From an uncultured Akkermansia sp. (GTDB lineage: Bacteria > Verrucomicrobiota > Verrucomicrobiia > Limisphaerales > UBA9464): a DNA stretch of 64,000 nt. A program made the position numbers and the translations under genes. The DNA lies in contig CAYSGH010000016.1 in the NCBI GenBank assembly GCA_964430505.1, forward strand, positions 499 to 64,498, written 5' to 3'. How positions within the stretch are numbered: the first letter of the stretch is position 1; every line of letters begins with the position of its first letter. Positions 1 through 64,000 of this stretch are shown here, one piece after another. The notes beneath the pieces are model-generated. The model was not told the DNA's origin. It did no database searches and saw only the letters and a list, made by a program, of their open reading frames with translations.

Positions 1-814
1 GCATGAGGCGGGCCATTTGGTTGGCATGGCGGGCATGGCGGAGCCAGACGCCGTCCCGGAGCATCCCCACCCATGGCGCGGACACGAAACGCATCTTCGA
101 ACAGAGCTGGCCGCCTTGCTTGGCGCGATAGTCAAACTCGGCCGCCAGCTCGCGATTGAAAAACACCACGGCCTCGCCCACGTGGATGCCGTTCTTGGTG
201 CCCCCGAAGCACAACACGTCCACGCCGGCCTGCCAGGTCACCTCCCGGGGCGCGCAGCCGAGGGCGGCGACGGCATTCGCAAACCGCGCCCCATCCATGT
301 GGAACCGGAGCCGATGCTTCTTGGCCATCGCCCCGATGGCCCGCAGCTCGGCGGGCGTGTACACGGTGCCCACCTCCGTGGACTGGGTCACGGTGACGAC
401 CCGGGGCTTGGGATAGTGAATGTCCGTCCGGCGCAGCACGGCTTCCTCGATGCCGGCCGGCGTCAGCTTGCCGTGGTCGCCCGGCAGCAAGAGGAGCTTG
501 GACCCGTTGCCAAAGAACTCCGGAGCACCGCACTCGTCCTTCTCGACGTGCGCAACCTCGTGGCAAAGGACGGAATGGTAGCTTTGGGTGGAATGGGCCA
601 GCGCGAGGGAGTTGGCCGCCGTCCCGTTGAAGACGAAGAACACCTCGCAAGGCGTCTCGAACACCTCCCGGATGAGGTCCGCCGCCCGCTGCGTCCAGGG
701 ATCGTTGCCATAGGCGGGGGCGTGGTCCGAGTTGGCCTCCGCCAACGCCGCCCATGCCTCCGGGGTGATGCCCGCGTAATTATCCGATGCAAAATGCCGT
801 GCCGGTCTCGTCAC
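1..814 (-). CDS. ltaE: low-specificity L-threonine aldolase, partial (C-terminus runs off the window start)
   Basis: Absent from the ORF track because there is no in-window stop. My reverse-strand translation from a GTG at 814 reads VTRPARHFASDNYAGITPEAWAALAEAN...VFFVFNGTAANSLALA...VTQSTEVGTVYTPAELRAIGAMAKKHRLRFHMDGARFANAVA...CFGGTKNGIH. This is the PLP-dependent threonine aldolase pattern, including the GGTKNG lysine motif. The + ORF 17..895 is its antisense shadow. The start codon is uncertain. Confidence 0.75.
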   Translation of the reverse strand, partial: MTRPARHFASDNYAGITPEAWAALAEANSDHAPAYGNDPWTQRAADLIREVFETPCEVFFVFNGTAANSLALAHSTQSYHSVLCHEVAHVEKDECGAPEFFGNGSKLLLLPGDHGKLTPAGIEEAVLRRTDIHYPKPRVVTVTQSTEVGTVYTPAELRAIGAMAKKHRLRFHMDGARFANAVAALGCAPREVTWQAGVDVLCFGGTKNGIHVGEAVVFFNRELAAEFDYRAKQGGQLCSKMRFVSAPWVGMLRDGVWLRHARHANQMARLM

Positions 815-1013
815 GCCCCCATCAAGCCCGTGAATCGGCCGCGCGGCAACCCGGGAGGGGAAGGGCCAGCGGGGACTGGGGCGCAGGGGGCGTAAGGCGG
901 GGGGGCGAACCACGCCTTGCCGGGACGCGTTGGAAGCTGGGGAGGATGTCGGGACGAAAAAGGCCGGGTGACGGCACCCGGCCTTGGGCTGAAACGGTGC
1001 GAACGAGCCGTCA

Positions 1014-3653
1014 TTACCGGCCCGGGCCGCCGGGCGGGCGGGGCGGCAGCAATCCCAGCAGGTCTTGCTGGCGCAGGTACCACTCGCGCAGGGGCCGGGT
1101 GAGCTGCGAATCCTTGAATTCCTTCAGGTTCACGATGTTCAGGGCGGCGTCCACGTCGTCCTTGAGCGACTTGTTGAGGTCGCTCTTGGCCTCGGTGGCC
1201 CAGGCGCGATAGGAGCCCGTCTTGTCATTGAGGGCCTTGGCGGCGGCGAGGCGCGTCTCCTGCTCGTACTTGAAGTCGGCGACCTCGACGTAGGCACGGT
1301 CGATCTTGCCGCGGATGCGCTTGGAATCCTCCTTGGCCAGCACCACGTGCTTGGCCACCTCGATGATGCGTCGCTCGAACTGCGCGACGAGGTCGTCGTC
1401 GGGCAGGACGTCGGTGGCCTCGCGGGCGAGGTCGCGCGGCGCGTTCTCGAGCCGGGCGAGGACCTGGCGAAGGACGGCCTCCTCCAGCTCGCGGAAGAAG
1501 CGGCGGCCGCGCTCGATGATCACCTTCTTCTCGGCGTCGGTGAAGCTGTAGCGCTTCTCGTCGAGGCCCACGAAGTTCGTGTAGGCGGGGGACGCGAGGA
1601 GCTTCTCGAGGCGCGTCACAAGCCCGGGTGCGTCGAGCTTGGGCGCGGCATCGACGCCCTCGGGCTCCTTCTTCAGCTCCAGCTGCAACGGCGCGGGCAG
1701 GACGGAGAACAGGACGCGGTCGAGGCCGCCGAGCTTGTCCATGTCCTCCTGGAGCACCTTGAGGTGGGCGGCGCGGCGCTCGCGCTCGTTGAGCTCGCCG
1801 ATGAAGTCGAACTGGTTCTCGACGGCAAGCGAGCGGGCGTTGGCCTGGAACCATTGCCATGCGTCGGCCAAGTGGGCGGCCAGCTGGGTGGCGGTGGCGG
1901 TGACGGAGAGGTTGACGCTCTCGACGGGGATGGCGTCGCGGGCATCGCGGGGCGCGCGGGCGGCGATGAAGCGCTCGATGAGGGCATGAGGAAGGTTGCG
2001 CACGAGGGAGGAGGCCTCGTTGTAGGCGGCGACGATCGGGCGTGCGCCGTAGTCGAAGGTGCGGACGTCGCCATACCGGCCGGCGTCCTGGTCGGTGGCG
2101 AACAGCAGCTTTTGCTCGCGGGCCTCCTTGCTGTCGAAGTAGCCCCATTGGATGGCGGCCTTGTCATGGGGCAGGACTCGCGAGGTGGCGCGCATGATCC
2201 AGCCGATGTACACGCCGGCCTTGAACGCGCTGTACTCCATCATGGACGAGCTGGTGAGGCGGTTCGTCCAGGCGTCGAGGCCCTTGCCGGTGACGTACGC
2301 CTGGAACCATTGGTCGAGGTCCTTGGGCGTCATGGTGGCGGCGAGGCTGCCGCCGAAGTTGTGACGCAGGCCCAGGACGTGGCCCACCTCATGGGCGACC
2401 ACCTCGCGCACGTAGTCCTGGGACGCGCGCAGCACGGCGTCGTCGGTGAGGCCGTCGTTGGCCAGCAGTTCCTCGAGCCCCTGCGCGTATTGCTGCGCGA
2501 ACGCGATGGGGTTGATCTGGCAGGCCACCGTGGACTCCAGCATCGGGATGCCCATGCCGGGCCAGCCCAGCTTGCCGTCGCCGCCCTTGCCGTCCTTCTT
2601 GGCCTCGATCAGCTCCCGCATGGCCCGCAGGGCGGCCCGCGCCCGGGCCTTGCCGCTGATGGCGAACACGCTGGTCATGTAGGCCTGCCCGTGATGCGAC
2701 TCGCCCGTGCGCGGGTCCACCAGAAGGTCCGCGTAGGCCGACCCCGCCTGGTCCCACGGGACCCACTGGACGATGTTGTAGCGCGGGTCCGGCGCGGTGA
2801 CGCCCTCGGGGGCCTTCTCGGCGCGCACGACGTTCGTCCCAAAGGCGCGGTTCCAGTAGAGGATGCCATCGCGGACGGCGGCGACGTAGTTGGACGGCGT
2901 GTTGGCGCTGTAGTGGAAGACGACGGGCTTGGAGAGGTCGAAGCGGGCCATGCGGGCGCGGGCGCGGCCGGTGTTGGTCTCGATGACGGGCGACGTCTCG
3001 AAGAACCGGGCATAGCGGGTGTCCACGGGGGACTGCTCGCGGCCGGGGCTCCGGGGCTCGTCGTAGGGGGTCAGGTAATACCGGACCTCGTAGCGTTCCT
3101 CGACGTTGGCGACCATGCCGAGGTCGCGGGCCTGCACGCTTTGGCGGATGGAGAGGATGTTGTCCTGGACCTGCGCCGCAAACACGCGGGCCTGGGGCAC
3201 CTCGAGCACGCGGTCGCGGTTGCCCGCCCCGTACCAGATGTCCGTAAACACACGCCGCATCCCCTTGTTGAAGTCGATGGTCAACGTGTCCGCGCCACGT
3301 TCCACGACCGGGAACGTCGCCAGCAAGCGGCGCGCGGGAAGGTCCTCCGTCACCACGAGCCCCTTCGTGGACTCGTACAGGTCCACGCCGTCATGGAAGG
3401 CCTCGAAGCGCACGATCTTGCCCGCCAGGCCAGTGCTGGTGGGCGAGTTCACCTGGGGAATTAAGGAGGCCGAAAGCAGGTACTCGCGCGCAAGGGCCGC
3501 CCTGGGCAGCACCAGGTGAAGGTTCGTGCCGACCCGGATCTCGAGGGGCGAGGACTTCCGGGTGGACTGGGCCGACGCGGACAGCACCGCGCCCAGGGCC
3601 AGCGCCGACAACAGGAAACGCCGCAGGGTCGCGGCGGGGGACAAGGGTTTCAT
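1014..3653 (-). CDS. secreted zinc-dependent metalloprotease (metzincin-type HExxHxxGxxH)
   Basis: ORF 1014..3683. The internal ATG at 3653 gives MKPLSPAATLRRFLLSALALGAVLSASAQS, a signal peptide. Catalytic motif VAHEVGHVLGLRHNFGGS. About 880 aa, typical of the large uncharacterised zinc-dependent metalloprotease family. Confidence 0.8.
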   Translation of the reverse strand: MKPLSPAATLRRFLLSALALGAVLSASAQSTRKSSPLEIRVGTNLHLVLPRAALAREYLLSASLIPQVNSPTSTGLAGKIVRFEAFHDGVDLYESTKGLVVTEDLPARRLLATFPVVERGADTLTIDFNKGMRRVFTDIWYGAGNRDRVLEVPQARVFAAQVQDNILSIRQSVQARDLGMVANVEERYEVRYYLTPYDEPRSPGREQSPVDTRYARFFETSPVIETNTGRARARMARFDLSKPVVFHYSANTPSNYVAAVRDGILYWNRAFGTNVVRAEKAPEGVTAPDPRYNIVQWVPWDQAGSAYADLLVDPRTGESHHGQAYMTSVFAISGKARARAALRAMRELIEAKKDGKGGDGKLGWPGMGIPMLESTVACQINPIAFAQQYAQGLEELLANDGLTDDAVLRASQDYVREVVAHEVGHVLGLRHNFGGSLAATMTPKDLDQWFQAYVTGKGLDAWTNRLTSSSMMEYSAFKAGVYIGWIMRATSRVLPHDKAAIQWGYFDSKEAREQKLLFATDQDAGRYGDVRTFDYGARPIVAAYNEASSLVRNLPHALIERFIAARAPRDARDAIPVESVNLSVTATATQLAAHLADAWQWFQANARSLAVENQFDFIGELNERERRAAHLKVLQEDMDKLGGLDRVLFSVLPAPLQLELKKEPEGVDAAPKLDAPGLVTRLEKLLASPAYTNFVGLDEKRYSFTDAEKKVIIERGRRFFRELEEAVLRQVLARLENAPRDLAREATDVLPDDDLVAQFERRIIEVAKHVVLAKEDSKRIRGKIDRAYVEVADFKYEQETRLAAAKALNDKTGSYRAWATEAKSDLNKSLKDDVDAALNIVNLKEFKDSQLTRPLREWYLRQQDLLGLLPPRPPGGPGR

Positions 3654-3827
3654 CTCGTGCCCCCAGCGTTGCCCGGTTGCCATGTTTTCACAATCACGGG
3701 TTCAAGACGGTCCGACGGGGCGTCGGCGTGTTGGTCGGCCGCGGGTGCGGCTCACCACGGCCACTTGGGGATCCCCGGGGCACGGTTTTCCACCACAACG
3801 ACATGCGGGGGGGTGTTGCGTCGGCCG

Positions 3828-4385
3828 CTACCGCCGCTCGCGCAGCAAGGCGGCGATCTCGTCGAGCCGGTCCGCCATGCGCCGCAGGAGTTCCCCCTGG
3901 CCGTCCGCCGTCCCCGCCACGCCCCGTGTTCCCGTTCGCAGGGCATCGCGCCGTTCCAGGATCCGGTTTCGGAACTCGTGGGCGTCGATGATCCCCGTGA
4001 GCTGCATGTCATGGGCCTGGCCCGCGCTGTGGCCCGCCGTCTCGAACTTGAGCGTCGCCAGGTGGAACCGCTTGAGGATCGGCCCCTCGATGAAGGTGAC
4101 GTCCTGGATGTTCTCGAGCGGGATGGTCTTCTCGACCTGGAAGAGGATTCCCTTGCGAAAGCGAAGCACACGGCCGGTGACGTGGCACTCGAGCTTGGCG
4201 AAGTAATGGCGCGCCCACCAAGGGCCCAGGCCGCAAAACCAAACGAGGGCCAACGGGAGGCCAAGGATCGTCGCGGCCATCGCCAGGCCGAGGGTCACGA
4301 CCAGGTAGGGCCGGTACAACGGGTTGAACCGGGCCACCACGGCGTCATCGGTCCCAGACGGCGGTTCATGGATGGGATCTTGCAT
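3828..4385 (-). CDS. bacterial PH-domain (YdbS/YdbT-like) membrane protein
   Basis: C-terminal 185 codons of ORF 3828..5309, starting at the ATG at 4385 (MQDPIHEPP...). Two TM helices (YLVVTLGLAMAATILGLPLALVWFCGLGPWW) are followed by RKGILFQVEKTIPLENIQDVTFIEGPILKRFHLATLKFETAG, the bPH_2 signature. The upstream part of the ORF is Arg/Pro-rich and does not look coding. Confidence 0.65.
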   Translation of the reverse strand: MQDPIHEPPSGTDDAVVARFNPLYRPYLVVTLGLAMAATILGLPLALVWFCGLGPWWARHYFAKLECHVTGRVLRFRKGILFQVEKTIPLENIQDVTFIEGPILKRFHLATLKFETAGHSAGQAHDMQLTGIIDAHEFRNRILERRDALRTGTRGVAGTADGQGELLRRMADRLDEIAALLRERR

Positions 4386-4517
4386 CGGACGGCACGGGGC
4401 CGCGTCGGGCGGCTTGCCCCGCAACCCCGCGTGAGCGCAACACGAGGCACCGGCGGGGTCAAGGCGCGGCCATTCCTGTCGTGGCATCGAGGGGGAACCG
4501 TGGTAGCCTTCGGCCGC

Positions 4518-5057
4518 ATGGAGAACGTGATTGCCGTCTTGCTGAGCCGTGATTGCGACGCCGTCCAAATTCCTGCCGGGAACACCGTGGTGCTCCCGGC
4601 CGGCACCGAGGTGGACATCACCCAGCGGCTGGGGGGGTCCTACACCGTTCGTGTCCTCGGCGGGTTGTTCCGCATCGGATCGAAGGATGCCGACGCGCTG
4701 GGAATCACGCCCGAGGCGGCTCCCGCCCCGGCGACGAGCGACGGGGACGTGGACGAGAAGATGGTCTGGGAGACGCTGCGCTCGTGCTACGACCCGGAGA
4801 TCCCCGTCAACATCGTGGACCTCGGCCTCGTGTATGACATGGGGATCGACGACGCGCCGGGCGGCAAGAAGGTGTTCGTGAAGATGACGCTGACGGCGCC
4901 TGGATGCGGGATGGGCGCGACCATCGCCGGCGACGCGCAGCAGCGCCTCCTGTGCCTGCCGGGCGTGGTGGACGCGAGCGTGGAGATCGTGTGGGACCCG
5001 CCCTGGCACCAAAGCATGATCACGCCCGAGGGCCGCCGATTGCTGGGCATCGAGTAG
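4518..5057 (+). CDS. sufT: SufT-like Fe-S assembly protein (DUF59/MIP18 domain)
   Basis: Last 179 codons of ORF 3516..5057, from the ATG at 4518 (MENVIAVLLSRDCDAV...). DUF59 core: MVWETLRSCYDPEIPVNIVDLGLVYDM...VKMTLTAPGCGMG...VEIVWDPPW. The N-terminal extension is typical of SufT. Confidence 0.65.
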   Translation: MENVIAVLLSRDCDAVQIPAGNTVVLPAGTEVDITQRLGGSYTVRVLGGLFRIGSKDADALGITPEAAPAPATSDGDVDEKMVWETLRSCYDPEIPVNIVDLGLVYDMGIDDAPGGKKVFVKMTLTAPGCGMGATIAGDAQQRLLCLPGVVDASVEIVWDPPWHQSMITPEGRRLLGIE

Positions 5058-5170
5058 CCCGATGCGACGGGCGGCGTGGCGCCGCTCGGGCGTGCCGGGG
5101 GCAAAGTGCTGCTTTGCCGCCATCCCACGCGGCGATAGCCTCGACAACCACACACGCATTGGGCACGAGC

Positions 5171-7453
5171 ATGTCGCATCAATTGGAGGATTCGTTGGGG
5201 CGCCGGTTGCTGGACTGGGTCCCGTTTGGGCTGGGGCAGCACAAGCCGCGGCATTTCCGGGACATGCTGACGGTCGCGTGGCGGAACCGCGACAACCTCG
5301 GGCACGCATGGAAGGTGCTGAGCCGGGGCGTGTGCGACGGGTGCGCGCTCGGGGTGGCCGGCTTCCATGACTGGACGCTGAAGGGGCCCCACCTGTGCAT
5401 GACGCGGCTGAACCTGCTTCGGCTGAACACGATGCCCGCGTTCGACCCCGCGCGGCTGGGCAACATCGCGCAACTGCGGTCGGACCTAGCCCGCGAGCGC
5501 GGCGACGGGCGGCCCGGCTGGGACAACGCGCAGTTGAGGGAACTGGGGCGCCTTCCCTACCCCATGGTGCGCGACGGCGGCGCGCCGGGCTTCCGAAGGG
5601 TGGGCTGGGACGAGGCGCTGGGCCGCCTCGGGCGGCGCCTGCGGGCGACGGACCCGCGCCGCATGGCCTTCTTCGTCACGGCGCGCGGGGTGACGAACGA
5701 GGTGTACTACATGGCGCAGAAGGCCGCGCGGTTCCTGGGAACGAACCACGTGGACAACGCCGCGCGGCTGTGCCACGCGCCCAGCACGGGCGCCATGAAG
5801 CACGCGGTGGGCGTCGCCGCGAGCACCTGCTCGTACTCGGACTGGTACGGGACGGACCTGATCGTGTTCTGGGGCTCCAACCCGGCCAACGACCAGCCGG
5901 TCTCAACCAAGTACCTGCTGGAAGCCCGAGGGCTGGGGACGCGCGTGGCCTTGGTCAACCCGTACATGGAGCCGGGCATGCGGCGGTATTGGGTGCCCAG
6001 CACGGCGGGGAGCGCGGTGTTCGGGACGCCCATGTCGGACTGGTGGTTTCCGGTGCGGCAAGGCGGCGACATCGCATTCATCCACGGGGTGCTGAAGGTG
6101 CTGATGGCGCGGGGCGGGCTCGACGAGGGCTTCATCGCGCGGCACACGGAGGGCTGGCCGGAGCTGGCGGCGCACGTGCAACGCCAGGACATGGCGACGC
6201 TCGAGAAGGCGGCGGGCCTCCCCGAGGCGTCGATGGCGGAGTTCGCGGACCTGCTCCAGCGCAGCCGCAACGCCGTGTTCGTGTGGAGCATGGGCATCAC
6301 GCAGCACGGCTACGGCGCGGATGCCGTCTCCATGGTGCTCAACCTCGGCCTGGCACGGGGCTACGTCGGACGCGAAAAGACGGGCCTGATGCCGATCCGC
6401 GGGCATTCCTCCGTCCAGGGCGGGGCCGAGATGGGCTGCTATTCGACGGCGCTGCCGGGCGGGAAGCCGTTGACGCGGGAAAACGTGCGGGCGTTGTCGG
6501 AGACGTATGGCTTCGAGGTGCCGGAGTGGCCCGGGCTGACGTCGGTGGAGATGGTCGAGGCGGCCGCGCGTGGGCAGTTGGACGTGTTCTACAACGTGGG
6601 CGGGAACTTCCTGCGGACGTTGCCGGAGCCGGACCGGGTGGCGGCGGCGCTTCGCAACGTTCCCGTGCGGGTGCACCAGGACATCCTCCTGGTGGACCAG
6701 ATGTTCGAGCCGTCGCGCGAGGAGACCTGGCTGTTGCCCGGAAAGACCCGGTACGAGCAGGACGACGGCGGCATCGAGACGACGACGGAGCGGCGCATTG
6801 CCTTCTCGCCGGAGATTCCCAGGGTGGTGGGCGAGGCCCGGGCGGAATGGAAGATCCTGCGGGACGTGGCGGCGGCGGCGTGGCCGGAGCGGGCCGCGTT
6901 GCTGGGCGGCGAGGACGGTTGGCGGCTGCGCGAGGAGATCGCGCGCGTGGTCCCCTTCTACGACGGCATCCAAGGGCTCCGGAAGACGGGCGACGCGATC
7001 CAATACGGCGGGCCGCGCCTGTGCGAGGGCGGGGTGTTCCCGACGGCGGATGGCAAGGCGCACTTCAAGGTGGTGGGGGTGCCGGACGAGAGCCTGCGGC
7101 CGCTGGGCTTTGCGGCGAAGGACGGCCCGCCGCGCTTCATGGTCTCCACGCGGCGTGGCAAGCAGTTCAACACGTTGATCTACGCGGAGGTGGACCCGTT
7201 GACGGGCGCGCCGCGGGACGCGGTGTTCATGAGCCCGGAGGACGCGGCGCGGCTGGGCCTGGCACGCGGCGACCGCATTCGGCTGAGGAGCGAGACGGGC
7301 ACGATGGAGGGCACGGCGTTCCCGGCGGAGATGGCGCCGGGCAACATGCAGGTGCACTGGCCCGAGGGGAACGTCCTGCTGGCGTCGGGCCGCGTGGACC
7401 CCGTCGGCGGCGTGCCGGACTACAACGCTTGGGTGGAGGTGGAGCGGCCTTGA
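5171..7453 (+). CDS. FdhF/YdeP-family molybdopterin oxidoreductase
   Basis: ATG at 5171 (MSHQLEDSLGRRLLDWVPFGLGQHKPRHFRDM...) inside ORF 4904..7453. GVCDGCALGVAGFHDW is the YdeP-type Cys cluster region. 760 aa, with a molybdopterin-binding C-terminal barrel (GDRIRLRSETGTMEG). No in-frame TGA, so not a selenoprotein. Confidence 0.85.
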   Translation: MSHQLEDSLGRRLLDWVPFGLGQHKPRHFRDMLTVAWRNRDNLGHAWKVLSRGVCDGCALGVAGFHDWTLKGPHLCMTRLNLLRLNTMPAFDPARLGNIAQLRSDLARERGDGRPGWDNAQLRELGRLPYPMVRDGGAPGFRRVGWDEALGRLGRRLRATDPRRMAFFVTARGVTNEVYYMAQKAARFLGTNHVDNAARLCHAPSTGAMKHAVGVAASTCSYSDWYGTDLIVFWGSNPANDQPVSTKYLLEARGLGTRVALVNPYMEPGMRRYWVPSTAGSAVFGTPMSDWWFPVRQGGDIAFIHGVLKVLMARGGLDEGFIARHTEGWPELAAHVQRQDMATLEKAAGLPEASMAEFADLLQRSRNAVFVWSMGITQHGYGADAVSMVLNLGLARGYVGREKTGLMPIRGHSSVQGGAEMGCYSTALPGGKPLTRENVRALSETYGFEVPEWPGLTSVEMVEAAARGQLDVFYNVGGNFLRTLPEPDRVAAALRNVPVRVHQDILLVDQMFEPSREETWLLPGKTRYEQDDGGIETTTERRIAFSPEIPRVVGEARAEWKILRDVAAAAWPERAALLGGEDGWRLREEIARVVPFYDGIQGLRKTGDAIQYGGPRLCEGGVFPTADGKAHFKVVGVPDESLRPLGFAAKDGPPRFMVSTRRGKQFNTLIYAEVDPLTGAPRDAVFMSPEDAARLGLARGDRIRLRSETGTMEGTAFPAEMAPGNMQVHWPEGNVLLASGRVDPVGGVPDYNAWVEVERP

Positions 7454-7544
7454 CGGGCGGGCGGCATCGCAAGGCCCCGGCGCGGGCGCACGGGTCCGGA
7501 CGGCGGGCTTGAATCAGGCAGGAAAGCGCCAAACGATCGCGGGC

Positions 7545-8522
7545 ATGGGCGACACGCTGAAGGCATTGCGGGCATTGTCAGACCCGACGCGCCTTCGGAT
7601 CGTGGCGTTGCTCGGGGCGGGCGAGTTGTCCGTGAACGAGATGCAGGAGGTCACGCGGCTGGGGCAGTCGCGGATTTCGACGCACCTGGGATTGCTGACG
7701 GAGGCGGGGCTGGTCGTGCTGCGAAAGGATGGCCGCCGCAGCTTTTACGGCTTGAGCACGGGCCTGGCATCCGATCTCGAAGCCCTGGTCCGGGCCGCCG
7801 CCAAGGGTGCGATGGAATTGCCGGAACGGGATTCCGACGAGGTCAACCTTCGCAGGGTGCTGGCGCTGCGCGAGGAGCGGGCGCAGGCGTACTTCAACCA
7901 TGTGGCGGGCCGGTTCGACCGGGTATACGGCCCGGGGCGCTCCTGGCAGGCGTTGGGTCACCTCCTGTTGCGCTTGTTGCCGCCCCTGGACGTGGCGGAC
8001 CTGGGGTCCGGCGAGGGGTTGGTGGCCGAGTTGCTGGCACGTCGATGCCGGCGCGTCATCGCGGTGGACAACTCGGAGCGCATGGTGGAGTTCGGGTCCC
8101 GCAAGGCGCGCGAGAACGGGATGGCAAACCTCGAGTTTCGGCTGGGCGACATCCTGCGGCCGCCCATCGAGGACGCCAGCATGGACGTGGCGATCCTCAG
8201 CCATGCCCTGCACCACGCGGAGGACCCGGCGGAGGCCGTCCGCGCGGCGCATCGGATCCTGCGGCCCGGCGGCCAGGTCCTCGTCCTGGACCTGCTCCAG
8301 CATCGCTTCGAGCAGGCGCGGGAACGGTACGGGGATCGTTGGCTGGGGTTTGCCCCGGCAGACTTGCAGCGATGGCTCGAGCAGGCGGGATTCGCCGCGA
8401 TCGAGGTCAGCGTCGTGTCGCGCGAGGAAGACCCGCCGCATTTCGAGACCCTGCTGGCGGCGGGCGTGAAACGGGAACAGCGGCCCCTCCCCCCGACATC
8501 GAGGACATCAATGGGCGGCTGA
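7545..8522 (+). CDS. ArsR/SmtB-family HTH regulator fused to a class I SAM-dependent methyltransferase
   Basis: ORF 7509..8522 begins at a TTG. The first ATG is at 7545 (MGDTLKALRALSDPTRLRIVALLGAGELSVNEMQEVTRLGQSRISTHLGLL, an ArsR wHTH). The C-terminal half has VADLGSGEGLVAELLA (SAM motif I) and a Methyltransf_11-like region. Confidence 0.8.
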   Translation: MGDTLKALRALSDPTRLRIVALLGAGELSVNEMQEVTRLGQSRISTHLGLLTEAGLVVLRKDGRRSFYGLSTGLASDLEALVRAAAKGAMELPERDSDEVNLRRVLALREERAQAYFNHVAGRFDRVYGPGRSWQALGHLLLRLLPPLDVADLGSGEGLVAELLARRCRRVIAVDNSERMVEFGSRKARENGMANLEFRLGDILRPPIEDASMDVAILSHALHHAEDPAEAVRAAHRILRPGGQVLVLDLLQHRFEQARERYGDRWLGFAPADLQRWLEQAGFAAIEVSVVSREEDPPHFETLLAAGVKREQRPLPPTSRTSMGG

Positions 8523-8526
8523 TTCG

Positions 8527-9279
8527 ATGCAATTCACGGCCCGTGCCCGGGCCATGGCATGGAAGGGGCCGATGAAGACATCGATGACGACGTTCCAAGG
8601 AGAGACGCAAGGCGTTGGGCAGGCGGCCGGCGGCGGCGACCGGGGCATCCCCCTGGGCTGGAAGCTGGCCTTCACGGCGTTCATGGCCGTGTGGGTGCCG
8701 GTGTACTGGACCCAGTATGGCCCCACGAACTTCCTCTATTTCTGCGACGTGGCCTTGTTCCTGACCCTGGCGGGGATGTGGCTGGAGAACCGGTTGCTGC
8801 TGTCGATGGCGGCGGTGGGAATCCTGCTGCCGCAGTTGTTCTGGTGCGCGGACTTCGTGGTGCAGGCGATGGGCGGGCGGCTCACGGGGATGACGGAGTA
8901 CATGTTCGATGCACGGCGGCCCCTGTTCCTCCGGGGCCTGTCGTTGTTCCACGGTTGGCTGCCGTTCCTGCTGCTGCTTGCGTTGCGGCGGCTGGGCTAC
9001 GACCGCCGGGCTCTTCCCGCGTGGACGGGGACCGCCTGGGCATTGTGCCTGGTGAGCTTCCTGCTGCTGCCCCCGGCCGGGCCGGAGCACGCGGGCAAGC
9101 TCACGCCCAACAACGTGAACTACGTCTGGGGCTTCGACGACGCCCGCCCGCAGGCGTGGCTGCCGCCGGGGCTCTACCTGATGGCGTGGATGGGGTCGCT
9201 GGCGGGCTTGGTCTATGCGCCCACGCACCTGCTGTTGTCCCGCTGGAGCCATGCTCGTGGACGGTGCACCGGCGCGTGA
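8527..9279 (+). CDS. hypothetical multi-pass integral membrane protein
   Basis: ATG 4 nt after the upstream stop. At least 5-6 hydrophobic helices (WKLAFTAFMAVWVPVYW, FLYFCDVALFLTLAGMW, LLLSMAAVGILLPQLFW, LSLFHGWLPFLLLLAL, WALCLVSFLLL, LYLMAWMGSLAGLVYA). I do not recognise the family. Confidence 0.55.
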   Translation: MQFTARARAMAWKGPMKTSMTTFQGETQGVGQAAGGGDRGIPLGWKLAFTAFMAVWVPVYWTQYGPTNFLYFCDVALFLTLAGMWLENRLLLSMAAVGILLPQLFWCADFVVQAMGGRLTGMTEYMFDARRPLFLRGLSLFHGWLPFLLLLALRRLGYDRRALPAWTGTAWALCLVSFLLLPPAGPEHAGKLTPNNVNYVWGFDDARPQAWLPPGLYLMAWMGSLAGLVYAPTHLLLSRWSHARGRCTGA

Positions 9280-9307
9280 GGTCGGCCGGGCTTCGCGCGG
9301 CGCACGC

Positions 9308-9323
9308 GTGGCATGGCGCTTGC
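9308..9323 (+). promoter_or_regulatory. candidate sigma-54 (-24/-12) promoter
   Basis: TGGCATGgcgcTTGCT compared with the consensus TGGCACG-N4-TTGCW. The GG and GC elements are correctly spaced, with one mismatch in the core. It lies in the 196-nt gap between the membrane-protein stop (9279) and the DUF3570 start (9476). Confidence 0.3.
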
Positions 9324-9475
9324 TGGCTAACCGGCAGCCAATGAGAGACCAGCCCGCAGTCGGCATGGATGAACCGTGCCCGGCCAATAATTGGCTAGAC
9401 GGTCGGGGCCGAAAGGACGGCACTGTTGGGGAGGGTTCGGCCGGCGCCGACCCCACCGCGAGCCACAAGATCCCC

Positions 9476-10768
9476 ATGGAAACACACGCGCGAGGCAGCC
9501 GTTGCCCCCTCCTCACCGGACCGGCCATTACCACGGCGCTGTGCCTGGCATTGCTGCTCCTGAAGCCACGCCGCGCCCTTGCGCAGGGCCGGGTCGAGTA
9601 TCGCTACGAGGACTATCGCGAGGACGGCAACCGCATGGACGTCCAGACGCACACGGCGTGGTTCGAGTACGCGTTGCACGAGAAGGTCACCGCGCGCGGG
9701 TCGTTCACGCGCGACGCGCTGGCGGGGGCCACGCCCACCGGCGGCCCCGGTGAACCCGGTGGCCCCGGCTACGAGTGGGTCAACATGCGGGACTTGCGCA
9801 ACGCAGGCTTCGTCGAGGCGTCCATCCGGGCCGGGCGCACGCTGACGACCCCGCAGGTCGCCTACAGCGAGGAGAGCGACTACCAGTCCACGGGCCTGTC
9901 GTTGACGGAGACCATCGACTTCAACCAGCGCAACACCTCGTTGGTGCTCGGCGTGGCTCGGAACTCGGACTCCGTGAAGGGGCGCTTCCAGAGGACCTTC
10001 CGGCACAAGGGCACGTGGGACTGGCTCGTGGGCGTCAACCAGGTCCTAGGGCCCCGCACCTACGCCACCTTCAACGTCACGCTGGGCTACGCGGACGGAT
10101 ACCTCAGCGACCCCTACAAGGGCGTGAACGTGTTCTTCGACCTGCCCGGCGACGTGTTCGACGCCAACCCATGGTACGCGGTGGACCCGGAGAAGCGGCC
10201 GTCCAGCAAGTTCAAGCAGGTGGCGTTCGCCAGCATCAACCACCTCGTGCCCGCCGTGAACGGCGCGGTCGATGCCAGCTATCGTTTCCACCACGACAAC
10301 TGGGGCGTGATCGCCAACACCGTGCAGGTGGGCTGGGCGCAGAAGCTCGGCCAGCGCGTCACGGTCGCGCCCTTGTTCCGGTACCATCACCAGACGGCGG
10401 CGGACTTCTTCGTGGCGCGGGTGAACTCGGACCCCGCCTTCGCGGGGAGCCGCGTGGCCTTCGATTCCACCAACAACTTTGTCGGCCAGGAGGGCGTGGA
10501 CCCGGGGTTCGACCTCGCCCTCGCGGACCCGGCCAACTACCAAATCGTCTCCATTCCGGCCTACCCGGACCATTACTCGGCGGATTACCGGCTGAGCGAG
10601 CTCCAGTCGTTCACCTTCGGCGTCAGCGTGGCCGTGCAAGTCCATGAACGCGCGACGTTGGTGCTGGGTTATCGGCGCTATGACATGCAGGGGCTCGACC
10701 CTCGCATCTCGGCGGCGACGTACCCGGACGCCCACATCTACAGCGTGGGCCTCAGCGCCACCTTCTAG
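9476..10768 (+). CDS. DUF3570-family predicted outer-membrane beta-barrel protein
   Basis: ATG at 9476 inside ORF 9215..10768 gives the signal peptide METHARGSRCPLLTGPAITTALCLALLLLKPRRALAQG. The body alternates in beta-barrel style (RVEYRYEDYREDGNRMDVQTHTAWFEYAL...) and ends in an aromatic residue (...YSVGLSATF). The family call comes from recollection of DUF3570 sequences and its usual neighbourhood with DUF4266, ApbE and thioredoxin genes. Confidence 0.65.
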   Translation: METHARGSRCPLLTGPAITTALCLALLLLKPRRALAQGRVEYRYEDYREDGNRMDVQTHTAWFEYALHEKVTARGSFTRDALAGATPTGGPGEPGGPGYEWVNMRDLRNAGFVEASIRAGRTLTTPQVAYSEESDYQSTGLSLTETIDFNQRNTSLVLGVARNSDSVKGRFQRTFRHKGTWDWLVGVNQVLGPRTYATFNVTLGYADGYLSDPYKGVNVFFDLPGDVFDANPWYAVDPEKRPSSKFKQVAFASINHLVPAVNGAVDASYRFHHDNWGVIANTVQVGWAQKLGQRVTVAPLFRYHHQTAADFFVARVNSDPAFAGSRVAFDSTNNFVGQEGVDPGFDLALADPANYQIVSIPAYPDHYSADYRLSELQSFTFGVSVAVQVHERATLVLGYRRYDMQGLDPRISAATYPDAHIYSVGLSATF

Positions 10769-10774
10769 GCCCGC

Positions 10775-11794
10775 ATGTCCCCTGCCCTTCCCAGCACGAG
10801 TCCCAGCCTCGGAGTTGCCCGGCCCGTCCCGGTGGACGCCGTGCGCACCCGGATTCTGGAGGGGGCGCGCCTGGGCAAAGGGCCCGGTTCCAACGAGTTG
10901 GCGTTCGCCGCCATGGGCACCCGTTGCCGGGTTTCGTTCGCCACGCCCTCGCCCGAGCCCGTGGCCCACGCCGTCATCGATTGGGTGGCCGCGTTCGAGG
11001 CACGATACAGCCGGTACCTGCCGGAGAGTTGGGTCTCCCAGGTCAACGCGGAGGCCGGGGGACACTGGATGCCCATGGATGCGGAGGCGGAGGCCTTGAT
11101 GCGCTTGTGCGGGCAGTTGGCCTACCTAACCCATGGGGCCTTGGATGCCACCGCGCTGCCCGTGGTCCAACTGTGGGATTGGAAGGTCGGCCGCGTGCCG
11201 TCCGATGCGGAGGTGGAGCACGCGCGGACGTTGGTGGGCTGGAAGAACGTCCAGTTCGCGCCGGGCAAGGTCCGGCTCCCCAAGCCCGGGATGGCGATCG
11301 ACCTCGGCGGCGTGGGCAAGGAATACGCCGTGGACCAAGTCATCCTCCTGCTGGCGCGGATGGGAGTCTCGTCGGCGTTGGTGGACTTTGGGGCGGACAT
11401 CCGGGTGTTGGGCCTGCCGGCGGATGGGCGGCCAGCGTGGAAGATCGGGCTGGAGGACCCGCGCAAGCCGGGCACGCCGTGGACGCACGTGGTGGTTCGG
11501 GACGGCGCGGTGGCGTCGTCGGGCGCCTACCTCCGCGGCTTTGAGTCCAGCGGCCGGCGATATGGCCACATCGTGGATCCGCGCACGGGACGGCCGTCGG
11601 CAAGCGACGTCTTGGCGGCGAGCGTGATGGCCCCGAGTTGCACGCAGGCGGGCATGTTGAGCACGGCGTTGTGCGTCCTGGGGTCGGACGCCGGGCGCCG
11701 CCTGCTGCTCGCCACTTCGGGGGTTGAGGGATGCATGGTTCTAGGCAATGGGTTCGTGGGCAGCGCAAGATTTCATGAATACGTCACGACGTAG
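10775..11794 (+). CDS. apbE: FAD:protein FMN transferase (ApbE family)
   Basis: 339 aa. AMGTRCRVSF..., ALDATALPVVQLWDWK, and AIDLGGVGKEYAVDQV (the ApbE GGIAKGYA-type motif). Starts 6 nt after the DUF3570 stop. Confidence 0.85.
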   Translation: MSPALPSTSPSLGVARPVPVDAVRTRILEGARLGKGPGSNELAFAAMGTRCRVSFATPSPEPVAHAVIDWVAAFEARYSRYLPESWVSQVNAEAGGHWMPMDAEAEALMRLCGQLAYLTHGALDATALPVVQLWDWKVGRVPSDAEVEHARTLVGWKNVQFAPGKVRLPKPGMAIDLGGVGKEYAVDQVILLLARMGVSSALVDFGADIRVLGLPADGRPAWKIGLEDPRKPGTPWTHVVVRDGAVASSGAYLRGFESSGRRYGHIVDPRTGRPSASDVLAASVMAPSCTQAGMLSTALCVLGSDAGRRLLLATSGVEGCMVLGNGFVGSARFHEYVTT

Positions 11795-12284
11795 CTTCGG
11801 GCTCCGGCTGCTGGCCGGGGCGTGGTGGGCGGCCTGGGCCCCGGCGTTTGCGGCGGGCCTGATCCAGGCCGGCGCGGACTTCCCGGACCTGTCCAAGGCC
11901 GGGCTGGAAGGCACGCTGCCGGACCTCAAGGGCAAGGTCGTGGTGGTGGACTTCTGGGCGAGCTGGTGCACGCCCTGCAAGAAGGCCATGCCCATGTACG
12001 CCGAACTGCACAAGGACTACGCGGGCAAGGACGTCGTCATCCTGGCCATCAGCCTCGACGAGGAGCGCAAGGCGTATGATGCGTTCCTCAAGAAGAACAG
12101 CCTCCCGTTCGCCGTCGCGCGCGACCCCAAGGGCAAGCTCGCCGAGACGGTGGGCGTGCAGGAGATGCCCACGTCGTTCGTCCTCGGCAAGGATGGCAAG
12201 GTGGCTTCCGTGCACAGCGGGTCGCTGGGCGACAAGGCCAAGGCGAAGCTTTCGGCGGAGATCGAGGGGTTGTTGAAGAAGTAG
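11775..12284 (+). CDS. TlpA-family periplasmic thiol:disulfide oxidoreductase
   Basis: ATG at 11775 (MNTSRRSFGLRLLAGAWWAAWAPAFAAG, a signal peptide) inside ORF 11748..12284. Thioredoxin fold with VVVDFWASWCTPCKKAMP (CxxC). Overlaps the apbE 3' end by 20 nt. Confidence 0.8.
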   Translation: MNTSRRSFGLRLLAGAWWAAWAPAFAAGLIQAGADFPDLSKAGLEGTLPDLKGKVVVVDFWASWCTPCKKAMPMYAELHKDYAGKDVVILAISLDEERKAYDAFLKKNSLPFAVARDPKGKLAETVGVQEMPTSFVLGKDGKVASVHSGSLGDKAKAKLSAEIEGLLKK

Positions 12285-12307
12285 GCGGGGCGGCGAAGGA
12301 GGGATCA

Positions 12308-12541
12308 ATGAAGGCAAGACTCGTGGGTTGGGCGGGGAAATGGGCCGGGTTGTTGGCGCTGGCGGCCTGGGCTGCGGGGTGCCAGGCGGTGAAGCCATGG
12401 CAAAGGGGACAGTTGTCCAACCCATTGATCCAGCCTGATCGCGACCCGTTGGGGCTGGCCTTGGCGGAGCATGTGTTCTTCTCGCGGGAGGCCGCCATGG
12501 GCGGCCGCGGCGTGGGCGGCGGCGGTTGCGGGTGCAACTGA
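12308..12541 (+). CDS. DUF4266-family small lipoprotein
   Basis: 77 aa. Lipobox LLALAAWAAGC (Cys25). PWQRGQLSNPLIQPDRDPL...EHVFFSREAAMGG and the terminal GGGGCGCN tail match my recollection of DUF4266 proteins. Confidence 0.65.
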   Translation: MKARLVGWAGKWAGLLALAAWAAGCQAVKPWQRGQLSNPLIQPDRDPLGLALAEHVFFSREAAMGGRGVGGGGCGCN

Positions 12542-12593
12542 GGGCTCGGGAAGGCGTCGGTTGAACAACGTGTTGGGAGACAAAGGACGGATC

Positions 12594-13781
12594 ATGAATG
12601 CAAAGAAATTGCCGGCATTGGTGGCGGCATTGTTCCTTCAGTTCGCGCCGCTGCTGCGGACGGTGGAGCCGGCGATGCTCGGCGTGTTGCAGCCCGTGTT
12701 CGTGTTGCTGCGCTGGGCCTCGGCGGCGGCCGCCGTCGCCGGCGGCGCACACGGCTTGTCCGGGGCAACCGGCCTTGCAACGTCTGCGGGAGTGCGCGGC
12801 ACCAACGGCGCAAGCCTCAGCTACCGCGTGCAGATCACCAGCGATGCCCACGGCACCGCAAAGTCCTACTCCGCCATCGGCTTGCCACCGGGCGTCTTGG
12901 TGGCCAGCTCCACGGGCGGCATCATTTCCGGAACGCCCTCGTCATCGGGAACCTTCGCCGCCCGCGTGACGGGATGGGAGTTTTCCAATCGAACGGGCGA
13001 CTCCTACACCGCCACCGTCACGTTCACCATCGTGGATGGCGCCCCGGTGATCTCGGCGCAACCCGCTCCCGTCACCGTGACGGAGGGCGGCACGGCGACG
13101 TTCTCCGTCACGGCCACGGGTTCCGCGCTGACCTATCGTTGGCTGCGCGACGGCCTCGAGCTTTCCGGCGCGACCAACGCCAGCCTGACCTTGAACCCGG
13201 TGAAGCTGACGGATGCCGGCCAGTATCGGGTGCGCGTGCAGAACTCCGGAGGCTCCTTGTTGAGCGCCGAGGCTCTGCTGACCGTGAACCCGATCATCGT
13301 GCCGCCCGTGTTCTCAACCTCGCCTGTCGGGAAGACCGTCCATCCCGGCGAATCCCTGACACTGACGGCCGTTGCAATCGTGCCGACCCCGGGGGTGACG
13401 CCCACGTACTCGTGGACGCGGGAGGGCTCGCCCGTGGACGGCACCGGTGAAACCCTCGTGCTCAACGCAGTCACCGCGAGCCAAGCGGGCCAGTATCGCG
13501 CCATTGCCACTGCCCATGGCCTCTCGTCCACGTCGGCTCCCGCCGCCGTCGTCGTGGTGGGCGACCTTCGCCTGTCGCCACCCAACCTTTTCGGCACCGT
13601 CGCCATGATGGGGACCGAAGCCATCCCGGGCAGGCGCTACATCCTCGAGCGTTCCGGCGACCCTGCCGCCACGACGTGGACCCTCGTCTCGGATCAGGTG
13701 TCGTCCGGCGGGTCCGTAAGTTGGTCCGACACGTCGCCGCCGCCCGACGCGGGTTTGTATCGGGTGCGGGTCCTCCCCTAG
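12594..13781 (+). CDS. secreted immunoglobulin I-set repeat protein
   Basis: ATG at 12594 (MNAKKLPALVAALFLQF...) inside ORF 12471..13781. A putative cadherin/Ig-like segment (YSAIGLPPGVLVASSTGGIISGTPSSSG), then two I-set domains (PVTVTEGGTATFSVTATGSALTYRWLRDG...DAGQYRVRVQN; VHPGESLTLTAV...QAGQYRAIAT), then a C-terminal module IPGRRYILERSGD...LYRVRVLP. Confidence 0.7.
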   Translation: MNAKKLPALVAALFLQFAPLLRTVEPAMLGVLQPVFVLLRWASAAAAVAGGAHGLSGATGLATSAGVRGTNGASLSYRVQITSDAHGTAKSYSAIGLPPGVLVASSTGGIISGTPSSSGTFAARVTGWEFSNRTGDSYTATVTFTIVDGAPVISAQPAPVTVTEGGTATFSVTATGSALTYRWLRDGLELSGATNASLTLNPVKLTDAGQYRVRVQNSGGSLLSAEALLTVNPIIVPPVFSTSPVGKTVHPGESLTLTAVAIVPTPGVTPTYSWTREGSPVDGTGETLVLNAVTASQAGQYRAIATAHGLSSTSAPAAVVVVGDLRLSPPNLFGTVAMMGTEAIPGRRYILERSGDPAATTWTLVSDQVSSGGSVSWSDTSPPPDAGLYRVRVLP

Positions 13782-13849
13782 CCCGTAGCGCCGCTGGTTT
13801 TCGTGGCGGCCCGCGGACGGCCATCGCCGCCGCGCAGGACGACGAGCCT

Positions 13850-15196
13850 CTACACCTGCTCGAAGTAGCGGGCCTTCTCCCAGTCGGTCACGGCCGACCC
13901 GAACGCGTCGCATTCCAGGCGTGCGTGGCGGACGAGGAACTCGACGACCGGATCCCCCAGGGTGCGCCGCGCGAGGCTGGATCCCTCGAGGAGCGACGCG
14001 GCCTCGGCGAGGCTCGACGGAAGGCGCGCGAGGGCGGGATCGACGTAGGCATTGCCCGGGTAGGGCGCGCCGCAGTCCAGGCCCTCCTCGATCCCGGCCA
14101 TTCCGGCCGCAAGCATGGCGGCGAAGGCAAGGTACACGTTGGCGTCGGCGCCCGGCATGCGGTTCTCGATCCGGAACGACTTGCCGTGGCCCACGATGCG
14201 GAACCCGCACGTGCGGTTGTCCGTGGACCAAGCCATGCGCGTGGGCGCCCAGCTTCCCGCCTGGTAGCGCTTGTAGCTGTTGATCGTCGGCGCAAAGAGC
14301 AGGCACAGCTCCGGGCAATACCGCAGCAACCCGCCGAGGAAGGCGCGGAACAAGGGCGAGCCCGCCCGGGCGGATTCGTCCCAGAAGGCCGGGCGCCCGT
14401 CCTTCCACAGGCTCATGTGCAGGTGGCAGGAGTTGCCGGCCTCGGAGGGCGCGTACTTGGCCATGAACGTGACGCTCTTGCCATGCTGGGAGGCGAGCTC
14501 GCGGACGCCCTGCTTGAAGAGGACGTGCATGTCGGACATGGCGAGCGGCTCGTCATGCGTGAAGTTGATCTCGTGCTGGCCCCGGCTCCACTCGCCCTTG
14601 CTGCTCTCCACCGGCACGCGCGCGACGGCCATTTGGTTGCGGATGGCGCGCATGAGCGGCTCGTCCCTGCCCGGCTGCATGAGGTGGTAGTCGATCCGGT
14701 AGTCGCTGGACGGACGCAGGTCCCGGTAACCGGCCGCGAAGGCCTCGTGGTAGGTCTGGTTGAACAGGTAGAACTCCAGTTCGCTGGCGCACTCGCAGTG
14801 CCATCCGAGCGCCTTCAGGCGGTCGAGCTGGCGGCGGAGCACGGACCGGGGAGCCTCCGCCACGAGGGACCCGTCCTCGCGCACGTAGTCGCACAGGACC
14901 AGCGCCGTGCCCGGATGCCACGGGATCTCCCGGAGCGTGGACAGGTCGGGCTGCATGACGAAGTCGCCGAAGCCGGCATCCCAGTTTGCGACCTTGAACC
15001 CGTCCAGAGGGTCCATGTCCATGTTGACCGTCAGCAGGTAGTTGCAGCCGTGCGTCCCGTGCGACACCACGCTGTCCAAAAAGAACCCGGCGCGGAAACG
15101 CTTCCCAACCAGCCGTCCGAACGGGTCCGGGAACCCAACCATGACGGTGTCGATGCGGCCGTCGGCGACGGCCTTTGCGAGGGCTTCGAGATTCAT
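13850..15196 (-). CDS. glutamine synthetase family protein (gamma-glutamyl-amine ligase, PuuA/GlnA3-like)
   Basis: ATG at 15196 (MNLEALAKAVADGRIDTVMVGFPDPFGRLVGKRF...) inside ORF 13850..15568, 448 aa. GS catalytic-domain motifs: NSCHLHMSLW, NSYKRYQAGSWAP, FRIENRMPGADANVYLA. Confidence 0.85.
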   Translation of the reverse strand: MNLEALAKAVADGRIDTVMVGFPDPFGRLVGKRFRAGFFLDSVVSHGTHGCNYLLTVNMDMDPLDGFKVANWDAGFGDFVMQPDLSTLREIPWHPGTALVLCDYVREDGSLVAEAPRSVLRRQLDRLKALGWHCECASELEFYLFNQTYHEAFAAGYRDLRPSSDYRIDYHLMQPGRDEPLMRAIRNQMAVARVPVESSKGEWSRGQHEINFTHDEPLAMSDMHVLFKQGVRELASQHGKSVTFMAKYAPSEAGNSCHLHMSLWKDGRPAFWDESARAGSPLFRAFLGGLLRYCPELCLLFAPTINSYKRYQAGSWAPTRMAWSTDNRTCGFRIVGHGKSFRIENRMPGADANVYLAFAAMLAAGMAGIEEGLDCGAPYPGNAYVDPALARLPSSLAEAASLLEGSSLARRTLGDPVVEFLVRHARLECDAFGSAVTDWEKARYFEQV

Positions 15197-15261
15197 GCGG
15201 GGATCCGTTCCTTGGGACTCGTCGTGAAGGGGTGGCGCGGCCGGTCGATGGCGTCGGGCCT

Positions 15262-16692
15262 CTACGCGTTGACGTACACGTTCTTCGTCTCCGTGTAGCC
15301 CTCCATGGCGGCCATGCCGAGGTCGCGCCCGAGGCCCGAGGTCTTGAACCCTCCGAAGGGGGCCTCCACGTGGACGGAGTTGTGGCAGTTGACGCTCAGA
15401 ACGCCGCTCTCGACGGCGCGGCACACGCGCAGGGCGCGGGAAAGGTCGCGCGTCCAGACGGACCCGCTCAGCCCATAGGGCGAGTCGTTGACCTCGCGGA
15501 GCATCGCGGCCTCGTCGTCGAACGGCACGATGGCCACCACGGGCCCGAAGATCTCCTCGCGCCAGCAACGGTCCTCCTTGCCGACGCCCAGCAGGACGGC
15601 GGGCTCCAGGTAGTAGCCGAGATCCTTCACGCGGCCGCCACCACAGGCGAACGTCGTGCCCCGGGACCGCGCATCCGCCAAGTAGGCCTCCACGACGTCG
15701 CGTTGCGCCGCCGAGGCCATGGGCCCGAGCTGCGTGGATTCGAGCGCGGGGTCATCGACCACCAGGCGGCGCGTGGCCGCCACAAAGCGCTCGACGAACC
15801 GGTCGAACACCGAACGCTCGACGAACATCCGGCTCCGGGCGCAGCAATCCTGGCCCGTGTTGGCGAACACGCTCATCGGCGACGCGTCCGCCGCCCGTTC
15901 CCAGTCGGCGTCGGCAAACACGATGTTCGGGCTCTTGCCGCCCAGCTCGAGGGAGACGCGCGTCAGGTTGCCCGCCGCCAGCCGCATGATGTGGCGCCCC
16001 ACCTCGGTCGAGCCGGTGAAGGACACCTTGCGGACCTTGCCATGGGTGACGAGGGCGTCGCCGACGACGGACCCGCTGCCCGGCAGGACCTGGAGGACGC
16101 CGGGCGGCAGGCCCGCCGCCGTGGCGATCTCCGCCATGCGAAGCGCGGTCAGCGGCGAGATGCTGGCCGGCTTCAACACCACCGCGTTGCCTGCCGCCAG
16201 CGCCGGCGCGGCCTTCCATGCCGCGATGGGCAGCGGGAAGTTCCACGGCACGATGGCCGCCACCACGCCCATGGGCTGCTTCAACGTGAAGTCAAACCCG
16301 CCGCGTCCCACCGGCAGGGTTTGCCCCCCGAACTGGGAAATCGCCCCGGCGTAATACTCGAAGACGCGCGCCGCCAGGCCGGCCTCGTCCCGCGCGTCCG
16401 CGATGGGCTTGCCCACCTGCAATTGCTCCAGCTTCCCCAGCTCGTCCACGTGCGCCCGCAGCGCCCGCGACACGTTGTACAACACCTCTGCCCGACGCCC
16501 CGGCGCGAGGTCGCGCCACCCGGATTCCCAGGCCGACTGCGCCAAGGCCACGGCCGCCTCGACGTCCGCCACGGCCGCCGCCGACACGTGCGCCAGAACC
16601 TCCTCCGTCGCGGGATTGACCAGGGGCGTCCGCCGCCCGCCCGTTGCCTCGCGCCAACCGCCATCCAAGAACAGCTCCGTGGGAATCTTCAT
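15262..16692 (-). CDS. NAD(P)-dependent aldehyde dehydrogenase
   Basis: 476 aa. Motifs: VAAIVPWNFPL, SLELGGKSPNIVFADAD, FANTGQDCCARSR (catalytic Cys) and EEIFGPV. Confidence 0.9.
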   Translation of the reverse strand: MKIPTELFLDGGWREATGGRRTPLVNPATEEVLAHVSAAAVADVEAAVALAQSAWESGWRDLAPGRRAEVLYNVSRALRAHVDELGKLEQLQVGKPIADARDEAGLAARVFEYYAGAISQFGGQTLPVGRGGFDFTLKQPMGVVAAIVPWNFPLPIAAWKAAPALAAGNAVVLKPASISPLTALRMAEIATAAGLPPGVLQVLPGSGSVVGDALVTHGKVRKVSFTGSTEVGRHIMRLAAGNLTRVSLELGGKSPNIVFADADWERAADASPMSVFANTGQDCCARSRMFVERSVFDRFVERFVAATRRLVVDDPALESTQLGPMASAAQRDVVEAYLADARSRGTTFACGGGRVKDLGYYLEPAVLLGVGKEDRCWREEIFGPVVAIVPFDDEAAMLREVNDSPYGLSGSVWTRDLSRALRVCRAVESGVLSVNCHNSVHVEAPFGGFKTSGLGRDLGMAAMEGYTETKNVYVNA

Positions 16693-16910
16693 CGCTTCGT
16701 GACGGTCATGTTAGGGAACGAGGCCATCGCCGGGACAGCACCGAGTTGAGGGCGGCCGTCGCCAGATCACGACTCATGGGAAGTCGCGGCCCCGCAGATG
16801 CACGCCGATGAAGAGCCATGCCGAGGGGCAGGTCAGCCCCCCGTTCGCGTCGATACCTGCGTCCCGTGGCCCGTGCACGCCGTGGAGCGGGGTTGCTGCG
16901 ACGACGCCCG

Positions 16911-17366
16911 TCAGCTCCTCCCCGAGGCTTCGAGTGGATTCCACACGCGACGGAAGCCGAGACCGACGAAGTCCCTGACGTTGACGGTCGCGAGCTCCGT
17001 GACCCCGTGGTGGATCAAGGTCAGGGCGGTGCGGGCATCGTAGAGCCTTCGGAACGCGAAGTCCGTGGAACGCGCCTTGTGCCAGAGGGCGTCATGCAGG
17101 GATCGGCTTTCCGTCGGGAACCCGATGAGACGCCATCTCGGATGGCTTCGGTAGGCTTGGACGACTTCTACGGCGTCCCCTGCCGACAGCGGATGCTGGA
17201 TGACGACCGGGTTGCGGAGCAGGCCGTAGAACTCCGCCAGGACGAACTCGGAGATGGCGACGGCCTCCTCCTTGGCGATGGACGTCAACCATCGACGGGC
17301 CGCCACGTGCTGGGGCGAATCCTTGTTGAGGGCGTGAAGGAGGAGGTTGGCGTCGATGGACAACAT
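16911..17366 (-). CDS. vapC: PIN-domain toxin (VapC-like) of a type II toxin-antitoxin pair
   Basis: Last 151 codons of ORF 16911..18197, from the ATG at 17366 (MLSIDANLLLHALNKDSPQH...). Acidic PIN residues are in the usual context (IDAN, SEFVLAEFY, DARTALTLIHHGV.ELATVNVRDF). Confidence 0.8.
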   Translation of the reverse strand: MLSIDANLLLHALNKDSPQHVAARRWLTSIAKEEAVAISEFVLAEFYGLLRNPVVIQHPLSAGDAVEVVQAYRSHPRWRLIGFPTESRSLHDALWHKARSTDFAFRRLYDARTALTLIHHGVTELATVNVRDFVGLGFRRVWNPLEASGRS

Positions 17367-17370
17367 GCCG

Positions 17371-17640
17371 TCATCGTCCCTTCTTCCGACGCGTCGCCTC
17401 ATCCACGCGGGTCCGTTGGGCCTCGGCCTTGATCTCCTCGTCGGAAAGCCCCATCCAGCCAAGGCTTCGCGGCGTCGGCGGAAGCCATTCACGACCCATG
17501 TCCGCGTCGGTCGCATAGACGCCGAGGATGTATTCGATGCCCCGCCGCGCGAGCTCGGCGAGCGGGATCTCCCGGGCCTCGCAGACCTTCTTGGCACGGG
17601 CATACACCTCGTCGGGCAACTGGATCTGCGTGCGAACCAT
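17371..17640 (-). CDS. vapB: ribbon-helix-helix antitoxin (VapB-like)
   Basis: Last 89 codons of ORF 17371..19836, from the ATG at 17640 (MVRTQIQLPDEVYARAKKVCEAREIPLAELARRGIEYIL, an RHH fold pattern). The stop lies 4 nt upstream of the vapC ATG. Confidence 0.7.
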   Translation of the reverse strand: MVRTQIQLPDEVYARAKKVCEAREIPLAELARRGIEYILGVYATDADMGREWLPPTPRSLGWMGLSDEEIKAEAQRTRVDEATRRKKGR

Positions 17641-17895
17641 GCCATCACTTTGATGGCGCCGTTGGATGCCGTCAACGCGGCGGCAAACATCCGGGGAAGG
17701 CTCCCGTGAAACCACAACGGCAGAACGGGCCGACGCCCGGTTCCCTCGACCACAGGGTTTCCATTGCTCCCGTTGAGAGCCCCAACCCAAGACTCCGGCC
17801 CATGCCCTGAAAGGCTGCCTCTCCCGGAGGCCCGGAGCCCCCCGCTCCCCGAACGCGCCCTCGCGTCCGGCGCGTCCGTCGATAACCTGTCGGCG

Positions 17896-19980
<2,085 letters not shown>

Positions 19981-20010
19981 GGCGGCCCCGCATGCGCGTG
20001 GGCGCCGGTG

Positions 20011-21078
20011 TCAGGAATGCGCCAGCAGCCCCGCCGTCTCGGGAAAGCCGGAGAGGATGTTGAAGCTTTGCACCGCCTGACCGGCCGCACCCTTCACGAG
20101 GTTGTCCTCGGCGCTCAGGATCACGAGGCGGCCCGTGCGGGGGTCGAGGCGCCAGGCCAGCTCCACGAAGTTGGTGCCGACGACGTTCTTGGTGTCGGGG
20201 AGCGCCTTGCCTTCCAGCACGCGCACGAAGGGCTCGTGGGCGTATGCCTCGGCGTAGCAGGCGGCGATGCGGCGGCCCAGGTCGGCGGCCTCCTCGGCCG
20301 AGTGGAAGGAGGCGGCGGGCGCCACGTAGAGGGTGCTGTGGATGCCGCGGTTCACGGGGACGAGGTGCGGCGTGAACTGGATCACCACGGGCTGCCCCGC
20401 CGCCAGGGACAGTTGCTCCTCGATCTCGGACAAGTGGCGGTGCTTGGGCACCCCGTAGGCGCGCAGGCTCTCGTTGCACTCGCAGAACAGGTAGTCCACC
20501 TCCGCCTTCCGCCCCGCGCCGCTCACGCCGCTCATCGAGTCGGCGATGATGCCCCCCGGCCGCACCAGCCCCGCCCGCAGCAACGGGATCAAGGGAAGCA
20601 GGATGCTCGTGGGATAACAGCCCGGCGACGCCACCAGCCGCGCCCTCGCAATCTCCGCTCGATACACCTCCGGCAACCCGTACACCGCCTGCGACAACAG
20701 GGCCGGGGCCGGGTGCTCGTGCGCGTAGAACTCGCGGTACGTCTCCGCGCTCCGGAGCCGGAAGTCCGCGCTCAGGTCGATCACCACGCGCCCCGCCTCC
20801 AGCAAGGGAATGGCAAACTCCGCCGCGACGCCGTGCGGCAAGGCCAGGAACACGACGTCCGCCGCCGCCGCCAACGCCGACACGTTCGGCTCCGAGAACC
20901 GAACGGCCCGGGCCTTGGGATGGCTGGCAAACCTGGGAAACACCTGGGCGATCGTCTGCCCGGCGGATTGCCGCGACGTGACCGCCACGAGGTCGGCGTG
21001 CGGATGGTTGAGCATCAACCGCACCAGTTCCTCCCCCGAATACCCGCTGGCCCCCATGATCGCGACGCGCTTCGTCAT
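20011..21078 (-). CDS. argC: N-acetyl-gamma-glutamyl-phosphate reductase
   Basis: ATG at 21078 (MTKRVAIMGASGYSGEELVRLM...), with an alternative at 21087. Contains SPGCYPTS (catalytic Cys) and SGVSGAGRK. Confidence 0.9.
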   Translation of the reverse strand: MTKRVAIMGASGYSGEELVRLMLNHPHADLVAVTSRQSAGQTIAQVFPRFASHPKARAVRFSEPNVSALAAAADVVFLALPHGVAAEFAIPLLEAGRVVIDLSADFRLRSAETYREFYAHEHPAPALLSQAVYGLPEVYRAEIARARLVASPGCYPTSILLPLIPLLRAGLVRPGGIIADSMSGVSGAGRKAEVDYLFCECNESLRAYGVPKHRHLSEIEEQLSLAAGQPVVIQFTPHLVPVNRGIHSTLYVAPAASFHSAEEAADLGRRIAACYAEAYAHEPFVRVLEGKALPDTKNVVGTNFVELAWRLDPRTGRLVILSAEDNLVKGAAGQAVQSFNILSGFPETAGLLAHS

Positions 21079-21252
21079 GCCGCCCATCGTTGGGAAAGCC
21101 CAAGCATGAAGGAAGGCTGAAAAGGCTCGTGGAACGCGAGCCGTCCACCGGTCACCCCGCCCCCCACTCCCCGCCCCTTCCACATGCGCCGCCCGAGTCC
21201 GCCGTGGATTCCCAAGCTTTTCGTCGTGCCCGGCTCGTGGCCATGCTCGCGC

Positions 21253-22725
21253 ATGAATCCCGGATGGAAATCGGCCGCAACGCGCACGCTCGCGCTCTCG
21301 GCCGCCACGTTCGCCCTTCACGGGGCGGAGGGTCCCGCCACCGCGCAGCAGCCCGTGGGTTCAGGCTTCCGCGGGCCCGGCCGCACGGGTGTTGCGGCCG
21401 CCGATGCGCGGCCCCCGACTCGATTTGGCCCGGGCACAAACGAGCTTTGGTCCGTGGCGCTGCCCAAGGGCCATTCGTCGCCGGTCGTCCTCGACGGCAA
21501 GGTCTTCGTCACGGCACAGGACGGCGATGCGTTGGTCACGCTCGCGTTGGACGCCGCCACCGGAAGGGAGGCGTGGCGTCGGTCCGTCACGCCGCGCCGG
21601 ATGGAGGAGGTGCACCGCACGCTGGGCAGCCCGGCGTCGGCCACGGTGGCCACCGACGGGATGGCGTTGTACGTGCACTTTGGGTCGTATGGCATGGTTT
21701 CCTACGGTCTCGACGGGACGGAGCGGTGGCGTCGGCCCATGGCGGTGACGGAGACGGAGTACGGCGCGAGTGCGTCGCCGTTGGTGGTGGGCGACGTGGT
21801 GGTGCAGTTGATCGACCAGGACGCCGGGTCGCACGTGGTGGCGTTACGGCGCGTGGACGGGGCCGAGGCGTGGCGCGTCGAGCGGCCGGAGATGCGACGC
21901 GGCTTTGGGAGCCCCGTGGCATGGACGCATCATGGGCGGACGGACGTGGTGTTGCCCGGCACGATCTTCATGGTGGGGCTGGACCCGGCGACGGGGTCGG
22001 AGCGTTGGCGCGTGGACGGTTTGGCACGGATCACCTGCACCACGCCCGTCGTCGTCGGCGACACGTTGTATTCGGCGAGCTGGACGACGGGCGGGGATCG
22101 GTCTTCGGAACGCATCGAGCTGGCGGGGTTTGATGCGGTGTTGAAGGGGAACGACCGAGATGGCGACGGGCGGTTGTCTTATGCGGAGCTGCCCGAGGGC
22201 GCGGCCCGCGAGCGGCGGAAGCACCTGGATGGGAACCGCGACGGGCACGTGGACCGAGGGGAGTGGGAGAGCATGGCGTCGATCTTTGCCCGCGTGGAAA
22301 ACCAGGCATGGGCCTTGGAGGCGGGGAAGGACGGCTCGGTGACGTCGTCCGGGGTTCGTTGGCGGTTCAAGCGGGGATTGCCCTACGTGGCATCGCCGCT
22401 CGTCCACGACGGCTGCTTCTACATGGTGAAGAACGGGGGCTTTCTCACGTGCCTCGACGTCGCCACGGGCCAGCCCCACTACCGGGAGGAACGGCTGCCA
22501 GCCGGGGGCGACTACTACGCGAGCCCCGTGCTCGCGGGCGGGCACCTCTACCTGGCCTCGCAGGGCGGCGTGATAACCGTCGTGAAGGCGGGGCCGCGCC
22601 TCGAGGTCGTGGGCCGCGCGGATTTTGGCGAGCCCGTGCAGGCGACGCCCGCCGTCGTCGGCGACCGCCTCTACGTGCGAACGGCGGGCCGGCTCTGGGC
22701 CTTCGCAGACCCACCTTCCCGCTGA
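21253..22725 (+). CDS. secreted PQQ-like/BamB-like beta-propeller repeat protein with an inserted EF-hand pair
   Basis: ATG at 21253 (MNPGWKSAATRTLALSAATFALHG, a signal peptide). Repeated propeller blades (SSPVVLDGKVFVTAQDG, ATDGMALYVHFGS, ASPLVVGDVVV, ASPLVHDGCFYMVKNGG, ASPVLAGGHLYLASQGG, ATPAVVGDRLYVRTAG). EF-hand loops DRDGDGRLSYAEL and DGNRDGHVDRGEW. Confidence 0.7.
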   Translation: MNPGWKSAATRTLALSAATFALHGAEGPATAQQPVGSGFRGPGRTGVAAADARPPTRFGPGTNELWSVALPKGHSSPVVLDGKVFVTAQDGDALVTLALDAATGREAWRRSVTPRRMEEVHRTLGSPASATVATDGMALYVHFGSYGMVSYGLDGTERWRRPMAVTETEYGASASPLVVGDVVVQLIDQDAGSHVVALRRVDGAEAWRVERPEMRRGFGSPVAWTHHGRTDVVLPGTIFMVGLDPATGSERWRVDGLARITCTTPVVVGDTLYSASWTTGGDRSSERIELAGFDAVLKGNDRDGDGRLSYAELPEGAARERRKHLDGNRDGHVDRGEWESMASIFARVENQAWALEAGKDGSVTSSGVRWRFKRGLPYVASPLVHDGCFYMVKNGGFLTCLDVATGQPHYREERLPAGGDYYASPVLAGGHLYLASQGGVITVVKAGPRLEVVGRADFGEPVQATPAVVGDRLYVRTAGRLWAFADPPSR

Positions 22726-23205
22726 CACCATCCAGCCTGGCCGAGACGACGATTCTGCGAACGGCGGGAAGCGCGTGCGGGAACCGGCTCTCGACGAGCC
22801 AACCCATGTGCGGAACGACCCTTCCCGTCAGGGCGGATGGGCCCATCGGCGGGAATCAACGGGCTTGCCCCGCGGGCGAGGTCCTTGCGGGCCCGTGGAG
22901 GCCTTGGGCCAGGTCCCGGGACGCTGCGCACGGGGATGCAGCACCGGTGCCGCCGCGCGGGGGCGCGCCGCCTGCGGCGGGGGCGGAGCCGTTTGCCGGG
23001 CCGCTCCATTCCCAGGCCGTGTTGGCGCGCATCTTGGGTCTTGAATCCCATCGGTCCTCGCAAATCCTCACCGGGTGATTCCTCGCGGGCGCAACGCCTC
23101 ACGGCGGGCCGAACCTGGCCCCACCCCTCCGGCTTCGGCCGCTTCCACGGCCCGGAGGCGCTCCGGGGTCGCCGCCAAGGCCGACGGCGGCCGCAGGGCC
23201 TCCCC

Positions 23206-25410
23206 TTGAGCTTCACGCTGTCCCAGGACCGCGCGCCCGCGTCCGCCGACTCCCTCGCCGGCCTGGTGGAGCGCGTCACGTTCCACAACGAGGAGAACGG
23301 GTGGTCCGTCCTCAAGGTGCGAGCCCAGGGGCATCGGGACCTCGTGACCGTCGTGGGCAGCCTGCCTGCCGTCACGGCGGGCGAATGGCTTGAGGCGTCG
23401 GGCCGATGGGTGCAGGACCGCGAGTTCGGGCCGCAGCTCAAGGCCGAGACGCTGCGCACCGCCCCCCCGGACAGCGCCGAGGGCATCGAGCGCTACCTCG
23501 CGTCGGGGCTCGTCCGCGGCATTGGGCCTTCCTACGCACGCAAGCTGGTCGCCGCCTTCGGCACCGGCATCTTCGACGTGATCGAGACCGCCTCCGCGCG
23601 GCTCGAGCAAGTCCCCGGAATCGGGCCGAAGCGCCGGCTTCGCATCAAGCAGGCATGGAACGAGCAGAAGGCCGTCCGGCGCATCATGGTCTTCCTCCAC
23701 GGCCACGGCGTGTCCACCTCCCGTGCCGTCCGCATCCACAAGACTTACGGCGACGAGGCCATCGAGGTCGTGCGGACGGACCCGTACCGCCTCGCGCGCG
23801 ACATTCCTGGGATCGGGTTCAAGACGGCCGACCAGATTGCGCTCCGGGTGGGCCTGGCGCCGGACTCGCCCCGGCGCGTGGACGCTGGCATCCGCCATGT
23901 CCTCCTTGAGGCCACGGATTCCGGCCACTGCGCCCTGCCCTTCGACGAGCTGCGGGACAAGGCGGCGGACTGCCTTGGGGCGCCCGCTCCCCTGGTCTTG
24001 GGCGGCATGGAGCGTTCCTTGCAGGAACACGCGTTGGTGCGCGAGAACATGGATGGCATCGACCTTCTCTTCCTCCCGCACCTGCGCGAGGCCGAGCAGG
24101 GGATTGCGCGGGCCCTGCTGGCCCGGGTCCAGGCCCCTGCCCCGTTCGCGAACGTGGACGCGCTGGCGGCCCTGCCATCAATCGAGGCCGAGACCGGGCG
24201 CCCCCTGGCCCCAACACAGCGGCAGGCCCTGCTCAAGACCCTGCAACACGCCATCATGGTCATCACGGGCGGGCCGGGCGTCGGGAAGACCACCCTGCTA
24301 CGCACACTCATCGCGCTCCTCCGGCGCCACAACGTGCGCGTCGTGCTGGCCGCCCCGACCGGGCGCGCCGCGCGGCGCCTGTCGGAGGCGACCGGCCAGC
24401 CCGCGTCCACCCTGCATCGACTCCTGGAGTTCCAGCCCGGGGGCGGCGGGTTTGCCCGCAACCCCTCGCAGCCGCTCGCCACCGACCTGCTCGTGATCGA
24501 CGAATGCTCGATGGTGGACGTGCCGCTGCTGCACGCCGCCCTCCGCGCCTTGCCACGCACCGCCGCGCTGTGGCTCGTGGGCGATGCCGACCAACTCCCA
24601 TCCGTCGGGCCTGGCACCGTCCTCCGGGACCTGATCGAGTCCGGCGGGCTTCCCGTCGCGCGGCTGGTGGAGGTGTTCCGGCAGGACGCCGCCAGCCGCA
24701 TCATCACCAATGCCCATCGCATCAACGAGGGCCTCGTCCCCGACCTCGCCCGGCCCGCCGAGCTGTCGGACTTCTACTGGATCGAGCGGGAGGACCCGGA
24801 GCGGATCCTGGAGACGTTGGTGGAGGTCGTGCGCGACCGCATCCCGGCGCGCTTTGGCCTCGACCCGGTGCGAGACGTCCAGGTGCTGACGCCGCAGAAC
24901 CGGGGCTCGCTGGGAGTCCGGGAACTCAACCGCGTGCTCCAGTCCGTGCTCAACCCGCCCGGCGAGCCGGACCACGCGATCCAGCGCTTCGGGACCGACT
25001 TCCGGCCCGGGGACAAGGTCCTGCAAACCCGCAACAACTACGACAAGGACGTGTTCAACGGCGACATCGGGCGCATCCGGGCCATCGACGCCGTCGAGCA
25101 GGAGGTGGAGGTGGACTTTGAAGGGCGGGTGGCGCGGTACGAGTTTGGGGAGCTGGACGAGCTGGTGCTGGCGTATGCCACCACGGTTCACAAGAGCCAG
25201 GGGTCGGAGTTCCCCGCCGTCGTGGTCCCGTTGGCGTCGCAGCAGTTCCTTCTCCTGCAACGCAACCTCCTTTACACGGCTGTGACCCGGGCCAAGAGGC
25301 TGGTCGTCCTGGTTGGCCAGGCCCGCGCCCTCCAGCGCGCCGTGCAAAACCACCACGTGGAACGGCGCTGGGGCGGCCTGCTGGCCCGTCTCCGGCCCGC
25401 GTCCCCATGA
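23206..25410 (+). CDS. recD2: SF1B ATP-dependent RecD-like DNA helicase (RecD2)
   Basis: LAGLVERVTFHNEENGWSVLKVRAQG (N-terminal OB-like domain). HhH region. Walker A ITGGPGVGKTT. LVIDECSMVD. VGDADQLPSVGPG. C-terminal YATTVHKSQGSEF...LLYTAVTRAK. The ORF is open from 22837 but its first ~120 codons are Arg-rich and do not look coding. There is no ATG, and the TTG at 23206 was chosen (734 aa). The start is uncertain. Confidence 0.85.
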   Translation: MSFTLSQDRAPASADSLAGLVERVTFHNEENGWSVLKVRAQGHRDLVTVVGSLPAVTAGEWLEASGRWVQDREFGPQLKAETLRTAPPDSAEGIERYLASGLVRGIGPSYARKLVAAFGTGIFDVIETASARLEQVPGIGPKRRLRIKQAWNEQKAVRRIMVFLHGHGVSTSRAVRIHKTYGDEAIEVVRTDPYRLARDIPGIGFKTADQIALRVGLAPDSPRRVDAGIRHVLLEATDSGHCALPFDELRDKAADCLGAPAPLVLGGMERSLQEHALVRENMDGIDLLFLPHLREAEQGIARALLARVQAPAPFANVDALAALPSIEAETGRPLAPTQRQALLKTLQHAIMVITGGPGVGKTTLLRTLIALLRRHNVRVVLAAPTGRAARRLSEATGQPASTLHRLLEFQPGGGGFARNPSQPLATDLLVIDECSMVDVPLLHAALRALPRTAALWLVGDADQLPSVGPGTVLRDLIESGGLPVARLVEVFRQDAASRIITNAHRINEGLVPDLARPAELSDFYWIEREDPERILETLVEVVRDRIPARFGLDPVRDVQVLTPQNRGSLGVRELNRVLQSVLNPPGEPDHAIQRFGTDFRPGDKVLQTRNNYDKDVFNGDIGRIRAIDAVEQEVEVDFEGRVARYEFGELDELVLAYATTVHKSQGSEFPAVVVPLASQQFLLLQRNLLYTAVTRAKRLVVLVGQARALQRAVQNHHVERRWGGLLARLRPASP

Positions 25411-25523
25411 GGCCCGGAGGTGGGTCGAGCCCGGCGCACGGAACGACGCCGGGCCCGCCGTTTTGTCACAATGGGTGCCTCGACGCCCGACGAGGCCCAC
25501 CGGTAGCGTCGAAGGCCGCATCC

Positions 25524-27668
25524 ATGGCGAAGGAATCGAGGCAGCGAGCCCCGGAGGGGCTGTTTTTCAACCGCGAGTTGTCATGGCTGGAATTCAACCG
25601 GCGGGTGCTGGGCGAGGCGCGCTGCCCGGGCGTGCCCTGGCTGGAGCGGCTGAAGTTCTTCTGCATCGCGCACTCGAACCTGGACGAGTTCTTCGAGGTG
25701 CGGGTGGCGGGGTTGAGGCAGGAGAAGGAGTCGGGGCGCGGCGGTCGGTCGCCGGATGGACGGACGGCGGGCGAAACCCTCGAGGCCGTGACGGCGTCGG
25801 TGCGGTCGCTGTTGGGGGAGGCCCGGGATTGCTGGCGCGACGAGCTGGTGCCGGGGCTTGCCCAGGCGGGCATCCATTTCCTGGACCCGGCGGCCCTTGG
25901 GGACGAGGCGCGATCGTGGCTGGCGGGATATTATCGGGACCGCGTGCATCCCGTGCTGACGCCGCTGGCGGTGGACCCGTCGCACCCGTTCCCGCAGGTG
26001 CTGAACAAGAGCGAGAACCTGATCACGCGGGCGACGTCGCGCGTCGGGGGCGAGGTGCGCCGGCGACTGGTGATCGTGCAGGTGCCGCGCGTCCTGCCGG
26101 CGGTGGTCGAGCTGCCGTCCGCCGAGGGCCGCATGGACTTCGTGTTCCTCGCGGACGTGATCGGCGCGCACCTCGGGGAGTTGTTCCCGGGGACGGAACT
26201 GGAGGGGCCCTCCGCGTTCCGGGTGACGCGAAACGGGGAGCTGTACATCGACGAGGAGGAGACGGGGAACCTGCTGGACGCCGTGGAGGCGGAGCTGGGC
26301 AACCGGAGGAAGGGGGAGGCGGTGCGGCTGGAGGTGAGCGCGAGCTGCCCGTTGGAAATCCAGGAGGAGCTGTTGAGCAGGCTGGGGCTGGAGCGGAAAG
26401 ACCTCTACGTGAAGGAGGGGCCGCTCAACCCGGCGCGGCTGATGTCGGTGTGCGCCGGGGAGCATTCGCCCGCGTTGCGGGAGCCCGCGTTCGTGGCGCG
26501 CGAGGCGGAGGGCTTGGGGGGGCGCGAGGACCTGTTCGCGGCGATCCGCGAACGCGACCGTCTGCTGCACCATCCGTATGACAGCTTCGAGACGGTGGTG
26601 CGGTTCCTGGAACAGGCGGCGTCGGACCCGCGGGTGCTGGCGATCAAGCAAACGTTGTACCGGACGGGGGGAGACCCGCGCGTCGTGGGGGCGTTGATGA
26701 GCGCGGTGCGAAACGGGAAGCAGGTGACGGCGGTCGTGGAGCTGAAGGCGCGGTTTGACGAGGCGAACAACATCCGGTGGGCGCGGGCGTTGGAAGAGGC
26801 GGGCGTGCACGTCGTGTATGGGCTGGTGGGCTACAAGATCCATTGCAAGGCGGCCCTCGTGGTGCGGAGGGAGGAGGTGGGCATCCGGCGGTACGTGCAC
26901 TTGTCCACGGGCAACTACAACGCGTCCACGGCGCGCTCCTACACGGACCTCGGGCTGCTGACGGCGCGCGCAGAGTTTGGGGAGGACGTGTCGGACATGT
27001 TCAACCTGTTGACGGGCCTGTGCCGCTTCCAGGGGACGCGCCGGCTGCTGGTGGCCCCGTACCAGATGGCGGAGCGGTTGGTCGAGATGATGGACCGCGA
27101 GGCGGCCCATGCGCGGGCGGGGGTGCCGGCGCGCATCGTCGCCAAGATGAACTCGCTCGTGGACCCGGAGGTGATCGAGGCGCTCTACCGCGCGTCGCGG
27201 GCGGGGGTGGAGGTGGACTTGATCGTGCGGGGCATTTGCTGCCTCCGGCCGGGGGTGGAAGGCATGAGCGCGACGATACGGGTTCGGAGCATCGTGGACC
27301 GCTTCCTGGAGCATGGCCGGGTGTGGTCGTTTGCCAACGGGGGACGGCCTGAGGTCTGGATGGCGAGCGCGGACTGGATGCCTCGCAACCTGCACAAGCG
27401 GATCGAGGTGGCGTTCCCCGTGGAGGACGGCCGGCTACGGGAGCGCGTCGAGGAGGAGATCCTGGGGCGGCAATTGTTGGACACGGCCAAGGCGCGGCTG
27501 CTCCAGCCGGATGGCCGTTACGTTCCGGCGGGGAGGAGGCCCGGGACGCCGCTGCGGCGGAGCCAGCTGGAGTTCATGGAACTCGCCACGCGCCGCGAAA
27601 CCGTGCAGGGAAAGGCGAGGCACCCGTCTCGCATGACGCCGGGGCGGCGCCCGACGGCATCGACATGA
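25524..27668 (+). CDS. ppk1: polyphosphate kinase 1
   Basis: ATG at 25524 (MAKESRQRAPEGLFFNRELSWLEFNRRVLGEA...), 714 aa. The PPK1 N, H and two PLD-like C domains are present (HHPYDSFETVV, VTAVVELKARFDE, YGLVGYKIHCKA, VHLSTGNYN, SADWMPRNL.KRIEV). Confidence 0.9.
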   Translation: MAKESRQRAPEGLFFNRELSWLEFNRRVLGEARCPGVPWLERLKFFCIAHSNLDEFFEVRVAGLRQEKESGRGGRSPDGRTAGETLEAVTASVRSLLGEARDCWRDELVPGLAQAGIHFLDPAALGDEARSWLAGYYRDRVHPVLTPLAVDPSHPFPQVLNKSENLITRATSRVGGEVRRRLVIVQVPRVLPAVVELPSAEGRMDFVFLADVIGAHLGELFPGTELEGPSAFRVTRNGELYIDEEETGNLLDAVEAELGNRRKGEAVRLEVSASCPLEIQEELLSRLGLERKDLYVKEGPLNPARLMSVCAGEHSPALREPAFVAREAEGLGGREDLFAAIRERDRLLHHPYDSFETVVRFLEQAASDPRVLAIKQTLYRTGGDPRVVGALMSAVRNGKQVTAVVELKARFDEANNIRWARALEEAGVHVVYGLVGYKIHCKAALVVRREEVGIRRYVHLSTGNYNASTARSYTDLGLLTARAEFGEDVSDMFNLLTGLCRFQGTRRLLVAPYQMAERLVEMMDREAAHARAGVPARIVAKMNSLVDPEVIEALYRASRAGVEVDLIVRGICCLRPGVEGMSATIRVRSIVDRFLEHGRVWSFANGGRPEVWMASADWMPRNLHKRIEVAFPVEDGRLRERVEEEILGRQLLDTAKARLLQPDGRYVPAGRRPGTPLRRSQLEFMELATRRETVQGKARHPSRMTPGRRPTAST

Positions 27669-28504
27669 CGACGAGGAAGTGCTGGGTGACGGGAGCAGGC
27701 GGGTTGATCGGGAACGCCGTGGTGGAGAGCCCATCGTTGCCACGCGGCTGGGAGGCCGTGGGCCTTGGCCGTTCCGCCCTCGACCTCACGGACGAGCAGG
27801 CGGTCTCGCGGCGCTTCGCGGCGGAGCGTCCCGATGGAGTGATCCACTGCGCGGCGATGAGCCGGTCGCCGGCCTGCGAGCGGGAGCCCGTGTTGGCCCG
27901 CCGGGCCAACGTGGAGGCGACGCGACACCTCGCCCGGCTCTTCGAGGGGCGGCCCATGGTGTTCTTGTCCACCGACCTCGTGTTTGACGGAACACGGGCT
28001 CCGTACCGTGAGGATGCACGGACGGGGCCGTTGTCGGCGTACGCACGGACCAAGGCGGAGGCGGAGGGCCTGGTCCTGGAGGACCCCGCGCACCTGGTGG
28101 TTCGCACGTCGCTGAACCACGGCACGTCGCCGACGCGGGACCGGGGCTTCAACGAGGAAATGGAACGGGCGTGGGCGGAGGGAAGGACCCTGTCGTTGTT
28201 CGTGGACGAGTACCGGTGCCCGATCGGCGCGGAGGTGACGGCGCGGGCGTTGTGGCAGTTGCTGGAGGTGGAGGCGCGAGGAGTCGTCCACGTGGCCGGG
28301 ACGGAACGGTTGTCGCGGTGGGAAATCGGCTGCCTCCTGGCGGGGGCCGATGCGCGGCGGCGCTCGTTGCTGCGGGAGGGATTCCTGAAGGACTTCCATG
28401 GCGCGCCCCGGCCACCGGACACAACGTTGGACGTGACCCGGGCACGGGCGTTGCTGGGGTGGGACCTCCCGCGTTACTCGGAGTGGCTGGGCCAGACACG
28501 GTGA
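27665..28504 (+). CDS. SDR-family NAD(P)-dependent reductase, RmlD (dTDP-4-dehydrorhamnose reductase)-like
   Basis: Rossmann motif WVTGAGGLIGNAV. Catalytic YARTK (YxxxK). STDLVFDG. Its ATG overlaps the ppk1 stop (ATGA). Confidence 0.75.
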   Translation: MTTRKCWVTGAGGLIGNAVVESPSLPRGWEAVGLGRSALDLTDEQAVSRRFAAERPDGVIHCAAMSRSPACEREPVLARRANVEATRHLARLFEGRPMVFLSTDLVFDGTRAPYREDARTGPLSAYARTKAEAEGLVLEDPAHLVVRTSLNHGTSPTRDRGFNEEMERAWAEGRTLSLFVDEYRCPIGAEVTARALWQLLEVEARGVVHVAGTERLSRWEIGCLLAGADARRRSLLREGFLKDFHGAPRPPDTTLDVTRARALLGWDLPRYSEWLGQTR

Positions 28505-29403
28505 ACACGGAGGATACCAACGCGGCTCAGGAGGCCGCGGCCTGCACGGTCGGTCGTTATCGCGGCCGGATGGCGCCCTCGCCCACGGGCTACCTGCATG
28601 TCGGCCACGCACGGACCTTCTGGGTGGCGTGGCGGCGTGCGCGCGAGGCGGGCGGGACGGTGGTGCTTCGCAATGACGACCTCGACGCCGGGCGCTCGCG
28701 GCCCGAGTTCGTCGAGGCGTTCATGGAGGACCTGGCCTGGTTGGGGCTGGACTGGGACGAGGGACCCGTCGCGCAGTCGGGCCGGATTGCGCTGTACGAG
28801 GAGGCCCTGCGGCGCCTGCAGGAAGGAGGCTGGGTTTATCCCTGCAAGTGCTCGCGTCGGGACGTGCTGTTGGCGTTGGGCGCACCCCATGCGGGGGAGG
28901 ATGAACCGCTGTACCCGGGCACCTGTCGTGGCAAGGCGATCGGGGATTTGGGCGCAAGCCCGGTCAGTTGGCGGATGCGGGTGGAGGCCGGGGAGGTGGT
29001 GGAGTTTGAGGATGGCGCCACGGGGAGGCAACGGTTCGTGGCTGGGCGCGACTTTGGGGATTTCGTCGTATGGCGGCCGGATGGCCTGCCAAGCTACCAG
29101 CTCGCCTGCGTGGTGGACGACGCGGGGATGGGGATAACGGAGGTGGTGCGCGGGGAGGACTTGCTTGCCAGCACGGCGCGGCAACTGCTGCTTTACCGAG
29201 CCCTCGGCTACGAGGCGCCCCGGTTCCATCATTGCCCCTTGGTTCGGGACCGCCAGGGCCGGAGACTCGCCAAGCGGCATGACGCGCTCTCGGTCCGAGA
29301 ACTGCGAAGGGCAGGTTGGAGCGCGACAGGCATCCTGCACGGCATCGCAAGCGGTGCGATGGACGGGCTTTCGGCACGGGAGTCACGGCATGTACCGAGG
29401 TAA
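28501..29403 (+). CDS. gluQ: tRNA glutamyl-Q(34) synthetase (GluQRS)
   Basis: GRYRGRMAPSPTGYLHVGHARTF (class I HIGH-type motif), WVYPCKCSRRD...YPGTCR (zinc knuckle), GDFVVWRPDG.PSYQLACVVDD. The first ATG falls inside the conserved RFAPSP-type motif, so the GTG at 28501, overlapping the upstream stop (GTGA), is the likely start. Confidence 0.8.
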   Translation: MNTEDTNAAQEAAACTVGRYRGRMAPSPTGYLHVGHARTFWVAWRRAREAGGTVVLRNDDLDAGRSRPEFVEAFMEDLAWLGLDWDEGPVAQSGRIALYEEALRRLQEGGWVYPCKCSRRDVLLALGAPHAGEDEPLYPGTCRGKAIGDLGASPVSWRMRVEAGEVVEFEDGATGRQRFVAGRDFGDFVVWRPDGLPSYQLACVVDDAGMGITEVVRGEDLLASTARQLLLYRALGYEAPRFHHCPLVRDRQGRRLAKRHDALSVRELRRAGWSATGILHGIASGAMDGLSARESRHVPR

Positions 29404-29459
29404 AGAGCGCGACACGCTGGAGGCTTGCGTGGGTACGAGGCATCCGGAGAATTGCCCGG

Positions 29460-31310
29460 ATGAGCGAAAGTCAATCCACCAAGGGACGGCCCAGTTCGAT
29501 GGCCCATTGGGCCTTCAAGCTCGGGCCCTTCGCCTTCTTCCTCACGAGGGGGATCTTCCTGGCAATCTTGGGCCTCGTGGCCGGCCTCCTTTTCATCACC
29601 CTTTCCTTGCTCAAGATCTGGCGGATTACGCCGGACGACTTCGTCCCCGTGATCCGGGTCAGCTGGCTCGACATGGTCCAGGCACGGATGCTGGCTGCGT
29701 CGGCACGGGAACACCTCGCGGCGGGCCGCCTCCGCGAGGCCGCCCACGCTTGGCGCGGGGCCGTGGCCAACCAACCGACCCTGCTGCCCGTCCTGAGGGA
29801 GTGGGTGCACGCGGCTGTGACGGCAGATGAACGCTTCCTCGAAGATGGAGGGGCTCCCCTGAACCAGGCGGTGATGCTCCTGCACCTCGGTGGCACGAAC
29901 CTGCTGGACCGGGAGCTGACCATGAGGCTCCTGTGGCGCATCAACCGTCCCAGCGACATGCTGCAACTGGGCTTGCCCGTCATGGAGGAATTGTCGCCCG
30001 TTGGCGCAGGACTCGTGGCGCAAGGGTTGTTCGACTTCGGCGACATGGAGGCCTTTGACCGGGTTTGGCGGCGCCACGAGACGGCCCTGGCGAAGGATCC
30101 AACCCTTGCTCTCTACCGGGCCGCATGGCAGGCCCACTGGGGCCCCCCCTCCGGCACAAGGACCGGGAGGGAGCAACTCGAGGCGGCGCGGCTGGAACCC
30201 AAGCGGCAGGTGCTGGCCATCGAACTGTCACGTCGCATCGCCGTCGCGAGGGCTGACCTCGACGAGCATGAGCGATGGATGGGTGCCCTGATCCAAGCCA
30301 AGGGCGCCTCCACGCAAGCCCATGCCGAGCGATGGCTGCTGCTCGCGAGCAATGGCCGTCGTGACGAGGCGCGTCGCCTCGCCAAGGCGACCGTGGCCTC
30401 CCTGGAGCTGCCAACGGCAGCGCAAGCCCGGCTCCTGGTGGAAACCCTCGCTCGCATCGACATGCCGCAGGAGGGCTTGGAGGTGCTCAAGCGGCGACCG
30501 CCCGCCCAAATGCGGGACACGTCCCTTTGGGTGCTGCATGGCAAGCTCCTGGAGGTGACGGCCCAATGGGATGACCTGTCGTCCCTCGGCATGAGCCTTC
30601 GGTCCATGCCGGGGGTTGGCGGCACCATGGACGAGCTGTCGTACTCGATGGAGGCGCTCGCCAAGTCCAAGCAGTTGCGTCCTGACATGGCTCAACTGGC
30701 CGCCAAGCGAGCCTCCGACGCGCAAGCGGGCGACACTGCGGCGGTGCTCCAGGCCTCGGCATGGCTGCTGGATGCGGGCATGGCCCGTGCCAGCATCGAC
30801 GTCCTAAAGAAGGCTGAGAACAACTTGAAGGGCTCCGTCCTCTACTGGGGACGCCGGATGATGGCCGCCAGCCAAGCGCCGGACGCCGACGAAATGCTCC
30901 GGTCGAGCGAGCAGGCCATGGCGCTCGCGCCCGGAAACCGCGCCGTCGCCAACAACTACGCCGCGACCCTGGTGCTTACCGGGCACAAGCCAGCGGAGGC
31001 CGTGAAGCTCACCTTCGAGAACCTGACACAGTTTCCCGGCAGCCCGGACTTCCAAATCAACCACGCCATCGCCTTGCTCTTGAACGACCGCATCGAGGAA
31101 GCCCAGAAGGTCCTGCTCGAAGTCCAGGCCGACCGGTTGACGGCCGTGCAGCGGGCCAACTTCCACCTGGCGTGGCTCGACGTCTCGGTGCGCTCCCGCA
31201 AGTGGTCCGAGGCCCGCGAACGCGGCCTCCTCATCGACCGGGCGCAGCTCATGCCGTTGCAACTCGCCAAGCTGGACATCCTCCAGAAGCAGGTGATCCG
31301 GGCGAACTAG
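29460..31310 (+). CDS. hypothetical membrane-anchored helical-repeat (TPR-like) protein
   Basis: ATG at 29460 (MSESQSTKGRPSS...). Two TM helices (LGPFAFFLTRGIFLAILGLVAGLLFITLSLL) are followed by ~550 aa of Ala/Leu-rich helical repeats. I do not recognise the family. Confidence 0.55.
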   Translation: MSESQSTKGRPSSMAHWAFKLGPFAFFLTRGIFLAILGLVAGLLFITLSLLKIWRITPDDFVPVIRVSWLDMVQARMLAASAREHLAAGRLREAAHAWRGAVANQPTLLPVLREWVHAAVTADERFLEDGGAPLNQAVMLLHLGGTNLLDRELTMRLLWRINRPSDMLQLGLPVMEELSPVGAGLVAQGLFDFGDMEAFDRVWRRHETALAKDPTLALYRAAWQAHWGPPSGTRTGREQLEAARLEPKRQVLAIELSRRIAVARADLDEHERWMGALIQAKGASTQAHAERWLLLASNGRRDEARRLAKATVASLELPTAAQARLLVETLARIDMPQEGLEVLKRRPPAQMRDTSLWVLHGKLLEVTAQWDDLSSLGMSLRSMPGVGGTMDELSYSMEALAKSKQLRPDMAQLAAKRASDAQAGDTAAVLQASAWLLDAGMARASIDVLKKAENNLKGSVLYWGRRMMAASQAPDADEMLRSSEQAMALAPGNRAVANNYAATLVLTGHKPAEAVKLTFENLTQFPGSPDFQINHAIALLLNDRIEEAQKVLLEVQADRLTAVQRANFHLAWLDVSVRSRKWSEARERGLLIDRAQLMPLQLAKLDILQKQVIRAN

Positions 31311-31385
31311 CCGGAAGCCAGGCCTCACGGATGCCCACGTCCCCAGCCTTGGCGACACGACCCCTCCGCGGGCATCCTCTCCTGC

Positions 31386-32207
31386 ATGATTCGATGCGCG
31401 GTGACGGTATGCCTCGTGCCCGAGGCTCGGGGCGGCCCGTTTGTTCTCCATGAAGGCCTCGCGGCATCCCTCCAGCAGGCCGCCCACTTCGGCTTCGATG
31501 GCGTCGAGATCTTCCCCGGACACGCCGACGAGCTTCACGGACGCGAGTTGCGCGACGGGCTCCGGTCCCACGGCCTCGCCATGGCCGCCATGGGCTCCGG
31601 CGCGGGGTGGCTGAGGCGCCGCTTGTCCCTGACCGACCCCGATCCCCACGTCCGAATGTGCGCCCGGGACTTCATCGGGGCCATCATCGACTTTGCAGGC
31701 GGGTTCGGCGTCCCCGCCATCATTGGATCCATGCAGGGACGGGTCCAGGACGGGGTGGACCGGGAGCAGGCGTTGGCGTGGCTGAAGGAGGAGCTCGACC
31801 AACTGGGGCCGCGCGCGCATGCGCTGGAGGTGCCCCTTCTCTACGAGCCCCTCAATCGGTACGAGACCAACCTGTTCAACACCGTGGACGAGGCACTGTC
31901 GTTCCTGCCTACGCTCCGCACGCGCAACGTCCGACTGTTGCTGGACCTTTTCCACATGAACATCGAGGAGGCCGACATTCCCGACGCGATCCGACGGGCA
32001 GGCTCGCTCATCGGACATGTTCACTTTGCCGACACCAACCGTCGTGCCATGGGGTTGGGGCATCTCGACATGGAACCCGTGGCGCGCGCATTGCGGGATG
32101 TGGGCTACGACGGGTGGCTGTCAGCGGAAGTACGTCCCGTGCCCGATGCGACCACCGCCATGCAGGCGACGATGTCGTCGTTCAGAAGGTGGTTCGTGGG
32201 CGTTTAG
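31386..32207 (+). CDS. sugar phosphate isomerase/epimerase (xylose isomerase-like TIM barrel)
   Basis: 273 aa. GFDGVEIF, LLYEPLNRYETNL, LLLDLFHMNIEE, GHVHFADTNR, GYDGWLSAEV are the typical metal-ligand blocks of the AP_endonuc_2 fold. Confidence 0.8.
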   Translation: MIRCAVTVCLVPEARGGPFVLHEGLAASLQQAAHFGFDGVEIFPGHADELHGRELRDGLRSHGLAMAAMGSGAGWLRRRLSLTDPDPHVRMCARDFIGAIIDFAGGFGVPAIIGSMQGRVQDGVDREQALAWLKEELDQLGPRAHALEVPLLYEPLNRYETNLFNTVDEALSFLPTLRTRNVRLLLDLFHMNIEEADIPDAIRRAGSLIGHVHFADTNRRAMGLGHLDMEPVARALRDVGYDGWLSAEVRPVPDATTAMQATMSSFRRWFVGV

Positions 32208-32387
32208 GAAAGCCTCCCGTCGAGCCACCTTGCTGGCCGTTGGCATCTACGCCCCGTCCCGCGTGCGCCACCGCCATCCCGGAAGAACCCGCACGCCGAG
32301 CCGCACGCCAGCTCGCCGACTCGCCGACACTCGACGGAAAAACCAGTTGCATGGCTTCAGGATGGCCGGGAATGTCAGCATGTTGTC

Positions 32388-32464
32388 CGGGACGTAGCTT
32401 AGCTTGGTAGAGCGCCTGGTTTGGGACCAGGAGGTCGCAGGTTCAAATCCTGTCGTCCCGACCA
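32388..32464 (+). tRNA. tRNA-Pro (anticodon TGG), CCA encoded
   Basis: Folded by hand. Acceptor stem CGGGACG/CGTCCCG. D arm GCTT-AGCTTGGTA-GAGC. Anticodon stem CCTGG/CCAGG with loop TTTGGGA (TGG at 32422..32424). T arm GCAGG-TTCAAAT-CCTGT. Discriminator A followed by CCA. Confidence 0.95.
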
Positions 32465-32764
32465 CCCCGGCCCGCCACCACCTCCCCGATTTCACACGTC
32501 CGCGATGGCGTTGGCAGCGGGCTGTGGACGGCCGCATCCACAGGGACGCTCACCCGGCCTGCGGGGGGCGAAGTGGGTTTCAGCACGTGGGCAGGGCCTC
32601 CCCCAACATCGCTCAACGGGACATCGGGATCCATGCAAGGGCTCACACCGCAGAGGAGGGTGTGGCGGTCTGCAGTGGGCTGCATGCAGGGTGCCCGGAT
32701 GCAGCGCGGCGCTGGTGGACGCCGCGTGAGGCCACGCGGCCGACCGCCAGCCAAACCGTGGATT

Positions 32765-33607
32765 TCAGGCTCGCTGCCCCTCGGCACCCCCGCACGCTCG
32801 CATCGCGAGCTGTACGGCATGGGCCGCCGCGGCGAATCCAAACGTCCCCGTAACGAACGTCGCGGAGCCGAAGCCGGAGTCGCAGTTCAGACGCATCGAT
32901 TCACCGCCGCCAGCCTCGGGGCGGGCCGTGCAAACCTCGCCCGTGACACTCGGGAACACGGGTGGTTCCGCCGAGCAAACGCACGGGATGCCCAGCTCCC
33001 GGCCGTCGCGAGGAAAGCCATGGTCGCGCCGGAGTCGTCCGCGCAGGCTGGCCAATAGACGATCATGCGTGACACGACCAAGGTCCCGGATTCGGACGGC
33101 GGTGGGGTCGCGTCGGCCGCCGGCGCCCCCGCACACGACGATGGGGATGCCCGCCACATGGCAAGCCGCGACCATGCGGGCCTTGTTGGCCACCGAATCA
33201 ATGGCGTCGAGGACGACGTCGGGCCGAGCCCCGTGATGCGCAGGGTCCGTGCCGAGGAGACGAGGCAACGAGGACTCCGTGACAAACTCGATGCGGGCCT
33301 CGACGGAAATGCCGGGCTGGATGTCCCGCAGGCGACCGGCCATGACGTCGGCCTTGGCGAGGCCCACGGTGGACTGGAGGGCGTGAATCTGGCGGTTGAC
33401 GTTGGAGATGCACACCTCGTCGAGGTCCACCAGGGTGATGCGCCCCACGCCGGTGCGGGTCAGGGCCTCGGCAGCCCAGGATCCAACGCCTCCGATCCCA
33501 GCCACAAGGACGTGGGCTGCACGCAGTCGTGCGAGCGCGGCGCGACCGTAAAGGCGGGCAACGCCTCCAAAGCGAAAGCCGAAGTCGTCGGGGTTGGGAA
33601 CGTCCAC
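32765..33607 (-). CDS. tcdA: tRNA threonylcarbamoyladenosine dehydratase (ThiF/E1-like)
   Basis: GTG start. FRFGGVARLYG, VLVAGIGGVGSWAAEALTRTGVGRITLVDLDEVCISNVNRQ. 280 aa. Confidence 0.85.
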   Translation of the reverse strand: MDVPNPDDFGFRFGGVARLYGRAALARLRAAHVLVAGIGGVGSWAAEALTRTGVGRITLVDLDEVCISNVNRQIHALQSTVGLAKADVMAGRLRDIQPGISVEARIEFVTESSLPRLLGTDPAHHGARPDVVLDAIDSVANKARMVAACHVAGIPIVVCGGAGGRRDPTAVRIRDLGRVTHDRLLASLRGRLRRDHGFPRDGRELGIPCVCSAEPPVFPSVTGEVCTARPEAGGGESMRLNCDSGFGSATFVTGTFGFAAAAHAVQLAMRACGGAEGQRA

Positions 33608-33645
33608 GCTACGGGCTGTGGTGAGGGCTCTGGAATCCGCGCGGG

Positions 33646-34200
33646 TCAGTCAAGACGCCGAGGCGGAGGCAGATCCCGGATCCATGCGCGGATCGGGATG
33701 AGGTCGTTGTCCTCCATGGCCATCCTGCGCGTGGATCCGAGGGGGGCCTTGGCCTGGCGTGCCTCGCGATCCTCCGCCAAGGCAAACCAGGCCTTGGCGC
33801 GGCGCGTGTCCTCCAGTTGACAGGCGTAGCAGGCCAAGTTGTACGGGATGATGATGCAGTCGGGAAACGGGTCGAGGGCGGGCAACAATTGCCTGAGTGC
33901 GAGCTCCAGACCGCCGCCGGCCATGCGGCGGGCGGCGTACGCCCGGTGAACCCAGCCCGCCTCGAACTGCGGATGGTGTTGGACGAACATCTCGCCCAAG
34001 TGATGCGCCGCCGTCCAGTCGCCGATGGAGGCCGCGATGGCGCTCTGGACATCAAGGGTGGCGAGGTGGAACCGGGCGGCTTCGGTGACGGACCCGGCCT
34101 CCCGTCGGGCCTCCTCTGGGAGCCCCAGTTCCAACCACCCGTGGGCTGCCCGGAGCCGGAGAAGGTCTCCGGGCGCGAGTTCGTCGGGCGCTGGAGCCAT
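33646..34200 (-). CDS. hypothetical TPR-like protein
   Basis: ORF 33646..34206 opens at a TTG. The first ATG is at 34200 (MAPAPDELAPGDLLRLRAAHGWLELGLPEEA...). Helical-repeat composition and strong third-position GC. Family not recognised. Confidence 0.5.
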   Translation of the reverse strand: MAPAPDELAPGDLLRLRAAHGWLELGLPEEARREAGSVTEAARFHLATLDVQSAIAASIGDWTAAHHLGEMFVQHHPQFEAGWVHRAYAARRMAGGGLELALRQLLPALDPFPDCIIIPYNLACYACQLEDTRRAKAWFALAEDREARQAKAPLGSTRRMAMEDNDLIPIRAWIRDLPPPRRLD

Positions 34201-34209
34201 GGACAAAGG

Positions 34210-34752
34210 CTACTTTGCGGCGAGGGCTTCCTCAATGGCCTTGGCGACCTCCGAGGAGGTGGGCTCCGTGCCGGAATCCCACCGCTTGAGGAGCTTGCCA
34301 TCCTTGCCGACGAGGAACTTGCCGAAGTTCCACTTCACGTCACCGGGGAACGGGGAATCCTTGCCGGTCAGGGCGACGTACAAGGGGTGTTGGCCGGCGC
34401 CCTTGACGACGATCTTCTCCATGAGGGGGAAGGTCACGGAGTAGTTGGAGGAGCAGAACTCCTTGATCTCGGCGGGCGTGCCGGGTTCCTGGCGGCCGAA
34501 GTCGTTGCAAGGGAACCCGACGACGGAGAAACCCTGACCCTTGTACTTCTGGTGGACGGACTCGAGGCCCTTGTATTGGGGGGTGTAACCGCAGCGGGAG
34601 GCGACGTTGACGAGGAGAAGCACCTTTCCTTGGTAGGCCTTGAGGGAGGTGTCCTTGCCGTCGATGTCCTTGAGCGGGATGTCCTGGATGGGGGCGGCGT
34701 GCATGGCGAGGGCGGTGAGGATGGAGGTGAGGAACGCGAGGAACGGTTTCAT
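34210..34752 (-). CDS. glutathione peroxidase (Cys-type), with signal peptide
   Basis: ATG at 34752 (MKPFLAFLTSILTALAMHA...). LLLVNVASRCGYTPQY, FPCNDFGRQEPG, WNFGKFLV. Confidence 0.9.
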   Translation of the reverse strand: MKPFLAFLTSILTALAMHAAPIQDIPLKDIDGKDTSLKAYQGKVLLLVNVASRCGYTPQYKGLESVHQKYKGQGFSVVGFPCNDFGRQEPGTPAEIKEFCSSNYSVTFPLMEKIVVKGAGQHPLYVALTGKDSPFPGDVKWNFGKFLVGKDGKLLKRWDSGTEPTSSEVAKAIEEALAAK

Positions 34753-34822
34753 GATGGAGGACGGTGCTGCGGCTTTGGCGGGTGTCAAACGACGCGAGAC
34801 CAAGGGCGGGAAAAGGCGCGGC

Positions 34823-35701
34823 CTACTTGGAGGGTGCATCCTTGAGGACAACGCGCATGCCCTCCTTTTCAAGCTCGGCGACGAGCTTCTTGGATCTGGA
34901 CGAGAGTCGGTTTCCCTGGAGGTAGAGGCGGAGGAAGGGCGCCCAGTTCTTGGGGCCCTTGGCATCCGCCATGGCGGCCGCGTGGAGGGCGGACAGGTCG
35001 TCGATCTTGTTGTCCGCCGCCATGACGAGGCTGGGGGCGCGCAGGGAGGCGATGGGGGAGATGTCCCGAAGTTGGTTGCGCGAGACGGAGACGGTGGTCA
35101 GGCCCCGTAGGTTTCCGAGGCCGGCGATGGACTTCAGTTGGTTGCCATCGGCGTAAAAGGTCACGACGCGGGGAAGGTTGGTGAGCGGGGCGATGGACTT
35201 GAGCTTGTTCCGCGAGAGGTAGATGGACGCGAGGTTGGTGCAGGAGGCGAGGGGCGCGGGGTCGGAGACCTGGTTGGACTCGAGCTGGATGTACTGGAGG
35301 GAGGGCAGCGTGCCCAGCGGGGCGATGGAGGCGATGCGGTTGGAGGCCAGGTGGACGAACTGAAGCTGGCGAAGGCCTTGGATGGGGGCGAGGTCGGCGA
35401 TGGCGTTGCCCGCGAGCTCCAGGGAGGCGAGCGCCTTGCAATGCTCCAGGCCGGCAAGGTTGGTGATGCCCCGGAAGTTGCCCTGGACGACGGCGACGTT
35501 GGCCACGTCGGCGGCGGTAAGGGGCTTGTCCGTGTCCCGCTTGGCAAAAACCTGCTGCCGGACGGCGGCCTCGAGCTTCTTGTCGGGAAACACCGAGACC
35601 TCCATCGGGGCATTGGTGGCGTCCGCCGCCACGCAGGTGGCGACGGCGGTGGACAGTGCGAGGGCGAACGCGGACAGGCGGGTGCTCATGCTCATGCTCA
35701 T
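34823..35701 (-). CDS. secreted leucine-rich repeat protein (internalin-like 22-residue LRRs)
   Basis: Signal peptide MSMSMSTRLSAFALALSTAVATCVA. About 8 repeats of the form L..L..L.L..N.I.D(I/L).PL. Confidence 0.8.
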   Translation of the reverse strand: MSMSMSTRLSAFALALSTAVATCVAADATNAPMEVSVFPDKKLEAAVRQQVFAKRDTDKPLTAADVANVAVVQGNFRGITNLAGLEHCKALASLELAGNAIADLAPIQGLRQLQFVHLASNRIASIAPLGTLPSLQYIQLESNQVSDPAPLASCTNLASIYLSRNKLKSIAPLTNLPRVVTFYADGNQLKSIAGLGNLRGLTTVSVSRNQLRDISPIASLRAPSLVMAADNKIDDLSALHAAAMADAKGPKNWAPFLRLYLQGNRLSSRSKKLVAELEKEGMRVVLKDAPSK

Positions 35702-35930
35702 GGATGCGATAGGTTCCCTTGGATGGGGTTTGGGGTGTCAAGATTCAACGCACCCCAAATCCGGGTTGACCCAGCCAAGGCCCCCATGGTTCCATCCCCG
35801 CGTCCGAGTTCAGCATGCGGTGTCGGCGTCACGGTGACGGTTTGCAGAGGTCGATTCAGTTCGCGCCCCTCAATCTGAGTTCTGCCCAGGGGCAGATTCC
35901 CACGCGGTGTTTGAAGCGGTCGCAGTCGTT

Positions 35931-36371
35931 ATGGAAAATCAGAACCGTCTGTTCGTGGGCAATCTCTCCTACCAGACGATGGAACGGGACATCCAAGATC
36001 ACTTCGCTGGCGCGGGTGTCGTCCTCAACGTGAACCTCATGCTCGACAAGTTCACGGGCCGCTCCCGCGGCTTCGCCTTCGTCGAGTTCGCCACCCCCGA
36101 GGAGGCGCAGCGGGCCGTGGAAATGTTCCATGGCAAGGACCTCGGCGGACGCGCGCTCACCGTGAACATCGCCCGTCCCCGCGAGGAACGTGCACCGCGC
36201 GAGGGCGGCTTCGGCGGTGGTGGCGGTGGTGGCGGCTTCCGCGGCGGCGGGGGGGGGGGTGGCTTCCGCGGCGGCGGCGGTGGTGGCCGTGATCGCGGTG
36301 GTGGTGGCGGCGGCGGTGGCGGCGGCTGGCGCGGGGACCGCGACCGAGGCCCTCGTCGCGACCGTTACTAG
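35931..36371 (+). CDS. RRM-type RNA-binding protein with a Gly/Arg-rich (RGG) tail
   Basis: ATG at 35931. RNP2 LFVGNL and RNP1 RGFAFVEF. The tail reads EGGFGGGGGGGGFRGGGGGGGFRGGGGGGRDRGGGGGGGGGGWRGDRDRGPRRDRY. Confidence 0.85.
   Translation: MENQNRLFVGNLSYQTMERDIQDHFAGAGVVLNVNLMLDKFTGRSRGFAFVEFATPEEAQRAVEMFHGKDLGGRALTVNIARPREERAPREGGFGGGGGGGGFRGGGGGGGFRGGGGGGRDRGGGGGGGGGGWRGDRDRGPRRDRY
36201..36368 (+). repeat. GGN-codon low-complexity tract containing a G11 homopolymer (36249..36259)
   Basis: Read directly: ggc/ggt/ggg codon runs punctuated by ttc-cgc (FR). There are eleven consecutive G at 36249..36259. Confidence 0.85.
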
Positions 36372-36419
36372 GAACGCATGATGCTTGCCCCGACCGGGGC
36401 AGGACTTGGCACGAATGAC

Positions 36420-36452
36420 GCCGCCGGGCCTGTCCCGGCGGCGTTCTTGTTT
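36420..36452 (+). terminator. rho-independent terminator of the RRM gene
   Basis: Perfect 9-bp GC stem GCCGCCGGG / CCCGGCGGC with loop CCTGT, followed by GTTCTTGTTTCC. It lies 49 nt after the stop. A weaker hairpin sits at 36386..36401. Confidence 0.6.
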
Positions 36453-36481
36453 CCACGGAAGGTTTTTGCGCACGCTGACGC

Positions 36482-37906
36482 ATGGCCAGCATCCATCCCC
36501 GCGACTGCCGCGTGACGGGCGTGTCGTTGTGGTTCCTTCCGGTGACGACACGCGTGCCCCTCAAGTTTGGCACGGAGGCATTGACCTCGGTGACATGCGC
36601 GCGGGTTCGCATGGAGGTGACGGGGCGGGACGGACGCATGGCCCATGGTTGGGGCGAAACCCCCTTGAGCGTGCAATGGGTGTGGCCGTCGCAGGAACCG
36701 TACGCTCCACGCCACGAGGCCCTCATGCTGTTCACCCGACTGCTCGCCCGCGCATGGACGGGCTCGATGGACTGGGGACATCCCGTCGAGCTGGGCCATG
36801 ACTTCGTCCGCGACTGGCTCCCGCGTTTGCTGGAGGACTTCAATGCCAGCGGCCTCGCGACGGGAGCTGGGACCAAGGCCGGTGTCATGCCATGGTTGGC
36901 GGCGCTGGTCTCATGCTCGGCCTTCGACATCGCCCTGCATGACGCCTACGGACGGCTTCATGGCGTCCCCACCTTCGGCACGTATTCCCAAGCATGGATG
37001 ACGCGTGGCTTGGGAGACCTGCTGGAGGCCGAGCCCGGGACTGGACGAGGGCACCAGGGCCGTGAGATCGCGGACTTTCTGCGTCCACAACGACTGGACA
37101 CCCTGCGCGCGTGGCACCTCGTGGGCGGATTGGACCCCGTTCATCCGACCGATCTCCGGGGCGACGAGCCGGACGATGGGCATCCGGTGCTGCTGTCGGA
37201 CTGGATCCGAAGGGACGGGTTGAAGTGCCTGAAGGTGAAGCTCCGTGGGACGGACGCCGCATGGGACAAGGCGCGCTTGGCCTCCGTGGACGCCGTGGCA
37301 CGAGAGCATGGAGTGGAATGGCTGACGGCCGACTTCAACTGCACGGTGCACGACCCGGCCTACGTCACCGACATCCTCGACTGGCTCCTGTTGGACCATC
37401 CCGTGACGTTCGGGCGTTTGCTGTACGTCGAGCAGCCGTTCCCGTACGAGCTGGCCGAGCATCCCATCGACGTGCGGGCGGTGTCGGCGCGCAAGCCCTT
37501 GTTCCTGGACGAGAGCGCGCATGACTGGCGCGAGGTTCGCCGGGGACGCGGGCTCGGGTGGACGGGCGTGGCCTTGAAGACCTGCAAGACGCTGACTGGG
37601 GCCTTGCTCTCGGCCTGCTGGGCGCAGGCACACGGCATGACCCTGATGGTCCAGGACCTGACGAACCCCATGCTGGCCCAGGTAACCCACGCGCTCCTTG
37701 CAGCGCACGTCCCCACCATCATGGGAGTTGAGACCAATTCCATGCAGTTTTACCCGGACGCCAGCCTGCTCGAGGCGCGCGTGCACCCGGGGTTGTACCG
37801 GCGCACAGGAGGATGCATCCGGCTCGATACCGTCCAAGGCGCGGGCCTAGGACACCGCGTCGAGGAGGTGGGCCGGGTGTTGCCCCCGCCGGTGTTTGAG
37901 GGTTAA
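36482..37906 (+). CDS. enolase-superfamily (mandelate racemase/muconate lactonizing enzyme-like) protein
   Basis: 474 aa. Barrel-domain ligand blocks: LKVKLRG, TADFNCTV, LYVEQPFP, LFLDESAHD, ALKTCKTLTG. The substrate cannot be inferred. Confidence 0.7.
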   Translation: MASIHPRDCRVTGVSLWFLPVTTRVPLKFGTEALTSVTCARVRMEVTGRDGRMAHGWGETPLSVQWVWPSQEPYAPRHEALMLFTRLLARAWTGSMDWGHPVELGHDFVRDWLPRLLEDFNASGLATGAGTKAGVMPWLAALVSCSAFDIALHDAYGRLHGVPTFGTYSQAWMTRGLGDLLEAEPGTGRGHQGREIADFLRPQRLDTLRAWHLVGGLDPVHPTDLRGDEPDDGHPVLLSDWIRRDGLKCLKVKLRGTDAAWDKARLASVDAVAREHGVEWLTADFNCTVHDPAYVTDILDWLLLDHPVTFGRLLYVEQPFPYELAEHPIDVRAVSARKPLFLDESAHDWREVRRGRGLGWTGVALKTCKTLTGALLSACWAQAHGMTLMVQDLTNPMLAQVTHALLAAHVPTIMGVETNSMQFYPDASLLEARVHPGLYRRTGGCIRLDTVQGAGLGHRVEEVGRVLPPPVFEG

Positions 37907-38354
37907 GGCGCTGGCCCGCCGGGCCAAGGCCCGCTGCAAGGCCGTGGACCGCCTCACGCCGCTGTCCAACCAGATCCAGGGCACGTTGCGCGACGAGTTT
38001 CCCTTGTCCCTGGAGCGGACCGGCGAGGTCATTGTTCAACGACCATTCTTTCTCCCCACCCCGTTGCCTCAATCAGAAAGGCCACCCGTCAAAACTGACG
38101 GACGGTCTGGGCATTTCGCCTCGACGGCCAAGGGCAGCCCTTCCAACGCCGGGGGAGTCGCAGCGGAGGCAAGCGTAGCGAGCCGGCGCGGAGACTCCCC
38201 CGGGAGCGGGATGCGTCGGGGTTGAAATCGGCGCGACATGGATGACTCCGGTCGCTCCCGGCAGCCCCAATGTCCGGACATCGTGGAGCGCCACCGGCGA
38301 TTTCGTGAGACACGACACTCGTCGGACCGAATCCGTCGGATCGGTGGACCGAGG

Positions 38355-41300
38355 CTATCGGACCTCGACCGCCCGGAAGAGCACCGGTTGGTCGGCGGCG
38401 CCGGCATCCACGGAGAAGGTCAGGCCGGAGCTGGTGGCGGTCCATTCGGCCTCGGACCACCACGATCCGAGGTCGGTGGACGACTCAATCCGATAACGGC
38501 GGCCGGGGGTGCCCCTCAGTTGAAGGGTGACGCGGCCATCGGGCCCGAACGTGGGGATTCCGAAGGTTGGCTCGCCCGAGGCTGGCTCGCCGTTGGAGGC
38601 CATGGGCGTGGGCTTGGCGACCACGTAGGAACCGGCCGCACCGTCCGGCTGGAGCCCGACGGCGGTGTTGAGCGCGGACGGAATCTGCGCGGTGAACCAG
38701 TCGATGGTGTTCGCCTGGCCGTTGACCGAACGGGTCAGCGCCAGCCGGAGTTGTGCACCGCCGGTCAATGGGAGCCGGAAGTTGGCATGGAGCTCATTCG
38801 GCCGCGATTGCTCGGGCTCGCCGTCGGCAAAGACGACGAGGTATCCGAGCGGCGGGAGGGTCGCTCCCTGGGGGAATGGCCACTTGAAGGGGGCAACGTC
38901 GGCGTCGGATAGGAAGACGCCATCCAGGGCGACCGGGAAGGCGCTGGTGTTGACGATCTCGATCCAGGGCTCGGTGGTGCCGGTGGCGTCCGCGAGGCCG
39001 GACGTATTGCGGGCCACGACCTCGTTGATGCGCAGCGGCGGGAACTCCGGCAACGACGCCACGACGTTGTTGGGGGCTCCGGGCGTGGAGGGGGAGTTGG
39101 ATCCACCCTGGAGGACCAGCTCGAGCCCGAAGACGACGTCCGAGCTGCCCACGTTCGCCTGGTGCACCTCGACGGCGAACGTGTTCTCGCCGGGGACGAG
39201 CAGGCTGGCGGGGAGCGTGAAGGGTCCCTCGAAGGCGGCGTCGCCCACGACCCGGTTCGCGAAGGTGTCATGGGTGGGATCGACGGACTCGTCCATGCCC
39301 AGGGAATGGGCGCGTCGGCCGTTGATCCAGAGGACGTAGCCGTCATCGAGGCAGACAGTGAGCTGGAGGGATGCGTCCGGCGGGAGGGCTGGCAACGTCA
39401 CCTTGCGGCGGAAGTAGTAGGTGGACTGGCCCAGGGCGAGCGCCGTGGTCTTGTTCGTGGGCAGGGCGGCGTTCTCGACGTAGTGAAGGCCCTCGCCCGA
39501 GAACCACGCCGAGTCATTGAACCCGGCCGTGCGCCAGTTGGTGCCGCTCACGGGCGGCCCGTCCTGGAAGTACCGCCATGCGTCGGTGAACCGGATGAGG
39601 TTGCGGCTGCCGGTGAAGGCGCCGGACACGGCCCAGTTCCCGGGCCTGTTGCGGTCCTGACGCGCGTCCACGAGCTGGAGCGACGCGTTGGTGGCCGCCG
39701 TGCCGCCCGCCCACGGGTAGCCGGAATCGTAGTCGAGCCGGTCGAGGATTTCCGAGGGCTGGGACGCCGAAGCCGGGGTGCGCAGGACGATGGAGTCGAA
39801 CTGGGTCCCGAGGCCGCCTGTCCATGCACCGGCCACGTTGGGGCCGTTGCCAAACGCGGCCCGGAAGGCGGCGACGTTTTGGACGACAACCACCTGCGCG
39901 GCGGGCGCAAGGACCGTGCCCGACGGGAACGCAAAGCGAATGCTGGAACCCACCAGTTCCATGCCGGAGATGTCCCAGGGCGTGTTGGTGGAGCGGTTGA
40001 AGATCTCGATGAACTGCGTCCCCGGCGTCTGCGGGCGGCGAAGGACCTCGTTGATCACCAGCTTCGGGCGCGCACGGGTGACCACCTCGACGACGCGCGT
40101 GGCCGAAAGATTCGGCATGGCATCGTCCGTCACGCGCACGGTCACCCGGTTCGTCGATGCGCCCATGTCGTCGGGCAACCGCCATTCGAGGTCGCCCGTC
40201 TCCGGGTTGATGGTCGCCCCGGCAGGCGCGCCCGGCTCGAGGCTGAAGCGGAGCGTTTGGCGGGGCAGGTCCGCATCCGAGGCGACGGCACGCACCGCGA
40301 TGCGTTGGCCCTCGTCCACGACCAGAACAGGCACGGGCGCGAGGACAGGTGGTTGGTTCACCTCGCGGACGTTGATCAACACCTCGCGGACCACGGACGC
40401 CTGCTCGGGCGAGGTGTCGCGTGCGCGGACGAGGACGACGTAGCTGCCGGGGCCCTGGGCCTCCGTGGGCGTCCATGAAATGCGGCCGGCCGATGCATCG
40501 ATCGCGAGGCCGGCGGGAACGGTTCCCTCGAGCGAGAAACGAACGGGCGATCCCTCGGGATCGGCCGCGACGAGGGGAAGATCCAGGCGGGTCAGCTCGT
40601 CGATGGTGACGGGCGCGGGCTGTGGGAAGTTGGGCGGGTTGTTGACCTCCGCGACGTTCACTCGGACGAGGCCGGTCGCGGAAAGCGGCGGCGTGCCGTT
40701 GTCCGTGACACGGAAGGCGACCGTCACGACGGAGCCGCCGCGCGACTCGTCCGGGATCCAGGTGAGTTGGCCCGTTGGCGAGAGGGAAAGGCCATCCGGC
40801 ACGGGTCCGTCCACGGCAAACGCCAGCGTGTTGGCGGGAAGGTCGGGGTCGGACGCAGGCAACCCGATGCTGAGGAGCTGACCCTCGCCGGCGTTGGCCT
40901 CGGTCACCTCCGGGACGACGGGCGGGCGATTCACCTCGGCAACGTTGATGGCGACGCGGGTGGTCCCGGTCCGGGGCGGCGCGCCGTTGTCCGTGGCGCG
41001 AACGAGGAACGAAAAGGTCCCGGGGCCATCGGACTCGGAGGGGGTCCAGCGGAAGGCGCCCGTGACGGGATGGATGCTGGATCCAGGCGGGGCATCGGAC
41101 CCCAGCGAGAAGGCAAAGGACTGGCCCGCGTCTGGGTCGGAGGCGACGGCGGTGAAGGTGGCCTCGGCCTGCTCGGGGACGTTGAGGCTCGCGACGGGAT
41201 TGAGGACGGGCGGGCGATTGGCCCCGGCGATCACGTTGGCCGCGCCCGGCGTGGGGGACTCCATGGCGAACAAGGGCGGCGCGGACGCATCGGGGAAGCG

Positions 41301-44300
41301 ACCCATGGAGACGTCGTTGGTCTGGGCGGTGAAGGAGAAGCCATCGACGAGGTTGCCGGCGGGGTCGAAGAGCCCGATTTGCTCCCCGGAACGGGCGAGG
41401 GCGAAGGCGGCGTGCAGCCCGGCGTTCGTAGGCTGGTTCTGCGCCGTCTCGTTGTCGGCCCACACGAGGAGGAAGCCCCCGGGCGGGATCGCGTAGCCGC
41501 CGGGGATCCGGAACATCGAGGCCAACGCGTTGGTGAGGTTGTCGGTGAGGTAATACCCCGCGAGGTCCACGGGCTGCGTACCGGCGTTGTGGAGCTCGAT
41601 CCAGTCGTCGAAGTCGCCATCGGCCGGGTCGGTGACGGTGCGGGTGTTCTGCGCCATGAACTCGTTGATGAACACGTCCACGCGGGGCGTGCTCGGGTCG
41701 TTGGTGCCGCCCGGGGTCGGGTTGAAGAGGATGCGGCGCGTGCGGGGCTCGCCGTCGGGAACGGACCCGAACGCGCGGCCCTGCGGCAACAGGTCCCACG
41801 CCAGGTAGTCGATCGCGGCGGGAGCATTGGCGGTTCCCTGCCGCCGCGAGAGTGCCACCACGCCGTTGGTGGGGTTCAGCCGGAAGGACGTGTGCGGGAT
41901 GGTGGCGGTGGACTCGCCGGGCTCGCCGTCGGCCCACACCGTGAGAATGCCGCCCGCCGGGATGGAGAGCCCGGCCGGGAACGCCCACTGGACCAGGTTC
42001 GTGACGGAGTCCGACAAGAAGAGCCCAGACAAGGAGACGGCGGCGGGGCCGGTGTTGATGATCTCGATGAAGGGGTCGCGGTCCCCGAAGTTGTCGGCGG
42101 GACCGGACAGGTTGCCGGGCAACACCTCGTTGAGCCACAGGCTGGGGAAGGCCGCCAGGGATTGGGCGGTGGCGTTGGCACGGCCGGGCGTTGCGGCATT
42201 GGCGGCGTTCGTGGCGGTCGTGGCCCAGTTGCCGACGCGCCACGAGCCGCGGGATGGGTCGATGAGCTGCAAGGATGGCCCGAGGCCGTCGGCGTTGGTG
42301 GGCCAAGGGAGGCGGTTGTCGTACCGCACGTCGGTGACGAGGACGCGGTTGGTGCCCACGTTTTGCCAGAGGGCGATGCGTTCGCCGCCGTTGTCGAGGG
42401 AGCCTGGGAACTCGCCGAACACGGGAACCGATGCGCCGTACGCGGACGCGAACGCAACGCGGTCGCGTGCCAGCACCAGGAAGGCCCCGGGCGCGAGCAC
42501 GGAACCCGGGGGGAACGTGTAGCCGACGCCCTCGAGGTCGAACCCGGAAAGGTCGAACGCGGAGGACGTGGAACGGTTGTGCAACTCGACGAAGGAGGTG
42601 CCGGAGGCAGGGCCGTTGTACTGGACCTCGTTGAGGACGACGAAGTCGGAGGCCCTCTGGAACGCGCCGGCATAGGTGACCGTCACGTTGGCGGCCATGC
42701 CCGGGATGGCGTGGCCGGACCGGTCGGTAGCAGTAAGGACGAGGGCGTTGGTGGCGGCGGACAAGGGGATGCGAAGCCGGAACCGCTGCGGGTCGATCCA
42801 CTCGGTGGGGACGGTGCGCCCGTTGACCAGGATGTCGGCGGCGGCGAACGGCGCAATGCCCTCGACGGTGGCGACGGGCGTTGGAGACGCGAGCGTGCCA
42901 TTGGCGGGGACGGTGATCGCGAAGGAGGCGGCGTCGCTGGCGGCGATCTGCTGCCGGACGACCTCGCGGCGTGCATCGAGGTAGGAGGCGATGCCCAGGG
43001 GGCCGCTGGCGTTGATGCGATTGAACGCGAGGGAAGCCGAGCGCGCGTCGAACTGGGGCTGGTATTGCGAAGGCTGGAACGGCCCGGCCACGGCCTGCGC
43101 ATAGGCACGCCAGGCCATGCGTCGGAAGGCAGGCCACGCGAACATGTAGTTCACGTTGCCGTCGTTGCCGTCGAAGAGCCTGCGGCCGGGGCCGTCGCCG
43201 GCGCCGAGCACCCAGTCCATGTCCCAGGGCAGGATGACCCAACGGCCGCCGGGCGGATAATAGACGTACTTGTTCTGCGAGTTGCCCGTGCCCCACGTGT
43301 CCCAGTTCCCCATGCAGCCATCGAGGGCGAACATGGTCATCCACTGCTCCATGTCGGCGACGTTGCTGACGACGGCCTCGTAATTCGTGGAGCGGTTGTT
43401 CGCGGCGGAGACCAACGCGAGGAAGTTGGTGAAGTCATTCGCCGTCGTGCCGTTCGGGCGCCCCTGCCAGTTCCAGCGGTAGCGCGACAGGTTGAACTGG
43501 CCGTTGGGGTTGCGGTAGTCGCCCAGGTCGGCCCCGACGACGTCGAAGCCGCCCCCGCTGTTGAACTCGAACCAGAACGCCACCTTGTGGAGGTCGCCCT
43601 CGGGCGCGTCCGGGTACCACGCCTCGGCGTAGTTGTTGTTGGGCTGCTCCAGGTCCTCCCCGACGGCCCCGTGCGGGTTGCCGTTGCGGAAGAACCGGAT
43701 GTAATGGGCATGGAGGTAGGGAAGGCCCATGCGCCGCGTGAACCACTGGGCCATCTGGTTGCGCAGGAAGGTGGGTTCCTCGCCGCCGTTGCCCGTGAGG
43801 CCAAAGACCCTGTCCGTCACGCCGAGGAGCCGGTCGTCGCGCGGGACCGTGACGGCGAAGTCCGCCTGGCCCGTGAAGGGGCTGCCCTTGCGGCGGATGC
43901 CCGCGTTGTAAATCACGCGGACGTTGCCATGGACCAGCGTCCCGTCGCGGAACGTGTTGTCGAGCCCGTCGGCGTTCAGGGCGTTGTCCACCTCGGGCGT
44001 CGTCCACGAGTGGATGTGCTCGTAGGTGCCGAACGGCACGGGGTCGCCCCAGCGAACGTTGGCCTCCGCCACGGCGGGCAAGCCCGCGATGACAGGCCCG
44101 GATGGGAATGTGGACCAGGCAACGCTCGGCGCGCCATCCGCCGCCTCGATCCGGAACTGGACGAGGCTGCCGGCGGAACGGCCCGTGATCGTCGCCGACC
44201 ACACGCCGTCGCCCGCCACGGCGTCGCCCAGCAACCCGTCGTCGCGCATGGCAGTCGTGCTGAAGGCGCCGGTAGAACCGCTCCGGAAGCGCAGGTTGAC

Positions 44301-47300
44301 CGAGCTGAGGCCGTCGGGGTCGGACACGCGGGCGGTGACCACCACCGGCTGGCCGGCATCGGGCACGGCGGGCGCATGGGAAACGTTGTGGATGCCGGGG
44401 CCGGCGTTGGCAACGAGCCGGCTGTTCGGCTGTCCGGGCGTTCCCAGGTTGCGCGGGACCGCCATGCGCGCGGTCATCTCCAGGCCGCCGCCGCGCGTGC
44501 GCATCAGCAACTCGGGCCAGCCCGCCACCCAACGGGCGCGCAGCCGCATCGTCCCGCGGACGTCGTTGTTGAGCCCTCCGCTGATCGGGGCACGAACGCA
44601 GTTCCGCCCGGCGTCGAGGTCGCCCGGGGCGATGACGCGCAGCACGCGGCTGCCCGCGAAGGCACCCGTGGCCTCCACGCGCGAACGCGAGTGGTGGCCG
44701 CCAAACGTCCAGCCAGTTGCGGCCGTGCCTGATCCAGCTTCAAAGCCGCCGTTGGACAGAAGGGCGAGGCCCGTCGGACCCAGGACCTCCACGTTGTCCA
44801 CGAGGCATTCCCCAGCACCCAGCATCCCCAGGTGGACCCAGTCCGGCGTCTGCGAGCCGAACCGGAGCACGTCGTTCACAGAGAACTCCTGCCAAGGGGC
44901 CTTGCCCGACTCGTCGGAATCCGCCCAACTCGGCGCCCGCAACGGGTCGGCCCTCGGGTCGATCAACTCCAGGGACGAGCCGCCGCCATCGGCCCACTTG
45001 CCCCAGCGGCCCCCATCCCGCCATGCGACCTCTCCCACGGGGATCGCAACCGTGCGGGACGTCACCTCGCCGAGGTCGTTGGTGGACAAGATTTCGTCCG
45101 GCTTGGACAGCGTGATCCGTTCGCCGCGGTTGCGAAGGGAACCAGACCAGTTGCCGTGCACGATGGCAGGCGGAAGCGAGGTGTGGTTGGAGAGAAGCCG
45201 GGCGCGGTCGGCCCCCACCACGACGAAGCCGCCCGCCGGGACCGTCACGCCCTGCGGGAAGGTGAAGCTCACGGCGTCGGACAGGCGCCAGCCCGAGAGG
45301 TCCACGGGCGCCCCGGACCGGTTGTGCAGCTCGACAAACTCGTCGGCGTCGTCCTGCGAGATCGGGTTGTACATGATCTCGTTGATAACCATGTCCTCGA
45401 GGCGTCGCGGGTCATTGGCGGCCCCGGGCGTGCGGCCGGCCAGCCGGCGCGGCTCCGGAGCCCCGTCCGGCGCGCGGCCGAAGGAGACCCCGTTCTCCTG
45501 TGCATCGAGTCGGATCACGTCAACGACGCGCAGGCCATTGGAGCTGACCAGGAAGACCGTCTCGCCGGCCGCGTTCAGTCGGAAGCCGAGCGCCGACTCG
45601 TCCAAGGCGAGGAACGCGCGCGGAGCCAGCGTCGTGCCCGCCGGGAACCGGTACCGGTTGGTGCGGACGTCGTCGGTCAGCACCCACCCGTCGAGCGCGA
45701 CGGGGTTGGGTCCCCGGTTGTACAGCTCCACGAAGTCCACCAACGGAGGGTCCGTGTGCGCGAGCAACTCGTTCAGGACGACGGCATCCGACGGGTCCAC
45801 GACGATCGGATCCGGCGCGCCGGGGTTGCCCCCACGGACGGCACTGGCGGCATAGGCTCGCGGGTCTGCCTCGCCGAAGCTCGGGTTCACCAGCACCAGC
45901 GAATGGCCGGAGCCATCGGCCGCGACGGGCCACGGGGCGCGGTTGTCGTACTCGAGATACAGCTTCTGCGCGCCCAGCTCGTCGCGCAGCTCGATGACGT
46001 CGCCGCCGTTGTTCAGCGAGCCCGTGAACGGGCCGAGCACGCGCGCCAGGCCCGTGCGGGTCCTCGTCACGCCCGGGTCGGCCGAGACCACCAGGAACTG
46101 CCCGCCGGCAAGGTGTGTCCCCGGCGGGAAGGTGTAGGAAATGCCGCCTCGCAACGACCAGCCCGAGAGGTCCTCGGCGATGTCCGACGCGTTGAACACC
46201 TCGACGAACTCGGGGCCGGACCCCGGGCCGGACGCGGCCGGGTTGTAGTGGATTTCGCTGAGGACGACCCGCGTCCTCCGGCTGGAAACGCCCAGCCCCT
46301 CGCGCGTGGGCACGAAGGGTGCCGTCGTCGGGGCGGGCGCCGGGCCAAGGTCGGCAAACCTCGCGACGGCGGTGACGTCCGCGTTGCGTCCCGCCAGCGA
46401 CAACCCCACCGAGAGCTGGGCGGGCATCGCGGCATTGACGGCGCCCAGCTGTGTCCATCGCGATCCATCGAGGGAGGCAAAGCCCGTAAAGTCGTTCCCC
46501 ACTCGGCGCAGGCGCAGCCATGTGAACGGGTGGTTGACGGGGAAGCCGCCTCGAATCGAGGCCGCGTTGGCGACGGCGGAGGCGGCGTTGCGGGACTCAA
46601 AGAACACGCCGGCCCTGGGCGTGGACGCGAACACGCCGGCGAAGGGCGCGTTGCTGCCCAGGCCGGAGCGCGCCATCAACCCGGCCGTGGCAAACGGGTC
46701 CGCCGCGTCGAGCATCGTGACTCGCACGCGCAGGTCGAAGTTGCCACTGACGGCCTGCCATCCGAACCCGGCGACGTCCGCCGTGCCGCCGACGTCGCCG
46801 CCGCGCGCCGTCAGCTCGAAGGCCCCGGCGTCGGCCCGGACAACCGTCGCTCCGACGGCTTCGGAGCCGAGGTTGGCCGGGGACAACTCGGACGCGAAGA
46901 AGGCGATGGTGGCGTTGGCGGCCAGGGGGTTGGCGGCGGCAGCACGGTCGGTGACGCCGTTGACGGTGACGGTGTAGCGGGTCCCCACGGCGAGGTTGGC
47001 CACGTTGAGCTGGATTCGCTGGGGCGCGTTGCCTTGGGCGGCAGACAGGAGCGTGGCGCCGCCGGTGATCTGGTAGGCGGACGCGAGCGGGAGGGACGAC
47101 GGGAGAATGGGCTCGGAAAACTCCAGGACGACGGTGTCGAGGCCCACATTGTAGGCGCGGACCAGGGTGGGCGGCACGACGTCGGCCACCACGCCAAGGA
47201 CGGCATCGGCGCTGGTGGTGCCGCCGATGTCATTGCCCACGACGACCGAGAACTGGGCCCCGTTGGCGGAGAGCGAGGCGGCGGGAAGGGTGAACGAGGC

Positions 47301-49163
47301 CGACGTGGCGCCCGCGATGGGAACGCCGTTGCTCCGCCACTGCCACGAGGTGGCGTCGTTGTCCACCGTCGTCACCGAGAAGGAGACGGGGCGACCCTCG
47401 GTGATGGACTGGGAGGCGGGTTGCTGGGCGATGCGCGGCGGCGTCGCGGGCATGAGGATCAGGTAGTCGTAGTCGCCGCTGCTGGGGTTCATGCGCAGCG
47501 TGACGGTGCCGCCCAACGAGAGGGTGCGGGTGGTGCCGGAGCCGTCGCGAAGGGGCACCAACCGGTTGGCCCCCCATGCGCCGGTGCCGTCCCCCACGAA
47601 GGTGCCGAGGTCCTGCACGGTTTGGTTGGCGACGTTCGGGGCCGATGTGACCCGCTGGAGACTGCCTTGCAAGGCTCCCGGCGAACCCTCGCCGTGGCTC
47701 AACGCGGCGAGGACGCGGTAGCGGCCGAACGGGACGGTGCGCGTGTAGTTGTACCATTGCCCGCCACCAATCCAGCCCAGGCGGAAGTTGGTGGTCATGG
47801 TCCACGCGCCCTCGCCGCGCACGAGGTCGGGGTTCTCGGTCATGGGGATCCGCGAGTCGCCACGGTAAGCGGGGCTGGATCCGTCAGGAGAGCGGTTGAA
47901 GTCCACCCCGATCGTGGCAACACGGCCCGCGTAGGCTCCGCCCGTGTAGGGCATGACGGAGGCCACCGGAAGGGCCTGGCCGGCGTCGAAGTTGAAGTCC
48001 TCGGCCTCGATCAGGAACGGGCGGGTGGCGACCGTGGTGAGCGTGGCGCTCGTGTTGGGGGCGACCACGTTGGGCGTCTGCGCGCGGTCCGGGACGTTGT
48101 TGACGGTCAGGACGTAGGTCGTGCCAGAGGTCAGGGCGGCGGTCGCGAGAAGGAGGCGGTTGGGGCCACTGGCCGGTTGCGAGACTCCGGTGACGGCCAG
48201 CGTGGGCGCCAAGCTGAAGCTGGCGGAAGCCGCCCCGGCCGGGGGACGAACGGGCTCGCTGAACACGAGCTCGACGGTCTTCTCGTCCGTGAACGTGGCC
48301 GAGACCAAGGTCGGGCGAGTGGTGTCGGCGGTGACCGTCAGGGTGGCGTTGGCGGACGCAACGGTGCCCAGCGCGTTGGTCAGCAGGGCGGAGAACACGG
48401 CGCCGTTGTCCGCCAGGGTGACGGGACCCACCACGAGGGTCTTGGCGGCCACTCCCGGAAGGGGGGTGCCATTCCGACGCCAGATCACCTGTGTCGGGCC
48501 TTGGTTGTCGTAATCGACCTGGAACGTCGCCGTGCCGCCCTCCACCACGGTCACGGGCTTGGGCTGGACGGAAACGCGCGGCGGCTGCGGGCTTTGCCCC
48601 CACGCGATGAATTGGTCGAGGGGGATGGGCGCCTCGTCCTTGCCATCCGGACGCAACCACCGCACGGCGAGGTTGTCGCCGCCGCCGCCCTCCTTCTGGA
48701 GGGCCTCGACGTAGTACGTCCTCCCGGCCACGAGCGGGATGGCCTCGCTCTTCTGCTCCGCGCTTTGCTCCCAGGCGCGCGAGGGCGTCCAGCCACTAAC
48801 CTGCGCGATCTGCCGACGGTTCGAGGGCGAGTCGTCCGTGCTCAGGAACAACGCCGAGGCGTCGTCGCTCGCAATCCAGAACGTGTAGTTCCCCGTCAAT
48901 GGCGCGATGAAGGTCGCCCGGAGACGCTGGCCGTAGTTGTCGTTCCAGTCCGTGGGCGCCTCGAACAACGCCGTCAACGTCTCCGTCAGCGACGGGTTCG
49001 CCGGGTAGGCCGGGTTGTTCGTCAGGTCGGGCAAGGAACTGCCACCAATCCCGAACCAGACCTCGCGCAACATGCTGCCCGCGCGGCCGACCGGGGTGGA
49101 TGCCAACGCCAACCCGAGCAGCAGCCACGACACCCATCGCAACCGACAAAGGGAATGCTTCAT
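38355..49163 (-). CDS. giant (3602 aa) secreted multidomain surface protein: PA14, Ig, CBM-like, 8 lamin-tail domains, CotH kinase-like domain, 4 cadherin-like repeats
   Basis: ATG at 49163 (MKHSLCRLRWVSWLLLGLALASTPVGRAGS) inside ORF 38355..49235. By-eye map in ORF-track numbering. PA14 ~55-205 (GNYTFWIASDDASALFL...GRTYYVEALQKEGGGGDNLAV). Ig I-set plus SbsA-type Ig ~210-400 and ~590-780. CBM-like ~400-590 (IEAEDFNF). ConA-like ~785-965. LTDs starting near 988, 1150, 1280, 2197, 2364, 2519, 3057 and 3399, each with (V/I)(L/I)NE..., F(V/I)E(L/I).N and an L.GW.L-type block. CotH ~1726-2060 (nt ~43050..44070). Cadherin-like repeats 2673-3056. Galactose-binding-like ~3215-3390. C-terminal module ~3555-3626. 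Confidence 0.9.
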   Translation of the reverse strand: MKHSLCRLRWVSWLLLGLALASTPVGRAGSMLREVWFGIGGSSLPDLTNNPAYPANPSLTETLTALFEAPTDWNDNYGQRLRATFIAPLTGNYTFWIASDDASALFLSTDDSPSNRRQIAQVSGWTPSRAWEQSAEQKSEAIPLVAGRTYYVEALQKEGGGGDNLAVRWLRPDGKDEAPIPLDQFIAWGQSPQPPRVSVQPKPVTVVEGGTATFQVDYDNQGPTQVIWRRNGTPLPGVAAKTLVVGPVTLADNGAVFSALLTNALGTVASANATLTVTADTTRPTLVSATFTDEKTVELVFSEPVRPPAGAASASFSLAPTLAVTGVSQPASGPNRLLLATAALTSGTTYVLTVNNVPDRAQTPNVVAPNTSATLTTVATRPFLIEAEDFNFDAGQALPVASVMPYTGGAYAGRVATIGVDFNRSPDGSSPAYRGDSRIPMTENPDLVRGEGAWTMTTNFRLGWIGGGQWYNYTRTVPFGRYRVLAALSHGEGSPGALQGSLQRVTSAPNVANQTVQDLGTFVGDGTGAWGANRLVPLRDGSGTTRTLSLGGTVTLRMNPSSGDYDYLILMPATPPRIAQQPASQSITEGRPVSFSVTTVDNDATSWQWRSNGVPIAGATSASFTLPAASLSANGAQFSVVVGNDIGGTTSADAVLGVVADVVPPTLVRAYNVGLDTVVLEFSEPILPSSLPLASAYQITGGATLLSAAQGNAPQRIQLNVANLAVGTRYTVTVNGVTDRAAAANPLAANATIAFFASELSPANLGSEAVGATVVRADAGAFELTARGGDVGGTADVAGFGWQAVSGNFDLRVRVTMLDAADPFATAGLMARSGLGSNAPFAGVFASTPRAGVFFESRNAASAVANAASIRGGFPVNHPFTWLRLRRVGNDFTGFASLDGSRWTQLGAVNAAMPAQLSVGLSLAGRNADVTAVARFADLGPAPAPTTAPFVPTREGLGVSSRRTRVVLSEIHYNPAASGPGSGPEFVEVFNASDIAEDLSGWSLRGGISYTFPPGTHLAGGQFLVVSADPGVTRTRTGLARVLGPFTGSLNNGGDVIELRDELGAQKLYLEYDNRAPWPVAADGSGHSLVLVNPSFGEADPRAYAASAVRGGNPGAPDPIVVDPSDAVVLNELLAHTDPPLVDFVELYNRGPNPVALDGWVLTDDVRTNRYRFPAGTTLAPRAFLALDESALGFRLNAAGETVFLVSSNGLRVVDVIRLDAQENGVSFGRAPDGAPEPRRLAGRTPGAANDPRRLEDMVINEIMYNPISQDDADEFVELHNRSGAPVDLSGWRLSDAVSFTFPQGVTVPAGGFVVVGADRARLLSNHTSLPPAIVHGNWSGSLRNRGERITLSKPDEILSTNDLGEVTSRTVAIPVGEVAWRDGGRWGKWADGGGSSLELIDPRADPLRAPSWADSDESGKAPWQEFSVNDVLRFGSQTPDWVHLGMLGAGECLVDNVEVLGPTGLALLSNGGFEAGSGTAATGWTFGGHHSRSRVEATGAFAGSRVLRVIAPGDLDAGRNCVRAPISGGLNNDVRGTMRLRARWVAGWPELLMRTRGGGLEMTARMAVPRNLGTPGQPNSRLVANAGPGIHNVSHAPAVPDAGQPVVVTARVSDPDGLSSVNLRFRSGSTGAFSTTAMRDDGLLGDAVAGDGVWSATITGRSAGSLVQFRIEAADGAPSVAWSTFPSGPVIAGLPAVAEANVRWGDPVPFGTYEHIHSWTTPEVDNALNADGLDNTFRDGTLVHGNVRVIYNAGIRRKGSPFTGQADFAVTVPRDDRLLGVTDRVFGLTGNGGEEPTFLRNQMAQWFTRRMGLPYLHAHYIRFFRNGNPHGAVGEDLEQPNNNYAEAWYPDAPEGDLHKVAFWFEFNSGGGFDVVGADLGDYRNPNGQFNLSRYRWNWQGRPNGTTANDFTNFLALVSAANNRSTNYEAVVSNVADMEQWMTMFALDGCMGNWDTWGTGNSQNKYVYYPPGGRWVILPWDMDWVLGAGDGPGRRLFDGNDGNVNYMFAWPAFRRMAWRAYAQAVAGPFQPSQYQPQFDARSASLAFNRINASGPLGIASYLDARREVVRQQIAASDAASFAITVPANGTLASPTPVATVEGIAPFAAADILVNGRTVPTEWIDPQRFRLRIPLSAATNALVLTATDRSGHAIPGMAANVTVTYAGAFQRASDFVVLNEVQYNGPASGTSFVELHNRSTSSAFDLSGFDLEGVGYTFPPGSVLAPGAFLVLARDRVAFASAYGASVPVFGEFPGSLDNGGERIALWQNVGTNRVLVTDVRYDNRLPWPTNADGLGPSLQLIDPSRGSWRVGNWATTATNAANAATPGRANATAQSLAAFPSLWLNEVLPGNLSGPADNFGDRDPFIEIINTGPAAVSLSGLFLSDSVTNLVQWAFPAGLSIPAGGILTVWADGEPGESTATIPHTSFRLNPTNGVVALSRRQGTANAPAAIDYLAWDLLPQGRAFGSVPDGEPRTRRILFNPTPGGTNDPSTPRVDVFINEFMAQNTRTVTDPADGDFDDWIELHNAGTQPVDLAGYYLTDNLTNALASMFRIPGGYAIPPGGFLLVWADNETAQNQPTNAGLHAAFALARSGEQIGLFDPAGNLVDGFSFTAQTNDVSMGRFPDASAPPLFAMESPTPGAANVIAGANRPPVLNPVASLNVPEQAEATFTAVASDPDAGQSFAFSLGSDAPPGSSIHPVTGAFRWTPSESDGPGTFSFLVRATDNGAPPRTGTTRVAINVAEVNRPPVVPEVTEANAGEGQLLSIGLPASDPDLPANTLAFAVDGPVPDGLSLSPTGQLTWIPDESRGGSVVTVAFRVTDNGTPPLSATGLVRVNVAEVNNPPNFPQPAPVTIDELTRLDLPLVAADPEGSPVRFSLEGTVPAGLAIDASAGRISWTPTEAQGPGSYVVLVRARDTSPEQASVVREVLINVREVNQPPVLAPVPVLVVDEGQRIAVRAVASDADLPRQTLRFSLEPGAPAGATINPETGDLEWRLPDDMGASTNRVTVRVTDDAMPNLSATRVVEVVTRARPKLVINEVLRRPQTPGTQFIEIFNRSTNTPWDISGMELVGSSIRFAFPSGTVLAPAAQVVVVQNVAAFRAAFGNGPNVAGAWTGGLGTQFDSIVLRTPASASQPSEILDRLDYDSGYPWAGGTAATNASLQLVDARQDRNRPGNWAVSGAFTGSRNLIRFTDAWRYFQDGPPVSGTNWRTAGFNDSAWFSGEGLHYVENAALPTNKTTALALGQSTYYFRRKVTLPALPPDASLQLTVCLDDGYVLWINGRRAHSLGMDESVDPTHDTFANRVVGDAAFEGPFTLPASLLVPGENTFAVEVHQANVGSSDVVFGLELVLQGGSNSPSTPGAPNNVVASLPEFPPLRINEVVARNTSGLADATGTTEPWIEIVNTSAFPVALDGVFLSDADVAPFKWPFPQGATLPPLGYLVVFADGEPEQSRPNELHANFRLPLTGGAQLRLALTRSVNGQANTIDWFTAQIPSALNTAVGLQPDGAAGSYVVAKPTPMASNGEPASGEPTFGIPTFGPDGRVTLQLRGTPGRRYRIESSTDLGSWWSEAEWTATSSGLTFSVDAGAADQPVLFRAVEVR
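40075..41219 (-). repeat. four tandem ~96-aa cadherin-like repeats inside the giant gene
   Basis: The units start with NRPPVLNPV (codon at 41219), NRPPVVPEV (40931), NNPPNFPQP (40643) and NQPPVLAPV (40358). Each contains ...A.D.D...L.FSL....P.GA.I....G...W.P.E...G......V...D.G.P.LS.......I.V.EVN. Confidence 0.75.
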
Positions 49164-49238
49164 GTGAAACCAAGGCTGAATCAGCACAAACCGTGCTAGG
49201 AAACTCCAACGCCGACACCGCCAGACTGCGGACAAGCC

Positions 49239-49745
49239 TTACGACGTCAAACCGTCGCCCGGGGCCAGATCGCAGGCCGCGACGGCGTCCCCCACGCGCG
49301 CCTCGCCCGACTCCAACACGACGGCGATGACCCCTTGGCAAGGCGGCTCCATCAACGCGCGCAGGCCCGGTTGCATGGCGTCCATCTTCGCGCAGGGGTC
49401 TCGATGCTGGACCACCTCCAGCCGCATCGTCCCCACGCGCAAGTCCTTCCCCACCAAGGCCGAAAGATCAATCCCCTCCGTCTCGATGTTGGCCCGCGCC
49501 TGGCCGGGCTCGATGGGGCCGCAGCCCAGCCGCGCCGCATGGGCCGCCAAAACCTCCCGCTCGATCAAGGTCACCTGCCTGCGGCCCGGCTGGCCCGTGC
49601 GGCGGCTCCGTCGGCCATAGTACCGCCTGTCTCCAACGAGACCCTTGCCCGCAACCGCCTTCACCTCGGTCACCGAGACCAACGGAGCCCCGCCCTGGGC
49701 AGGGTGAAGGTGCAAGGAAGAGATCCTGCCGGGGGCGGGTCTCAT
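49239..49745 (-). CDS. MOSC domain-containing protein
   Basis: Last 168 codons of ORF 49239..50246, from the ATG at 49745 (MRPAPGRISSLHLHPAQGG...). VAGKGLVGDRRY, QVTLIEREVL, RANIETEGIDL, RDPCAKMD (conserved Cys). Its ATG overlaps the upstream stop (ATGA). Confidence 0.8.
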   Translation of the reverse strand: MRPAPGRISSLHLHPAQGGAPLVSVTEVKAVAGKGLVGDRRYYGRRSRRTGQPGRRQVTLIEREVLAAHAARLGCGPIEPGQARANIETEGIDLSALVGKDLRVGTMRLEVVQHRDPCAKMDAMQPGLRALMEPPCQGVIAVVLESGEARVGDAVAACDLAPGDGLTS

Positions 49746-51121
49746 GCGTTGCGCAACGCCGCCCAGAGATACCACGCGCCACCCGCCGACACGAGCAGCG
49801 AGCCCCAGAGGTAAATCTGGGCGGAAAGCCTCCCGGGCAAAGACGGCGACCCGGAAGTGGGATCCGTCCCCACGTGTCGCTCGAGCGCCTTGAGGATCCC
49901 GAACATTGGTGCGCCAAACGCCAGATGCCCCAGCTCGACCCCCAGGCTGAAGGCCACAATGGGCACCGCCAACCCCAAGCCCGAGGCTTTGCCCAGCCCA
50001 TCCGCCAGCCCCCCGGCAAAACCGATGCCATGGATCAGTCCAAAGCCAAACGCCACGAGCATGCGCCCGAGGCCCTGGGCGTGCCCGGGAGCCAGCAGGT
50101 TCTCCAGCCCCACCACCACGATGCTCCCGGCAATGACAGGCTCGACGATCCAAGAGGGCATCGACAACCACCCCACCGTCGACAGCGTCACCGTGATCGA
50201 GTGCGCCACCGTGAAGACGCCGATGATCGCCAACAGACGCCTCCAACTCTTTGCCGCCAACGTCAACGCCGCCAGGAACATCAGGTGGTCGTATCCCGAC
50301 GCCACGTGGTGCAGCCCATGGCGCAGGAACCCCACGAATCCCGATACCGTCGGGGCGGCGTCTGCCGGCGCGTCCATCAGGGAAACTCCCGGCGCCGACG
50401 GCGTGGCGGAAGCCGGCGCGGCGGCCGGGACTCCAGCGCCCGCCGACGAGGCCGGTGCTCCCGGCGACGGCTCCGGAGCCCGCTCGTTGGCCATCGCAGC
50501 CAGCGTGACCTCGACATCCTGACCGACCCGCACGACCCCCTCGCCCAACACGCGTCGAAGGGGGTCCGTCACCGCAAGCACATGGGAGACATCCCAGGGA
50601 ATGCCGGGCGCAAAGCTCAGCCCCTTCAGCACGTCATGGGCAAACCGCAGGAGCACAGGTCCCGGAGCCGGCGGGATTTCAGCCGCCAGATCATACGCTG
50701 CATGACGTCGCTCGGGCGCCTCGTCGTCGGTGCCCGTCCCGACCTCCCCCACGAGGAGCGTGTAGTCGAGCACCTCGATCGGCAGCCGCGCTCCTCGGGC
50801 GAACACATGCAGGTGCTCCGAGACATAGGCCGCATGGTTGGAAAGGGCCAAGATCACCGACGCTGGATGCAGCAGTTGCGTCGGCTTCAGGCCTTGGATG
50901 ACGGCCACCTCGCGCAACGTGACCGTGGCTCGCATCGCCAGTCGATTGGACACCGCCACCACCTGCCAGCGGTTTTGCAAGAAGGGGTGGGCTTGGACCG
51001 GGTTCAGTGCCACCGCCATCGCCACGGCCAGCAGCATCCACACCGGCAACAGGACCCGCGTTCTCCAGCCTTGCCGCTCGCATCGCGTCCGACCTCCAAC
51101 CACTCCTTCATCCACATCCAT
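49742..51121 (-). CDS. HupE/UreJ-family membrane protein with a ~260-aa N-terminal extracytoplasmic extension
   Basis: 459 aa. Signal or anchor RTRVLLPVWMLLAVAMAVALNPVQA, then a soluble domain, then a Pro/Ala-rich linker (ERAPEPSPGAPASSAGAGVPAAAPASATPSAPG), then the HupE core (FLRHGLHHVASGYDHLMFLAALTL..., five more TM helices, GFGLIHGIGFAGGL). Confidence 0.7.
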   Translation of the reverse strand: MDVDEGVVGGRTRCERQGWRTRVLLPVWMLLAVAMAVALNPVQAHPFLQNRWQVVAVSNRLAMRATVTLREVAVIQGLKPTQLLHPASVILALSNHAAYVSEHLHVFARGARLPIEVLDYTLLVGEVGTGTDDEAPERRHAAYDLAAEIPPAPGPVLLRFAHDVLKGLSFAPGIPWDVSHVLAVTDPLRRVLGEGVVRVGQDVEVTLAAMANERAPEPSPGAPASSAGAGVPAAAPASATPSAPGVSLMDAPADAAPTVSGFVGFLRHGLHHVASGYDHLMFLAALTLAAKSWRRLLAIIGVFTVAHSITVTLSTVGWLSMPSWIVEPVIAGSIVVVGLENLLAPGHAQGLGRMLVAFGFGLIHGIGFAGGLADGLGKASGLGLAVPIVAFSLGVELGHLAFGAPMFGILKALERHVGTDPTSGSPSLPGRLSAQIYLWGSLLVSAGGAWYLWAALRNA

Positions 51122-51133
51122 CGGCTTCCCTTC

Positions 51134-51916
51134 TCATCCAATCGACAGCGCGTGTCGCCCCTTGCGCCTCAGCAGCCGCACCGGCGCGCCAAAGGTCTCG
51201 GAGAGCAGCCGGGTGCGCAGCGTCGTGGCCATCGGCCCGGCAGCCACCACCGCCCCCTCCCGCAACAGCAAAACGTGGCGAAAGCACGGGACGATCTCCT
51301 CGACGTGATGCGTGACGAGCACGAGGGACGGTCCGTCCGGCGTGGCTGCGAGGCGCTCCACGAAGCCGAGGAACAACTCGCGCGCGACGGGATCCAACCC
51401 CGCACAGGGCTCGTCGAGGATGAGCAGGCGGGGCCGCGGCATCAGGGCACGGGCGATGAGGACCCGTTGCCGCTCGCCCTGCGACAAGACCGCCCAGGGC
51501 CGCTTCTCGAGGTGCAGGCATTCGACCTGGTCCAGCAGTTCCAACGCGCGCCTCCGGTCGGTGGGGCTGGGCCTCCCCCAAAAGTCGATCATCGCGTGCT
51601 TGCCGCTGGCCACGGTCTCCAAGGCGGGCTCCGTGTCGGCCATCATCTGGCGGATGGACGAGGAGACGATGCCCACCTGAAGCCGGAGCTGGCGCCAGTC
51701 CGACTCCCCATAACGTTCGCCCAGCAGGTCGATGTCGCCGGACGTGGGCATGAAGTAGCCGGTGAGCGCGGCCAGCAGGGACGTCTTGCCGCAGCCATTC
51801 GGGCCGAGGATCACCCAATGCTCGCCGGGCATCACGCGCCACGAGACGTCGCGCAGGATGGCGGTGCCATCGCGCTGGATGGAAAGCGACTGGATGTCGA
51901 GGACGGCGGTGCTCAC
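51134..51916 (-). CDS. ABC transporter ATP-binding protein (no permease gene adjacent; ModF/YlmA-like)
   Basis: GTG at 51916 overlaps the upstream stop (GTGA) and is in frame with ORF 51134..52165. Walker A GPNGCGKTS. Signature LSQGERQR. Walker B LLILDEPCAGLD. H-loop VTHH. Confidence 0.85.
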   Translation of the reverse strand: MSTAVLDIQSLSIQRDGTAILRDVSWRVMPGEHWVILGPNGCGKTSLLAALTGYFMPTSGDIDLLGERYGESDWRQLRLQVGIVSSSIRQMMADTEPALETVASGKHAMIDFWGRPSPTDRRRALELLDQVECLHLEKRPWAVLSQGERQRVLIARALMPRPRLLILDEPCAGLDPVARELFLGFVERLAATPDGPSLVLVTHHVEEIVPCFRHVLLLREGAVVAAGPMATTLRTRLLSETFGAPVRLLRRKGRHALSIG

Positions 51917-52653
51917 TTGCGGAGGTAATCCAGGATCTGGCCCGGGAAGTAGGGCAGCGCACGCGCCACCTCCCTGAGCATGCGGGGGCTCATCTGGGAC
52001 GGAACGGTGGCGCGCACGTAGGCGCGAGGGTGAACCAAGTCGCGCGGCCATGGGCGGGCCGCCTGCTCCGCCATGGGGAAGTCCGGAAGCCGCGGCGTCC
52101 GCACAAAGGCAAACATGTTCTGGACATACCACCACGCCACGTCCTCGCGTTCCCAGAGCTGCCACCGAAGGCAGTCGATGGGCGTGAACCCCTTCTTTTC
52201 AAAAAGCGGGAGCCAATAGCTGGGCCATTGCTCGTTCACGTGGTGCGTCCCCCCCTGTCCGGGGACGGCGGCGCTGAAGACGACCACGTCGCCCAGGTCG
52301 CAAAGGTTCGATACAAACGACGGGCCGCGGGACGGATCGAGGTGCTCGGCGACTTCCAGGCAGTTCACCAGGTCGAAGCGCCGGCCCAACGCCAGCGGCT
52401 GGGACAGGTCCCGGCGCTCGAAGCGGTCCGGCGGGATGAGAAGCTGCTCGTCCCGAACCACGTGGCCATCGATGCCTAGGACCTCGCACCCGGCCTCCGC
52501 GTACGCTCGCGCCCAGGTTCCGGAACCGCATCCGACGTCCACGACGGAACGCGCCGGGAACATCCGGAGGACCAAGGGCACGACGGCCCGGGCGGAGGTG
52601 GCCGAATCCTCCTTGAGGCCCTCATAGTAACGGCTGGAATAGGGAGAGGGCAT
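51913..52653 (-). CDS. class I SAM-dependent methyltransferase
   Basis: ATG at 52653 (MPSPYSSRYYEGLKEDS...) inside ORF 51913..52770. Motif I VVDVGCGSGTWA. DLVNCLEVAEHL. VVFSAAVPGQGG. Confidence 0.75.
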   Translation of the reverse strand: MPSPYSSRYYEGLKEDSATSARAVVPLVLRMFPARSVVDVGCGSGTWARAYAEAGCEVLGIDGHVVRDEQLLIPPDRFERRDLSQPLALGRRFDLVNCLEVAEHLDPSRGPSFVSNLCDLGDVVVFSAAVPGQGGTHHVNEQWPSYWLPLFEKKGFTPIDCLRWQLWEREDVAWWYVQNMFAFVRTPRLPDFPMAEQAARPWPRDLVHPRAYVRATVPSQMSPRMLREVARALPYFPGQILDYLRK

Positions 52654-52670
52654 GGTCCGGGGCTCGGGCT

Positions 52671-53969
52671 TCAGCCGCGCCGATAGGCCTCGGCGAGCAG
52701 GGTGACGGGGTGGACGACGCGGACGTTGGCCCCGCGTTGCCGGAGACCGTTCAACACCTGGAGGAGGCACCCCGGGTTGCCGGTGGCGACCACGGAGGCC
52801 CCGGTGGAGAGGACATGGTCCACCTTGCGCTCAAGCAGGCGTCCGGCCATCTCCGGCTGGGTGAGGTTGTAGATGCCTGCCGAGCCGCAGCACCACGACG
52901 CCTCGGGCAGCTCGACCAAGCGCAGGTTGGGAATGGCGCGCAGGAGCTTCCGCGGCTGGGCCGACACCTTCTGCCCGTGGCACAGGTGACAGGACTCGTG
53001 GTAGGTGACCGCCTGCGGAGGCTGGCTGGGGGACGGAGCAGCCACCCCGATCTCGGCCAGCCACTCGGCGACGTCCTTGACCTTCTGGTCCCACAGCAGC
53101 GCGGCGGCCGCGTGGCGCGGGTCGTCGTGCAGGAGCTTGTGGTAATGCTTGAGATGCGAGCCGCACCCGCCGGCGTTGGTGATGATGGCGTCGAACCCGC
53201 CGGGCGGGAATTGGGCGAGGTTGCGGCGGGCCAGCTCCTGCGCGAGCCCCCATTCGCCGTTGTGGGCATGGAGCGAGCCACAGCAGGACTGGTGCGGCGG
53301 CACGTGCACCTCGCATCCGTTGCGGGCAAGGACCTCGGCGGTGTCCCGGTTGACGTCCGAGAAGATGAGGTCCTGCGCGCACCCGGTGAGGAGCGCGACC
53401 TTGAACCGCCGCGTGCCCGCCGCAGTCACGACCGGCGCGATCATTTCTTCGGAGTATCGCGGCTGGACGGCGGGGGTCATGGCCTCCAGTTCGCGGAGGC
53501 GGCCGGGCAGCAGACGGGTGATGCCGGAGGACCGGACGAGGTCTTGGAGGCCGGTTTCCTGCCACAGGCGGAGTGCGGAGCCAACGGCCTGGAGGCGGCC
53601 ATGGTCCATGAAGAGCCATTCGAGGGTGGCCTTGCGCACGACGTCGCGACGCGGGGTGTCAAGGACTCCGCGGGCCTCGACCTCGGCGCGGGCGTGCTCG
53701 AACAGCTCGGCGTAGTTCACGCCGGCCGGGCAGGCCGTCATGCACGCGAGGCAACCGAGGCAGAAGTACATCTCCTCCCCGAAGGCAGGCGTGACCGGCA
53801 GCCGGTCGTCGGCGATGGCGCGCATCAGGGCGATGCGGCCCCGGGGGCTGTTGCGCTCCAGCTTGGTGGCGTCGTAGGTGGGGCACGTCGGCAGGCACAG
53901 GCCGCAGTGCATGCACTGCTGCACCACCGAGTAATCCAGGTCCTTGAGGTGCGACGCCGGGGCGGTCAT
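52671..53969 (-). CDS. glcF: (Fe-S)-binding protein, glycolate oxidase subunit GlcF-like (two 4Fe-4S motifs plus two CCG domains)
   Basis: CMHCGLCLPTCPTY and CLGCLACMTACPAG, then CCGS...G and CCGSAG CCG-type motifs. 432 aa. No glcD or glcE in the window. Confidence 0.8.
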   Translation of the reverse strand: MTAPASHLKDLDYSVVQQCMHCGLCLPTCPTYDATKLERNSPRGRIALMRAIADDRLPVTPAFGEEMYFCLGCLACMTACPAGVNYAELFEHARAEVEARGVLDTPRRDVVRKATLEWLFMDHGRLQAVGSALRLWQETGLQDLVRSSGITRLLPGRLRELEAMTPAVQPRYSEEMIAPVVTAAGTRRFKVALLTGCAQDLIFSDVNRDTAEVLARNGCEVHVPPHQSCCGSLHAHNGEWGLAQELARRNLAQFPPGGFDAIITNAGGCGSHLKHYHKLLHDDPRHAAAALLWDQKVKDVAEWLAEIGVAAPSPSQPPQAVTYHESCHLCHGQKVSAQPRKLLRAIPNLRLVELPEASWCCGSAGIYNLTQPEMAGRLLERKVDHVLSTGASVVATGNPGCLLQVLNGLRQRGANVRVVHPVTLLAEAYRRG

Positions 53970-54020
53970 GGGATGCGGGAAGCTCCGATGGCCGTGTTCA
54001 TGTCAGCATGGTGCCAAGGG

Positions 54021-56183
<2,163 letters not shown>

Positions 56184-56822
56184 AAGGGAAGGGTCTGGCG
56201 AAGGCCAGCCTGCAATAAAGCGTGTGACTATCCCGAGGACGCTCCCGAGCGTCAAGAATCGCGACGAGGCGTGACCGGCCCTTTCCGAGTCCCCGCGCGG
56301 ACGAAAGGGCTCGAATGGCACAAACCGCGCGCGGCACTCCCATGCACGCGCATGGCGTGCCTCGTGGGAAACTCCTCGACGGAGTCGGTCTTCCCCCGGT
56401 CGGCATGTCCCGGGCACCATCGCGCGCTGGCACGAGGCGGTAGCAGCGCACCGTCGCCATGGCTCGCATTCCCGCGTGTCCTTGGCCGCACGGCGGGCTC
56501 GTCAGCCGCGCCCACTGTGCCCTGCTTGTCCTGCAAGCGGCATGTTTCCACACCACGAGGCGACCCCAATCGGGATGGTTGCCCTGCACGACCCGCGGTG
56601 CCCCACGCCGGCCGACCCAAGCCCCAGGCCCATGACGCGCTGCAAGCGCACGGGATCCTCGGACGCCGGACTCGATGCCTCGCCCAAAGGAATGGCGTCA
56701 CCCCCCCCTTGCACCTGGGGCCATCCAGCATGGTGATCCCCGGAGTTTTGTACGGCCCGGCCTGAATTCACGCTCCACAACGTGTCCAACCTGCTGGAAG
56801 GTCTGGATCATCTCATGATCTC

Positions 56823-59342
56823 ATGAAGCGCGGAATGACACGGCTTGGTGACCGAATGCTCGCCTTCGTTGGACGTTGGGCCCCGCCGGCGCTCCTCGGC
56901 GGCCTCCTCGCGGCGCACGCCATGGGAGCAGACGTCACGCCGCCTCACTGGGCCTTCCTGCCCGTCCAAAGGCCTGCCGTGCCCTCCGTGCCCACCCGCA
57001 TGGGGGGCGTCGTCCAACCCATGGACGCGTTCGTCCAAGCGAGACTGGCACGCGAACATGTCGTCCCGTCACCCGAGGCACCGCGTGCCACCCTGATCCG
57101 CCGCATCCACCTCGTCATGCTCGGCGTGCCGCCCACGCCCGAGGAGGTCCAGGCCTTCGTCCAAGATCCCGCTGCGGACGCCTACGAACGGCTCGTCGAG
57201 CGCGTCCTCGAGGATCCACGCCTCGGCGAACGCTGGGCACGGCATTGGCTGGACGTCGTCCGCTTCGCCGAGAGCAACGGCTTCGAAACCAACCGCGAGC
57301 GCCTCGCCGCATGGCGCTACCGCGACTACGTCATCGCCGCCTTCAACCAGGACAAGCCCTACGACCAGTTCGTCCGCGAGCAGGTCGCCGGCGACGCCCT
57401 CGACGCCCCCGTCGCCACCGGGTTCCTCGTCGGCGGCCCCGTGGACATCGTGAAGAGCCCGGACCCCGCCCTCACCGCCCAGCAACGGGCGGACGAGCTC
57501 GACGACATGGTGGCCACCACGGGCACCGCATTCCTCGGCCTCACGCTCGGCTGCGCCCGGTGCCACACGCACAAGTTCGATCCCATCACCCAGTCCGAGT
57601 ACCACGGCATGGTGGCCCTCCTCTCCGGCGTGCAGCACGGCGACCGCGACCTGCCGCCCGCGCCGCAGCGCATCGCCCAGCTCGCCGCCCTCGACGCCCG
57701 CATCCGAACCCTCGAGACGCGCCTGGCACCGCACGTGGCCAAGGATCCGGAAGCCCCTGCGGCCCAAGGCGCTCAAGCGCGGCCGCACGTGGACTTCGCC
57801 CGCAACGAGGAGGCCTTCCCGCCCGTCGAGGCCCGCTACCTGCGCTTCACCATCCTGGCCAGCAGCGGCGCGGAGCCCTGCATCGACGAGCTCGAGGCCT
57901 GGGCCGGGGACCGCAACGTCGCCCTCGCCTCGGCAGGCACCGTCGCCACCGCCTCCGGCACCCTGCCCGGCCATGCCATCCACCAGCTCGCCCACATCAA
58001 CGATGGCAAGGTGGGCAACGCCCGCTCCTGGATCTCCCACGAGCCCGGCCGCGGATGGGTCCAACTGGAGTTCAAGAAGCCCGAGCGGCTGCAACGCGTC
58101 GTCTGGGGCCGCGACCGCGAGGGCTCCTTCAAGGACCGCCTTCCCACCCGCTACCGGGTCGAGGTCGCCCTCGACACCAACCGCTGGCAGAGGGTCGCCG
58201 GATCCGCCGACCGCGCCCCCTTCCCCGGCACCTCCCAACGGCCCGCCACCCCCGCCTATGACCTCGCAGGCTTGCCCGCGCCGGAGGCCGACGCGGCCCG
58301 CCGGGACATCGCGGCCCTCGACGCCTTGCGCAAGGAACGCACCAGCCTCGCCGCCAACGACAAGGCCTACGCCGGAACCTTCTCGCAGCCCGGCGAGACC
58401 CGTCGCTTCCACCGCGGTGACCCCCTCCAGCCGCGCGAGGCCGTCGCGCCCGCCACCTTGTCGGTGTTCAACCCCATCGCCCTCGACGCCAAGACCCCCG
58501 AGCAAGACCGCCGCCTCGCCCTCGCCCGGTGGCTGTCCAGCCCCACCAACCCCCTGACGGCCCGCGTCATCGTCAACCGCGTCTGGCAACACCACTTCGG
58601 GACTGGCCTCGTGGACACGCCCAACGACCTCGGACGCAACGGCGCTCGCCCCACGCATCCCGACCTCCTCGACTGGCTCGCCAGCGAGCTCGTCTCCGAG
58701 GGCTGGAGCCTCAAGAAGCTCCACCGGCGCATCCTCCTCTCTGCCACCTGGCGCCAGTCCAGCACCCCGCGCCCCGAAGCCCAACGCGTCGATGCCGCCT
58801 CGCGCCTCCTCTGGCGCTTCCCGCCCCGGCGGCTCGAGGCCGAGGCCATCCGCGACTCCATCCTCGCCATCTGCGGCAACCTCAACCCCGAGCCCGGTGG
58901 ACCCGGCTTCTACCTCCACGACGTGGACCGCGAGAACGTCTATCATTACCACCCCAAGGAACACTTCGGCCCCGCCGAGTCCCGCCGCATGGTCTATGCC
59001 TTCAAGGTCCGCATGGAACAGGACGCCATCTTCGGGTCCTTCGACTGCCCCGACGGGAGCCTGGTGACGCCGCGCCGGAGCGCCTCCACGACGCCCTTGC
59101 AGGCGCTGAACCTCTTTAACAGCCGCTTCGTCCTCGACCAGTCCGCCACCTTCGCCGCACGCGTCGAACGGGAGTCCGGCCCCGCCCCCGCAGACCGCGT
59201 GCGCCGCGCGTGGGCGCTGGCCTACCAACGCGCCCCGGACGACGCCGAGCTGCGCGACGCCACCGGCTTCGCCGAAGCCCACGGCACCGCAGCCCTGTGC
59301 CGTGCCCTCCTTAACTCCAGCGAGCTTCTCTTCATCCCGTGA
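56823..59342 (+). CDS. DUF1549/DUF1553 (PSD1-type) protein with an inserted F5/8 type C (discoidin) domain
   Basis: Signal peptide. DUF1549 blocks [17 protein letters not shown] and [34 protein letters not shown]. Discoidin-like [24 protein letters not shown]...GWVQLEF. DUF1553 blocks [46 protein letters not shown]. Confidence 0.85.
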
Positions 59343-59371
59343 ACGATCCCCTGCCCCGCCTCCGAAGCCCC

Positions 59372-60841
59372 ATGCTCGACCGCCGCCGATTCCTCGGCGA
59401 CGTCGGCCTCGGCCTGGGCTCCATCGCCTTTGCCCATCTCCTCGGCCGCCAAGGCCTGCTCGGAGCCAACGTCGCCGGCAAGGAACCCTTCCGTCCCGCG
59501 ATCGACCCCGGCAGGCCCTACGCCCCCCGCACGCCCTTGTTCACCCCCAAGGCCAAGAACGTCCTCGTCATCTTTTGCAGCGGCGCGTGCAGCCACCTCG
59601 ACACGTTCGACTACAAGCCCGAGCTGGTCCGCCGCCATGGCCAGCCCATGCCCGGCCAGGAAAAGCTCGTCACCTTCCAGGGCGAGCAGGGAGCCCTCGC
59701 CCGCAGCCCGTGGGACTTCAAGCCCCGCGGCCAGTCGGGCAAGATGATCTCCGAGCTGGTCCCCCACCTCGCCGCCCTCGCCGACGACCTCTGCTTCATC
59801 CATTCCATGCAGGGGAAGACCAATACCCACGGCCCGGGCGAGAACTTCATGTCCACGGGCCAGACGCTCGACGGCTTCCCCAGCGTGGGCGCGTGGGTGT
59901 CCTATGCGCTCGGCTCGGAGGACCAGAGCCTCCCGGCCTACGTCGCCATCCCCGACCCGCGCGGGAAGCCCCAGAACAGCGTCAACAACTGGGCGCCCGG
60001 CTTCCTCCCCGCCGCCTTCCAGGGCACCGACTTCAACGCGCGCACCCCCATCCGCAACCTCGCCGCGCCCGGCTCCGTGGACGGCCGCCGCGACGCCGCC
60101 ACCCGCGCCTTCCTCCAGCGGATCAACGAGGGCCATGCCTCGCGCTTCCCCGGCGACGGCGAGCTCGCCGCGCGCATCGCCTCCTACGAGCTGGCCGCGC
60201 GCATGCAGCTCGCCGTCCCCGGCGTCGCCGACCTCTCCACCGAGCCCGCCCACATCCTCCGCCTCTACGGCGCCGACGAGGGCGGGTCGCACATCCTCGA
60301 CACGCGCGCCGCCTACGCGCGCAACTGCATCCTCGCCCGGCGCCTCGTCGAGAAGGGCGTCCGCTTCGTCCAGTTGTTCAACGGCGCCTACCAGACCGGC
60401 GGCGAGGGCGTCAGCAACTGGGACGGCCACAAGGACCTCCTCAACCAGTACAGCGTCCACGGGCCCGTCCTCGACAAGCCCACGGCCGGACTCCTCATCG
60501 ACCTCAAGCAACGCGGCCTCCTCGACGAGACGCTCGTCGTCTGGTGCACCGAGTTCGGGCGGATGCCCACCTTCCAAAAGGGCTCCAAGGGCCGCGACCA
60601 CAACCCCTCCGGCTTCACCTGCTGGCTGGCCGGGGCCGGCGTCCGCAAGGGCTTCTCCCACGGGGCCACCGACGACTTCGGATACAAGGCCGTGCAGGAC
60701 GTGGTCACCGTGCACGACTTCCACGCCACGATCCTCCACCTCCTGGGCCTCGACCACGAGCGCCTCACCTACTACCACAACGGCCTCGAACGCCGCCTCA
60801 CCGACGTCCATGGCGAGGTCGTCCGCCCCGTGCTGACCTAG
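59372..60841 (+). CDS. DUF1501 (sulfatase-like) protein with twin-arginine signal
   Basis: The ATG at 59372 gives [25 protein letters not shown] (a Tat motif). A GTG at 59339 overlapping the upstream stop is an alternative start. [26 protein letters not shown]-type C-terminal blocks ([10 protein letters not shown]). Confidence 0.85.
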
Positions 60842-60901
60842 GCGTGCCCCACCCCGCAAAGGGGCTGGGTTTCAGGTCCTCACCGTTCGCCTCCGCCCCG
60901 C

Positions 60902-61894
60902 CTACGGCGTCGCCGCCGCAGACGTTGCGCGGGCCATCTCCAGCAACAGCCCCTCCAGCCTCGCCCAATACGCGTCGTCCGGCGGGGTCGGACGCTCGGC
61001 GCGCAGGGCCTCGATCCGCCGCTCGATGTCGTCCCGGCGCGCCCGTTGCTCCGGCGTCAGGCGGGCGCTGTCCGGACCGGGAGCCAGCGTCACCTGATGC
61101 GCCCGCAACCCATCCGTCGCCGCCGCATTCGCCGCCTTCCTCGTGGCGCGCGTGCCCTTGAACCACTCCGCCGGCGTGCCCCGGCCGTCGCCATTGTCGT
61201 CCAGCAACGGGTGCTCCGTCGCCAGCCGCGACTCCGCCTTGTAGGCCTCGGCCGTCCGTGACGCGCCAGCGAGGAACGCCTCCAGCAACGTGAGGTCGCC
61301 GTCCTGGTCGAGGTCCGTCGACTCCTGCTCCAGCAACCCCGCCAGCTCGTCCCCCAGACGGGTCGCGTTCACCTCGTTGCCGGAGCGCGTGGCGGTCAGG
61401 ACCACCCGGTTGGACCGGGCCAACGCGTTGATGAAGGGCGCGGAAGCCGACGCGAGGTTCACCACGGCCGTGGGGCGCGTGATCGGCGCGAGCCATTCCT
61501 GGAGGTTGGTCGCCGTCAGGTCGGGCCCGCGCAGGTTGAACCGGGCATGTCGGCCGTCGTGGGTGCCGTGCCCCACCAACACCAGGACCAGCGGCTCGAC
61601 GCCCCCGGGCGGGATGGCCCCCAACGCCGTACGCAGGGACGCCAGGTCGTTGGTCTGGGCCGGATCCAAGCCAATGACCGTGGACGTCGCGTGGGCGCGT
61701 TGGGCGAGGCGGGTCCACGCGTCGGCCTGTCGCGTGAAGTTGGTGGCGTATTGGGGCTCGCCCGGCGCACCCACCACGATGACAAACCGTGCCGGGTCAT
61801 TCGTGGAGGCGGGGGCCGGCGCGTCGGCCAGCACCCAACCGGTGGCAACGGCCACCCAAAGGCCGGCCATGCAAGGAAGGCTTCGGGTCGTCAT
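60902..61894 (-). CDS. secreted hypothetical protein (His-Gly caspase/legumain-like strand motif, two EF-hand-like loops)
   Basis: Last 330 codons of ORF 60902..63985, from the ATG at 61894 (MTTRSLPCMAGLWVAVATGWVLA, a signal peptide). FVIVVGAPGE, LVLVLVGHGTHDG, AVVNLASASAPF, DLDQDGDLTLLEAF, DDNGDGRGTPAEWF. Its ATG overlaps the upstream stop (ATGA). Confidence 0.6.
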   Translation of the reverse strand: MTTRSLPCMAGLWVAVATGWVLADAPAPASTNDPARFVIVVGAPGEPQYATNFTRQADAWTRLAQRAHATSTVIGLDPAQTNDLASLRTALGAIPPGGVEPLVLVLVGHGTHDGRHARFNLRGPDLTATNLQEWLAPITRPTAVVNLASASAPFINALARSNRVVLTATRSGNEVNATRLGDELAGLLEQESTDLDQDGDLTLLEAFLAGASRTAEAYKAESRLATEHPLLDDNGDGRGTPAEWFKGTRATRKAANAAATDGLRAHQVTLAPGPDSARLTPEQRARRDDIERRIEALRAERPTPPDDAYWARLEGLLLEMARATSAAATP

Positions 61895-64000
61895 GGCAGT
61901 CCTTGGTTGCGACGCAGCCCCCACTCGGCTGCCAGCGCGCCCAGAGCGACGAGGAACAACCATGGGTTGTGCCAAAGCGGCCGCGTCACGGTTTCCATCA
62001 CGGGCGCCGGCCTCAGCGGGAGCTGCTTGGCCAGCGCGTCCAGCTCGCCCATGGACACCACCCGTCCGCCCGTGCGCCGTGCCACCTCGTCCAGCAGCGG
62101 CCGGTTGGGAACCAACGACGCAAACTCGTCGGCCGCGAGGTCCGTCGCCCACCCGGCAACGGCCGATCCATTGGGCGCGCCCATGGCGTTGGTGACCGAA
62201 GCCGTGGCCTTGTACCCGGCCGTCATCCGCGGGACGAACGTGGCCTCGTACAAGCCCGGCTCGTCGGGCGATGGCTCGGCCGTGATGCGGATGGCCATCG
62301 GGGCGGTCCGAGCCCCGGGCGGCGCGTTGCTCACGGAGGCTCCGGCGGCCGCCGCGGGCGCCTCGCCAAACAGGACGGGCTCGACGGCCAGCGAGACAGA
62401 CGCGTTGTCCAAGGGCTGGTACCGCTCGTCCCGGGCACGCACGAGCAACCGGACGGCGCCGTTGGGATCGCCGGGCACGGGCTCGGTGGAAAGGTCCACC
62501 CGGTTGGGCGTGTCGGTCACGAGCCAGCGGACGAGCTGCCGCCACTGCTTGTCCATGTCCGCATGATGGTTGGTGTCCTGCATCCCCCAGCGCCACACGT
62601 CGCCCACGAGGAGCGCGGCCGCACGGCCCTTCCCAAAGCGCTGGGTCACCAAAGCCGGAGACTCGTTCCCCGTCGCGTCGGACACCGTGGCCACGACCGA
62701 CGCCGCCGCCTTCGCCGAGCGCACGCGGTTGAGCACCTGGAACGGGGGCATGGCCTCCATCCGGGCGCGTTCGTCGGGGAGGTTGTCGCGCAGGCGCGCC
62801 CACGGCTGGAGCAGGCCGTCGCGAGAGAGCTGCCATCGCAGCGGCCCGGGCGGAGCCGCCGCCGCATCGATGTCCCCATCCAAGTGCACCGGCAGGACCT
62901 CCCCGATCGGCGTCCGGGCATACGAGCCATCCTGGAAGCACTCCATCCCGCCCAGCATCAACAGGCCGCCGCCGCGCTCGGACACGAACTTCTGGACCAA
63001 CGCGGACTGCGCGGGCGAGAAGAAGGCCGCCTCGATGTCGTCCAGGATGACGGCATGGTACGCGTACAGCTCCTCGGGCGTGCGCGGGAAGCCGCCCCCC
63101 AGCTCGGTGGCATCCCGCGTGTTCAAGCGCGTCAGCACGGGCTGGTCGAAGCGCTCGGTCGTCTCGCGCGACTGGTCGCCGAAGCCCCGGAACAACGGGT
63201 TGCCCGTCTCGCCCGCACGGCCGCGGAAGTCGAACTTGGGCTCGCGCCGGGCGATGCGGATGAGCGCCGCCAACTGGAGCTGGTCGTCCTGTTGCAAGGC
63301 GCGGTTGAGGAACTTGAACTCCCAGTTCGGGCGCCCGGCCACGTACAGGATCCGGTACGGCCCGCCGCCGCGGTCGATGGCGAGGACGCGGGCGTTGTTG
63401 GCCAACGTCGCCTCGGCCGTGTTCGTGGCGTTGGCGTTGCGCCGCACCTCGTCCTCGGGCGCGACCCGAAGCTGGACGAACGAAAGGCCCGGCGCGTCGG
63501 GCTTCCATTGCAGCCGGGCGGAGGGTGGCGCGTCCGTGCGGGCGGGCGGGAGGTTCGTCTCGGCAAGGATGCGGCCGGCGCGGTCCAGCACCTGGGCGCG
63601 CAGCGTCGCGTTGCCAAAGCCCGTGGACGACGCCTCCAGCGTCGCCGACACGGGCGCGTCCTCGAAGGCCGACAACGCCACCGCGCTCCGACGCAACGCC
63701 ACGTCGCGGAGGTTGGCGTCGGACCCCACGACCACCGGGTACACCGGGGGCAGCCCCTCCAGCGGGGGCAAGGGGCCGGGAATGTCCGTCGCGTTGCCGT
63801 CGGTGAACACCAGCACGGCGGCCAACGGGCGCCCCTTGAAGCGGTCGCGCAACCCCACGAGCGACGACCCCAGGGCCGACGCGTTGCCGGAGAAGTCGAG
63901 CTCGCCGAAGTCGCGCGCGACGCGCAGGCGGGAGTCGAAGAGCAGCCGTCGCACCTGGAAGTGCTCCTCCAGGGACCGAAGCCACGGCGACCGCGCGGGG
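61891..64000 (-). CDS. VWA / class I glutamine amidotransferase-like (BatA-type) membrane protein, partial (N-terminus beyond window end)
   Basis: ORF 61891..63954. My translation shows the frame stays open to position 64000 (PARSPWLRSLEEHFQ precedes the listed start). AAVLVFTDGNATD (end of the VWA domain). RILYVAGRPNWEFKFLNRAL, HAVILDDIEA, GGGLLMLGG (GATase1-like). C-terminal TM WLFLVALGALAAEWGL. Confidence 0.7.
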   Translation of the reverse strand, partial: PARSPWLRSLEEHFQVRRLLFDSRLRVARDFGELDFSGNASALGSSLVGLRDRFKGRPLAAVLVFTDGNATDIPGPLPPLEGLPPVYPVVVGSDANLRDVALRRSAVALSAFEDAPVSATLEASSTGFGNATLRAQVLDRAGRILAETNLPPARTDAPPSARLQWKPDAPGLSFVQLRVAPEDEVRRNANATNTAEATLANNARVLAIDRGGGPYRILYVAGRPNWEFKFLNRALQQDDQLQLAALIRIARREPKFDFRGRAGETGNPLFRGFGDQSRETTERFDQPVLTRLNTRDATELGGGFPRTPEELYAYHAVILDDIEAAFFSPAQSALVQKFVSERGGGLLMLGGMECFQDGSYARTPIGEVLPVHLDGDIDAAAAPPGPLRWQLSRDGLLQPWARLRDNLPDERARMEAMPPFQVLNRVRSAKAAASVVATVSDATGNESPALVTQRFGKGRAAALLVGDVWRWGMQDTNHHADMDKQWRQLVRWLVTDTPNRVDLSTEPVPGDPNGAVRLLVRARDERYQPLDNASVSLAVEPVLFGEAPAAAAGASVSNAPPGARTAPMAIRITAEPSPDEPGLYEATFVPRMTAGYKATASVTNAMGAPNGSAVAGWATDLAADEFASLVPNRPLLDEVARRTGGRVVSMGELDALAKQLPLRPAPVMETVTRPLWHNPWLFLVALGALAAEWGLRRNQGLP

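What the first reader, a model, noticed from the sequence alone, without database searches (positions are those of the whole stretch)
8527..13781. Orphan ApbE inside a DUF3570 / TlpA / DUF4266 envelope cassette: candidate uncharacterised extracytoplasmic redox system
Six same-strand genes are packed head to tail. A multi-pass membrane protein (8527..9279) comes first, followed by a 196-nt gap. Then come the DUF3570 beta-barrel (9476..10768), apbE 6 nt later, and tlpA overlapping apbE by 20 nt. The DUF4266 lipoprotein follows 23 nt on, and a secreted Ig protein 52 nt after that. Each product downstream of the gap has a signal peptide or lipobox, except ApbE, where I did not identify one. ApbE is a flavin transferase that normally sits next to its FMN-accepting substrate (Nqr, Rnf, fumarate reductase-like or FMN_bind proteins). 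No such acceptor is in this window. The combination of flavin transferase, thioredoxin-fold reductase, Cys-tailed lipoprotein and outer-membrane barrel has, to my knowledge, no assigned function.
Basis: partly seen in the sequence, partly recalled or inferred. Interest (0 to 1): 0.75.

Follow-up and report, generated by a model that had tools for sequence, protein, structure and literature searches.

The report
Known DUF3570 flavin cassette, new partner
This is a verrucomicrobial copy of an envelope redox gene cluster first described in 2021, in which the flavin-attaching enzyme ApbE modifies the neighbouring outer-membrane protein DUF3570, so ApbE is not an orphan; the adjacent Ig-repeat protein also carries a conserved flavin-attachment motif and is probably a second, undescribed target.

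Summary
All six ORFs, their spacings and the Pfam calls (DUF3570, ApbE, TlpA-like thioredoxin, DUF4266, Ig) were reproduced.

ApbE is not an orphan. Méheust et al. 2021 (eLife, PMC8238504) showed experimentally that DUF3570 is an ApbE substrate. They also described ApbE+DUF3570+thioredoxin-like+DUF4266 clusters: 227 with DsbD and 316 without.

The window's DUF3570 keeps the acceptor threonine (DALAGAT, T86). It models as a 16-strand outer-membrane barrel.

I compared 80 Verrucomicrobiota species genomes and 80 metagenome loci.
- The 8527 membrane protein is not a partner (1/65 loci).
- The Ig protein is a partner (61/65).
- The most conserved part of the Ig protein is an N-terminal [H/D]-[A/G]-[V/L]-S-G-A-[T/S] motif. 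Its last residue is Thr or Ser in 96 of 96 distinct sequences. This matches the ApbE flavinylation motif. I found no paper that describes this.
- The cluster's ApbE lacks any signal peptide in every locus I could read (65/65). This is unexplained.

Verdict: a known, functionally unassigned system in a lineage variant with a probable second flavinylated component. Interest is moderate.

The parts
9383..9395 (.). Perfect palindrome GCCAATAATTGGC in the 196-nt gap, about 80 nt upstream of the DUF3570 start. Candidate operator or promoter element of the cassette.
   Evidence: Unique in the 64-kb window (0.08 expected). Conserved upstream of DUF3570 in L010 and, with one change, in L009. Function is inferred only.
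9476..10768 (+). DUF3570 outer-membrane beta-barrel, 430 aa. It is the ApbE flavinylation substrate. The signal peptide is aa 1-36 (…RRALA|Q).
   Evidence: PF12094, 194 bits. AF2 pLDDT 88, about 16 strands, C-terminal Phe. Foldseek top hits are OM barrels OccD2, FadL, BcsC and TonB-dependent receptors. The family was shown to be flavinylated by its cognate ApbE in PMC8238504.
9713..9733 (+). Flavinylation motif D80-A-L-A-G-A-T86 of DUF3570. T86 is the predicted FMN acceptor.
   Evidence: Translation verified. D80, G84, A85, P87, T88 and G89 are invariant and T86 nearly invariant in 22 homologues. The consensus in 80 genomes is D[AGS][IL]SGA[TS]P[TS]G. It matches D-x-x-[S/T]-G-A-[S/T] (PMC12052999), except that position 4 is Ala here.
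10775..11794 (+). ApbE FAD:protein FMN transferase, 339 aa, without a signal peptide.
   Evidence: PF02424, 238 bits. It aligns to T. maritima TM1553 and T. pallidum Ftp at E about 1e-37. The motifs DLGGVGKEYA, SGAY, HIVDPRTG and LSTA are present. No hydrophobic N-terminus in any of 65 related loci.
11775..12284 (+). TlpA/ResA-like periplasmic thioredoxin, 169 aa. The active site CTPC is at 11967-11978. The N-terminus MNTSRRSFG… is twin-arginine-like.
   Evidence: AhpC-TSA, Thioredoxin_8 and Redoxin. NCBIfam ResA and TlpA hits are below their cut-offs. CxxC verified. Present in 70/71 related loci.
12308..12541 (+). DUF4266 small lipoprotein, 77 aa. The lipobox AAG-C25 has its Cys at 12380-12382. 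The C-terminus is the invariant …GGGGCGCN, with the CGC at 12527-12535.
   Evidence: PF14086. 145 of 149 distinct homologues end in CGCN, and the lipobox is x[STA]GC. Present in 68/69 related loci.
12594..13781 (+). Ig-repeat partner protein, 395 aa. It has a conserved N-terminal module (two hydrophobic segments), a flexible linker carrying a flavinylation-type motif, and then four beta-sandwich domains.
   Evidence: Ig_3, Ig_2 and I-set. AF2 pLDDT 86.5: helices 3-23 and 33-48, disordered 41-61, then four beta-sandwich domains. A homologue lies next to the cassette in 61/65 genomes and in rearranged metagenome loci.
12750..12770 (+). Motif H53-G-L-S-G-A-T59 of the Ig protein. T59 is the predicted second FMN acceptor.
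   Evidence: In 96 distinct orthologue N-termini: S56 95%, G57 90%, A58 95%, and position 59 is T or S in 100%. Position 53 is H, D, Q or N. Deep branches read YDAVSGA[ST], which is the canonical motif. Flavinylation itself has not been tested.

Best explanation
The region 9476-13781 is a verrucomicrobial member of the DUF3570-type ('DsbD-type') flavinylation system described by Méheust et al. 2021.

Shown, here or in the literature:
- DUF3570 proteins are covalently flavinylated by their neighbouring ApbE at [S/T]GA[S/T] motifs.
- The window protein is a bona fide DUF3570 outer-membrane barrel that keeps the motif and its acceptor Thr86.
- ApbE has intact catalytic motifs.
- The five genes DUF3570-apbE-tlpA-DUF4266-Ig travel together across the phylum.

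Inferred:
1. ApbE transfers FMN from FAD to Thr86 of DUF3570, and also to Thr59 of the Ig protein. The N-terminal [H/D]-[A/G]-[V/L]-S-G-A-[T/S] motif is that protein's most conserved feature.
2. Reducing equivalents enter through a thiol relay. A DsbD/CcdA (encoded elsewhere in this genome, but inside the cluster in deeper-branching relatives) reduces the TlpA-like thioredoxin (CTPC). This in turn cycles the CGC tail of the DUF4266 lipoprotein.
3. The dithiols reduce the protein-bound flavins. These sit on the cell-surface side of the barrel (T86 is near the end of strand 3, before predicted extracellular loop 2) and at the start of the Ig stalk. Electrons therefore leave across the outer membrane to an as yet unknown acceptor, possibly Fe(III) or another oxidant.

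The 8527 membrane protein is a neighbour, not a component.

My confidence is about 0.9 that this is the DUF3570/ApbE system with DUF3570 as substrate, about 0.65 that the Ig protein is also flavinylated, and about 0.3 for the full electron path as drawn.
For: - Literature: DUF3570 of C. luteolum is flavinylated by its cognate ApbE. Mutating the motif serines abolishes this. ApbE+DUF3570+thioredoxin-like+DUF4266 clusters number 227 with DsbD and 316 without.
- Family assignments.
- Motif conservation in DUF3570.
- Barrel fold.
- ApbE catalytic motifs and similarity to solved FMN transferases.
- Synteny in 80 species genomes: ApbE 72/73, TlpA 70/71, DUF4266 68/69, Ig partner 61/65, DsbD 17/68. 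The same linkage holds in 80 metagenome loci of GC 0.36-0.70, including rearranged orders.
- Ig N-terminal motif statistics.
- The motif lies in a disordered linker, and ApbE accepts a 7-residue linear tag, best at a terminus. D-to-A at the first motif position has little effect.
- DUF4266 has an invariant CGCN end and a lipobox.
- In L008 a full DsbD, and then RibF (FAD synthetase), lie in or next to the cluster.
Against: - There is no biochemical evidence for this locus.
- The window's DUF3570 motif reads AGAT, not [S/T]GAT (also in 2 of the 80 related genomes). This clade has one motif, whereas the paper reports two.
- ApbE has no export signal in any relative, yet both proposed substrates are exported. 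The site of flavinylation is therefore unexplained.
- No DsbD/CcdA is present in the 64-kb window.
- The surface-side placement of T86 rests only on strand counting in an AF2 model.
- No terminal acceptor or iron transporter is linked to the cluster here.
- The Ig motif could be conserved for another reason, for example signal-peptide processing.
Confidence: 0.72

Rival explanations
1. One reading: ApbE here is a true orphan with no acceptor, and the cassette is a wholly undescribed system.
For: No FMN_bind, Nqr or Rnf protein is present in the window. ApbE lacks a signal peptide.
Against: DUF3570 is a published, experimentally supported ApbE substrate, and the four-gene cluster is described. 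The window protein keeps the motif.
Confidence: 0.03
2. This is the same known system, but the Ig protein is not flavinylated. It would be a co-transcribed surface or periplasmic scaffold or adhesin. The conserved …AVSGA[ST]… stretch would be the end of a long signal sequence (a processing or recognition site), not an ApbE site.
For: The motif directly follows two hydrophobic segments laid out like the N1-H1-N2-H2-C pattern of long signal sequences. Position 53 is His more often than the canonical Asp. A few orthologues read SAAT, SAGS or SKAS.
Against: Signal-peptide c-regions are not normally conserved to the residue across a phylum. The last position is always Thr or Ser, and deep branches read exactly D-A-V-S-G-A-[S/T]. 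The gene stays next to apbE even when the gene order changes. D-to-A at the first position is tolerated by ApbE.
Confidence: 0.3
3. The cassette is not an outward electron conduit. It would be an envelope thiol-maintenance or repair module: TlpA and DUF4266 keep cysteines (or a metal site) of the barrel or Ig protein reduced, with the flavin acting as a local redox buffer or oxidant sensor.
For: TlpA-family proteins classically reduce specific periplasmic client cysteines (established knowledge of the ResA, CcmG and TlpA-ScoI pathways). The NCBIfam best hits are ResA, StoA and DsbE types. No terminal reductase or acceptor gene is linked.
Against: DUF3570 and the Ig protein have no conserved cysteines in the alignments. 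The only conserved Cys pair outside TlpA is the CGC tail of DUF4266. Two covalent flavins are an expensive arrangement for a buffer.
Confidence: 0.2
4. It is a metal (iron) reduction and uptake device. The barrel would be a channel whose flavin reduces Fe(III) at the surface for import.
For: [quoted passage not shown] The barrel fold resembles substrate channels and TonB-dependent receptor barrels.
Against: No iron transporter, Fur box or siderophore gene was seen next to the cassette in the window or in the related loci inspected. The palindrome at 9383 is not a recognised Fur box (own knowledge).
Confidence: 0.15

Closest known systems
DUF3570 / 'DsbD-type' flavinylation system (Méheust et al. 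2021, eLife 10:e66878; tested protein from Chlorobium luteolum)
   Same: The same four families sit together (ApbE, DUF3570, a thioredoxin-like protein, and DUF4266 with a C-terminal CXC). DUF3570 carries the [S/T]GA[S/T]-type motif. The window belongs to the subset without an adjacent DsbD (316 such clusters in the paper).
   Different: - One motif per DUF3570 here, against two in the paper.
- The thioredoxin here is Redoxin/Thioredoxin_8-type, not PF13899.
- ApbE has no signal peptide.
- A fifth conserved gene is present: an Ig-repeat protein with its own flavinylation-type motif, which the paper does not mention.
NqrC/RnfG and other FMN_bind-domain substrates of ApbE
   Same: The same enzyme family and the same D-x-x-[S/T]-G-A-[S/T] logic, with a phosphoester to the terminal Thr or Ser.
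   Different: There is no FMN_bind fold here. The acceptor is in a beta-barrel strand (DUF3570) or in a disordered N-terminal linker (Ig protein). No Nqr or Rnf membrane complex is present.
Listeria FmnB/PplA flavin-based extracellular electron transfer
   Same: An ApbE-like enzyme flavinylates a surface-associated protein that passes electrons outward.
   Different: The Listeria system is Gram-positive, quinone/Ndh2-fed, and uses FMN_bind domains. Here the cell is diderm, the input is thiol-based (DsbD/TlpA), and the carrier is an outer-membrane barrel.
MtrCAB-type porin-cytochrome conduits
   Same: This is an analogy only: an outer-membrane barrel combined with a redox protein that reaches the cell surface.
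   Different: There are no haems and no homology. The redox centres would be one or two covalent FMNs. Nothing is known about whether the barrel and the Ig protein bind each other.
DsbD to TlpA/CcmG/ResA periplasmic reducing pathways
   Same: A CxxC thioredoxin fold with an export signal. DsbD is encoded inside the cluster in 17/68 relatives.
   Different: The presumed client is a CGC-tailed lipoprotein and/or a flavoprotein, not apocytochrome c or ScoI.
Cytoplasmic ApbE of Klebsiella pneumoniae (flavinylates a soluble fumarate reductase)
   Same: An ApbE without a signal peptide (PMC12052999).
   Different: Its substrate is cytoplasmic. Here both candidate substrates carry export signals.
Long N1-H1-N2-H2-C signal sequences of type V secreted proteins (ESPR)
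   Same: The Ig protein's 50-residue N-terminus has the same layout: charged, hydrophobic, Arg, hydrophobic, small-residue site.
   Different: No sequence homology was tested or claimed. The partner barrel is DUF3570, not a TpsB or autotransporter domain.

Membership tests
DUF3570 (PF12094) | Match to the Pfam model above the gathering score | tested here: met
   194.1 bits against a cut-off of 25, E=4.8e-57.
DUF3570 (PF12094) | [S/T]GA[S/T] flavinylation motif with a terminal Ser/Thr acceptor | tested here: met
   DALAGAT at aa 80-86. The acceptor T86 is kept. The first S/T is Ala here and in 2 of the 80 related genomes.
DUF3570 (PF12094) | Two flavinylation motifs, as in the 228 proteins of Méheust et al. 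| tested here: not met
   73 of 80 related verrucomicrobial proteins have exactly one strict motif. The window protein has only the variant AGAT site. This is a clade difference, not a reason for exclusion.
DUF3570 (PF12094) | Covalent FMN attached by the cognate ApbE | not testable with these tools
   Needs co-expression with in-gel fluorescence or mass spectrometry.
ApbE FAD:protein FMN transferase (PF02424) | Match to the Pfam model, and similarity to solved FMN transferases | tested here: met
   238 bits. 1vrm and 4xdt at E about 1e-37 over aa 41-324.
ApbE FAD:protein FMN transferase (PF02424) | Catalytic and Mg/FAD-binding motifs (His of H-I-x-D-P-x-T-G, DLGG.GK.YA, SG.Y) | tested here: met
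   HIVDPRTG at aa 265, DLGGVGKEYA at aa 176, SGAY at aa 249. The assignment of roles rests on published Vc_ApbE/Ftp work.
ApbE FAD:protein FMN transferase (PF02424) | N-terminal lipoprotein or Sec signal (typical of extracytosolic ApbE) | tested here: not met
   46 hydrophilic residues precede the MGT motif. The same holds in 53 + 12 related loci. The NCBIfam equivalog PRK10461 scores 103 bits against a cut-off of 498.
DUF4266 (PF14086) | Pfam match, secretion or lipoprotein signal, and C-terminal CXC | tested here: met
   70.5 bits. AAG-C lipobox and …CGCN end.
TlpA/ResA-like thiol:disulfide oxidoreductase | Thioredoxin fold with a CxxC and an export signal | tested here: met
   AhpC-TSA, Thioredoxin_8 and Redoxin hits, and CTPC. 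Not an equivalog of TlpA or ResA: 57 and 97 bits, below the cut-offs of 230 and 170.
DsbD-type flavinylation system (Méheust 2021) | ApbE, DUF3570, a thioredoxin-like protein and DUF4266 in one cluster | tested here: met
   The arrangement is conserved in 80 genomes.
DsbD-type flavinylation system (Méheust 2021) | DsbD (PF02683) encoded in the cluster | tested here: not met
   No DsbD transmembrane domain in the 64-kb window. Present in 17/68 relatives. The paper lists 316 clusters that also lack it.
FMN_bind (PF04205) ApbE substrates | An FMN_bind domain protein near apbE | tested here: not met
   No such Pfam hit in the cassette proteins or in 20 other large ORFs of the window. The only D..[STA]GA[ST] motif found in the GC3-selected ORFs is in DUF3570; that gene set left out the Ig and DUF4266 genes.
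Extended signal peptide region of type V secretion | Homology to the ESPR consensus and a type V translocator partner | not tested
   Only the N1-H1-N2-H2-C layout was compared by eye.

The most novel reading that the evidence does not exclude
The cassette encodes a haem-free, flavin-based conduit across the outer membrane. A signal-less, cytoplasmic ApbE flavinylates linear motifs on two unfolded precursors before Sec export: the DUF3570 barrel, and an Ig-stalk protein whose mature N-terminus is essentially a natural 'flavin-tag'. After export and assembly, the two FMNs sit at or in the surface side of the barrel. They are reduced from the periplasm by a DsbD to TlpA to DUF4266(CGC) thiol relay, and pass electrons to extracellular acceptors.
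Probability: 0.15. Interest if true: 0.8.

Novelty: new variant of a known kind. Interest (0 to 1): 0.42.

Why it matters
The DUF3570 system is one of the larger sets of ApbE-linked gene clusters whose function is still unknown. Méheust et al. counted more than 500 clusters.

The comparison made here adds three testable points to the published picture.
1. A fifth conserved component, an Ig-repeat protein, has a near-invariant flavinylation-type motif. It would be a new class of ApbE substrate with no FMN-binding fold.
2. In a whole phylum-level clade the cognate ApbE has no export signal although its substrates are exported. This raises the question of where flavinylation happens. It also raises the question of whether a flavinylated chain can pass through Sec.
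3. The acceptor Thr of the barrel is predicted to lie on the cell-surface side.

If confirmed, these points would support a cytochrome-free route for electrons across a diderm envelope in Verrucomicrobiota, which are abundant in soil and freshwater. For this window alone, the practical result is more modest: the 'orphan ApbE' is explained by existing literature.

Tried and rejected
- The supplementary tables of Méheust et al. were searched for PF12094, PF14086, PF13927, PF05345 and Verrucomicrobiota. Nothing was found in the text held, so I could not check whether their clusters list Ig proteins. The main text does not mention them.
- A homologue search with only the first 150 aa of the Ig protein returned 10 fragments. 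The full-length search and the locus surveys were needed instead.
- Rfam search of 7000-14500, for example for an FMN riboswitch: no match.
- Sigma-70 promoter scan: none. Terminator-like sites were not above the shuffled expectation.
- The 8527 membrane protein as transmembrane electron carrier: rejected. It is present in 1 of 65 related loci, and only in close relatives where it follows the ArsR-methyltransferase gene. Its family is widespread (1229 clusters) and has no Pfam model, and its fusions are uninformative.
- Stop-codon read-through fusing DUF3570 to ApbE: the two are in the same frame in the window, but in different frames in L001. Rejected.
- A Kyte-Doolittle window as a signal-peptide detector did not separate the Ala/Trp-rich signals of TlpA and DUF4266 from background. 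The 'no signal in ApbE' conclusion therefore rests on the short, charged N-terminus (about 32-46 aa before the first core strand) seen in all loci.
- tblastn with a DsbD and a ThuA from related loci found neither in the window.
- Foldseek of the Ig model gave only generic tandem-Ig hits.
- I could not retrieve the C. luteolum sequences to place its two motifs on the alignment.

Full report
**Observation.** ORF listing reproduces the six + strand genes exactly as described: 8527-9279, a 196-nt gap, 9476-10768, 10775-11794 (6 nt later), 11775-12284 (20-nt overlap), 12308-12541 (23 nt later) and 12594-13781 (52 nt later). Pfam assigns DUF3570 (E=4.8e-57), ApbE (1.5e-70), AhpC-TSA/Thioredoxin_8/Redoxin, DUF4266 (2.4e-19) and Ig_3/Ig_2/I-set. 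The first gene matches nothing in Pfam or NCBIfam. Gene calls on public contigs that carry identical proteins agree. The window is about 69% G+C. Its closest relatives are Verrucomicrobiota MAGs of the Limisphaerales/Pedosphaera type.

**What it is.** A full-text search for DUF3570 and ApbE leads to Méheust et al. 2021 (PMC8238504). That paper started from 'orphan' apbE genes and found DUF3570 next to them. It showed that the Chlorobium luteolum DUF3570 is flavinylated when co-expressed with its cognate ApbE. It also showed that both [S/T]GA[S/T] serines must be mutated to abolish flavinylation. [quoted passage not shown] There are 227 such clusters with DsbD and 316 without. The paper proposes a hybrid thioredoxin/flavin electron-transfer system of uncertain function, with a possible iron link in 25 clusters. 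The window's cassette is therefore a member of a described system. No later characterisation was found. A 2025 ApbE review does not mention DUF3570.

**DUF3570 here.**
- In an alignment of 22 homologues the stretch D80-x-x-S-G84-A85-T86-P87-T88-G89 is invariant or nearly so. The window reads DALAGATPTGG. The acceptor Thr is kept and the first Ser is Ala.
- Across 80 species genomes, 73 DUF3570 proteins have exactly one strict motif, with consensus D[AGS][IL]SGA[TS]P[TS]G. The published set has two motifs.
- AlphaFold2 gives a confident model (pLDDT 88) of about 16 long strands ending in Phe. Foldseek finds only outer-membrane barrels (OccD2, FadL, BcsC, TonB-dependent receptors) at low TM-scores. 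The protein is therefore a generic OM barrel without a close solved relative.
- I counted strands from a periplasmic N-terminus. In that register the three long loops fall on the extracellular side. T86 then lies near the top of strand 3, before extracellular loop 2. This is an inference from the model only.

**Comparative genomics.** I scanned one genome per species with the DUF3570 alignment. This returned 80 loci, all Verrucomicrobiota. I searched their six-frame ORFs with the window's proteins and counted only loci long enough to judge.

| Gene | Present / loci evaluable |
|---|---|
| ApbE | 72/73 |
| TlpA | 70/71 |
| DUF4266 | 68/69 |
| Homologue of the Ig protein's N-terminus | 61/65 |
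| DsbD, between DUF4266 and the Ig gene (deeper branches only) | 17/68 |
| ThuA-family gene upstream | 22/65 |
| The window's 8527 membrane protein | 1/65 |

- In L008 the order is DUF3570-ApbE-TlpA-DUF4266-DsbD-Ig, followed by RibF (FAD synthetase) and a flavoprotein.
- A second scan, of metagenomes with a DUF4266 alignment, gave 80 more loci of G+C 0.36-0.70. The Ig-type partner stays with the cassette there even when the order is rearranged or the gene is duplicated.
- The window has no DsbD transmembrane domain, FMN_bind, Nqr or Rnf gene.

**The Ig protein is the new element.**
- Its first 60 residues are the most conserved part of the family. In 96 distinct N-termini P19 is 100% conserved, R22 95% and G50 99%.
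- A motif follows: position 53 is H, D, Q or N; 54 is A or G; 55 is V or L; S56 is 95%; G57 90%; A58 95%. Position 59 is Thr (56%) or Ser (44%), so it always carries a hydroxyl.
- Deep-branching members read YDAVSGA[ST]. This is exactly the ApbE consensus D-x-x-[S/T]-G-A-[S/T], in which the last residue carries FMN.
- The review also records that replacing the Asp has little effect. It records that a 7-residue linear tag is sufficient and works best at a protein terminus.
- In the AlphaFold2 model (pLDDT 86.5) residues 3-23 and 33-48 are helices. Residues 41-61, which contain the motif, are disordered. Four confident beta-sandwich domains follow. Foldseek sees only generic tandem-Ig stalks.
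- The N-terminus has the charged / hydrophobic / Arg / hydrophobic / small-residue layout described for long signal sequences of type V secreted proteins. Positions 49 (A/L/M) and 51 (S/G/A/T in 92%) fit the -3/-1 rule. Cleavage there would leave the motif one residue from the mature N-terminus (inference).
- I found no paper linking ApbE to Ig-like proteins. Haft's preprint notes that in some Proteobacteria a surface-sorted JDVT-CTERM protein accompanies DUF4266, DUF3570 and TlpA. A lineage-specific surface partner may therefore be a general feature.

**ApbE.** It aligns over aa 41-324 with T. maritima TM1553 and T. pallidum Ftp (E about 1e-37). It keeps DLGGVGKEYA, SGAY, HIVDPRTG and LSTA. 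The ORF cannot start upstream of 10775, because a stop lies at 10766-10768. The 46 residues before the first core strand (…AMGT) are hydrophilic. The same holds for 53 further genome loci and 12 metagenome loci, where the N-terminus is typically MVLxxxxx[IV]RxRVxxSAV…. Signal-less ApbEs are known for cytoplasmic substrates. Here, however, both candidate substrates are exported. Méheust et al. obtained flavinylated DUF3570 from insoluble material after cytoplasmic co-expression. This shows that ApbE can modify the non-native chain in the cytoplasm. Flavinylation before Sec export is thus enzymatically possible but untested, and I leave the point as unexplained.

**TlpA and DUF4266.** TlpA has a CTPC active site. 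Its N-terminus (MNTSRRSFG…) looks twin-arginine-like, but that feature occurs in only 26 of 114 distinct relatives. DUF4266 has a lipobox (AAG-C), and 145 of 149 distinct homologues end in …GGCGCN. From memory, CGC peptides form a comparatively oxidising disulfide (about -170 mV). This was not checked here. It would fit a position between a thioredoxin and a flavin.

**Neighbours.**
- The 8527 protein belongs to a widespread family without a Pfam model (1229 clusters). Homology starts near residue 38.
- It follows an ArsR-HTH/SAM-methyltransferase gene both here and in L004-L006.
- The 196-nt gap holds a unique palindrome, GCCAATAATTGGC (9383-9395). It is conserved in L010 and L009.
- No Rfam family and no sigma-70 consensus were found.

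**Mechanism and rivals.**
- Best-supported explanation: ApbE loads FMN on T86 of the barrel, and probably on T59 of the Ig protein. A DsbD/CcdA to TlpA to DUF4266(CGC) thiol relay supplies electrons. The flavins, predicted to lie on the surface side, pass them on to an unknown acceptor.
- The identity of the system and its first substrate is well supported. Flavinylation of the Ig protein is a strong sequence-based prediction. The electron path and its direction are inferred.
- Rival 1: the Ig motif is part of signal processing, not a flavin site.
- Rival 2: the cassette is an envelope thiol-maintenance module.
- Rival 3: the cassette has an iron-reduction and uptake role.

**Novelty and score.** The finding as written is already known in kind. 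This locus is an ordinary member of the verrucomicrobial form of that system. What appears new is the conserved Ig-repeat partner with a flavinylation-type motif, the single-motif barrel, and the phylum-wide absence of an export signal on ApbE. I rate it a new variant of a known kind, of moderate interest.

Noticed in passing
window 10775-10915 (ApbE N-terminus); also L001-L168: The cluster's ApbE has no signal peptide or lipobox in any of 65 readable related loci, although DUF3570, TlpA, DUF4266 and the Ig protein all carry export signals. Where flavinylation takes place is unexplained.
   Followed up: partly
window 9383-9395: Perfect palindrome GCCAATAATTGGC in the gap upstream of DUF3570. 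It is unique in the window (0.08 expected) and conserved in L010 and L009. It may be an operator, and an ArsR-family regulator gene lies about 900 nt upstream.
   Followed up: partly
window 11775-11860: The TlpA N-terminus MNTSRRSFGLRLL… resembles a twin-arginine (Tat) signal. The RR feature occurs in only 26 of 114 distinct relatives, so it is specific to a subclade.
   Followed up: partly
window 8527-9279 and 7509-8522: The multi-pass membrane protein belongs to a widespread family (1229 clusters at 50% identity) with no Pfam or NCBIfam model. Homology begins near residue 38, so the true start is probably later than 8527. In the window and in L004-L006 it follows an ArsR-HTH/SAM-methyltransferase fusion gene.
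   Followed up: partly
L001 7934-8836, L007 7964-8893 and 20 other loci: A ThuA-family (PF06283) gene lies on the same strand directly upstream of DUF3570 in 22 of 65 related genomes. It is absent from the window. Whether it is functionally linked is unknown.
   Followed up: no
L008 17308-18818: In a deep-branching relative the cassette (with DsbD) is followed by RibF (FAD synthetase/flavokinase) and a PF02441 flavoprotein gene. This fits a flavin-supply link.
   Followed up: no
L054, L084, L086, L140, L165, L167: The Ig-type partner gene is duplicated in tandem in several loci. Both copies keep the N-terminal module. Some partners exceed 1000-1600 aa.
   Followed up: partly
L026 7893-9182: One genome has a DUF3570 homologue with none of the other cassette genes within 8 kb. 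It may be a solitary paralogue.
   Followed up: no
window 38358-49238 (-): A giant ORF of about 3600 aa with high GC3. It contains Ig domains 40-43% identical to those of the cassette's Ig protein (tblastn at 47163-47438 and 48333-48581). It has no match to the N-terminal flavin-motif module.
   Followed up: no
window 56766-60838 (+): A PSCyt2/PSD1 (DUF1549/DUF1553) gene followed by a DUF1501 gene, a pair typical of Planctomycetes-Verrucomicrobia genomes. The same pair lies near the cassette in L001 and L008.
   Followed up: no
window 17764-19980 (+): A DUF255/Thioredox_DsbH thioredoxin-domain protein (E=7e-78) lies 4 kb downstream. It gave the only weak tblastn match to the thioredoxin part of DsbD. 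It is not a membrane DsbD.
   Followed up: partly
window 9476-9586 and alignment A1: The DUF3570 signal peptides share a conserved P-R-R (or similar) just after the hydrophobic core and before the A-x-A|E site. This is an unusual place for two arginines.
   Followed up: no

What the first reader, a model, noticed from the sequence alone, without database searches (positions are those of the whole stretch)
9713..9733. DUF3570 barrel protein carries a sequence fitting the ApbE flavinylation consensus (DALAGAT)
Residues 80-86 of the DUF3570 protein read D-A-L-A-G-A-T, followed by PTGGPGEPGGPG. The ApbE target motif described for NqrC, RnfG and related proteins is Dxx(s/t)gA(T/S), with FMN attached to the final Thr or Ser. 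Only the weakly conserved s/t position differs here (Ala). The motif sits in a Gly/Pro-rich, probably loop, segment right after the first predicted strands. The gene is 6 nt upstream of an otherwise substrate-less apbE. A flavinylated outer-membrane barrel would be a new class of ApbE client. The downstream Ig protein has a weaker candidate (HGLSGAT at 12750..12770) that lacks the Asp.
Basis: partly seen in the sequence, partly recalled or inferred. Interest (0 to 1): 0.7.

Follow-up and report, generated by a model that had tools for sequence, protein, structure and literature searches.

The report
Known flavin-tagged outer-membrane barrel (DUF3570)
The motif is real and almost certainly a site where the neighbouring enzyme ApbE attaches a flavin to an outer-membrane barrel protein, but this was shown experimentally for the same protein family in 2021, so the locus is a new example, not a new class.

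Summary
DALAGAT is residues 80-86 of a PF12094 (DUF3570) protein. Its TAG stop lies 6 nt before apbE, which is followed by genes for a TlpA-like thioredoxin, a DUF4266 CxC lipoprotein and an Ig-domain protein.

The motif column is essentially invariant: D, G, A, T/S and P in 119/119 aligned Verrucomicrobial homologues. It is also present in 76/79 loci from other phyla that were found with motif-independent patterns.

Méheust et al. (eLife 2021) showed that Chlorobium luteolum DUF3570 is flavinylated by its cognate ApbE at two [S/T]GA[S/T] sites, and they described this same gene cluster. The window motif aligns with site 1 of a Chlorobium homologue. Site 2 is absent here. Ala at -3 is a rare but recurrent variant.

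An AlphaFold model (pLDDT 93.7) gives a 16-strand barrel. The motif sits at the outer end of strand 3, on the side predicted to be extracellular.

Three points are not discussed in the papers I read:
- DUF3570-linked ApbEs lack a signal peptide in 134/134 loci.
- The Ig partner carries a conserved x-x-[VL]-S-G-A-[TS] motif in its most conserved segment.
- The flavin site is predicted at the barrel's outer mouth.

The parts
9476..10768 (+). DUF3570 gene: 430-aa precursor of a predicted 16-strand outer-membrane beta-barrel ending in ...SATF
   Evidence: Pfam PF12094, E 4.8e-57. AlphaFold2 model: mean pLDDT 93.7, pTM 0.85, 16 strands. Foldseek against PDB finds only outer-membrane barrels: Cir, OccD2, FadL, BcsC, CdiB, OmpG.
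9476..9583 (+). Predicted Sec signal peptide (residues 1-36, METHARGSRCPLLTGPAITTALCLALLLLKPRRALA, then QG)
   Evidence: The sequence shows it directly. Maximum 12-residue hydropathy is 2.67. The model has a helix at 15-28 and strand 1 starts at residue 39. The cleavage site is inferred, not predicted with a dedicated tool.
9713..9733 (+). Flavinylation motif D80-A-L-A-G-A-T86. Thr86 (9731..9733) is the predicted FMN acceptor. It corresponds to 'site 1' of the family.
   Evidence: sequence. (column invariant, 119/119). (aligns with DSVSGAS of a Chlorobium homologue). PMC8238504 (both motifs flavinylated in C. luteolum).
9734..9775 (+). Pro87 plus the Gly/Pro-rich loop L2 between strands 3 and 4. 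In many other family members this is where the second [ST]GA[ST] site lies. That site is absent here.
   Evidence: Model: strand 71-87, loop 88-100, strand 101-119, with mean pLDDT 94 (residues 81-90) and 91 (residues 91-100). Alignments A2 and one search place site 2 opposite the window's 'EPGGP'.
10775..11794 (+). apbE (FAD:protein FMN transferase) with no N-terminal signal peptide
   Evidence: Pfam PF02424, E 1.5e-70. Aligns with solved ApbE/Ftp structures 1vrm, 4xdt and 6nxi, keeping DLGG.GK, GHIVDP and LSTA. Maximum N-terminal hydropathy is 1.05. The same holds in 69/69 PVC and 65/65 other-phyla orthologues.
11775..12284 (+). TlpA/ResA-like periplasmic thioredoxin. It has a Tat-like MNTSRRSFGLRLL N-terminus and a CTPC active site at 11967..11978. 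An alternative start at 11748 is possible. The gene overlaps the apbE 3' end.
   Evidence: Pfam AhpC-TSA, Thioredoxin_8 and Redoxin. NCBIfam ResA/TlpA-like. Sequence. RRxF is conserved in many but not all orthologues.
12308..12541 (+). DUF4266 small lipoprotein (lipobox ...AAG|C) ending in the C-terminal CxC motif CGCN (CxC at 12527..12535)
   Evidence: Pfam PF14086, E 2.4e-19. Sequence. The CxC feature is described in PMC8238504.
12594..13781 (+). Ig-domain partner protein (395 aa): a conserved hydrophobic N-terminal segment, a flexible linker, then four beta-sandwich domains
   Evidence: Pfam Ig_3, Ig_2 and I-set. AlphaFold2: helices 3-50 at low confidence, residues 44-58 below pLDDT 50, four confident beta domains. 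Follows DUF4266 in 50 of the 80 PVC loci (strict check); an Ig homologue lies somewhere in 66 of the 80.
12750..12770 (+). H53-G-L-S-G-A-T59 in the Ig partner: a candidate second ApbE site (unproven)
   Evidence: Among 50 orthologues: H53 50/50, S56 50/50, G57 45, A58 49, T59 48 with S 2. Intact in 71/83 unique loci, with D/E/Q/N replacing His in more distant ones. Residues 9-61 are the most conserved part of the protein (0.82 versus 0.51-0.71).

Best explanation
The gene encodes a Verrucomicrobial member of the DUF3570 family. It is a Sec-exported, 16-stranded outer-membrane beta-barrel that serves as a substrate of the ApbE encoded 6 nt downstream.

ApbE uses FAD to attach FMN by a phosphoester bond to Thr86, the last residue of D80-A-L-A-G-A-T86. 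This is 'site 1' of the two sites shown to be flavinylated in Chlorobium luteolum DUF3570. Site 2 is missing in this clade. Ala replaces the usual Ser at -3, a position the enzyme does not strictly read.

The barrel works with the co-encoded TlpA-like thioredoxin (CTPC) and the DUF4266 CxC lipoprotein as a thiol/flavin extracytosolic electron-transfer module.

Shown here: motif presence, column conservation, synteny, barrel fold, and an ApbE that keeps the conserved sequence motifs.

Inferred:
- Flavinylation of this particular protein.
- The side of the membrane. The site is predicted at the extracellular mouth, with the Thr86 side chain pointing into the lumen. This rests on strand register and on the long-loop/short-turn pattern.
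- The direction of electron flow and the terminal acceptor.
For: - Sequence and coordinates.
- Family assignments: PF12094, PF02424, thioredoxin folds and PF14086.
- Motif column: invariant in 119/119 Verrucomicrobial homologues. Present in most full-length representatives of the 3,221 matching cluster representatives. Present in 76/79 loci from Proteobacteria, Myxococcota, Acidobacteriota, Chlorobium and others that were retrieved with motif-free patterns.
- Site mapping: the window motif aligns with DSVSGAS (site 1) of a Chlorobium sp. homologue.
- Experiment in the family: C. luteolum DUF3570 is flavinylated only with its cognate ApbE, and both Ser-to-Ala changes are needed to abolish it. 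The cluster ApbE + DUF3570 + Trx-like + DUF4266 was described in the same paper (PMC8238504).
- Tolerance of the variant: -3 is 'x' in the working motif DxxxGA[T/S] (PMC10722498). AGA[TS] at site 1 recurs in nine or more independent cluster representatives.
- Synteny: apbE was found downstream in 69/80 PVC loci and 67/79 loci from other phyla.
- Enzyme: ApbE keeps DLGG.GK, GHIVDP and LSTA when aligned to solved FMN transferases.
- Fold: high-confidence barrel model and outer-membrane-barrel-only fold matches.
Against: - No experiment was done on this protein.
- The literal published motif [S/T]GA[S/T] is not met at its first position (Ala83).
- The ApbE has no signal peptide although its substrate is exported, so where the two meet is unexplained.
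- The site is predicted on the extracellular side of the barrel, away from the periplasmic thioredoxin and DUF4266.
- Motif conservation does not depend on an adjacent apbE. A few orthologues with degenerate SGSS/SGST still keep apbE.
- No DsbD or other inner-membrane electron donor was found among the 27 window proteins scanned.
Confidence: 0.8

Rival explanations
1. In this clade the DUF3570 motif is a structural relic, weakened by the Ser83-to-Ala change. The real client of the adjacent ApbE is the downstream Ig-domain protein, flavinylated at Thr59 in its flexible N-terminal linker. The barrel would serve only as its outer-membrane partner or pore.
For: - The Ig partner's S-G-A-[TS] is intact in 71/83 unique loci and lies in the most conserved segment of the protein.
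- It sits in a low-confidence linker that an enzyme could reach.
- Loci whose DUF3570 reads SGSS/SGST still keep apbE, and in L034, L037, L130 and L154 the Ig partner's SGA[ST] is intact.
- Replacing the motif Asp had only minor effects on flavinylation in K. pneumoniae fumarate reductase (PMC12052999).
Against: - The DUF3570 motif is invariant apart from the tolerated -3 position, which argues for continued selection.
- AGA[TS] at site 1 recurs across the family.
- The family outside PVC has no Ig partner yet keeps both apbE and the motif.
- The Ig motif directly follows an Ala-rich hydrophobic stretch, so it may partly reflect a signal-peptidase region.
Confidence: 0.1
2. The adjacency is incidental. 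This ApbE has no signal peptide, so it is a cytoplasmic flavin transferase serving an unrelated cytoplasmic flavoprotein such as a fumarate-reductase-like enzyme. The exported DUF3570 is never modified in vivo.
For: - No hydrophobic N-terminus in 134/134 DUF3570-linked ApbEs.
- Cytoplasmic ApbEs with cytoplasmic clients are known (PMC12052999).
Against: - apbE is in the DUF3570 locus across many phyla.
- The motif on DUF3570 is near-invariant.
- Direct flavinylation was shown for a cognate pair (PMC8238504).
- No cytoplasmic FMN_bind-type client is encoded among the window proteins scanned.
Confidence: 0.05
3. The match is a chance occurrence in an Ala/Gly-rich protein from a 69% GC genome.
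For: DxxxGA[ST] is expected 1.2 times per window by composition alone, and 3% of shuffles of this protein contain it.
Against: The column is conserved in 119/119 close homologues and in 76/79 distant, independently sampled homologues. It is the only match in 18,018 aa, and it falls in the one protein adjacent to apbE.
Confidence: 0.01

Closest known systems
Chlorobium luteolum DUF3570 (ABB24424.1) with its cognate ApbE (ABB24423.1); 'DsbD/DUF3570 system' of Méheust et al., eLife 2021 (PMC8238504)
   Same: Same Pfam family (PF12094) and the same cluster partners: ApbE, a thioredoxin-like protein and the DUF4266 CxC protein. The flavinylation site is in the same alignment column (site 1, using a Chlorobium sp. 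homologue).
   Different: - About 26% identity to the Chlorobium sp. homologue used as stand-in.
- Only one site here; site 2 is absent.
- The acceptor is Thr rather than Ser, and Ala rather than Ser sits at -3.
- No DsbD among the window proteins scanned.
- An extra conserved Ig-domain gene follows.
- The C. luteolum sequence itself could not be fetched, so a congeneric MAG protein (L185) stood in for it.
FMN_bind domain proteins NqrC / RnfG / PplA (classical ApbE clients)
   Same: Same short acceptor motif D-x-x-[s/t]-G-A-[T/S] and the same enzyme family. FMN is linked through a phosphoester to the final Thr or Ser.
   Different: The fold is unrelated: a small alpha/beta FMN_bind domain versus a 16-strand membrane barrel. 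No PF04205 match. Different cellular location.
DUF2271, the other ApbE substrate identified in the same 2021 study
   Same: A domain of unknown function recognised as an ApbE client through orphan-apbE neighbourhoods and a conserved [S/T]GA[S/T] motif.
   Different: DUF2271 is a small soluble periplasmic domain associated with PepSY-like membrane proteins. There is no sequence or fold relationship to DUF3570.
MtrAB-type porin-cytochrome outer-membrane electron conduits (analogy of mechanism only)
   Same: A large outer-membrane barrel associated with redox cofactors and periplasmic or surface partner proteins. MtrB (6r2q_B) appears among the generic barrel matches (rank 44).
   Different: The cofactor here is a covalently attached flavin on the barrel itself, not haems on an inserted cytochrome. 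No evidence that electrons cross the outer membrane. Structural similarity is only at the level of 'beta-barrel' (TM about 0.3).
Cytoplasmic ApbE of Klebsiella pneumoniae (client: soluble fumarate reductase)
   Same: An ApbE without a signal peptide or lipobox (PMC12052999).
   Different: The Klebsiella enzyme's client is cytoplasmic. Here every co-encoded candidate client carries an export signal.

Membership tests
DUF3570 ApbE-substrate family (PF12094; Méheust et al. 2021) | Significant match to Pfam PF12094 | tested here: met
   E 4.8e-57, 194 bits against a cut-off of 25.
DUF3570 ApbE-substrate family (PF12094; Méheust et al. 2021) | Conserved flavinylation site 1 in the family's alignment column (working ApbE motif DxxxGA[T/S]) | tested here: met
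   DALAGAT aligns with D-x-[ILV]-S-G-A-[TS] in 119/119 homologues and with DSVSGAS of Chlorobium sp.. The DxxxGA[T/S] motif is from PMC10722498.
DUF3570 ApbE-substrate family (PF12094; Méheust et al. 2021) | Literal [S/T]GA[S/T] as published, i.e. Ser or Thr at -3 | tested here: not met
   Ala83. This occurs in 3 of 119 close homologues but recurs in at least nine 50%-identity cluster representatives.
DUF3570 ApbE-substrate family (PF12094; Méheust et al. 2021) | Second [S/T]GA[S/T] site 11-45 residues downstream | tested here: not met
   The window reads EPGGP at that position. No second conserved motif column exists in 120 Verrucomicrobial homologues.
DUF3570 ApbE-substrate family (PF12094; Méheust et al. 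2021) | Adjacent apbE plus thioredoxin-like and DUF4266 genes | tested here: met
   The genes lie at 10775..11794, 11775..12284 and 12308..12541. All are encoded downstream of DUF3570 in 69-70 of 80 related loci.
DUF3570 ApbE-substrate family (PF12094; Méheust et al. 2021) | DsbD (PF02683) in the cluster as electron donor. This is optional: 316 published clusters lack it. | tested here: not met
   No PF02683 hit in the 27 window proteins scanned. A few ORFs, including the 3,627-aa one, were not scanned.
DUF3570 ApbE-substrate family (PF12094; Méheust et al. 2021) | Covalent FMN on the protein, dependent on ApbE and on the motif Thr/Ser | not testable with these tools
   Needs co-expression, UV-fluorescent SDS-PAGE and mass spectrometry.
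ApbE FAD:protein FMN transferase (PF02424) | ApbE domain with conserved FAD/Mg/catalytic motifs | tested here: met
   PF02424, E 1.5e-70. Aligned to 1vrm, 4xdt and 6nxi with DLGG.GK, Y.R.F...G..Y.HI.DP and LSTA retained. Assigning the catalytic His to 'GHIVDP' rests on my own knowledge of V. cholerae His257.
ApbE FAD:protein FMN transferase (PF02424) | N-terminal signal peptide or lipobox, typical of the periplasmic enzyme | tested here: not met
   Maximum 12-residue hydropathy is 1.05 in the window. None of 69 PVC or 65 other-phyla orthologues reaches 2.2, and many begin about 10 residues before the domain. This is a hydropathy heuristic, not SignalP.
Outer-membrane beta-barrel protein | Signal peptide; even number of antiparallel strands with short turns alternating with long loops; C-terminal aromatic residue | tested here: met
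   16 strands. Turns are 2-4 residues, against loops of up to 35 and 69 residues. The protein ends in ...SATF. Foldseek hits are all outer-membrane barrels.
ApbE client (Ig-domain partner, candidate only) | D-x-x-[S/T]-G-A-[S/T] in an accessible segment, conserved among orthologues | tested here: inconclusive
   S-G-A-T is present and conserved in a low-pLDDT linker. The -6 residue is His, not Asp, in the window; it is D/E in some distant orthologues. Asp-to-Ala had minor effects in one tested client (PMC12052999). No biochemical evidence.

The most novel reading that the evidence does not exclude
The five-gene cluster builds a flavin-based electron path across the outer membrane.

An ApbE of the cytoplasmic type (no export signal in 134/134 loci) flavinylates its clients before Sec export. 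One flavin ends up on Thr86 at the extracellular mouth of the DUF3570 barrel. A second ends up on Thr59 of the Ig-domain partner, making that protein a previously unrecognised ApbE substrate.

The periplasmic thioredoxin and the DUF4266 CxC lipoprotein would feed electrons from below.
Probability: 0.15. Interest if true: 0.65.

Novelty: new member of a known kind. Interest (0 to 1): 0.25.

Why it matters
As stated, the finding rediscovers a published result: DUF3570 is an ApbE substrate within a thioredoxin/DUF4266 cluster. Its value is mainly confirmatory. It shows that sequence reading alone recovered a real post-translational modification site.

The follow-up leaves three testable loose ends in a system whose function is still unknown:
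- The transferase appears to be cytoplasmic while its client is an outer-membrane protein.
- The flavin is predicted at the outer mouth of the barrel, not facing the periplasmic redox partners.
- PVC bacteria add a conserved Ig-domain protein with its own candidate flavinylation motif.

If these hold, the system would be a flavin counterpart of porin-cytochrome conduits, and an example of cofactor attachment before Sec export.

Tried and rejected
1. Fetching the tested C. luteolum protein.
- A PVC-like subgroup returned only PVC genomes.
- A proteobacterial-type subgroup finally returned a Chlorobium sp. MAG homologue (L185). I used it as a stand-in. The exact ABB24424.1 sequence was never obtained.

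2. The eLife supplementary tables were searched for Verrucomicrobia, PF13927, PF12094 and PF14086. Nothing was found in the text held.

3. 'Motif tracks adjacent apbE' was tested and not supported.

4. Tat hitch-hiking of the signal-less ApbE on the thioredoxin. This was considered because the window thioredoxin and many close orthologues carry an RRxF motif. It is rejected as a general explanation: many orthologous thioredoxins have plain Sec-type signals while their ApbEs still lack a signal.

5. Read-through fusion of DUF3570 and ApbE (same frame, TAG plus 6 nt) is not supported. Spacing differs among orthologues.

6. [quoted passage not shown]

7. NCBIfam has no model for DUF3570, DUF4266, the Ig partner or its N-terminal 80 residues.

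The orientation of Thr86 therefore rests on strand register and loop lengths only.
Full report
**1. Observation**

Window 9713..9733 encodes D-A-L-A-G-A-T. These are residues 80-86 of a 430-aa protein (ATG 9476, TAG 10766..10768). The motif is followed by PTGGPGEPGGPGYE. The protein matches Pfam PF12094/DUF3570 at E 4.8e-57.

Six nucleotides after its stop, an ApbE gene begins (10775..11794; PF02424, E 1.5e-70). Downstream come three more genes:
- a TlpA/ResA-like thioredoxin with a CTPC active site;
- a DUF4266 lipoprotein ending in CGCN;

All descriptive statements in the finding are therefore correct.

**2. More than chance?**

Taken alone, no. DxxxGA[ST] is expected about 1.2 times in the 18,018 residues of predicted window proteins. 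It occurs in 3% of shuffles of this protein. It does occur only once, in the protein next to apbE.

The decisive evidence is conservation. In an alignment of 120 homologues at 38-89% identity, D80, G84, A85, P87 and G89 are present in all 119 sequences that cover the region. T86 is T in 115 and S in 4. Position 83 is S in 116 and A in 3, the window among them.

A profile search of 1.84 billion cluster representatives finds 3,221 family members. Most full-length representatives carry the motif.

The first two locus searches used the motif itself as a search pattern. I therefore repeated the survey with patterns from elsewhere in the protein (GYLSDPYK, YRYYxDDW). Of 79 loci from Proteobacteria, Myxococcota, Acidobacteriota, Chlorobium, Spirochaetes and others, 76 have [D/E]-x-x-[STA]-G-A-[ST] at this place.

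**3. What it is**

This is a published system. Méheust et al. (eLife 2021, PMC8238504) examined orphan apbE neighbourhoods and found DUF3570. They reported two conserved [S/T]GA[S/T] motifs in 228 ApbE-associated DUF3570 proteins. They also showed in E. coli that Chlorobium luteolum DUF3570 becomes flavinylated when co-expressed with its cognate ApbE. Both serines had to be changed to alanine to abolish the signal.

They describe the same cluster composition: ApbE, DUF3570, a thioredoxin-like protein and DUF4266 with its C-terminal CxC. DsbD was present in 227 clusters and absent in 316.

My family survey sees the same two sites, with the second lying 11-45 residues after the first.

A Chlorobium sp. 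homologue reads ...TNDSVSGASPERNSHIVSGASK.... In alignment, its first site falls on the window's DALAGAT and its second on the window's EPGGP. The window protein and its whole Verrucomicrobial clade therefore keep only site 1.

**4. The Ala at -3**

The published logo motif requires Ser or Thr here, so the window is formally outside it. Three points suggest the variant is tolerated:
- The working recognition motif used for flavin-tagging with V. cholerae ApbE is DxxxGA[T/S], with -3 unspecified (PMC10722498).
- The mutational data summarised in the 2025 review identify the acceptor Thr as essential. Gly and Ala are partly important, and Asp is dispensable in one client (PMC12052999).
- AGA[TS] at site 1 recurs in at least nine independent 50%-identity cluster representatives.

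I consider the site functional, possibly with lower occupancy.

**5. Fold and position of the site**

AlphaFold2 on the 120-sequence alignment gives mean pLDDT 93.7 and pTM 0.85. The model has a helical signal peptide and then 16 antiparallel strands, and the protein ends in ...SATF.

Connections after even-numbered strands are 2-4 residues long. Connections after strands 3, 7, 9, 13 and 15 are 13, 8, 35, 69 and 11 residues. This is the usual outer-membrane pattern of short periplasmic turns and long external loops.

Foldseek against the PDB returns only outer-membrane barrels (Cir, OccD2, FadL, BcsC, CdiB, OmpG) at TM 0.3-0.46. The fold class is clear, but there is no close solved relative.

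The motif forms the last seven residues of the 17-residue strand 3 (71-87). It lies beyond the conserved aromatic positions 77 and 79. The Gly/Pro stretch is loop L2 (88-100).

By convention this places the motif at the extracellular rim. By strand register, Thr86 shares a face with D80, I/L82 and G84, the face opposite the aromatic positions 77 and 79. This suggests that the flavin points into the barrel mouth. This is inference; I could not inspect coordinates.

In the published experiment the substrate was recovered from inclusion bodies.

Neither the 2021 paper nor the 2024 follow-up describes DUF3570 as a barrel in the text I read. The latter only alludes to 'the outer membrane'.

**6. 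Synteny**

In the 80 most similar species-representative loci (all PVC), tblastn found ApbE in 69, the thioredoxin in 70, DUF4266 in 69 and an Ig-protein match in 66. Some contigs end early.

Motif integrity does not track apbE adjacency. The counts are 102 canonical with apbE, 22 canonical without, 5 non-canonical (SGSS/SGST) with, and 1 non-canonical without.

No DsbD, FMN_bind, NqrB/RnfD or DUF2271 protein was found among the 27 window proteins scanned.

**7. Things the literature I read does not discuss**

(a) The ApbE has no export signal.
- The window protein has 45 non-hydrophobic residues before the ApbE domain (maximum 12-residue hydropathy 1.05).
- By comparison, DUF3570 scores 2.67 and the Ig partner 2.25.
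- None of 69 PVC orthologues or 65 orthologues from other phyla reaches 2.2. Many proteobacterial ones start about 10 residues before the domain, even when the longest possible ORF is taken.
- The enzyme looks catalytically intact.
- Cytoplasmic ApbEs are known, but with cytoplasmic clients.
- The simplest reading is that DUF3570 is flavinylated in the cytoplasm before Sec export. This is unproven.

(b) The Ig partner.
- Its residues 9-61 are the most conserved part of the protein, with mean column identity 0.82 against 0.51-0.71 elsewhere.
- H53 and S56 are invariant. G57, A58 and T59 are present in 45, 49 and 48 of 50 orthologues, with S59 in the other 2.
- Over 83 unique PVC loci, [STA]GA[ST] is intact in 71. 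The -6 residue is H, D, E, Q or N.
- The degenerate forms are mostly S-A-A-[TS].
- AlphaFold places the motif in a low-confidence linker (residues 44-58, pLDDT below 50). The linker lies between N-terminal hydrophobic helices and four confident beta-sandwich domains.
- Intact motifs are enriched in loci that contain apbE (odds ratio 6.6, p = 0.02). The test is not corrected for phylogeny.
- The protein is a reasonable second-client candidate. However, the motif abuts an Ala-rich stretch that could be a signal-peptidase region.

(c) The thioredoxin has a Tat-like RRxF motif in the window and in many close relatives, but not in all.

**8. Verdict**

The claim of a new client class is superseded by the 2021 paper. 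This locus is a new, uncharacterised member of a known kind: a single-site variant with Thr as acceptor and AGAT in place of SGAT, plus a PVC-specific Ig partner. Interest in the finding as stated is low. The side observations on a cytoplasmic-type ApbE, an outer-mouth flavin and the Ig motif are where any novelty lies.

Noticed in passing
window 10775..11794; loci L001-L080 and L155-L233: The ApbE encoded next to DUF3570 has no hydrophobic N-terminal segment in 69/69 PVC and 65/65 other-phyla loci. Many of these proteins begin about 10 residues before the ApbE domain. The transferase is thus predicted to be cytoplasmic, yet its client is a Sec-exported outer-membrane barrel.
   Followed up: partly
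window 12594..13781 (motif 12750..12770); A4; loci L001-L154: An Ig-domain protein follows DUF4266 in 50 of the 80 PVC loci, and an Ig homologue lies somewhere in 66 of the 80. Its N-terminal residues 9-61 are its most conserved part and contain x-x-[VL]-S-G-A-[TS], intact in 71/83 unique loci, within a predicted flexible linker. It is not part of the published cluster description.
   Followed up: partly
window 11775..11813; thioredoxin orthologues in L001-L069: The TlpA-like thioredoxin starts MNTSRRSFGLRLL. Many Limisphaerales orthologues have classic RRxF[LM] twin-arginine motifs, while more distant ones have Sec-type signals. Tat export of a TlpA-like thioredoxin would be unusual.
   Followed up: partly
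L034, L037, L032, L102, L130, L154: Some DUF3570 orthologues read D-G-I-S-G-S-[ST]-P, with the motif Ala replaced by Ser. Four of them (L034, L037, L130, L154) still keep an adjacent apbE.
   Followed up: no
L025/L105 and L028/L122 (same contigs); JBGATF Limisphaerales MAG (L060/L134, L128, L129): Some genomes carry two or more DUF3570 paralogues. In two contigs a second copy lies about 2 kb downstream of the first, after the thioredoxin, DUF4266 and Ig genes, and no apbE is found in the locus.
   Followed up: no
proteins P0150, P0153, P0158, P0171, P0175, P0178, P0200: In some family members, loop L2 between the two flavinylation sites is expanded to 100 residues or more of Pro/Ala-rich and strongly acidic low-complexity sequence (runs of D/E).
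   Followed up: no
window 10766..10777: DUF3570 and apbE are in the same reading frame, separated only by TAG plus GCCCGC. Spacing is not conserved in orthologues, so read-through fusion seems unlikely.
   Followed up: partly
window 8527..9279: A 250-aa hydrophobic protein directly upstream of DUF3570 has no Pfam or NCBIfam match. It is found upstream only in the two closest relatives (L002, L003).
   Followed up: no
window 17710..19980: A 756-aa Thioredox_DsbH (DUF255) / Thioredoxin_7 protein is encoded 4 kb downstream of the cluster. Any link to the cluster is unknown.
   Followed up: no
window 38355..49238 (- strand): A single open reading frame of about 3,627 codons with coding-like GC3 (0.90). 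It was not examined.
   Followed up: no
bioRxiv 10.1101/2023.06.07.544157: In a few Proteobacteria, a JDVT-CTERM surface-sorted protein sits in the DUF4266/DUF3570/TlpA neighbourhood. This suggests lineage-specific partner proteins analogous to the PVC Ig protein.
   Followed up: no

What the first reader, a model, noticed from the sequence alone, without database searches (positions are those of the whole stretch)
38355..49163. 3602-aa secreted mosaic protein with eight lamin-tail domains flanking a CotH kinase-like core
This single ORF covers about 17 percent of the window. After a signal peptide it strings together PA14 and two Ig/SbsA-Ig/sugar-binding-like cassettes. A block of 3 LTDs follows, then a CBM-like domain, CotH, and another 3 LTDs. 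It ends with four ~96-aa cadherin-like repeats, an LTD, a galactose-binding-like domain, a final LTD and a short C-terminal module. The symmetric LTD x3 - CotH - LTD x3 arrangement is unusual. So is the combination of adhesion modules (PA14, cadherin, Ig) with a putative secreted protein kinase fold. The eight LTD starts recur as the + strand string ctcgttga (the NE codons) near 45378, 45770, 42628, 42127, 41661, 40048 and 39021, with a variant at 46260. The function of LTD-CotH giants in PVC bacteria is unknown.
Basis: partly seen in the sequence, partly recalled or inferred. Interest (0 to 1): 0.7.

Follow-up and report, generated by a model that had tools for sequence, protein, structure and literature searches.

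The report
Conserved giant secreted LTD–CotH kinase protein
This is a real 3602-residue secreted protein built around an intact CotH-type kinase flanked by lamin-tail domains, but it is an ordinary member of a large, conserved and still uncharacterised protein family of Verrucomicrobiota rather than a one-off mosaic.

Summary
These are PA14, two Ig/Big_5/lectin-like cassettes, LTDx3, a CBM-like domain, CotH, LTDx3, four cadherin-like repeats, LTD, a galactose-binding-like domain, LTD and a C-terminal module.

The interpretation needs correcting. The architecture is neither a mosaic nor unusual for this phylum. A scan of species-representative genomes gave at least 594 matches to the 791-aa core. 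In about 45 Verrucomicrobiota loci the host ORFs (mostly 2400-3800 aa) keep the same domain order. Each LTD position is orthologous: 50-87% identity between species against 21-45% between LTDs within the protein.

The CotH fold is confirmed (AlphaFold pLDDT 88; Foldseek TM 0.78 to B. cereus CotH). The catalytic Asp, Asn and metal-binding Asp are invariant in 82 of 82 relatives.

No gene neighbour is conserved, and no functional study of the family was found.

The most likely reading is a surface or extracellular polymer-binding protein that carries an active phosphotransferase. The substrate is unknown.

Verdict: new member of a known, uncharacterised kind, of moderate interest.

The parts
38355..49163 (-). 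Whole gene: 3602 codons plus stop. The mature protein is about 377 kDa, pI 4.9, net charge -96.
49080..49163 (-). Sec signal peptide (aa 1-28; K/R-rich n-region, hydrophobic core WVSWLLLGLALA, G-R-A|G-S cleavage site)
   Evidence: Read from the sequence. The A-x-A|G-S-x-L-R-E-V motif is conserved in orthologues L002, L004, L006, L008 and L013. No signal-peptide predictor was available.
48594..49076 (-). PA14 domain (aa 30-190)
   Evidence: Pfam PF07691, 35.4 bits against cutoff 24; 56-83% identical in orthologues
47448..48593 (-). Cassette A: Ig_3/I-set (aa 191-280), Big_5 (281-375), X1 CBM6-like beta-sandwich (376-572, starts PFLIEAEDFNF)
   Evidence: Pfam; X1 profile against PDB gives weak CBM6 hits at E 0.09. 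Big_5, X1 and the following Ig are absent from orthologues L008, L004 and L013.
46314..47447 (-). Cassette B: Ig (aa 573-660), Big_5 (661-762), LamG/DUF1349-like beta-sandwich (763-950)
   Evidence: Pfam Big_5 at 31.8 bits; DUF1349 at 23.8 bits, below its cutoff; profile hit to 3mep at E 1.7e-3
44919..46301 (-). LTD1, LTD2, LTD3 (aa 955-1415)
   Evidence: Pfam LTD, 3 stretches, 173 bits; each position 51-81% identical to the same position in orthologues
44289..44918 (-). CBM_4_9-like beta-sandwich (aa 1416-1625)
   Evidence: Profile hit to PDB 4mgq at E 3.8e-6; PF02018 precomputed on homologues; confidently folded in the AlphaFold model
44019..44288 (-). Ig-like 'choice-of-anchor X' domain (aa 1626-1715)
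   Evidence: NCBIfam NF041940, 34.1 bits against cutoff 25
42939..44018 (-). CotH kinase domain (aa 1716-2075). Catalytic Asp1955 (43299-43301), Asn1964 (43272-43274), metal-binding Asp1981 (43221-43223).
   Evidence: Pfam, 62 bits; profile hit to 5jd9 residues 14-357 at E 3e-15; Foldseek to 5jd9/5jda at E 1e-16, TM 0.78; D/N/D invariant in 82 of 82
42669..42938 (-). Ig-like domain after CotH (aa 2076-2165)
   Evidence: All-beta in the model; present in every orthologue
41247..42668 (-). LTD4, LTD5, LTD6 (aa 2166-2639)
   Evidence: Pfam LTD, 3 stretches, 160 bits; 52-87% identical by position in orthologues
40080..41246 (-). Four cadherin-like / He_PIG repeats of 95-101 aa (aa 2640-3028), 32-43% identical to one another
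   Evidence: Pfam He_PIG at 116 bits (4 stretches), Big_9, Cadherin; 285-288 nt period
39609..40079 (-). LTD7 (aa 3029-3185)
   Evidence: Pfam LTD at 47 bits
39060..39608 (-). X2: galactose-binding-like beta-sandwich (aa 3186-3368)
   Evidence: Profile of 28 orthologues against PDB: rhamnosidase 3w5m at E 1.2e-3, lectins, sialate O-acetylesterase, beta-galactosidase. All weak.
38634..39059 (-). LTD8 (aa 3369-3510)
   Evidence: Pfam LTD at 37 bits
38358..38612 (-). C-terminal fn3/Ig-like module (aa 3518-3602), family consensus ..tl.W....Gr.YRvE....L....W......RFYRv..P-COOH
   Evidence: HMM hits sit at the extreme C-terminus of 81 of 84 ORFs; 37,353 representative proteins at E<=1e-3; no Pfam or NCBIfam model; AlphaFold pLDDT 86, generic beta-sandwich

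Best explanation
The ORF is one genuine chromosomal gene of a Verrucomicrobiota bacterium. It encodes a Sec-exported protein of about 377 kDa and is an orthologue of a large, conserved family.

The invariant heart of the family is a rigid four-domain block: a CBM_4_9-like sandwich, an Ig-like domain, the CotH kinase, and a second Ig-like domain. This block has a complete catalytic centre and sits between two triplets of lamin-tail domains. The LTDs behave as fixed, position-specific scaffold or binding modules.

Lectin-like modules (PA14, CBM6-like, LamG-like, galactose-binding-like) and a cadherin-like stalk decorate the ends. A terminal fn3-like module closes the chain.

Most likely the protein sits on or beyond the outer membrane. 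There its lectin-like modules would hold an extracellular polymer (a glycan or glycoprotein matrix), and the CotH domain would transfer phosphate onto that polymer or onto a partner protein.

Shown here: the gene, the export signal motif, the domain identities, the kinase fold, conservation of the catalytic residues, and conservation of the architecture.

Inferred: surface location, enzymatic activity, the phosphate donor and the substrate.
For: - Gene reality: GC3 of 0.90; the identical protein is on another contig in a Logan assembly of a public run; no near-identical internal repeats.
- Export: signal peptide with a conserved cleavage motif. NCBIfam 'choice-of-anchor X' domain; these families are named for surface proteins that carry alternative anchors (my knowledge of the naming convention).
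- Kinase: Pfam CotH; profile hit to 5jd9; AlphaFold pLDDT 88.3 and pTM 0.88 for the 791-aa core, which implies a fixed inter-domain arrangement; Foldseek TM 0.78 to CotH with and without Mg/AMP.
- Catalytic residues: the Asp...Asp spacing of 23 in the B. cereus chain matches B. subtilis D228/D251, both shown to be needed for activity (PMC7821199). The equivalents D1955, N1964 and D1981 are invariant in 82 of 82 relatives.
- Family: at least 594 genomic matches, conserved domain order, and positional orthology of every domain.
- Lectin-like modules.
- Precedent for extracellular LTD+CotH proteins: C. thermocellum cellulosomal Cthe_0239 (PMC6083626).
Against: - No ATP source is known outside a bacterial cell, so kinase activity at the surface is unproven. 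Bacillus CotH works in the mother-cell cytoplasm.
- No candidate substrate, phosphatase or partner gene is linked to the locus. The best neighbour cluster recurs in only 8 of 80 loci.
- The carbohydrate-binding assignments for X1, X2 and the LamG-like domain rest on weak matches (E 1e-3 to 0.09).
- The role of LTDs is not established in any bacterium (PMC6085458).
- Localisation is inferred from sequence only.
Confidence: 0.5

Rival explanations
1. The protein is a non-catalytic adhesin or surface fibre. The CotH domain would serve as a binding module, as reported for the fungal CotH invasins. The LTD, Ig and cadherin-like domains would form a long stalk for attachment or cell-cell cohesion.
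For: The architecture looks like a giant adhesin, with PA14, Ig, cadherin-like and fn3-like modules. Giant genes in PVC bacteria mostly encode surface proteins (PMC5177795). There is no extracellular ATP source and no linked substrate gene. A structural role has been proposed for cellulosomal CotH proteins (PMC12484212).
Against: The catalytic Asp, Asn and metal-binding Asp, plus several charged residues, are invariant in 82 of 82 relatives that are only 35-85% identical overall. That pattern is expected for an enzyme and not for a pseudokinase.
Confidence: 0.25
2. The protein is an extracellular DNA or polyanion binder. The eight LTDs would tether it to eDNA or to the membrane, as suggested for the LTDs of secreted nucleases, for biofilm matrix organisation or nutrient scavenging.
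For: LTDs accompany secreted nucleases such as ExeM, and have been proposed to bind DNA or to direct proteins to membranes (PMC6085458 and PMC4486849).
Against: Seven of the eight LTDs are acidic, with net charge -3 to -14 (LTD7 is +2), and the whole protein is at -96. That does not favour binding to polyanions. Neither this protein nor the family hits examined carry a nuclease or phosphoesterase domain. In ExeM the LTD is dispensable for extracellular DNA degradation.
Confidence: 0.1
3. The ORF is an assembly artefact: a collapse or chimera of repeats joined two or more genes.
For: The protein is highly repetitive at the domain level (8 LTDs, 4 cadherin-like repeats). The source is probably a metagenome-type assembly.
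Against: Internal DNA repeats are at most 78% identical over at most 100 nt. An identical 3602-aa product lies on a separate Logan contig. Orthologues from unrelated MAGs (L002, L005, L006) share the full 25-domain order at 66-88% identity in PA14 and the LTD1-LTD6 span and 41-76% elsewhere. Codon bias is uniform.
Confidence: 0.02

Closest known systems
Bacillus CotH spore-coat kinase (B. subtilis CotH; B. cereus CotH, PDB 5JD9/5JDA)
   Same: Same Pfam family and same atypical kinase fold (TM 0.78). The catalytic Asp, the Asn five residues on in Bacillus (nine here), and the metal-binding Asp are all conserved.
   Different: Only 16% identity. The protein here is exported behind a signal peptide, whereas Bacillus CotH acts in the mother-cell cytoplasm. 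The domain is embedded in a 3602-aa chain. No CotB/CotG-like Ser/Lys/Arg-repeat substrate genes lie nearby.
Cellulosomal CotH proteins of Clostridium thermocellum (Cthe_0239: LTD, LTD, Fn3, CotH, dockerin; CseP/Cthe_0044)
   Same: Extracellular bacterial proteins that combine LTDs with CotH. Their function is also unresolved (PMC6083626, PMC12484212).
   Different: They are much smaller, anchored by dockerin-cohesin, and found in Firmicutes. They lack the LTDx3-core-LTDx3 frame.
Database entries 'lamin tail domain-containing protein' / 'CotH kinase family protein' of Verrucomicrobiota, Planctomycetota and other phyla
   Same: Direct homologues. They are 34-85% identical over the whole 791-aa core, and in Verrucomicrobiota they have the same domain order.
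   Different: None in kind. This copy carries the optional Big_5/X1/Ig cassette and four cadherin-like repeats.
Fam20-type secretory-pathway kinases (Fam20C protein kinase; Fam20B xylose kinase, the latter from my own knowledge)
   Same: Kinases of a related atypical fold that act on secreted proteins (Fam20C) or glycans (Fam20B, my knowledge). [quoted passage not shown]
   Different: They are eukaryotic and act in the ATP-supplied Golgi lumen. No direct sequence or fold match was seen here.
LTD-bearing secreted nucleases (ExeM/NucH type)
   Same: A lamin-tail domain in a secreted, envelope-associated enzyme.
   Different: They have a single LTD and a nuclease catalytic domain. No nuclease is present here.

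Membership tests
CotH kinase family (PF08757) | Sequence match above the Pfam gathering score | tested here: met
   56.9-61.8 bits against cutoff 23.8
CotH kinase family (PF08757) | Atypical protein-kinase-like fold as in PDB 5JD9 | tested here: met
   AlphaFold pLDDT 88; Foldseek E 1e-16, TM 0.78 normalised to the target, over 384 columns
CotH kinase family (PF08757) | Catalytic Asp (B. subtilis D228) and metal-binding Asp (D251) | tested here: met
   D1955 and D1981 align to the NFD and PWD aspartates of 5jd9, which are 23 residues apart like D228/D251. Both are invariant in 82 of 82 relatives, as is N1964.
CotH kinase family (PF08757) | ATP-dependent phosphorylation of a substrate | not testable with these tools
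   Needs biochemistry
Lamin tail domain (PF00932) | Sequence match above the gathering score, once per copy | tested here: met
   8 stretches, 388 bits in total. The weakest single copies score 37 and 47 bits against cutoff 34.3.
PA14 (PF07691) | Sequence match above the gathering score | tested here: met
   30.7-35.4 bits against cutoff 24
Cadherin-like / He_PIG repeats | Tandem repeats of about 95 aa matching He_PIG, Big_9 or Cadherin models | tested here: met
   He_PIG at 116 bits in 4 stretches; Cadherin at 46.6 bits against cutoff 28.8. Calcium binding was not tested.
Verrucomicrobiota LTDx3-CBM-Ig-CotH-Ig-LTDx3 giants (orthologous group defined here) | Same domain order with position-by-position orthology | tested here: met
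   About 45 loci share the order. Per-domain identity to orthologues (31-88%, most domains 40-88%) is generally higher than within-protein LTD identity of 21-45%.
Carbohydrate-binding modules (CBM_4_9, CBM6, galactose-binding-like) | Significant match to a CBM family, and sugar binding | tested here: inconclusive
   CBM_4_9-like: E 3.8e-6 by profile. X1: E 0.09. X2: E 1.2e-3. No Pfam hit above cutoff, and binding is untested.
Known C-terminal sorting signals (T9SS CTD, PEP-CTERM, LPXTG) for the terminal module | Match to the curated sorting-domain models | tested here: not met
   No NCBIfam or Pfam hit on aa 3500-3602. The fold search returned only generic fn3/Ig sandwiches at E >= 0.016.

The most novel reading that the evidence does not exclude
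The rigid CBM-Ig-CotH-Ig block framed by LTD triplets could be a dedicated extracellular phosphorylation machine of Verrucomicrobiota, present in several paralogues per genome. It would phosphorylate an environmental or cell-surface polymer (glycan or protein) outside the cell, using a phosphate donor not yet identified. That would be a bacterial counterpart of the eukaryotic secretory-pathway kinases. The fn3-like 'RFYRV' module that ends these and thousands of other proteins would then be the anchor or export tag that places such proteins on the surface.
Probability: 0.25. Interest if true: 0.75.

Novelty: new member of a known kind. Interest (0 to 1): 0.35.

Why it matters
Extracellular CotH proteins are widespread, in cellulosomes, fungi and PVC bacteria, yet no role or substrate is established for any of them outside spore coats. 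This locus shows that in Verrucomicrobiota the kinase keeps an intact active site. It also shows that the kinase lies inside a strictly conserved 20-25-domain frame found in hundreds of genomes. That gives a well-defined and abundant target for asking whether bacteria phosphorylate substrates outside the cell, and what bacterial lamin-tail domains do. As a single locus it adds little, because it is one more orthologue of proteins already deposited and automatically annotated.

Tried and rejected
- A full-length homologue search timed out. The 791-aa core was used instead.
- A single-sequence search of PDB with the CotH region found nothing. A 45-sequence profile was needed to reach 5jd9.
- The primary CotH kinase paper (Nguyen 2016) is not held, so the active-site residues were taken from PMC7821199. 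The nucleotide-binding Lys/Arg could not be assigned. K1860 is conserved in the family but aligns to Ala in B. cereus CotH, so it was not claimed as the ATP lysine.
- A search for operon partners found no conserved neighbour in 80 loci. The window's neighbours are housekeeping genes (MOSC, HupE, ABC ATPase, methyltransferase, RpoD, enolase-superfamily), shared only with the closest relative L008.
- The promoter/terminator scan was uninformative: counts were at shuffle level.
- The idea that the C-terminal module is a known sorting signal was rejected for T9SS, PEP-CTERM and LPXTG. The idea that it is strictly terminal was weakened, because it also occurs in tandem arrays of up to 21 copies (up to 34 stretches by the library search).
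- A word-indexed search with the module profile returned only 8 short proteins and no useful names.
- DNA binding by the LTDs is disfavoured by their acidic charge.
Full report

Yes. The - strand of window 38355-49235 is open for 3626 codons from a TTG. Third-position GC is 0.90, like the other real genes of this 68-70% GC window.

The N-terminus, MKHSLCRLRWVSWLLLGLALASTPVGRA|GS, has the parts of a Sec signal peptide. Orthologues start the same way and share the motif A-x-A|G-S-x-L-R-E-V directly before the PA14 domain, which fixes the start codon.

Pfam gives these hits:
- LTD: eight stretches, 388 bits against a cutoff of 34.
- CotH: 57-62 bits against 24.
- PA14: 31-35 bits against 24.
- Ig_3/I-set, and Big_5 twice.
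- Four He_PIG/Big_9/Cadherin repeats.

NCBIfam adds a 'choice-of-anchor X' domain at aa 1639-1667. The repeat period of the cadherin-like block is 285-288 nt.

The string ctcgttga sits on the [IL]NE codons at six LTD starts, at 39021, 40047, 41661, 42126, 42627 and 45378. The site near 45770 is ctcgttca and the one near 46260 is ttcgctga.

The three lectin-like calls are only weakly supported:
- The CBM-like domain before CotH matches PDB 4mgq at E 3.8e-6 by profile.
- X1 matches CBM6 at E 0.09.
- X2 matches the beta-sandwiches of a rhamnosidase, an esterase and a galactosidase at E 1e-3 and above.
- The LamG-like domain matches DUF1349/3mep at E 1.7e-3.

**2. Is it an artefact?**

No.
- Direct repeats inside the ORF are at most 78% identical over at most 100 nt, and there is no relevant tandem DNA repeat. 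Assemblers have nothing to collapse.
- The eight LTDs are 21-45% identical to one another, and the four cadherin-like repeats 32-43%.
- The identical protein is encoded on a second contig, in a Logan assembly of run SRR14492199, with the same upstream genes.

**3. What is it?**

The 791-aa core (aa 1380-2170) finds proteins named 'lamin tail domain-containing protein' or 'CotH kinase family protein' at 34-77% identity (173 at E<=1e-5 among the candidates scored). Most come from Verrucomicrobiota. Others come from Planctomycetota, Omnitrophota, Kiritimatiellia and further phyla.

The best 80 are almost all Verrucomicrobiota MAGs, plus a Limisphaera isolate, and several genomes contribute two or three loci. 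The closest match is 85% identical.

The ORFs that hold the core are 1339-3795 aa long, most of them 2400-3800. I annotated them with HMMs built from this protein's own domains. The order is fixed across about 45 loci:

(PA14-Ig-Big_5) - LamG-like - LTDx3 - CBM - Ig - CotH - Ig - LTDx3 - cadherin-like xN - LTD - X2 - LTD - (cadherin-like) - C-terminal module

Per-domain identity to orthologues is 50-88% for PA14, all six central LTDs, the core and X2. It is lower for the stalk and the tail. So each LTD is an old, position-specific orthologue rather than a shuffled repeat.

Among close relatives the only variable piece is the Big_5/X1/Ig cassette (aa 281-660). It is present here and in L002, L005 and L006, and absent in L008, L004 and L013. 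'Mosaic' and 'unusual' are therefore the wrong words. This is the standard layout of a large family.

**4. The kinase**

A single sequence does not reach any PDB entry. A 45-sequence profile matches B. cereus CotH (5jd9) over residues 14-357 at E 3e-15.

AlphaFold2 on that alignment gives pLDDT 88.3 and pTM 0.88 for all 791 residues, so the CBM-like, Ig, kinase and Ig domains are predicted to form one rigid body. Foldseek ranks 5jd9 and 5jda first, at E 1e-16 and TM 0.78 on the target.

In the 5jd9 alignment the aspartates of NFD and PWD are 23 residues apart, like B. subtilis D228 and D251. Mutating either of those inactivates the enzyme (PMC7821199). Their counterparts here are D1955 and D1981. 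These two, together with N1964, are invariant in 82 of 82 family members. R1749 and R1896 are also invariant; E1866 is present in 81 of 82; K1860 and E1836 in at least 95%. This is the signature of an enzyme kept active, not of a pseudokinase.

**5. Context**

The neighbours are housekeeping genes (MOSC, HupE/UreJ, ABC ATPase, methyltransferase, an Fe-S protein, RpoD, an enolase-superfamily protein, an LRR protein, glutathione peroxidase). Elsewhere in the window are GlnA, RecD2, Ppk1 and the DUF1549/DUF1553 plus DUF1501 pair, which I know as typical of PVC bacteria.

Clustering all neighbours of 80 loci finds no partner in more than 8 loci. The gene works on its own, and context gives no clue to a substrate.

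**6. How it probably works**

Shown:
- an exported chain of about 377 kDa, very acidic (pI 4.9, net charge -96);
- up to six beta-sandwich modules of lectin-like type;
- an Ig/cadherin-like stalk;
- eight LTDs;
- one intact CotH active site.

Inferred: the protein is displayed at or beyond the outer membrane, grips a polymer through the lectin-like modules, and phosphorylates that polymer or a partner protein.

The main weakness is the phosphate donor, since no ATP supply is known outside bacterial cells. For that reason I put only about 0.5 on the full statement. Identity and family membership taken alone deserve about 0.9.

Rivals:
- A non-catalytic adhesin or fibre (0.25). The invariant active site counts against it.
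- An eDNA or membrane tether through the LTDs (0.1). Seven of the eight LTDs are acidic, at -3 to -14 (LTD7 is +2), and no nuclease is present.
- An assembly artefact (0.02).

**7. Comparison with what is known**

The domain is a member of the CotH family by sequence, fold and catalytic residues.

The nearest described relatives in architecture are the cellulosomal LTD-LTD-Fn3-CotH-dockerin protein Cthe_0239 and CseP of C. thermocellum (PMC6083626). A 2025 review still calls the role of cellulosomal CotH proteins unclear (PMC12484212).

The role of bacterial LTDs is also open. Membrane targeting and DNA binding have been suggested (PMC6085458 and PMC4486849). One paper models an LTD as an outer-membrane tether in Planctomycetes (PMC6461901).

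I found no paper on the Verrucomicrobiota family itself.

**8. The C-terminal module**

The last 85 residues form a module whose family consensus ends in RFYRv..P-COOH.
- An HMM of 44 orthologue tails hits 84 ORFs in the window and loci, 81 of them at the extreme C-terminus. These include unrelated neighbours: a subtilase, a Calx-beta protein, other LTD proteins, and a 436-aa Ig-domain protein in this window at 12471-13781.
- A profile search of 1.84 billion representatives finds 37,353 proteins at E<=1e-3. Of the best 150, 132 have a copy within 8 residues of the end, often preceded by tandem copies.
- No Pfam or NCBIfam model covers it.
- The predicted fold is a plain fn3/Ig sandwich with no significant PDB match.

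It may be an anchor or export tag, but that is conjecture.

**9. Verdict**

The finding is accurate as a description and wrong only in calling the layout unusual. It is a new member of a known but uncharacterised kind. Interest is moderate. The single locus is ordinary for its phylum. The family it belongs to is a good, well-defined entry point to the open question of extracellular CotH kinases and bacterial LTDs.

Noticed in passing
window 38358-38612 (-) and 13524-13778 (+); loci L002-L080: An unmodelled fn3-like module of about 85 aa ending ...RFYR[VIL]xxP-COOH closes this giant. It also closes a 436-aa Ig-domain protein in the same window and many unrelated secreted proteins (a subtilase, a Calx-beta protein, LTD proteins). 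It has 37,353 representative proteins at E<=1e-3, is nearly always the last domain, and often follows tandem copies. It could be an undescribed anchor or export tag.
   Followed up: partly
window 47184-48323 (aa 281-660): The Big_5/X1(CBM6-like)/Ig cassette is present here and in orthologues L002, L005, L006 and L007, but cleanly absent from the closest relative L008 and from L004 and L013. This is a cassette-level insertion or deletion inside an otherwise fixed architecture.
   Followed up: partly
window 38634-46301 (the eight LTDs): The LTDs fall into two forms. A long form closes with G-x-S-L-x-L-x-D/N-P (then N-W in LTD4 and LTD7) (LTD1, 3, 4, 7). A short form ends G-R/S-x-P-D-G/A, followed in LTD5 by T-P-G-x-x-N (LTD2, 5, 6), with LTD8 closest to LTD5. 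The closest intra-protein pairs are LTD1-LTD4 (45%) and LTD5-LTD8 (44%), which hints at an ancient duplication of a multi-LTD unit.
   Followed up: partly
window 38355-49163: Lysine is extremely depleted: 18 Lys against 228 Arg in 3573 mature residues, with only 4 Cys. This goes with the high-GC codon bias and may be selected in an exposed protein.
   Followed up: no
loci L002 312-3104, L009 130-6885, L010 2182-6885, L062, L072, L073: In several relatives a second large LTD-containing protein with the same C-terminal module lies next to the CotH giant, in either orientation (same strand in L009, L010 and L073; opposite strand in L002 and L072). This is not the case in this window.
   Followed up: no
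window 56823-60841: A DUF1549/DUF1553 (PSCyt2/PSD1) protein with an F5/8 type C domain is followed by a DUF1501 protein. I know this pair as typical of Planctomycetota and Verrucomicrobiota, so it supports the PVC origin of the window.
   Followed up: no
window 34823-35701 (-): A 292-aa leucine-rich-repeat protein lies about 2.7 kb downstream of the giant gene, separated from it by an enolase-superfamily gene on the other strand. No link to the giant was seen in other loci.
   Followed up: no
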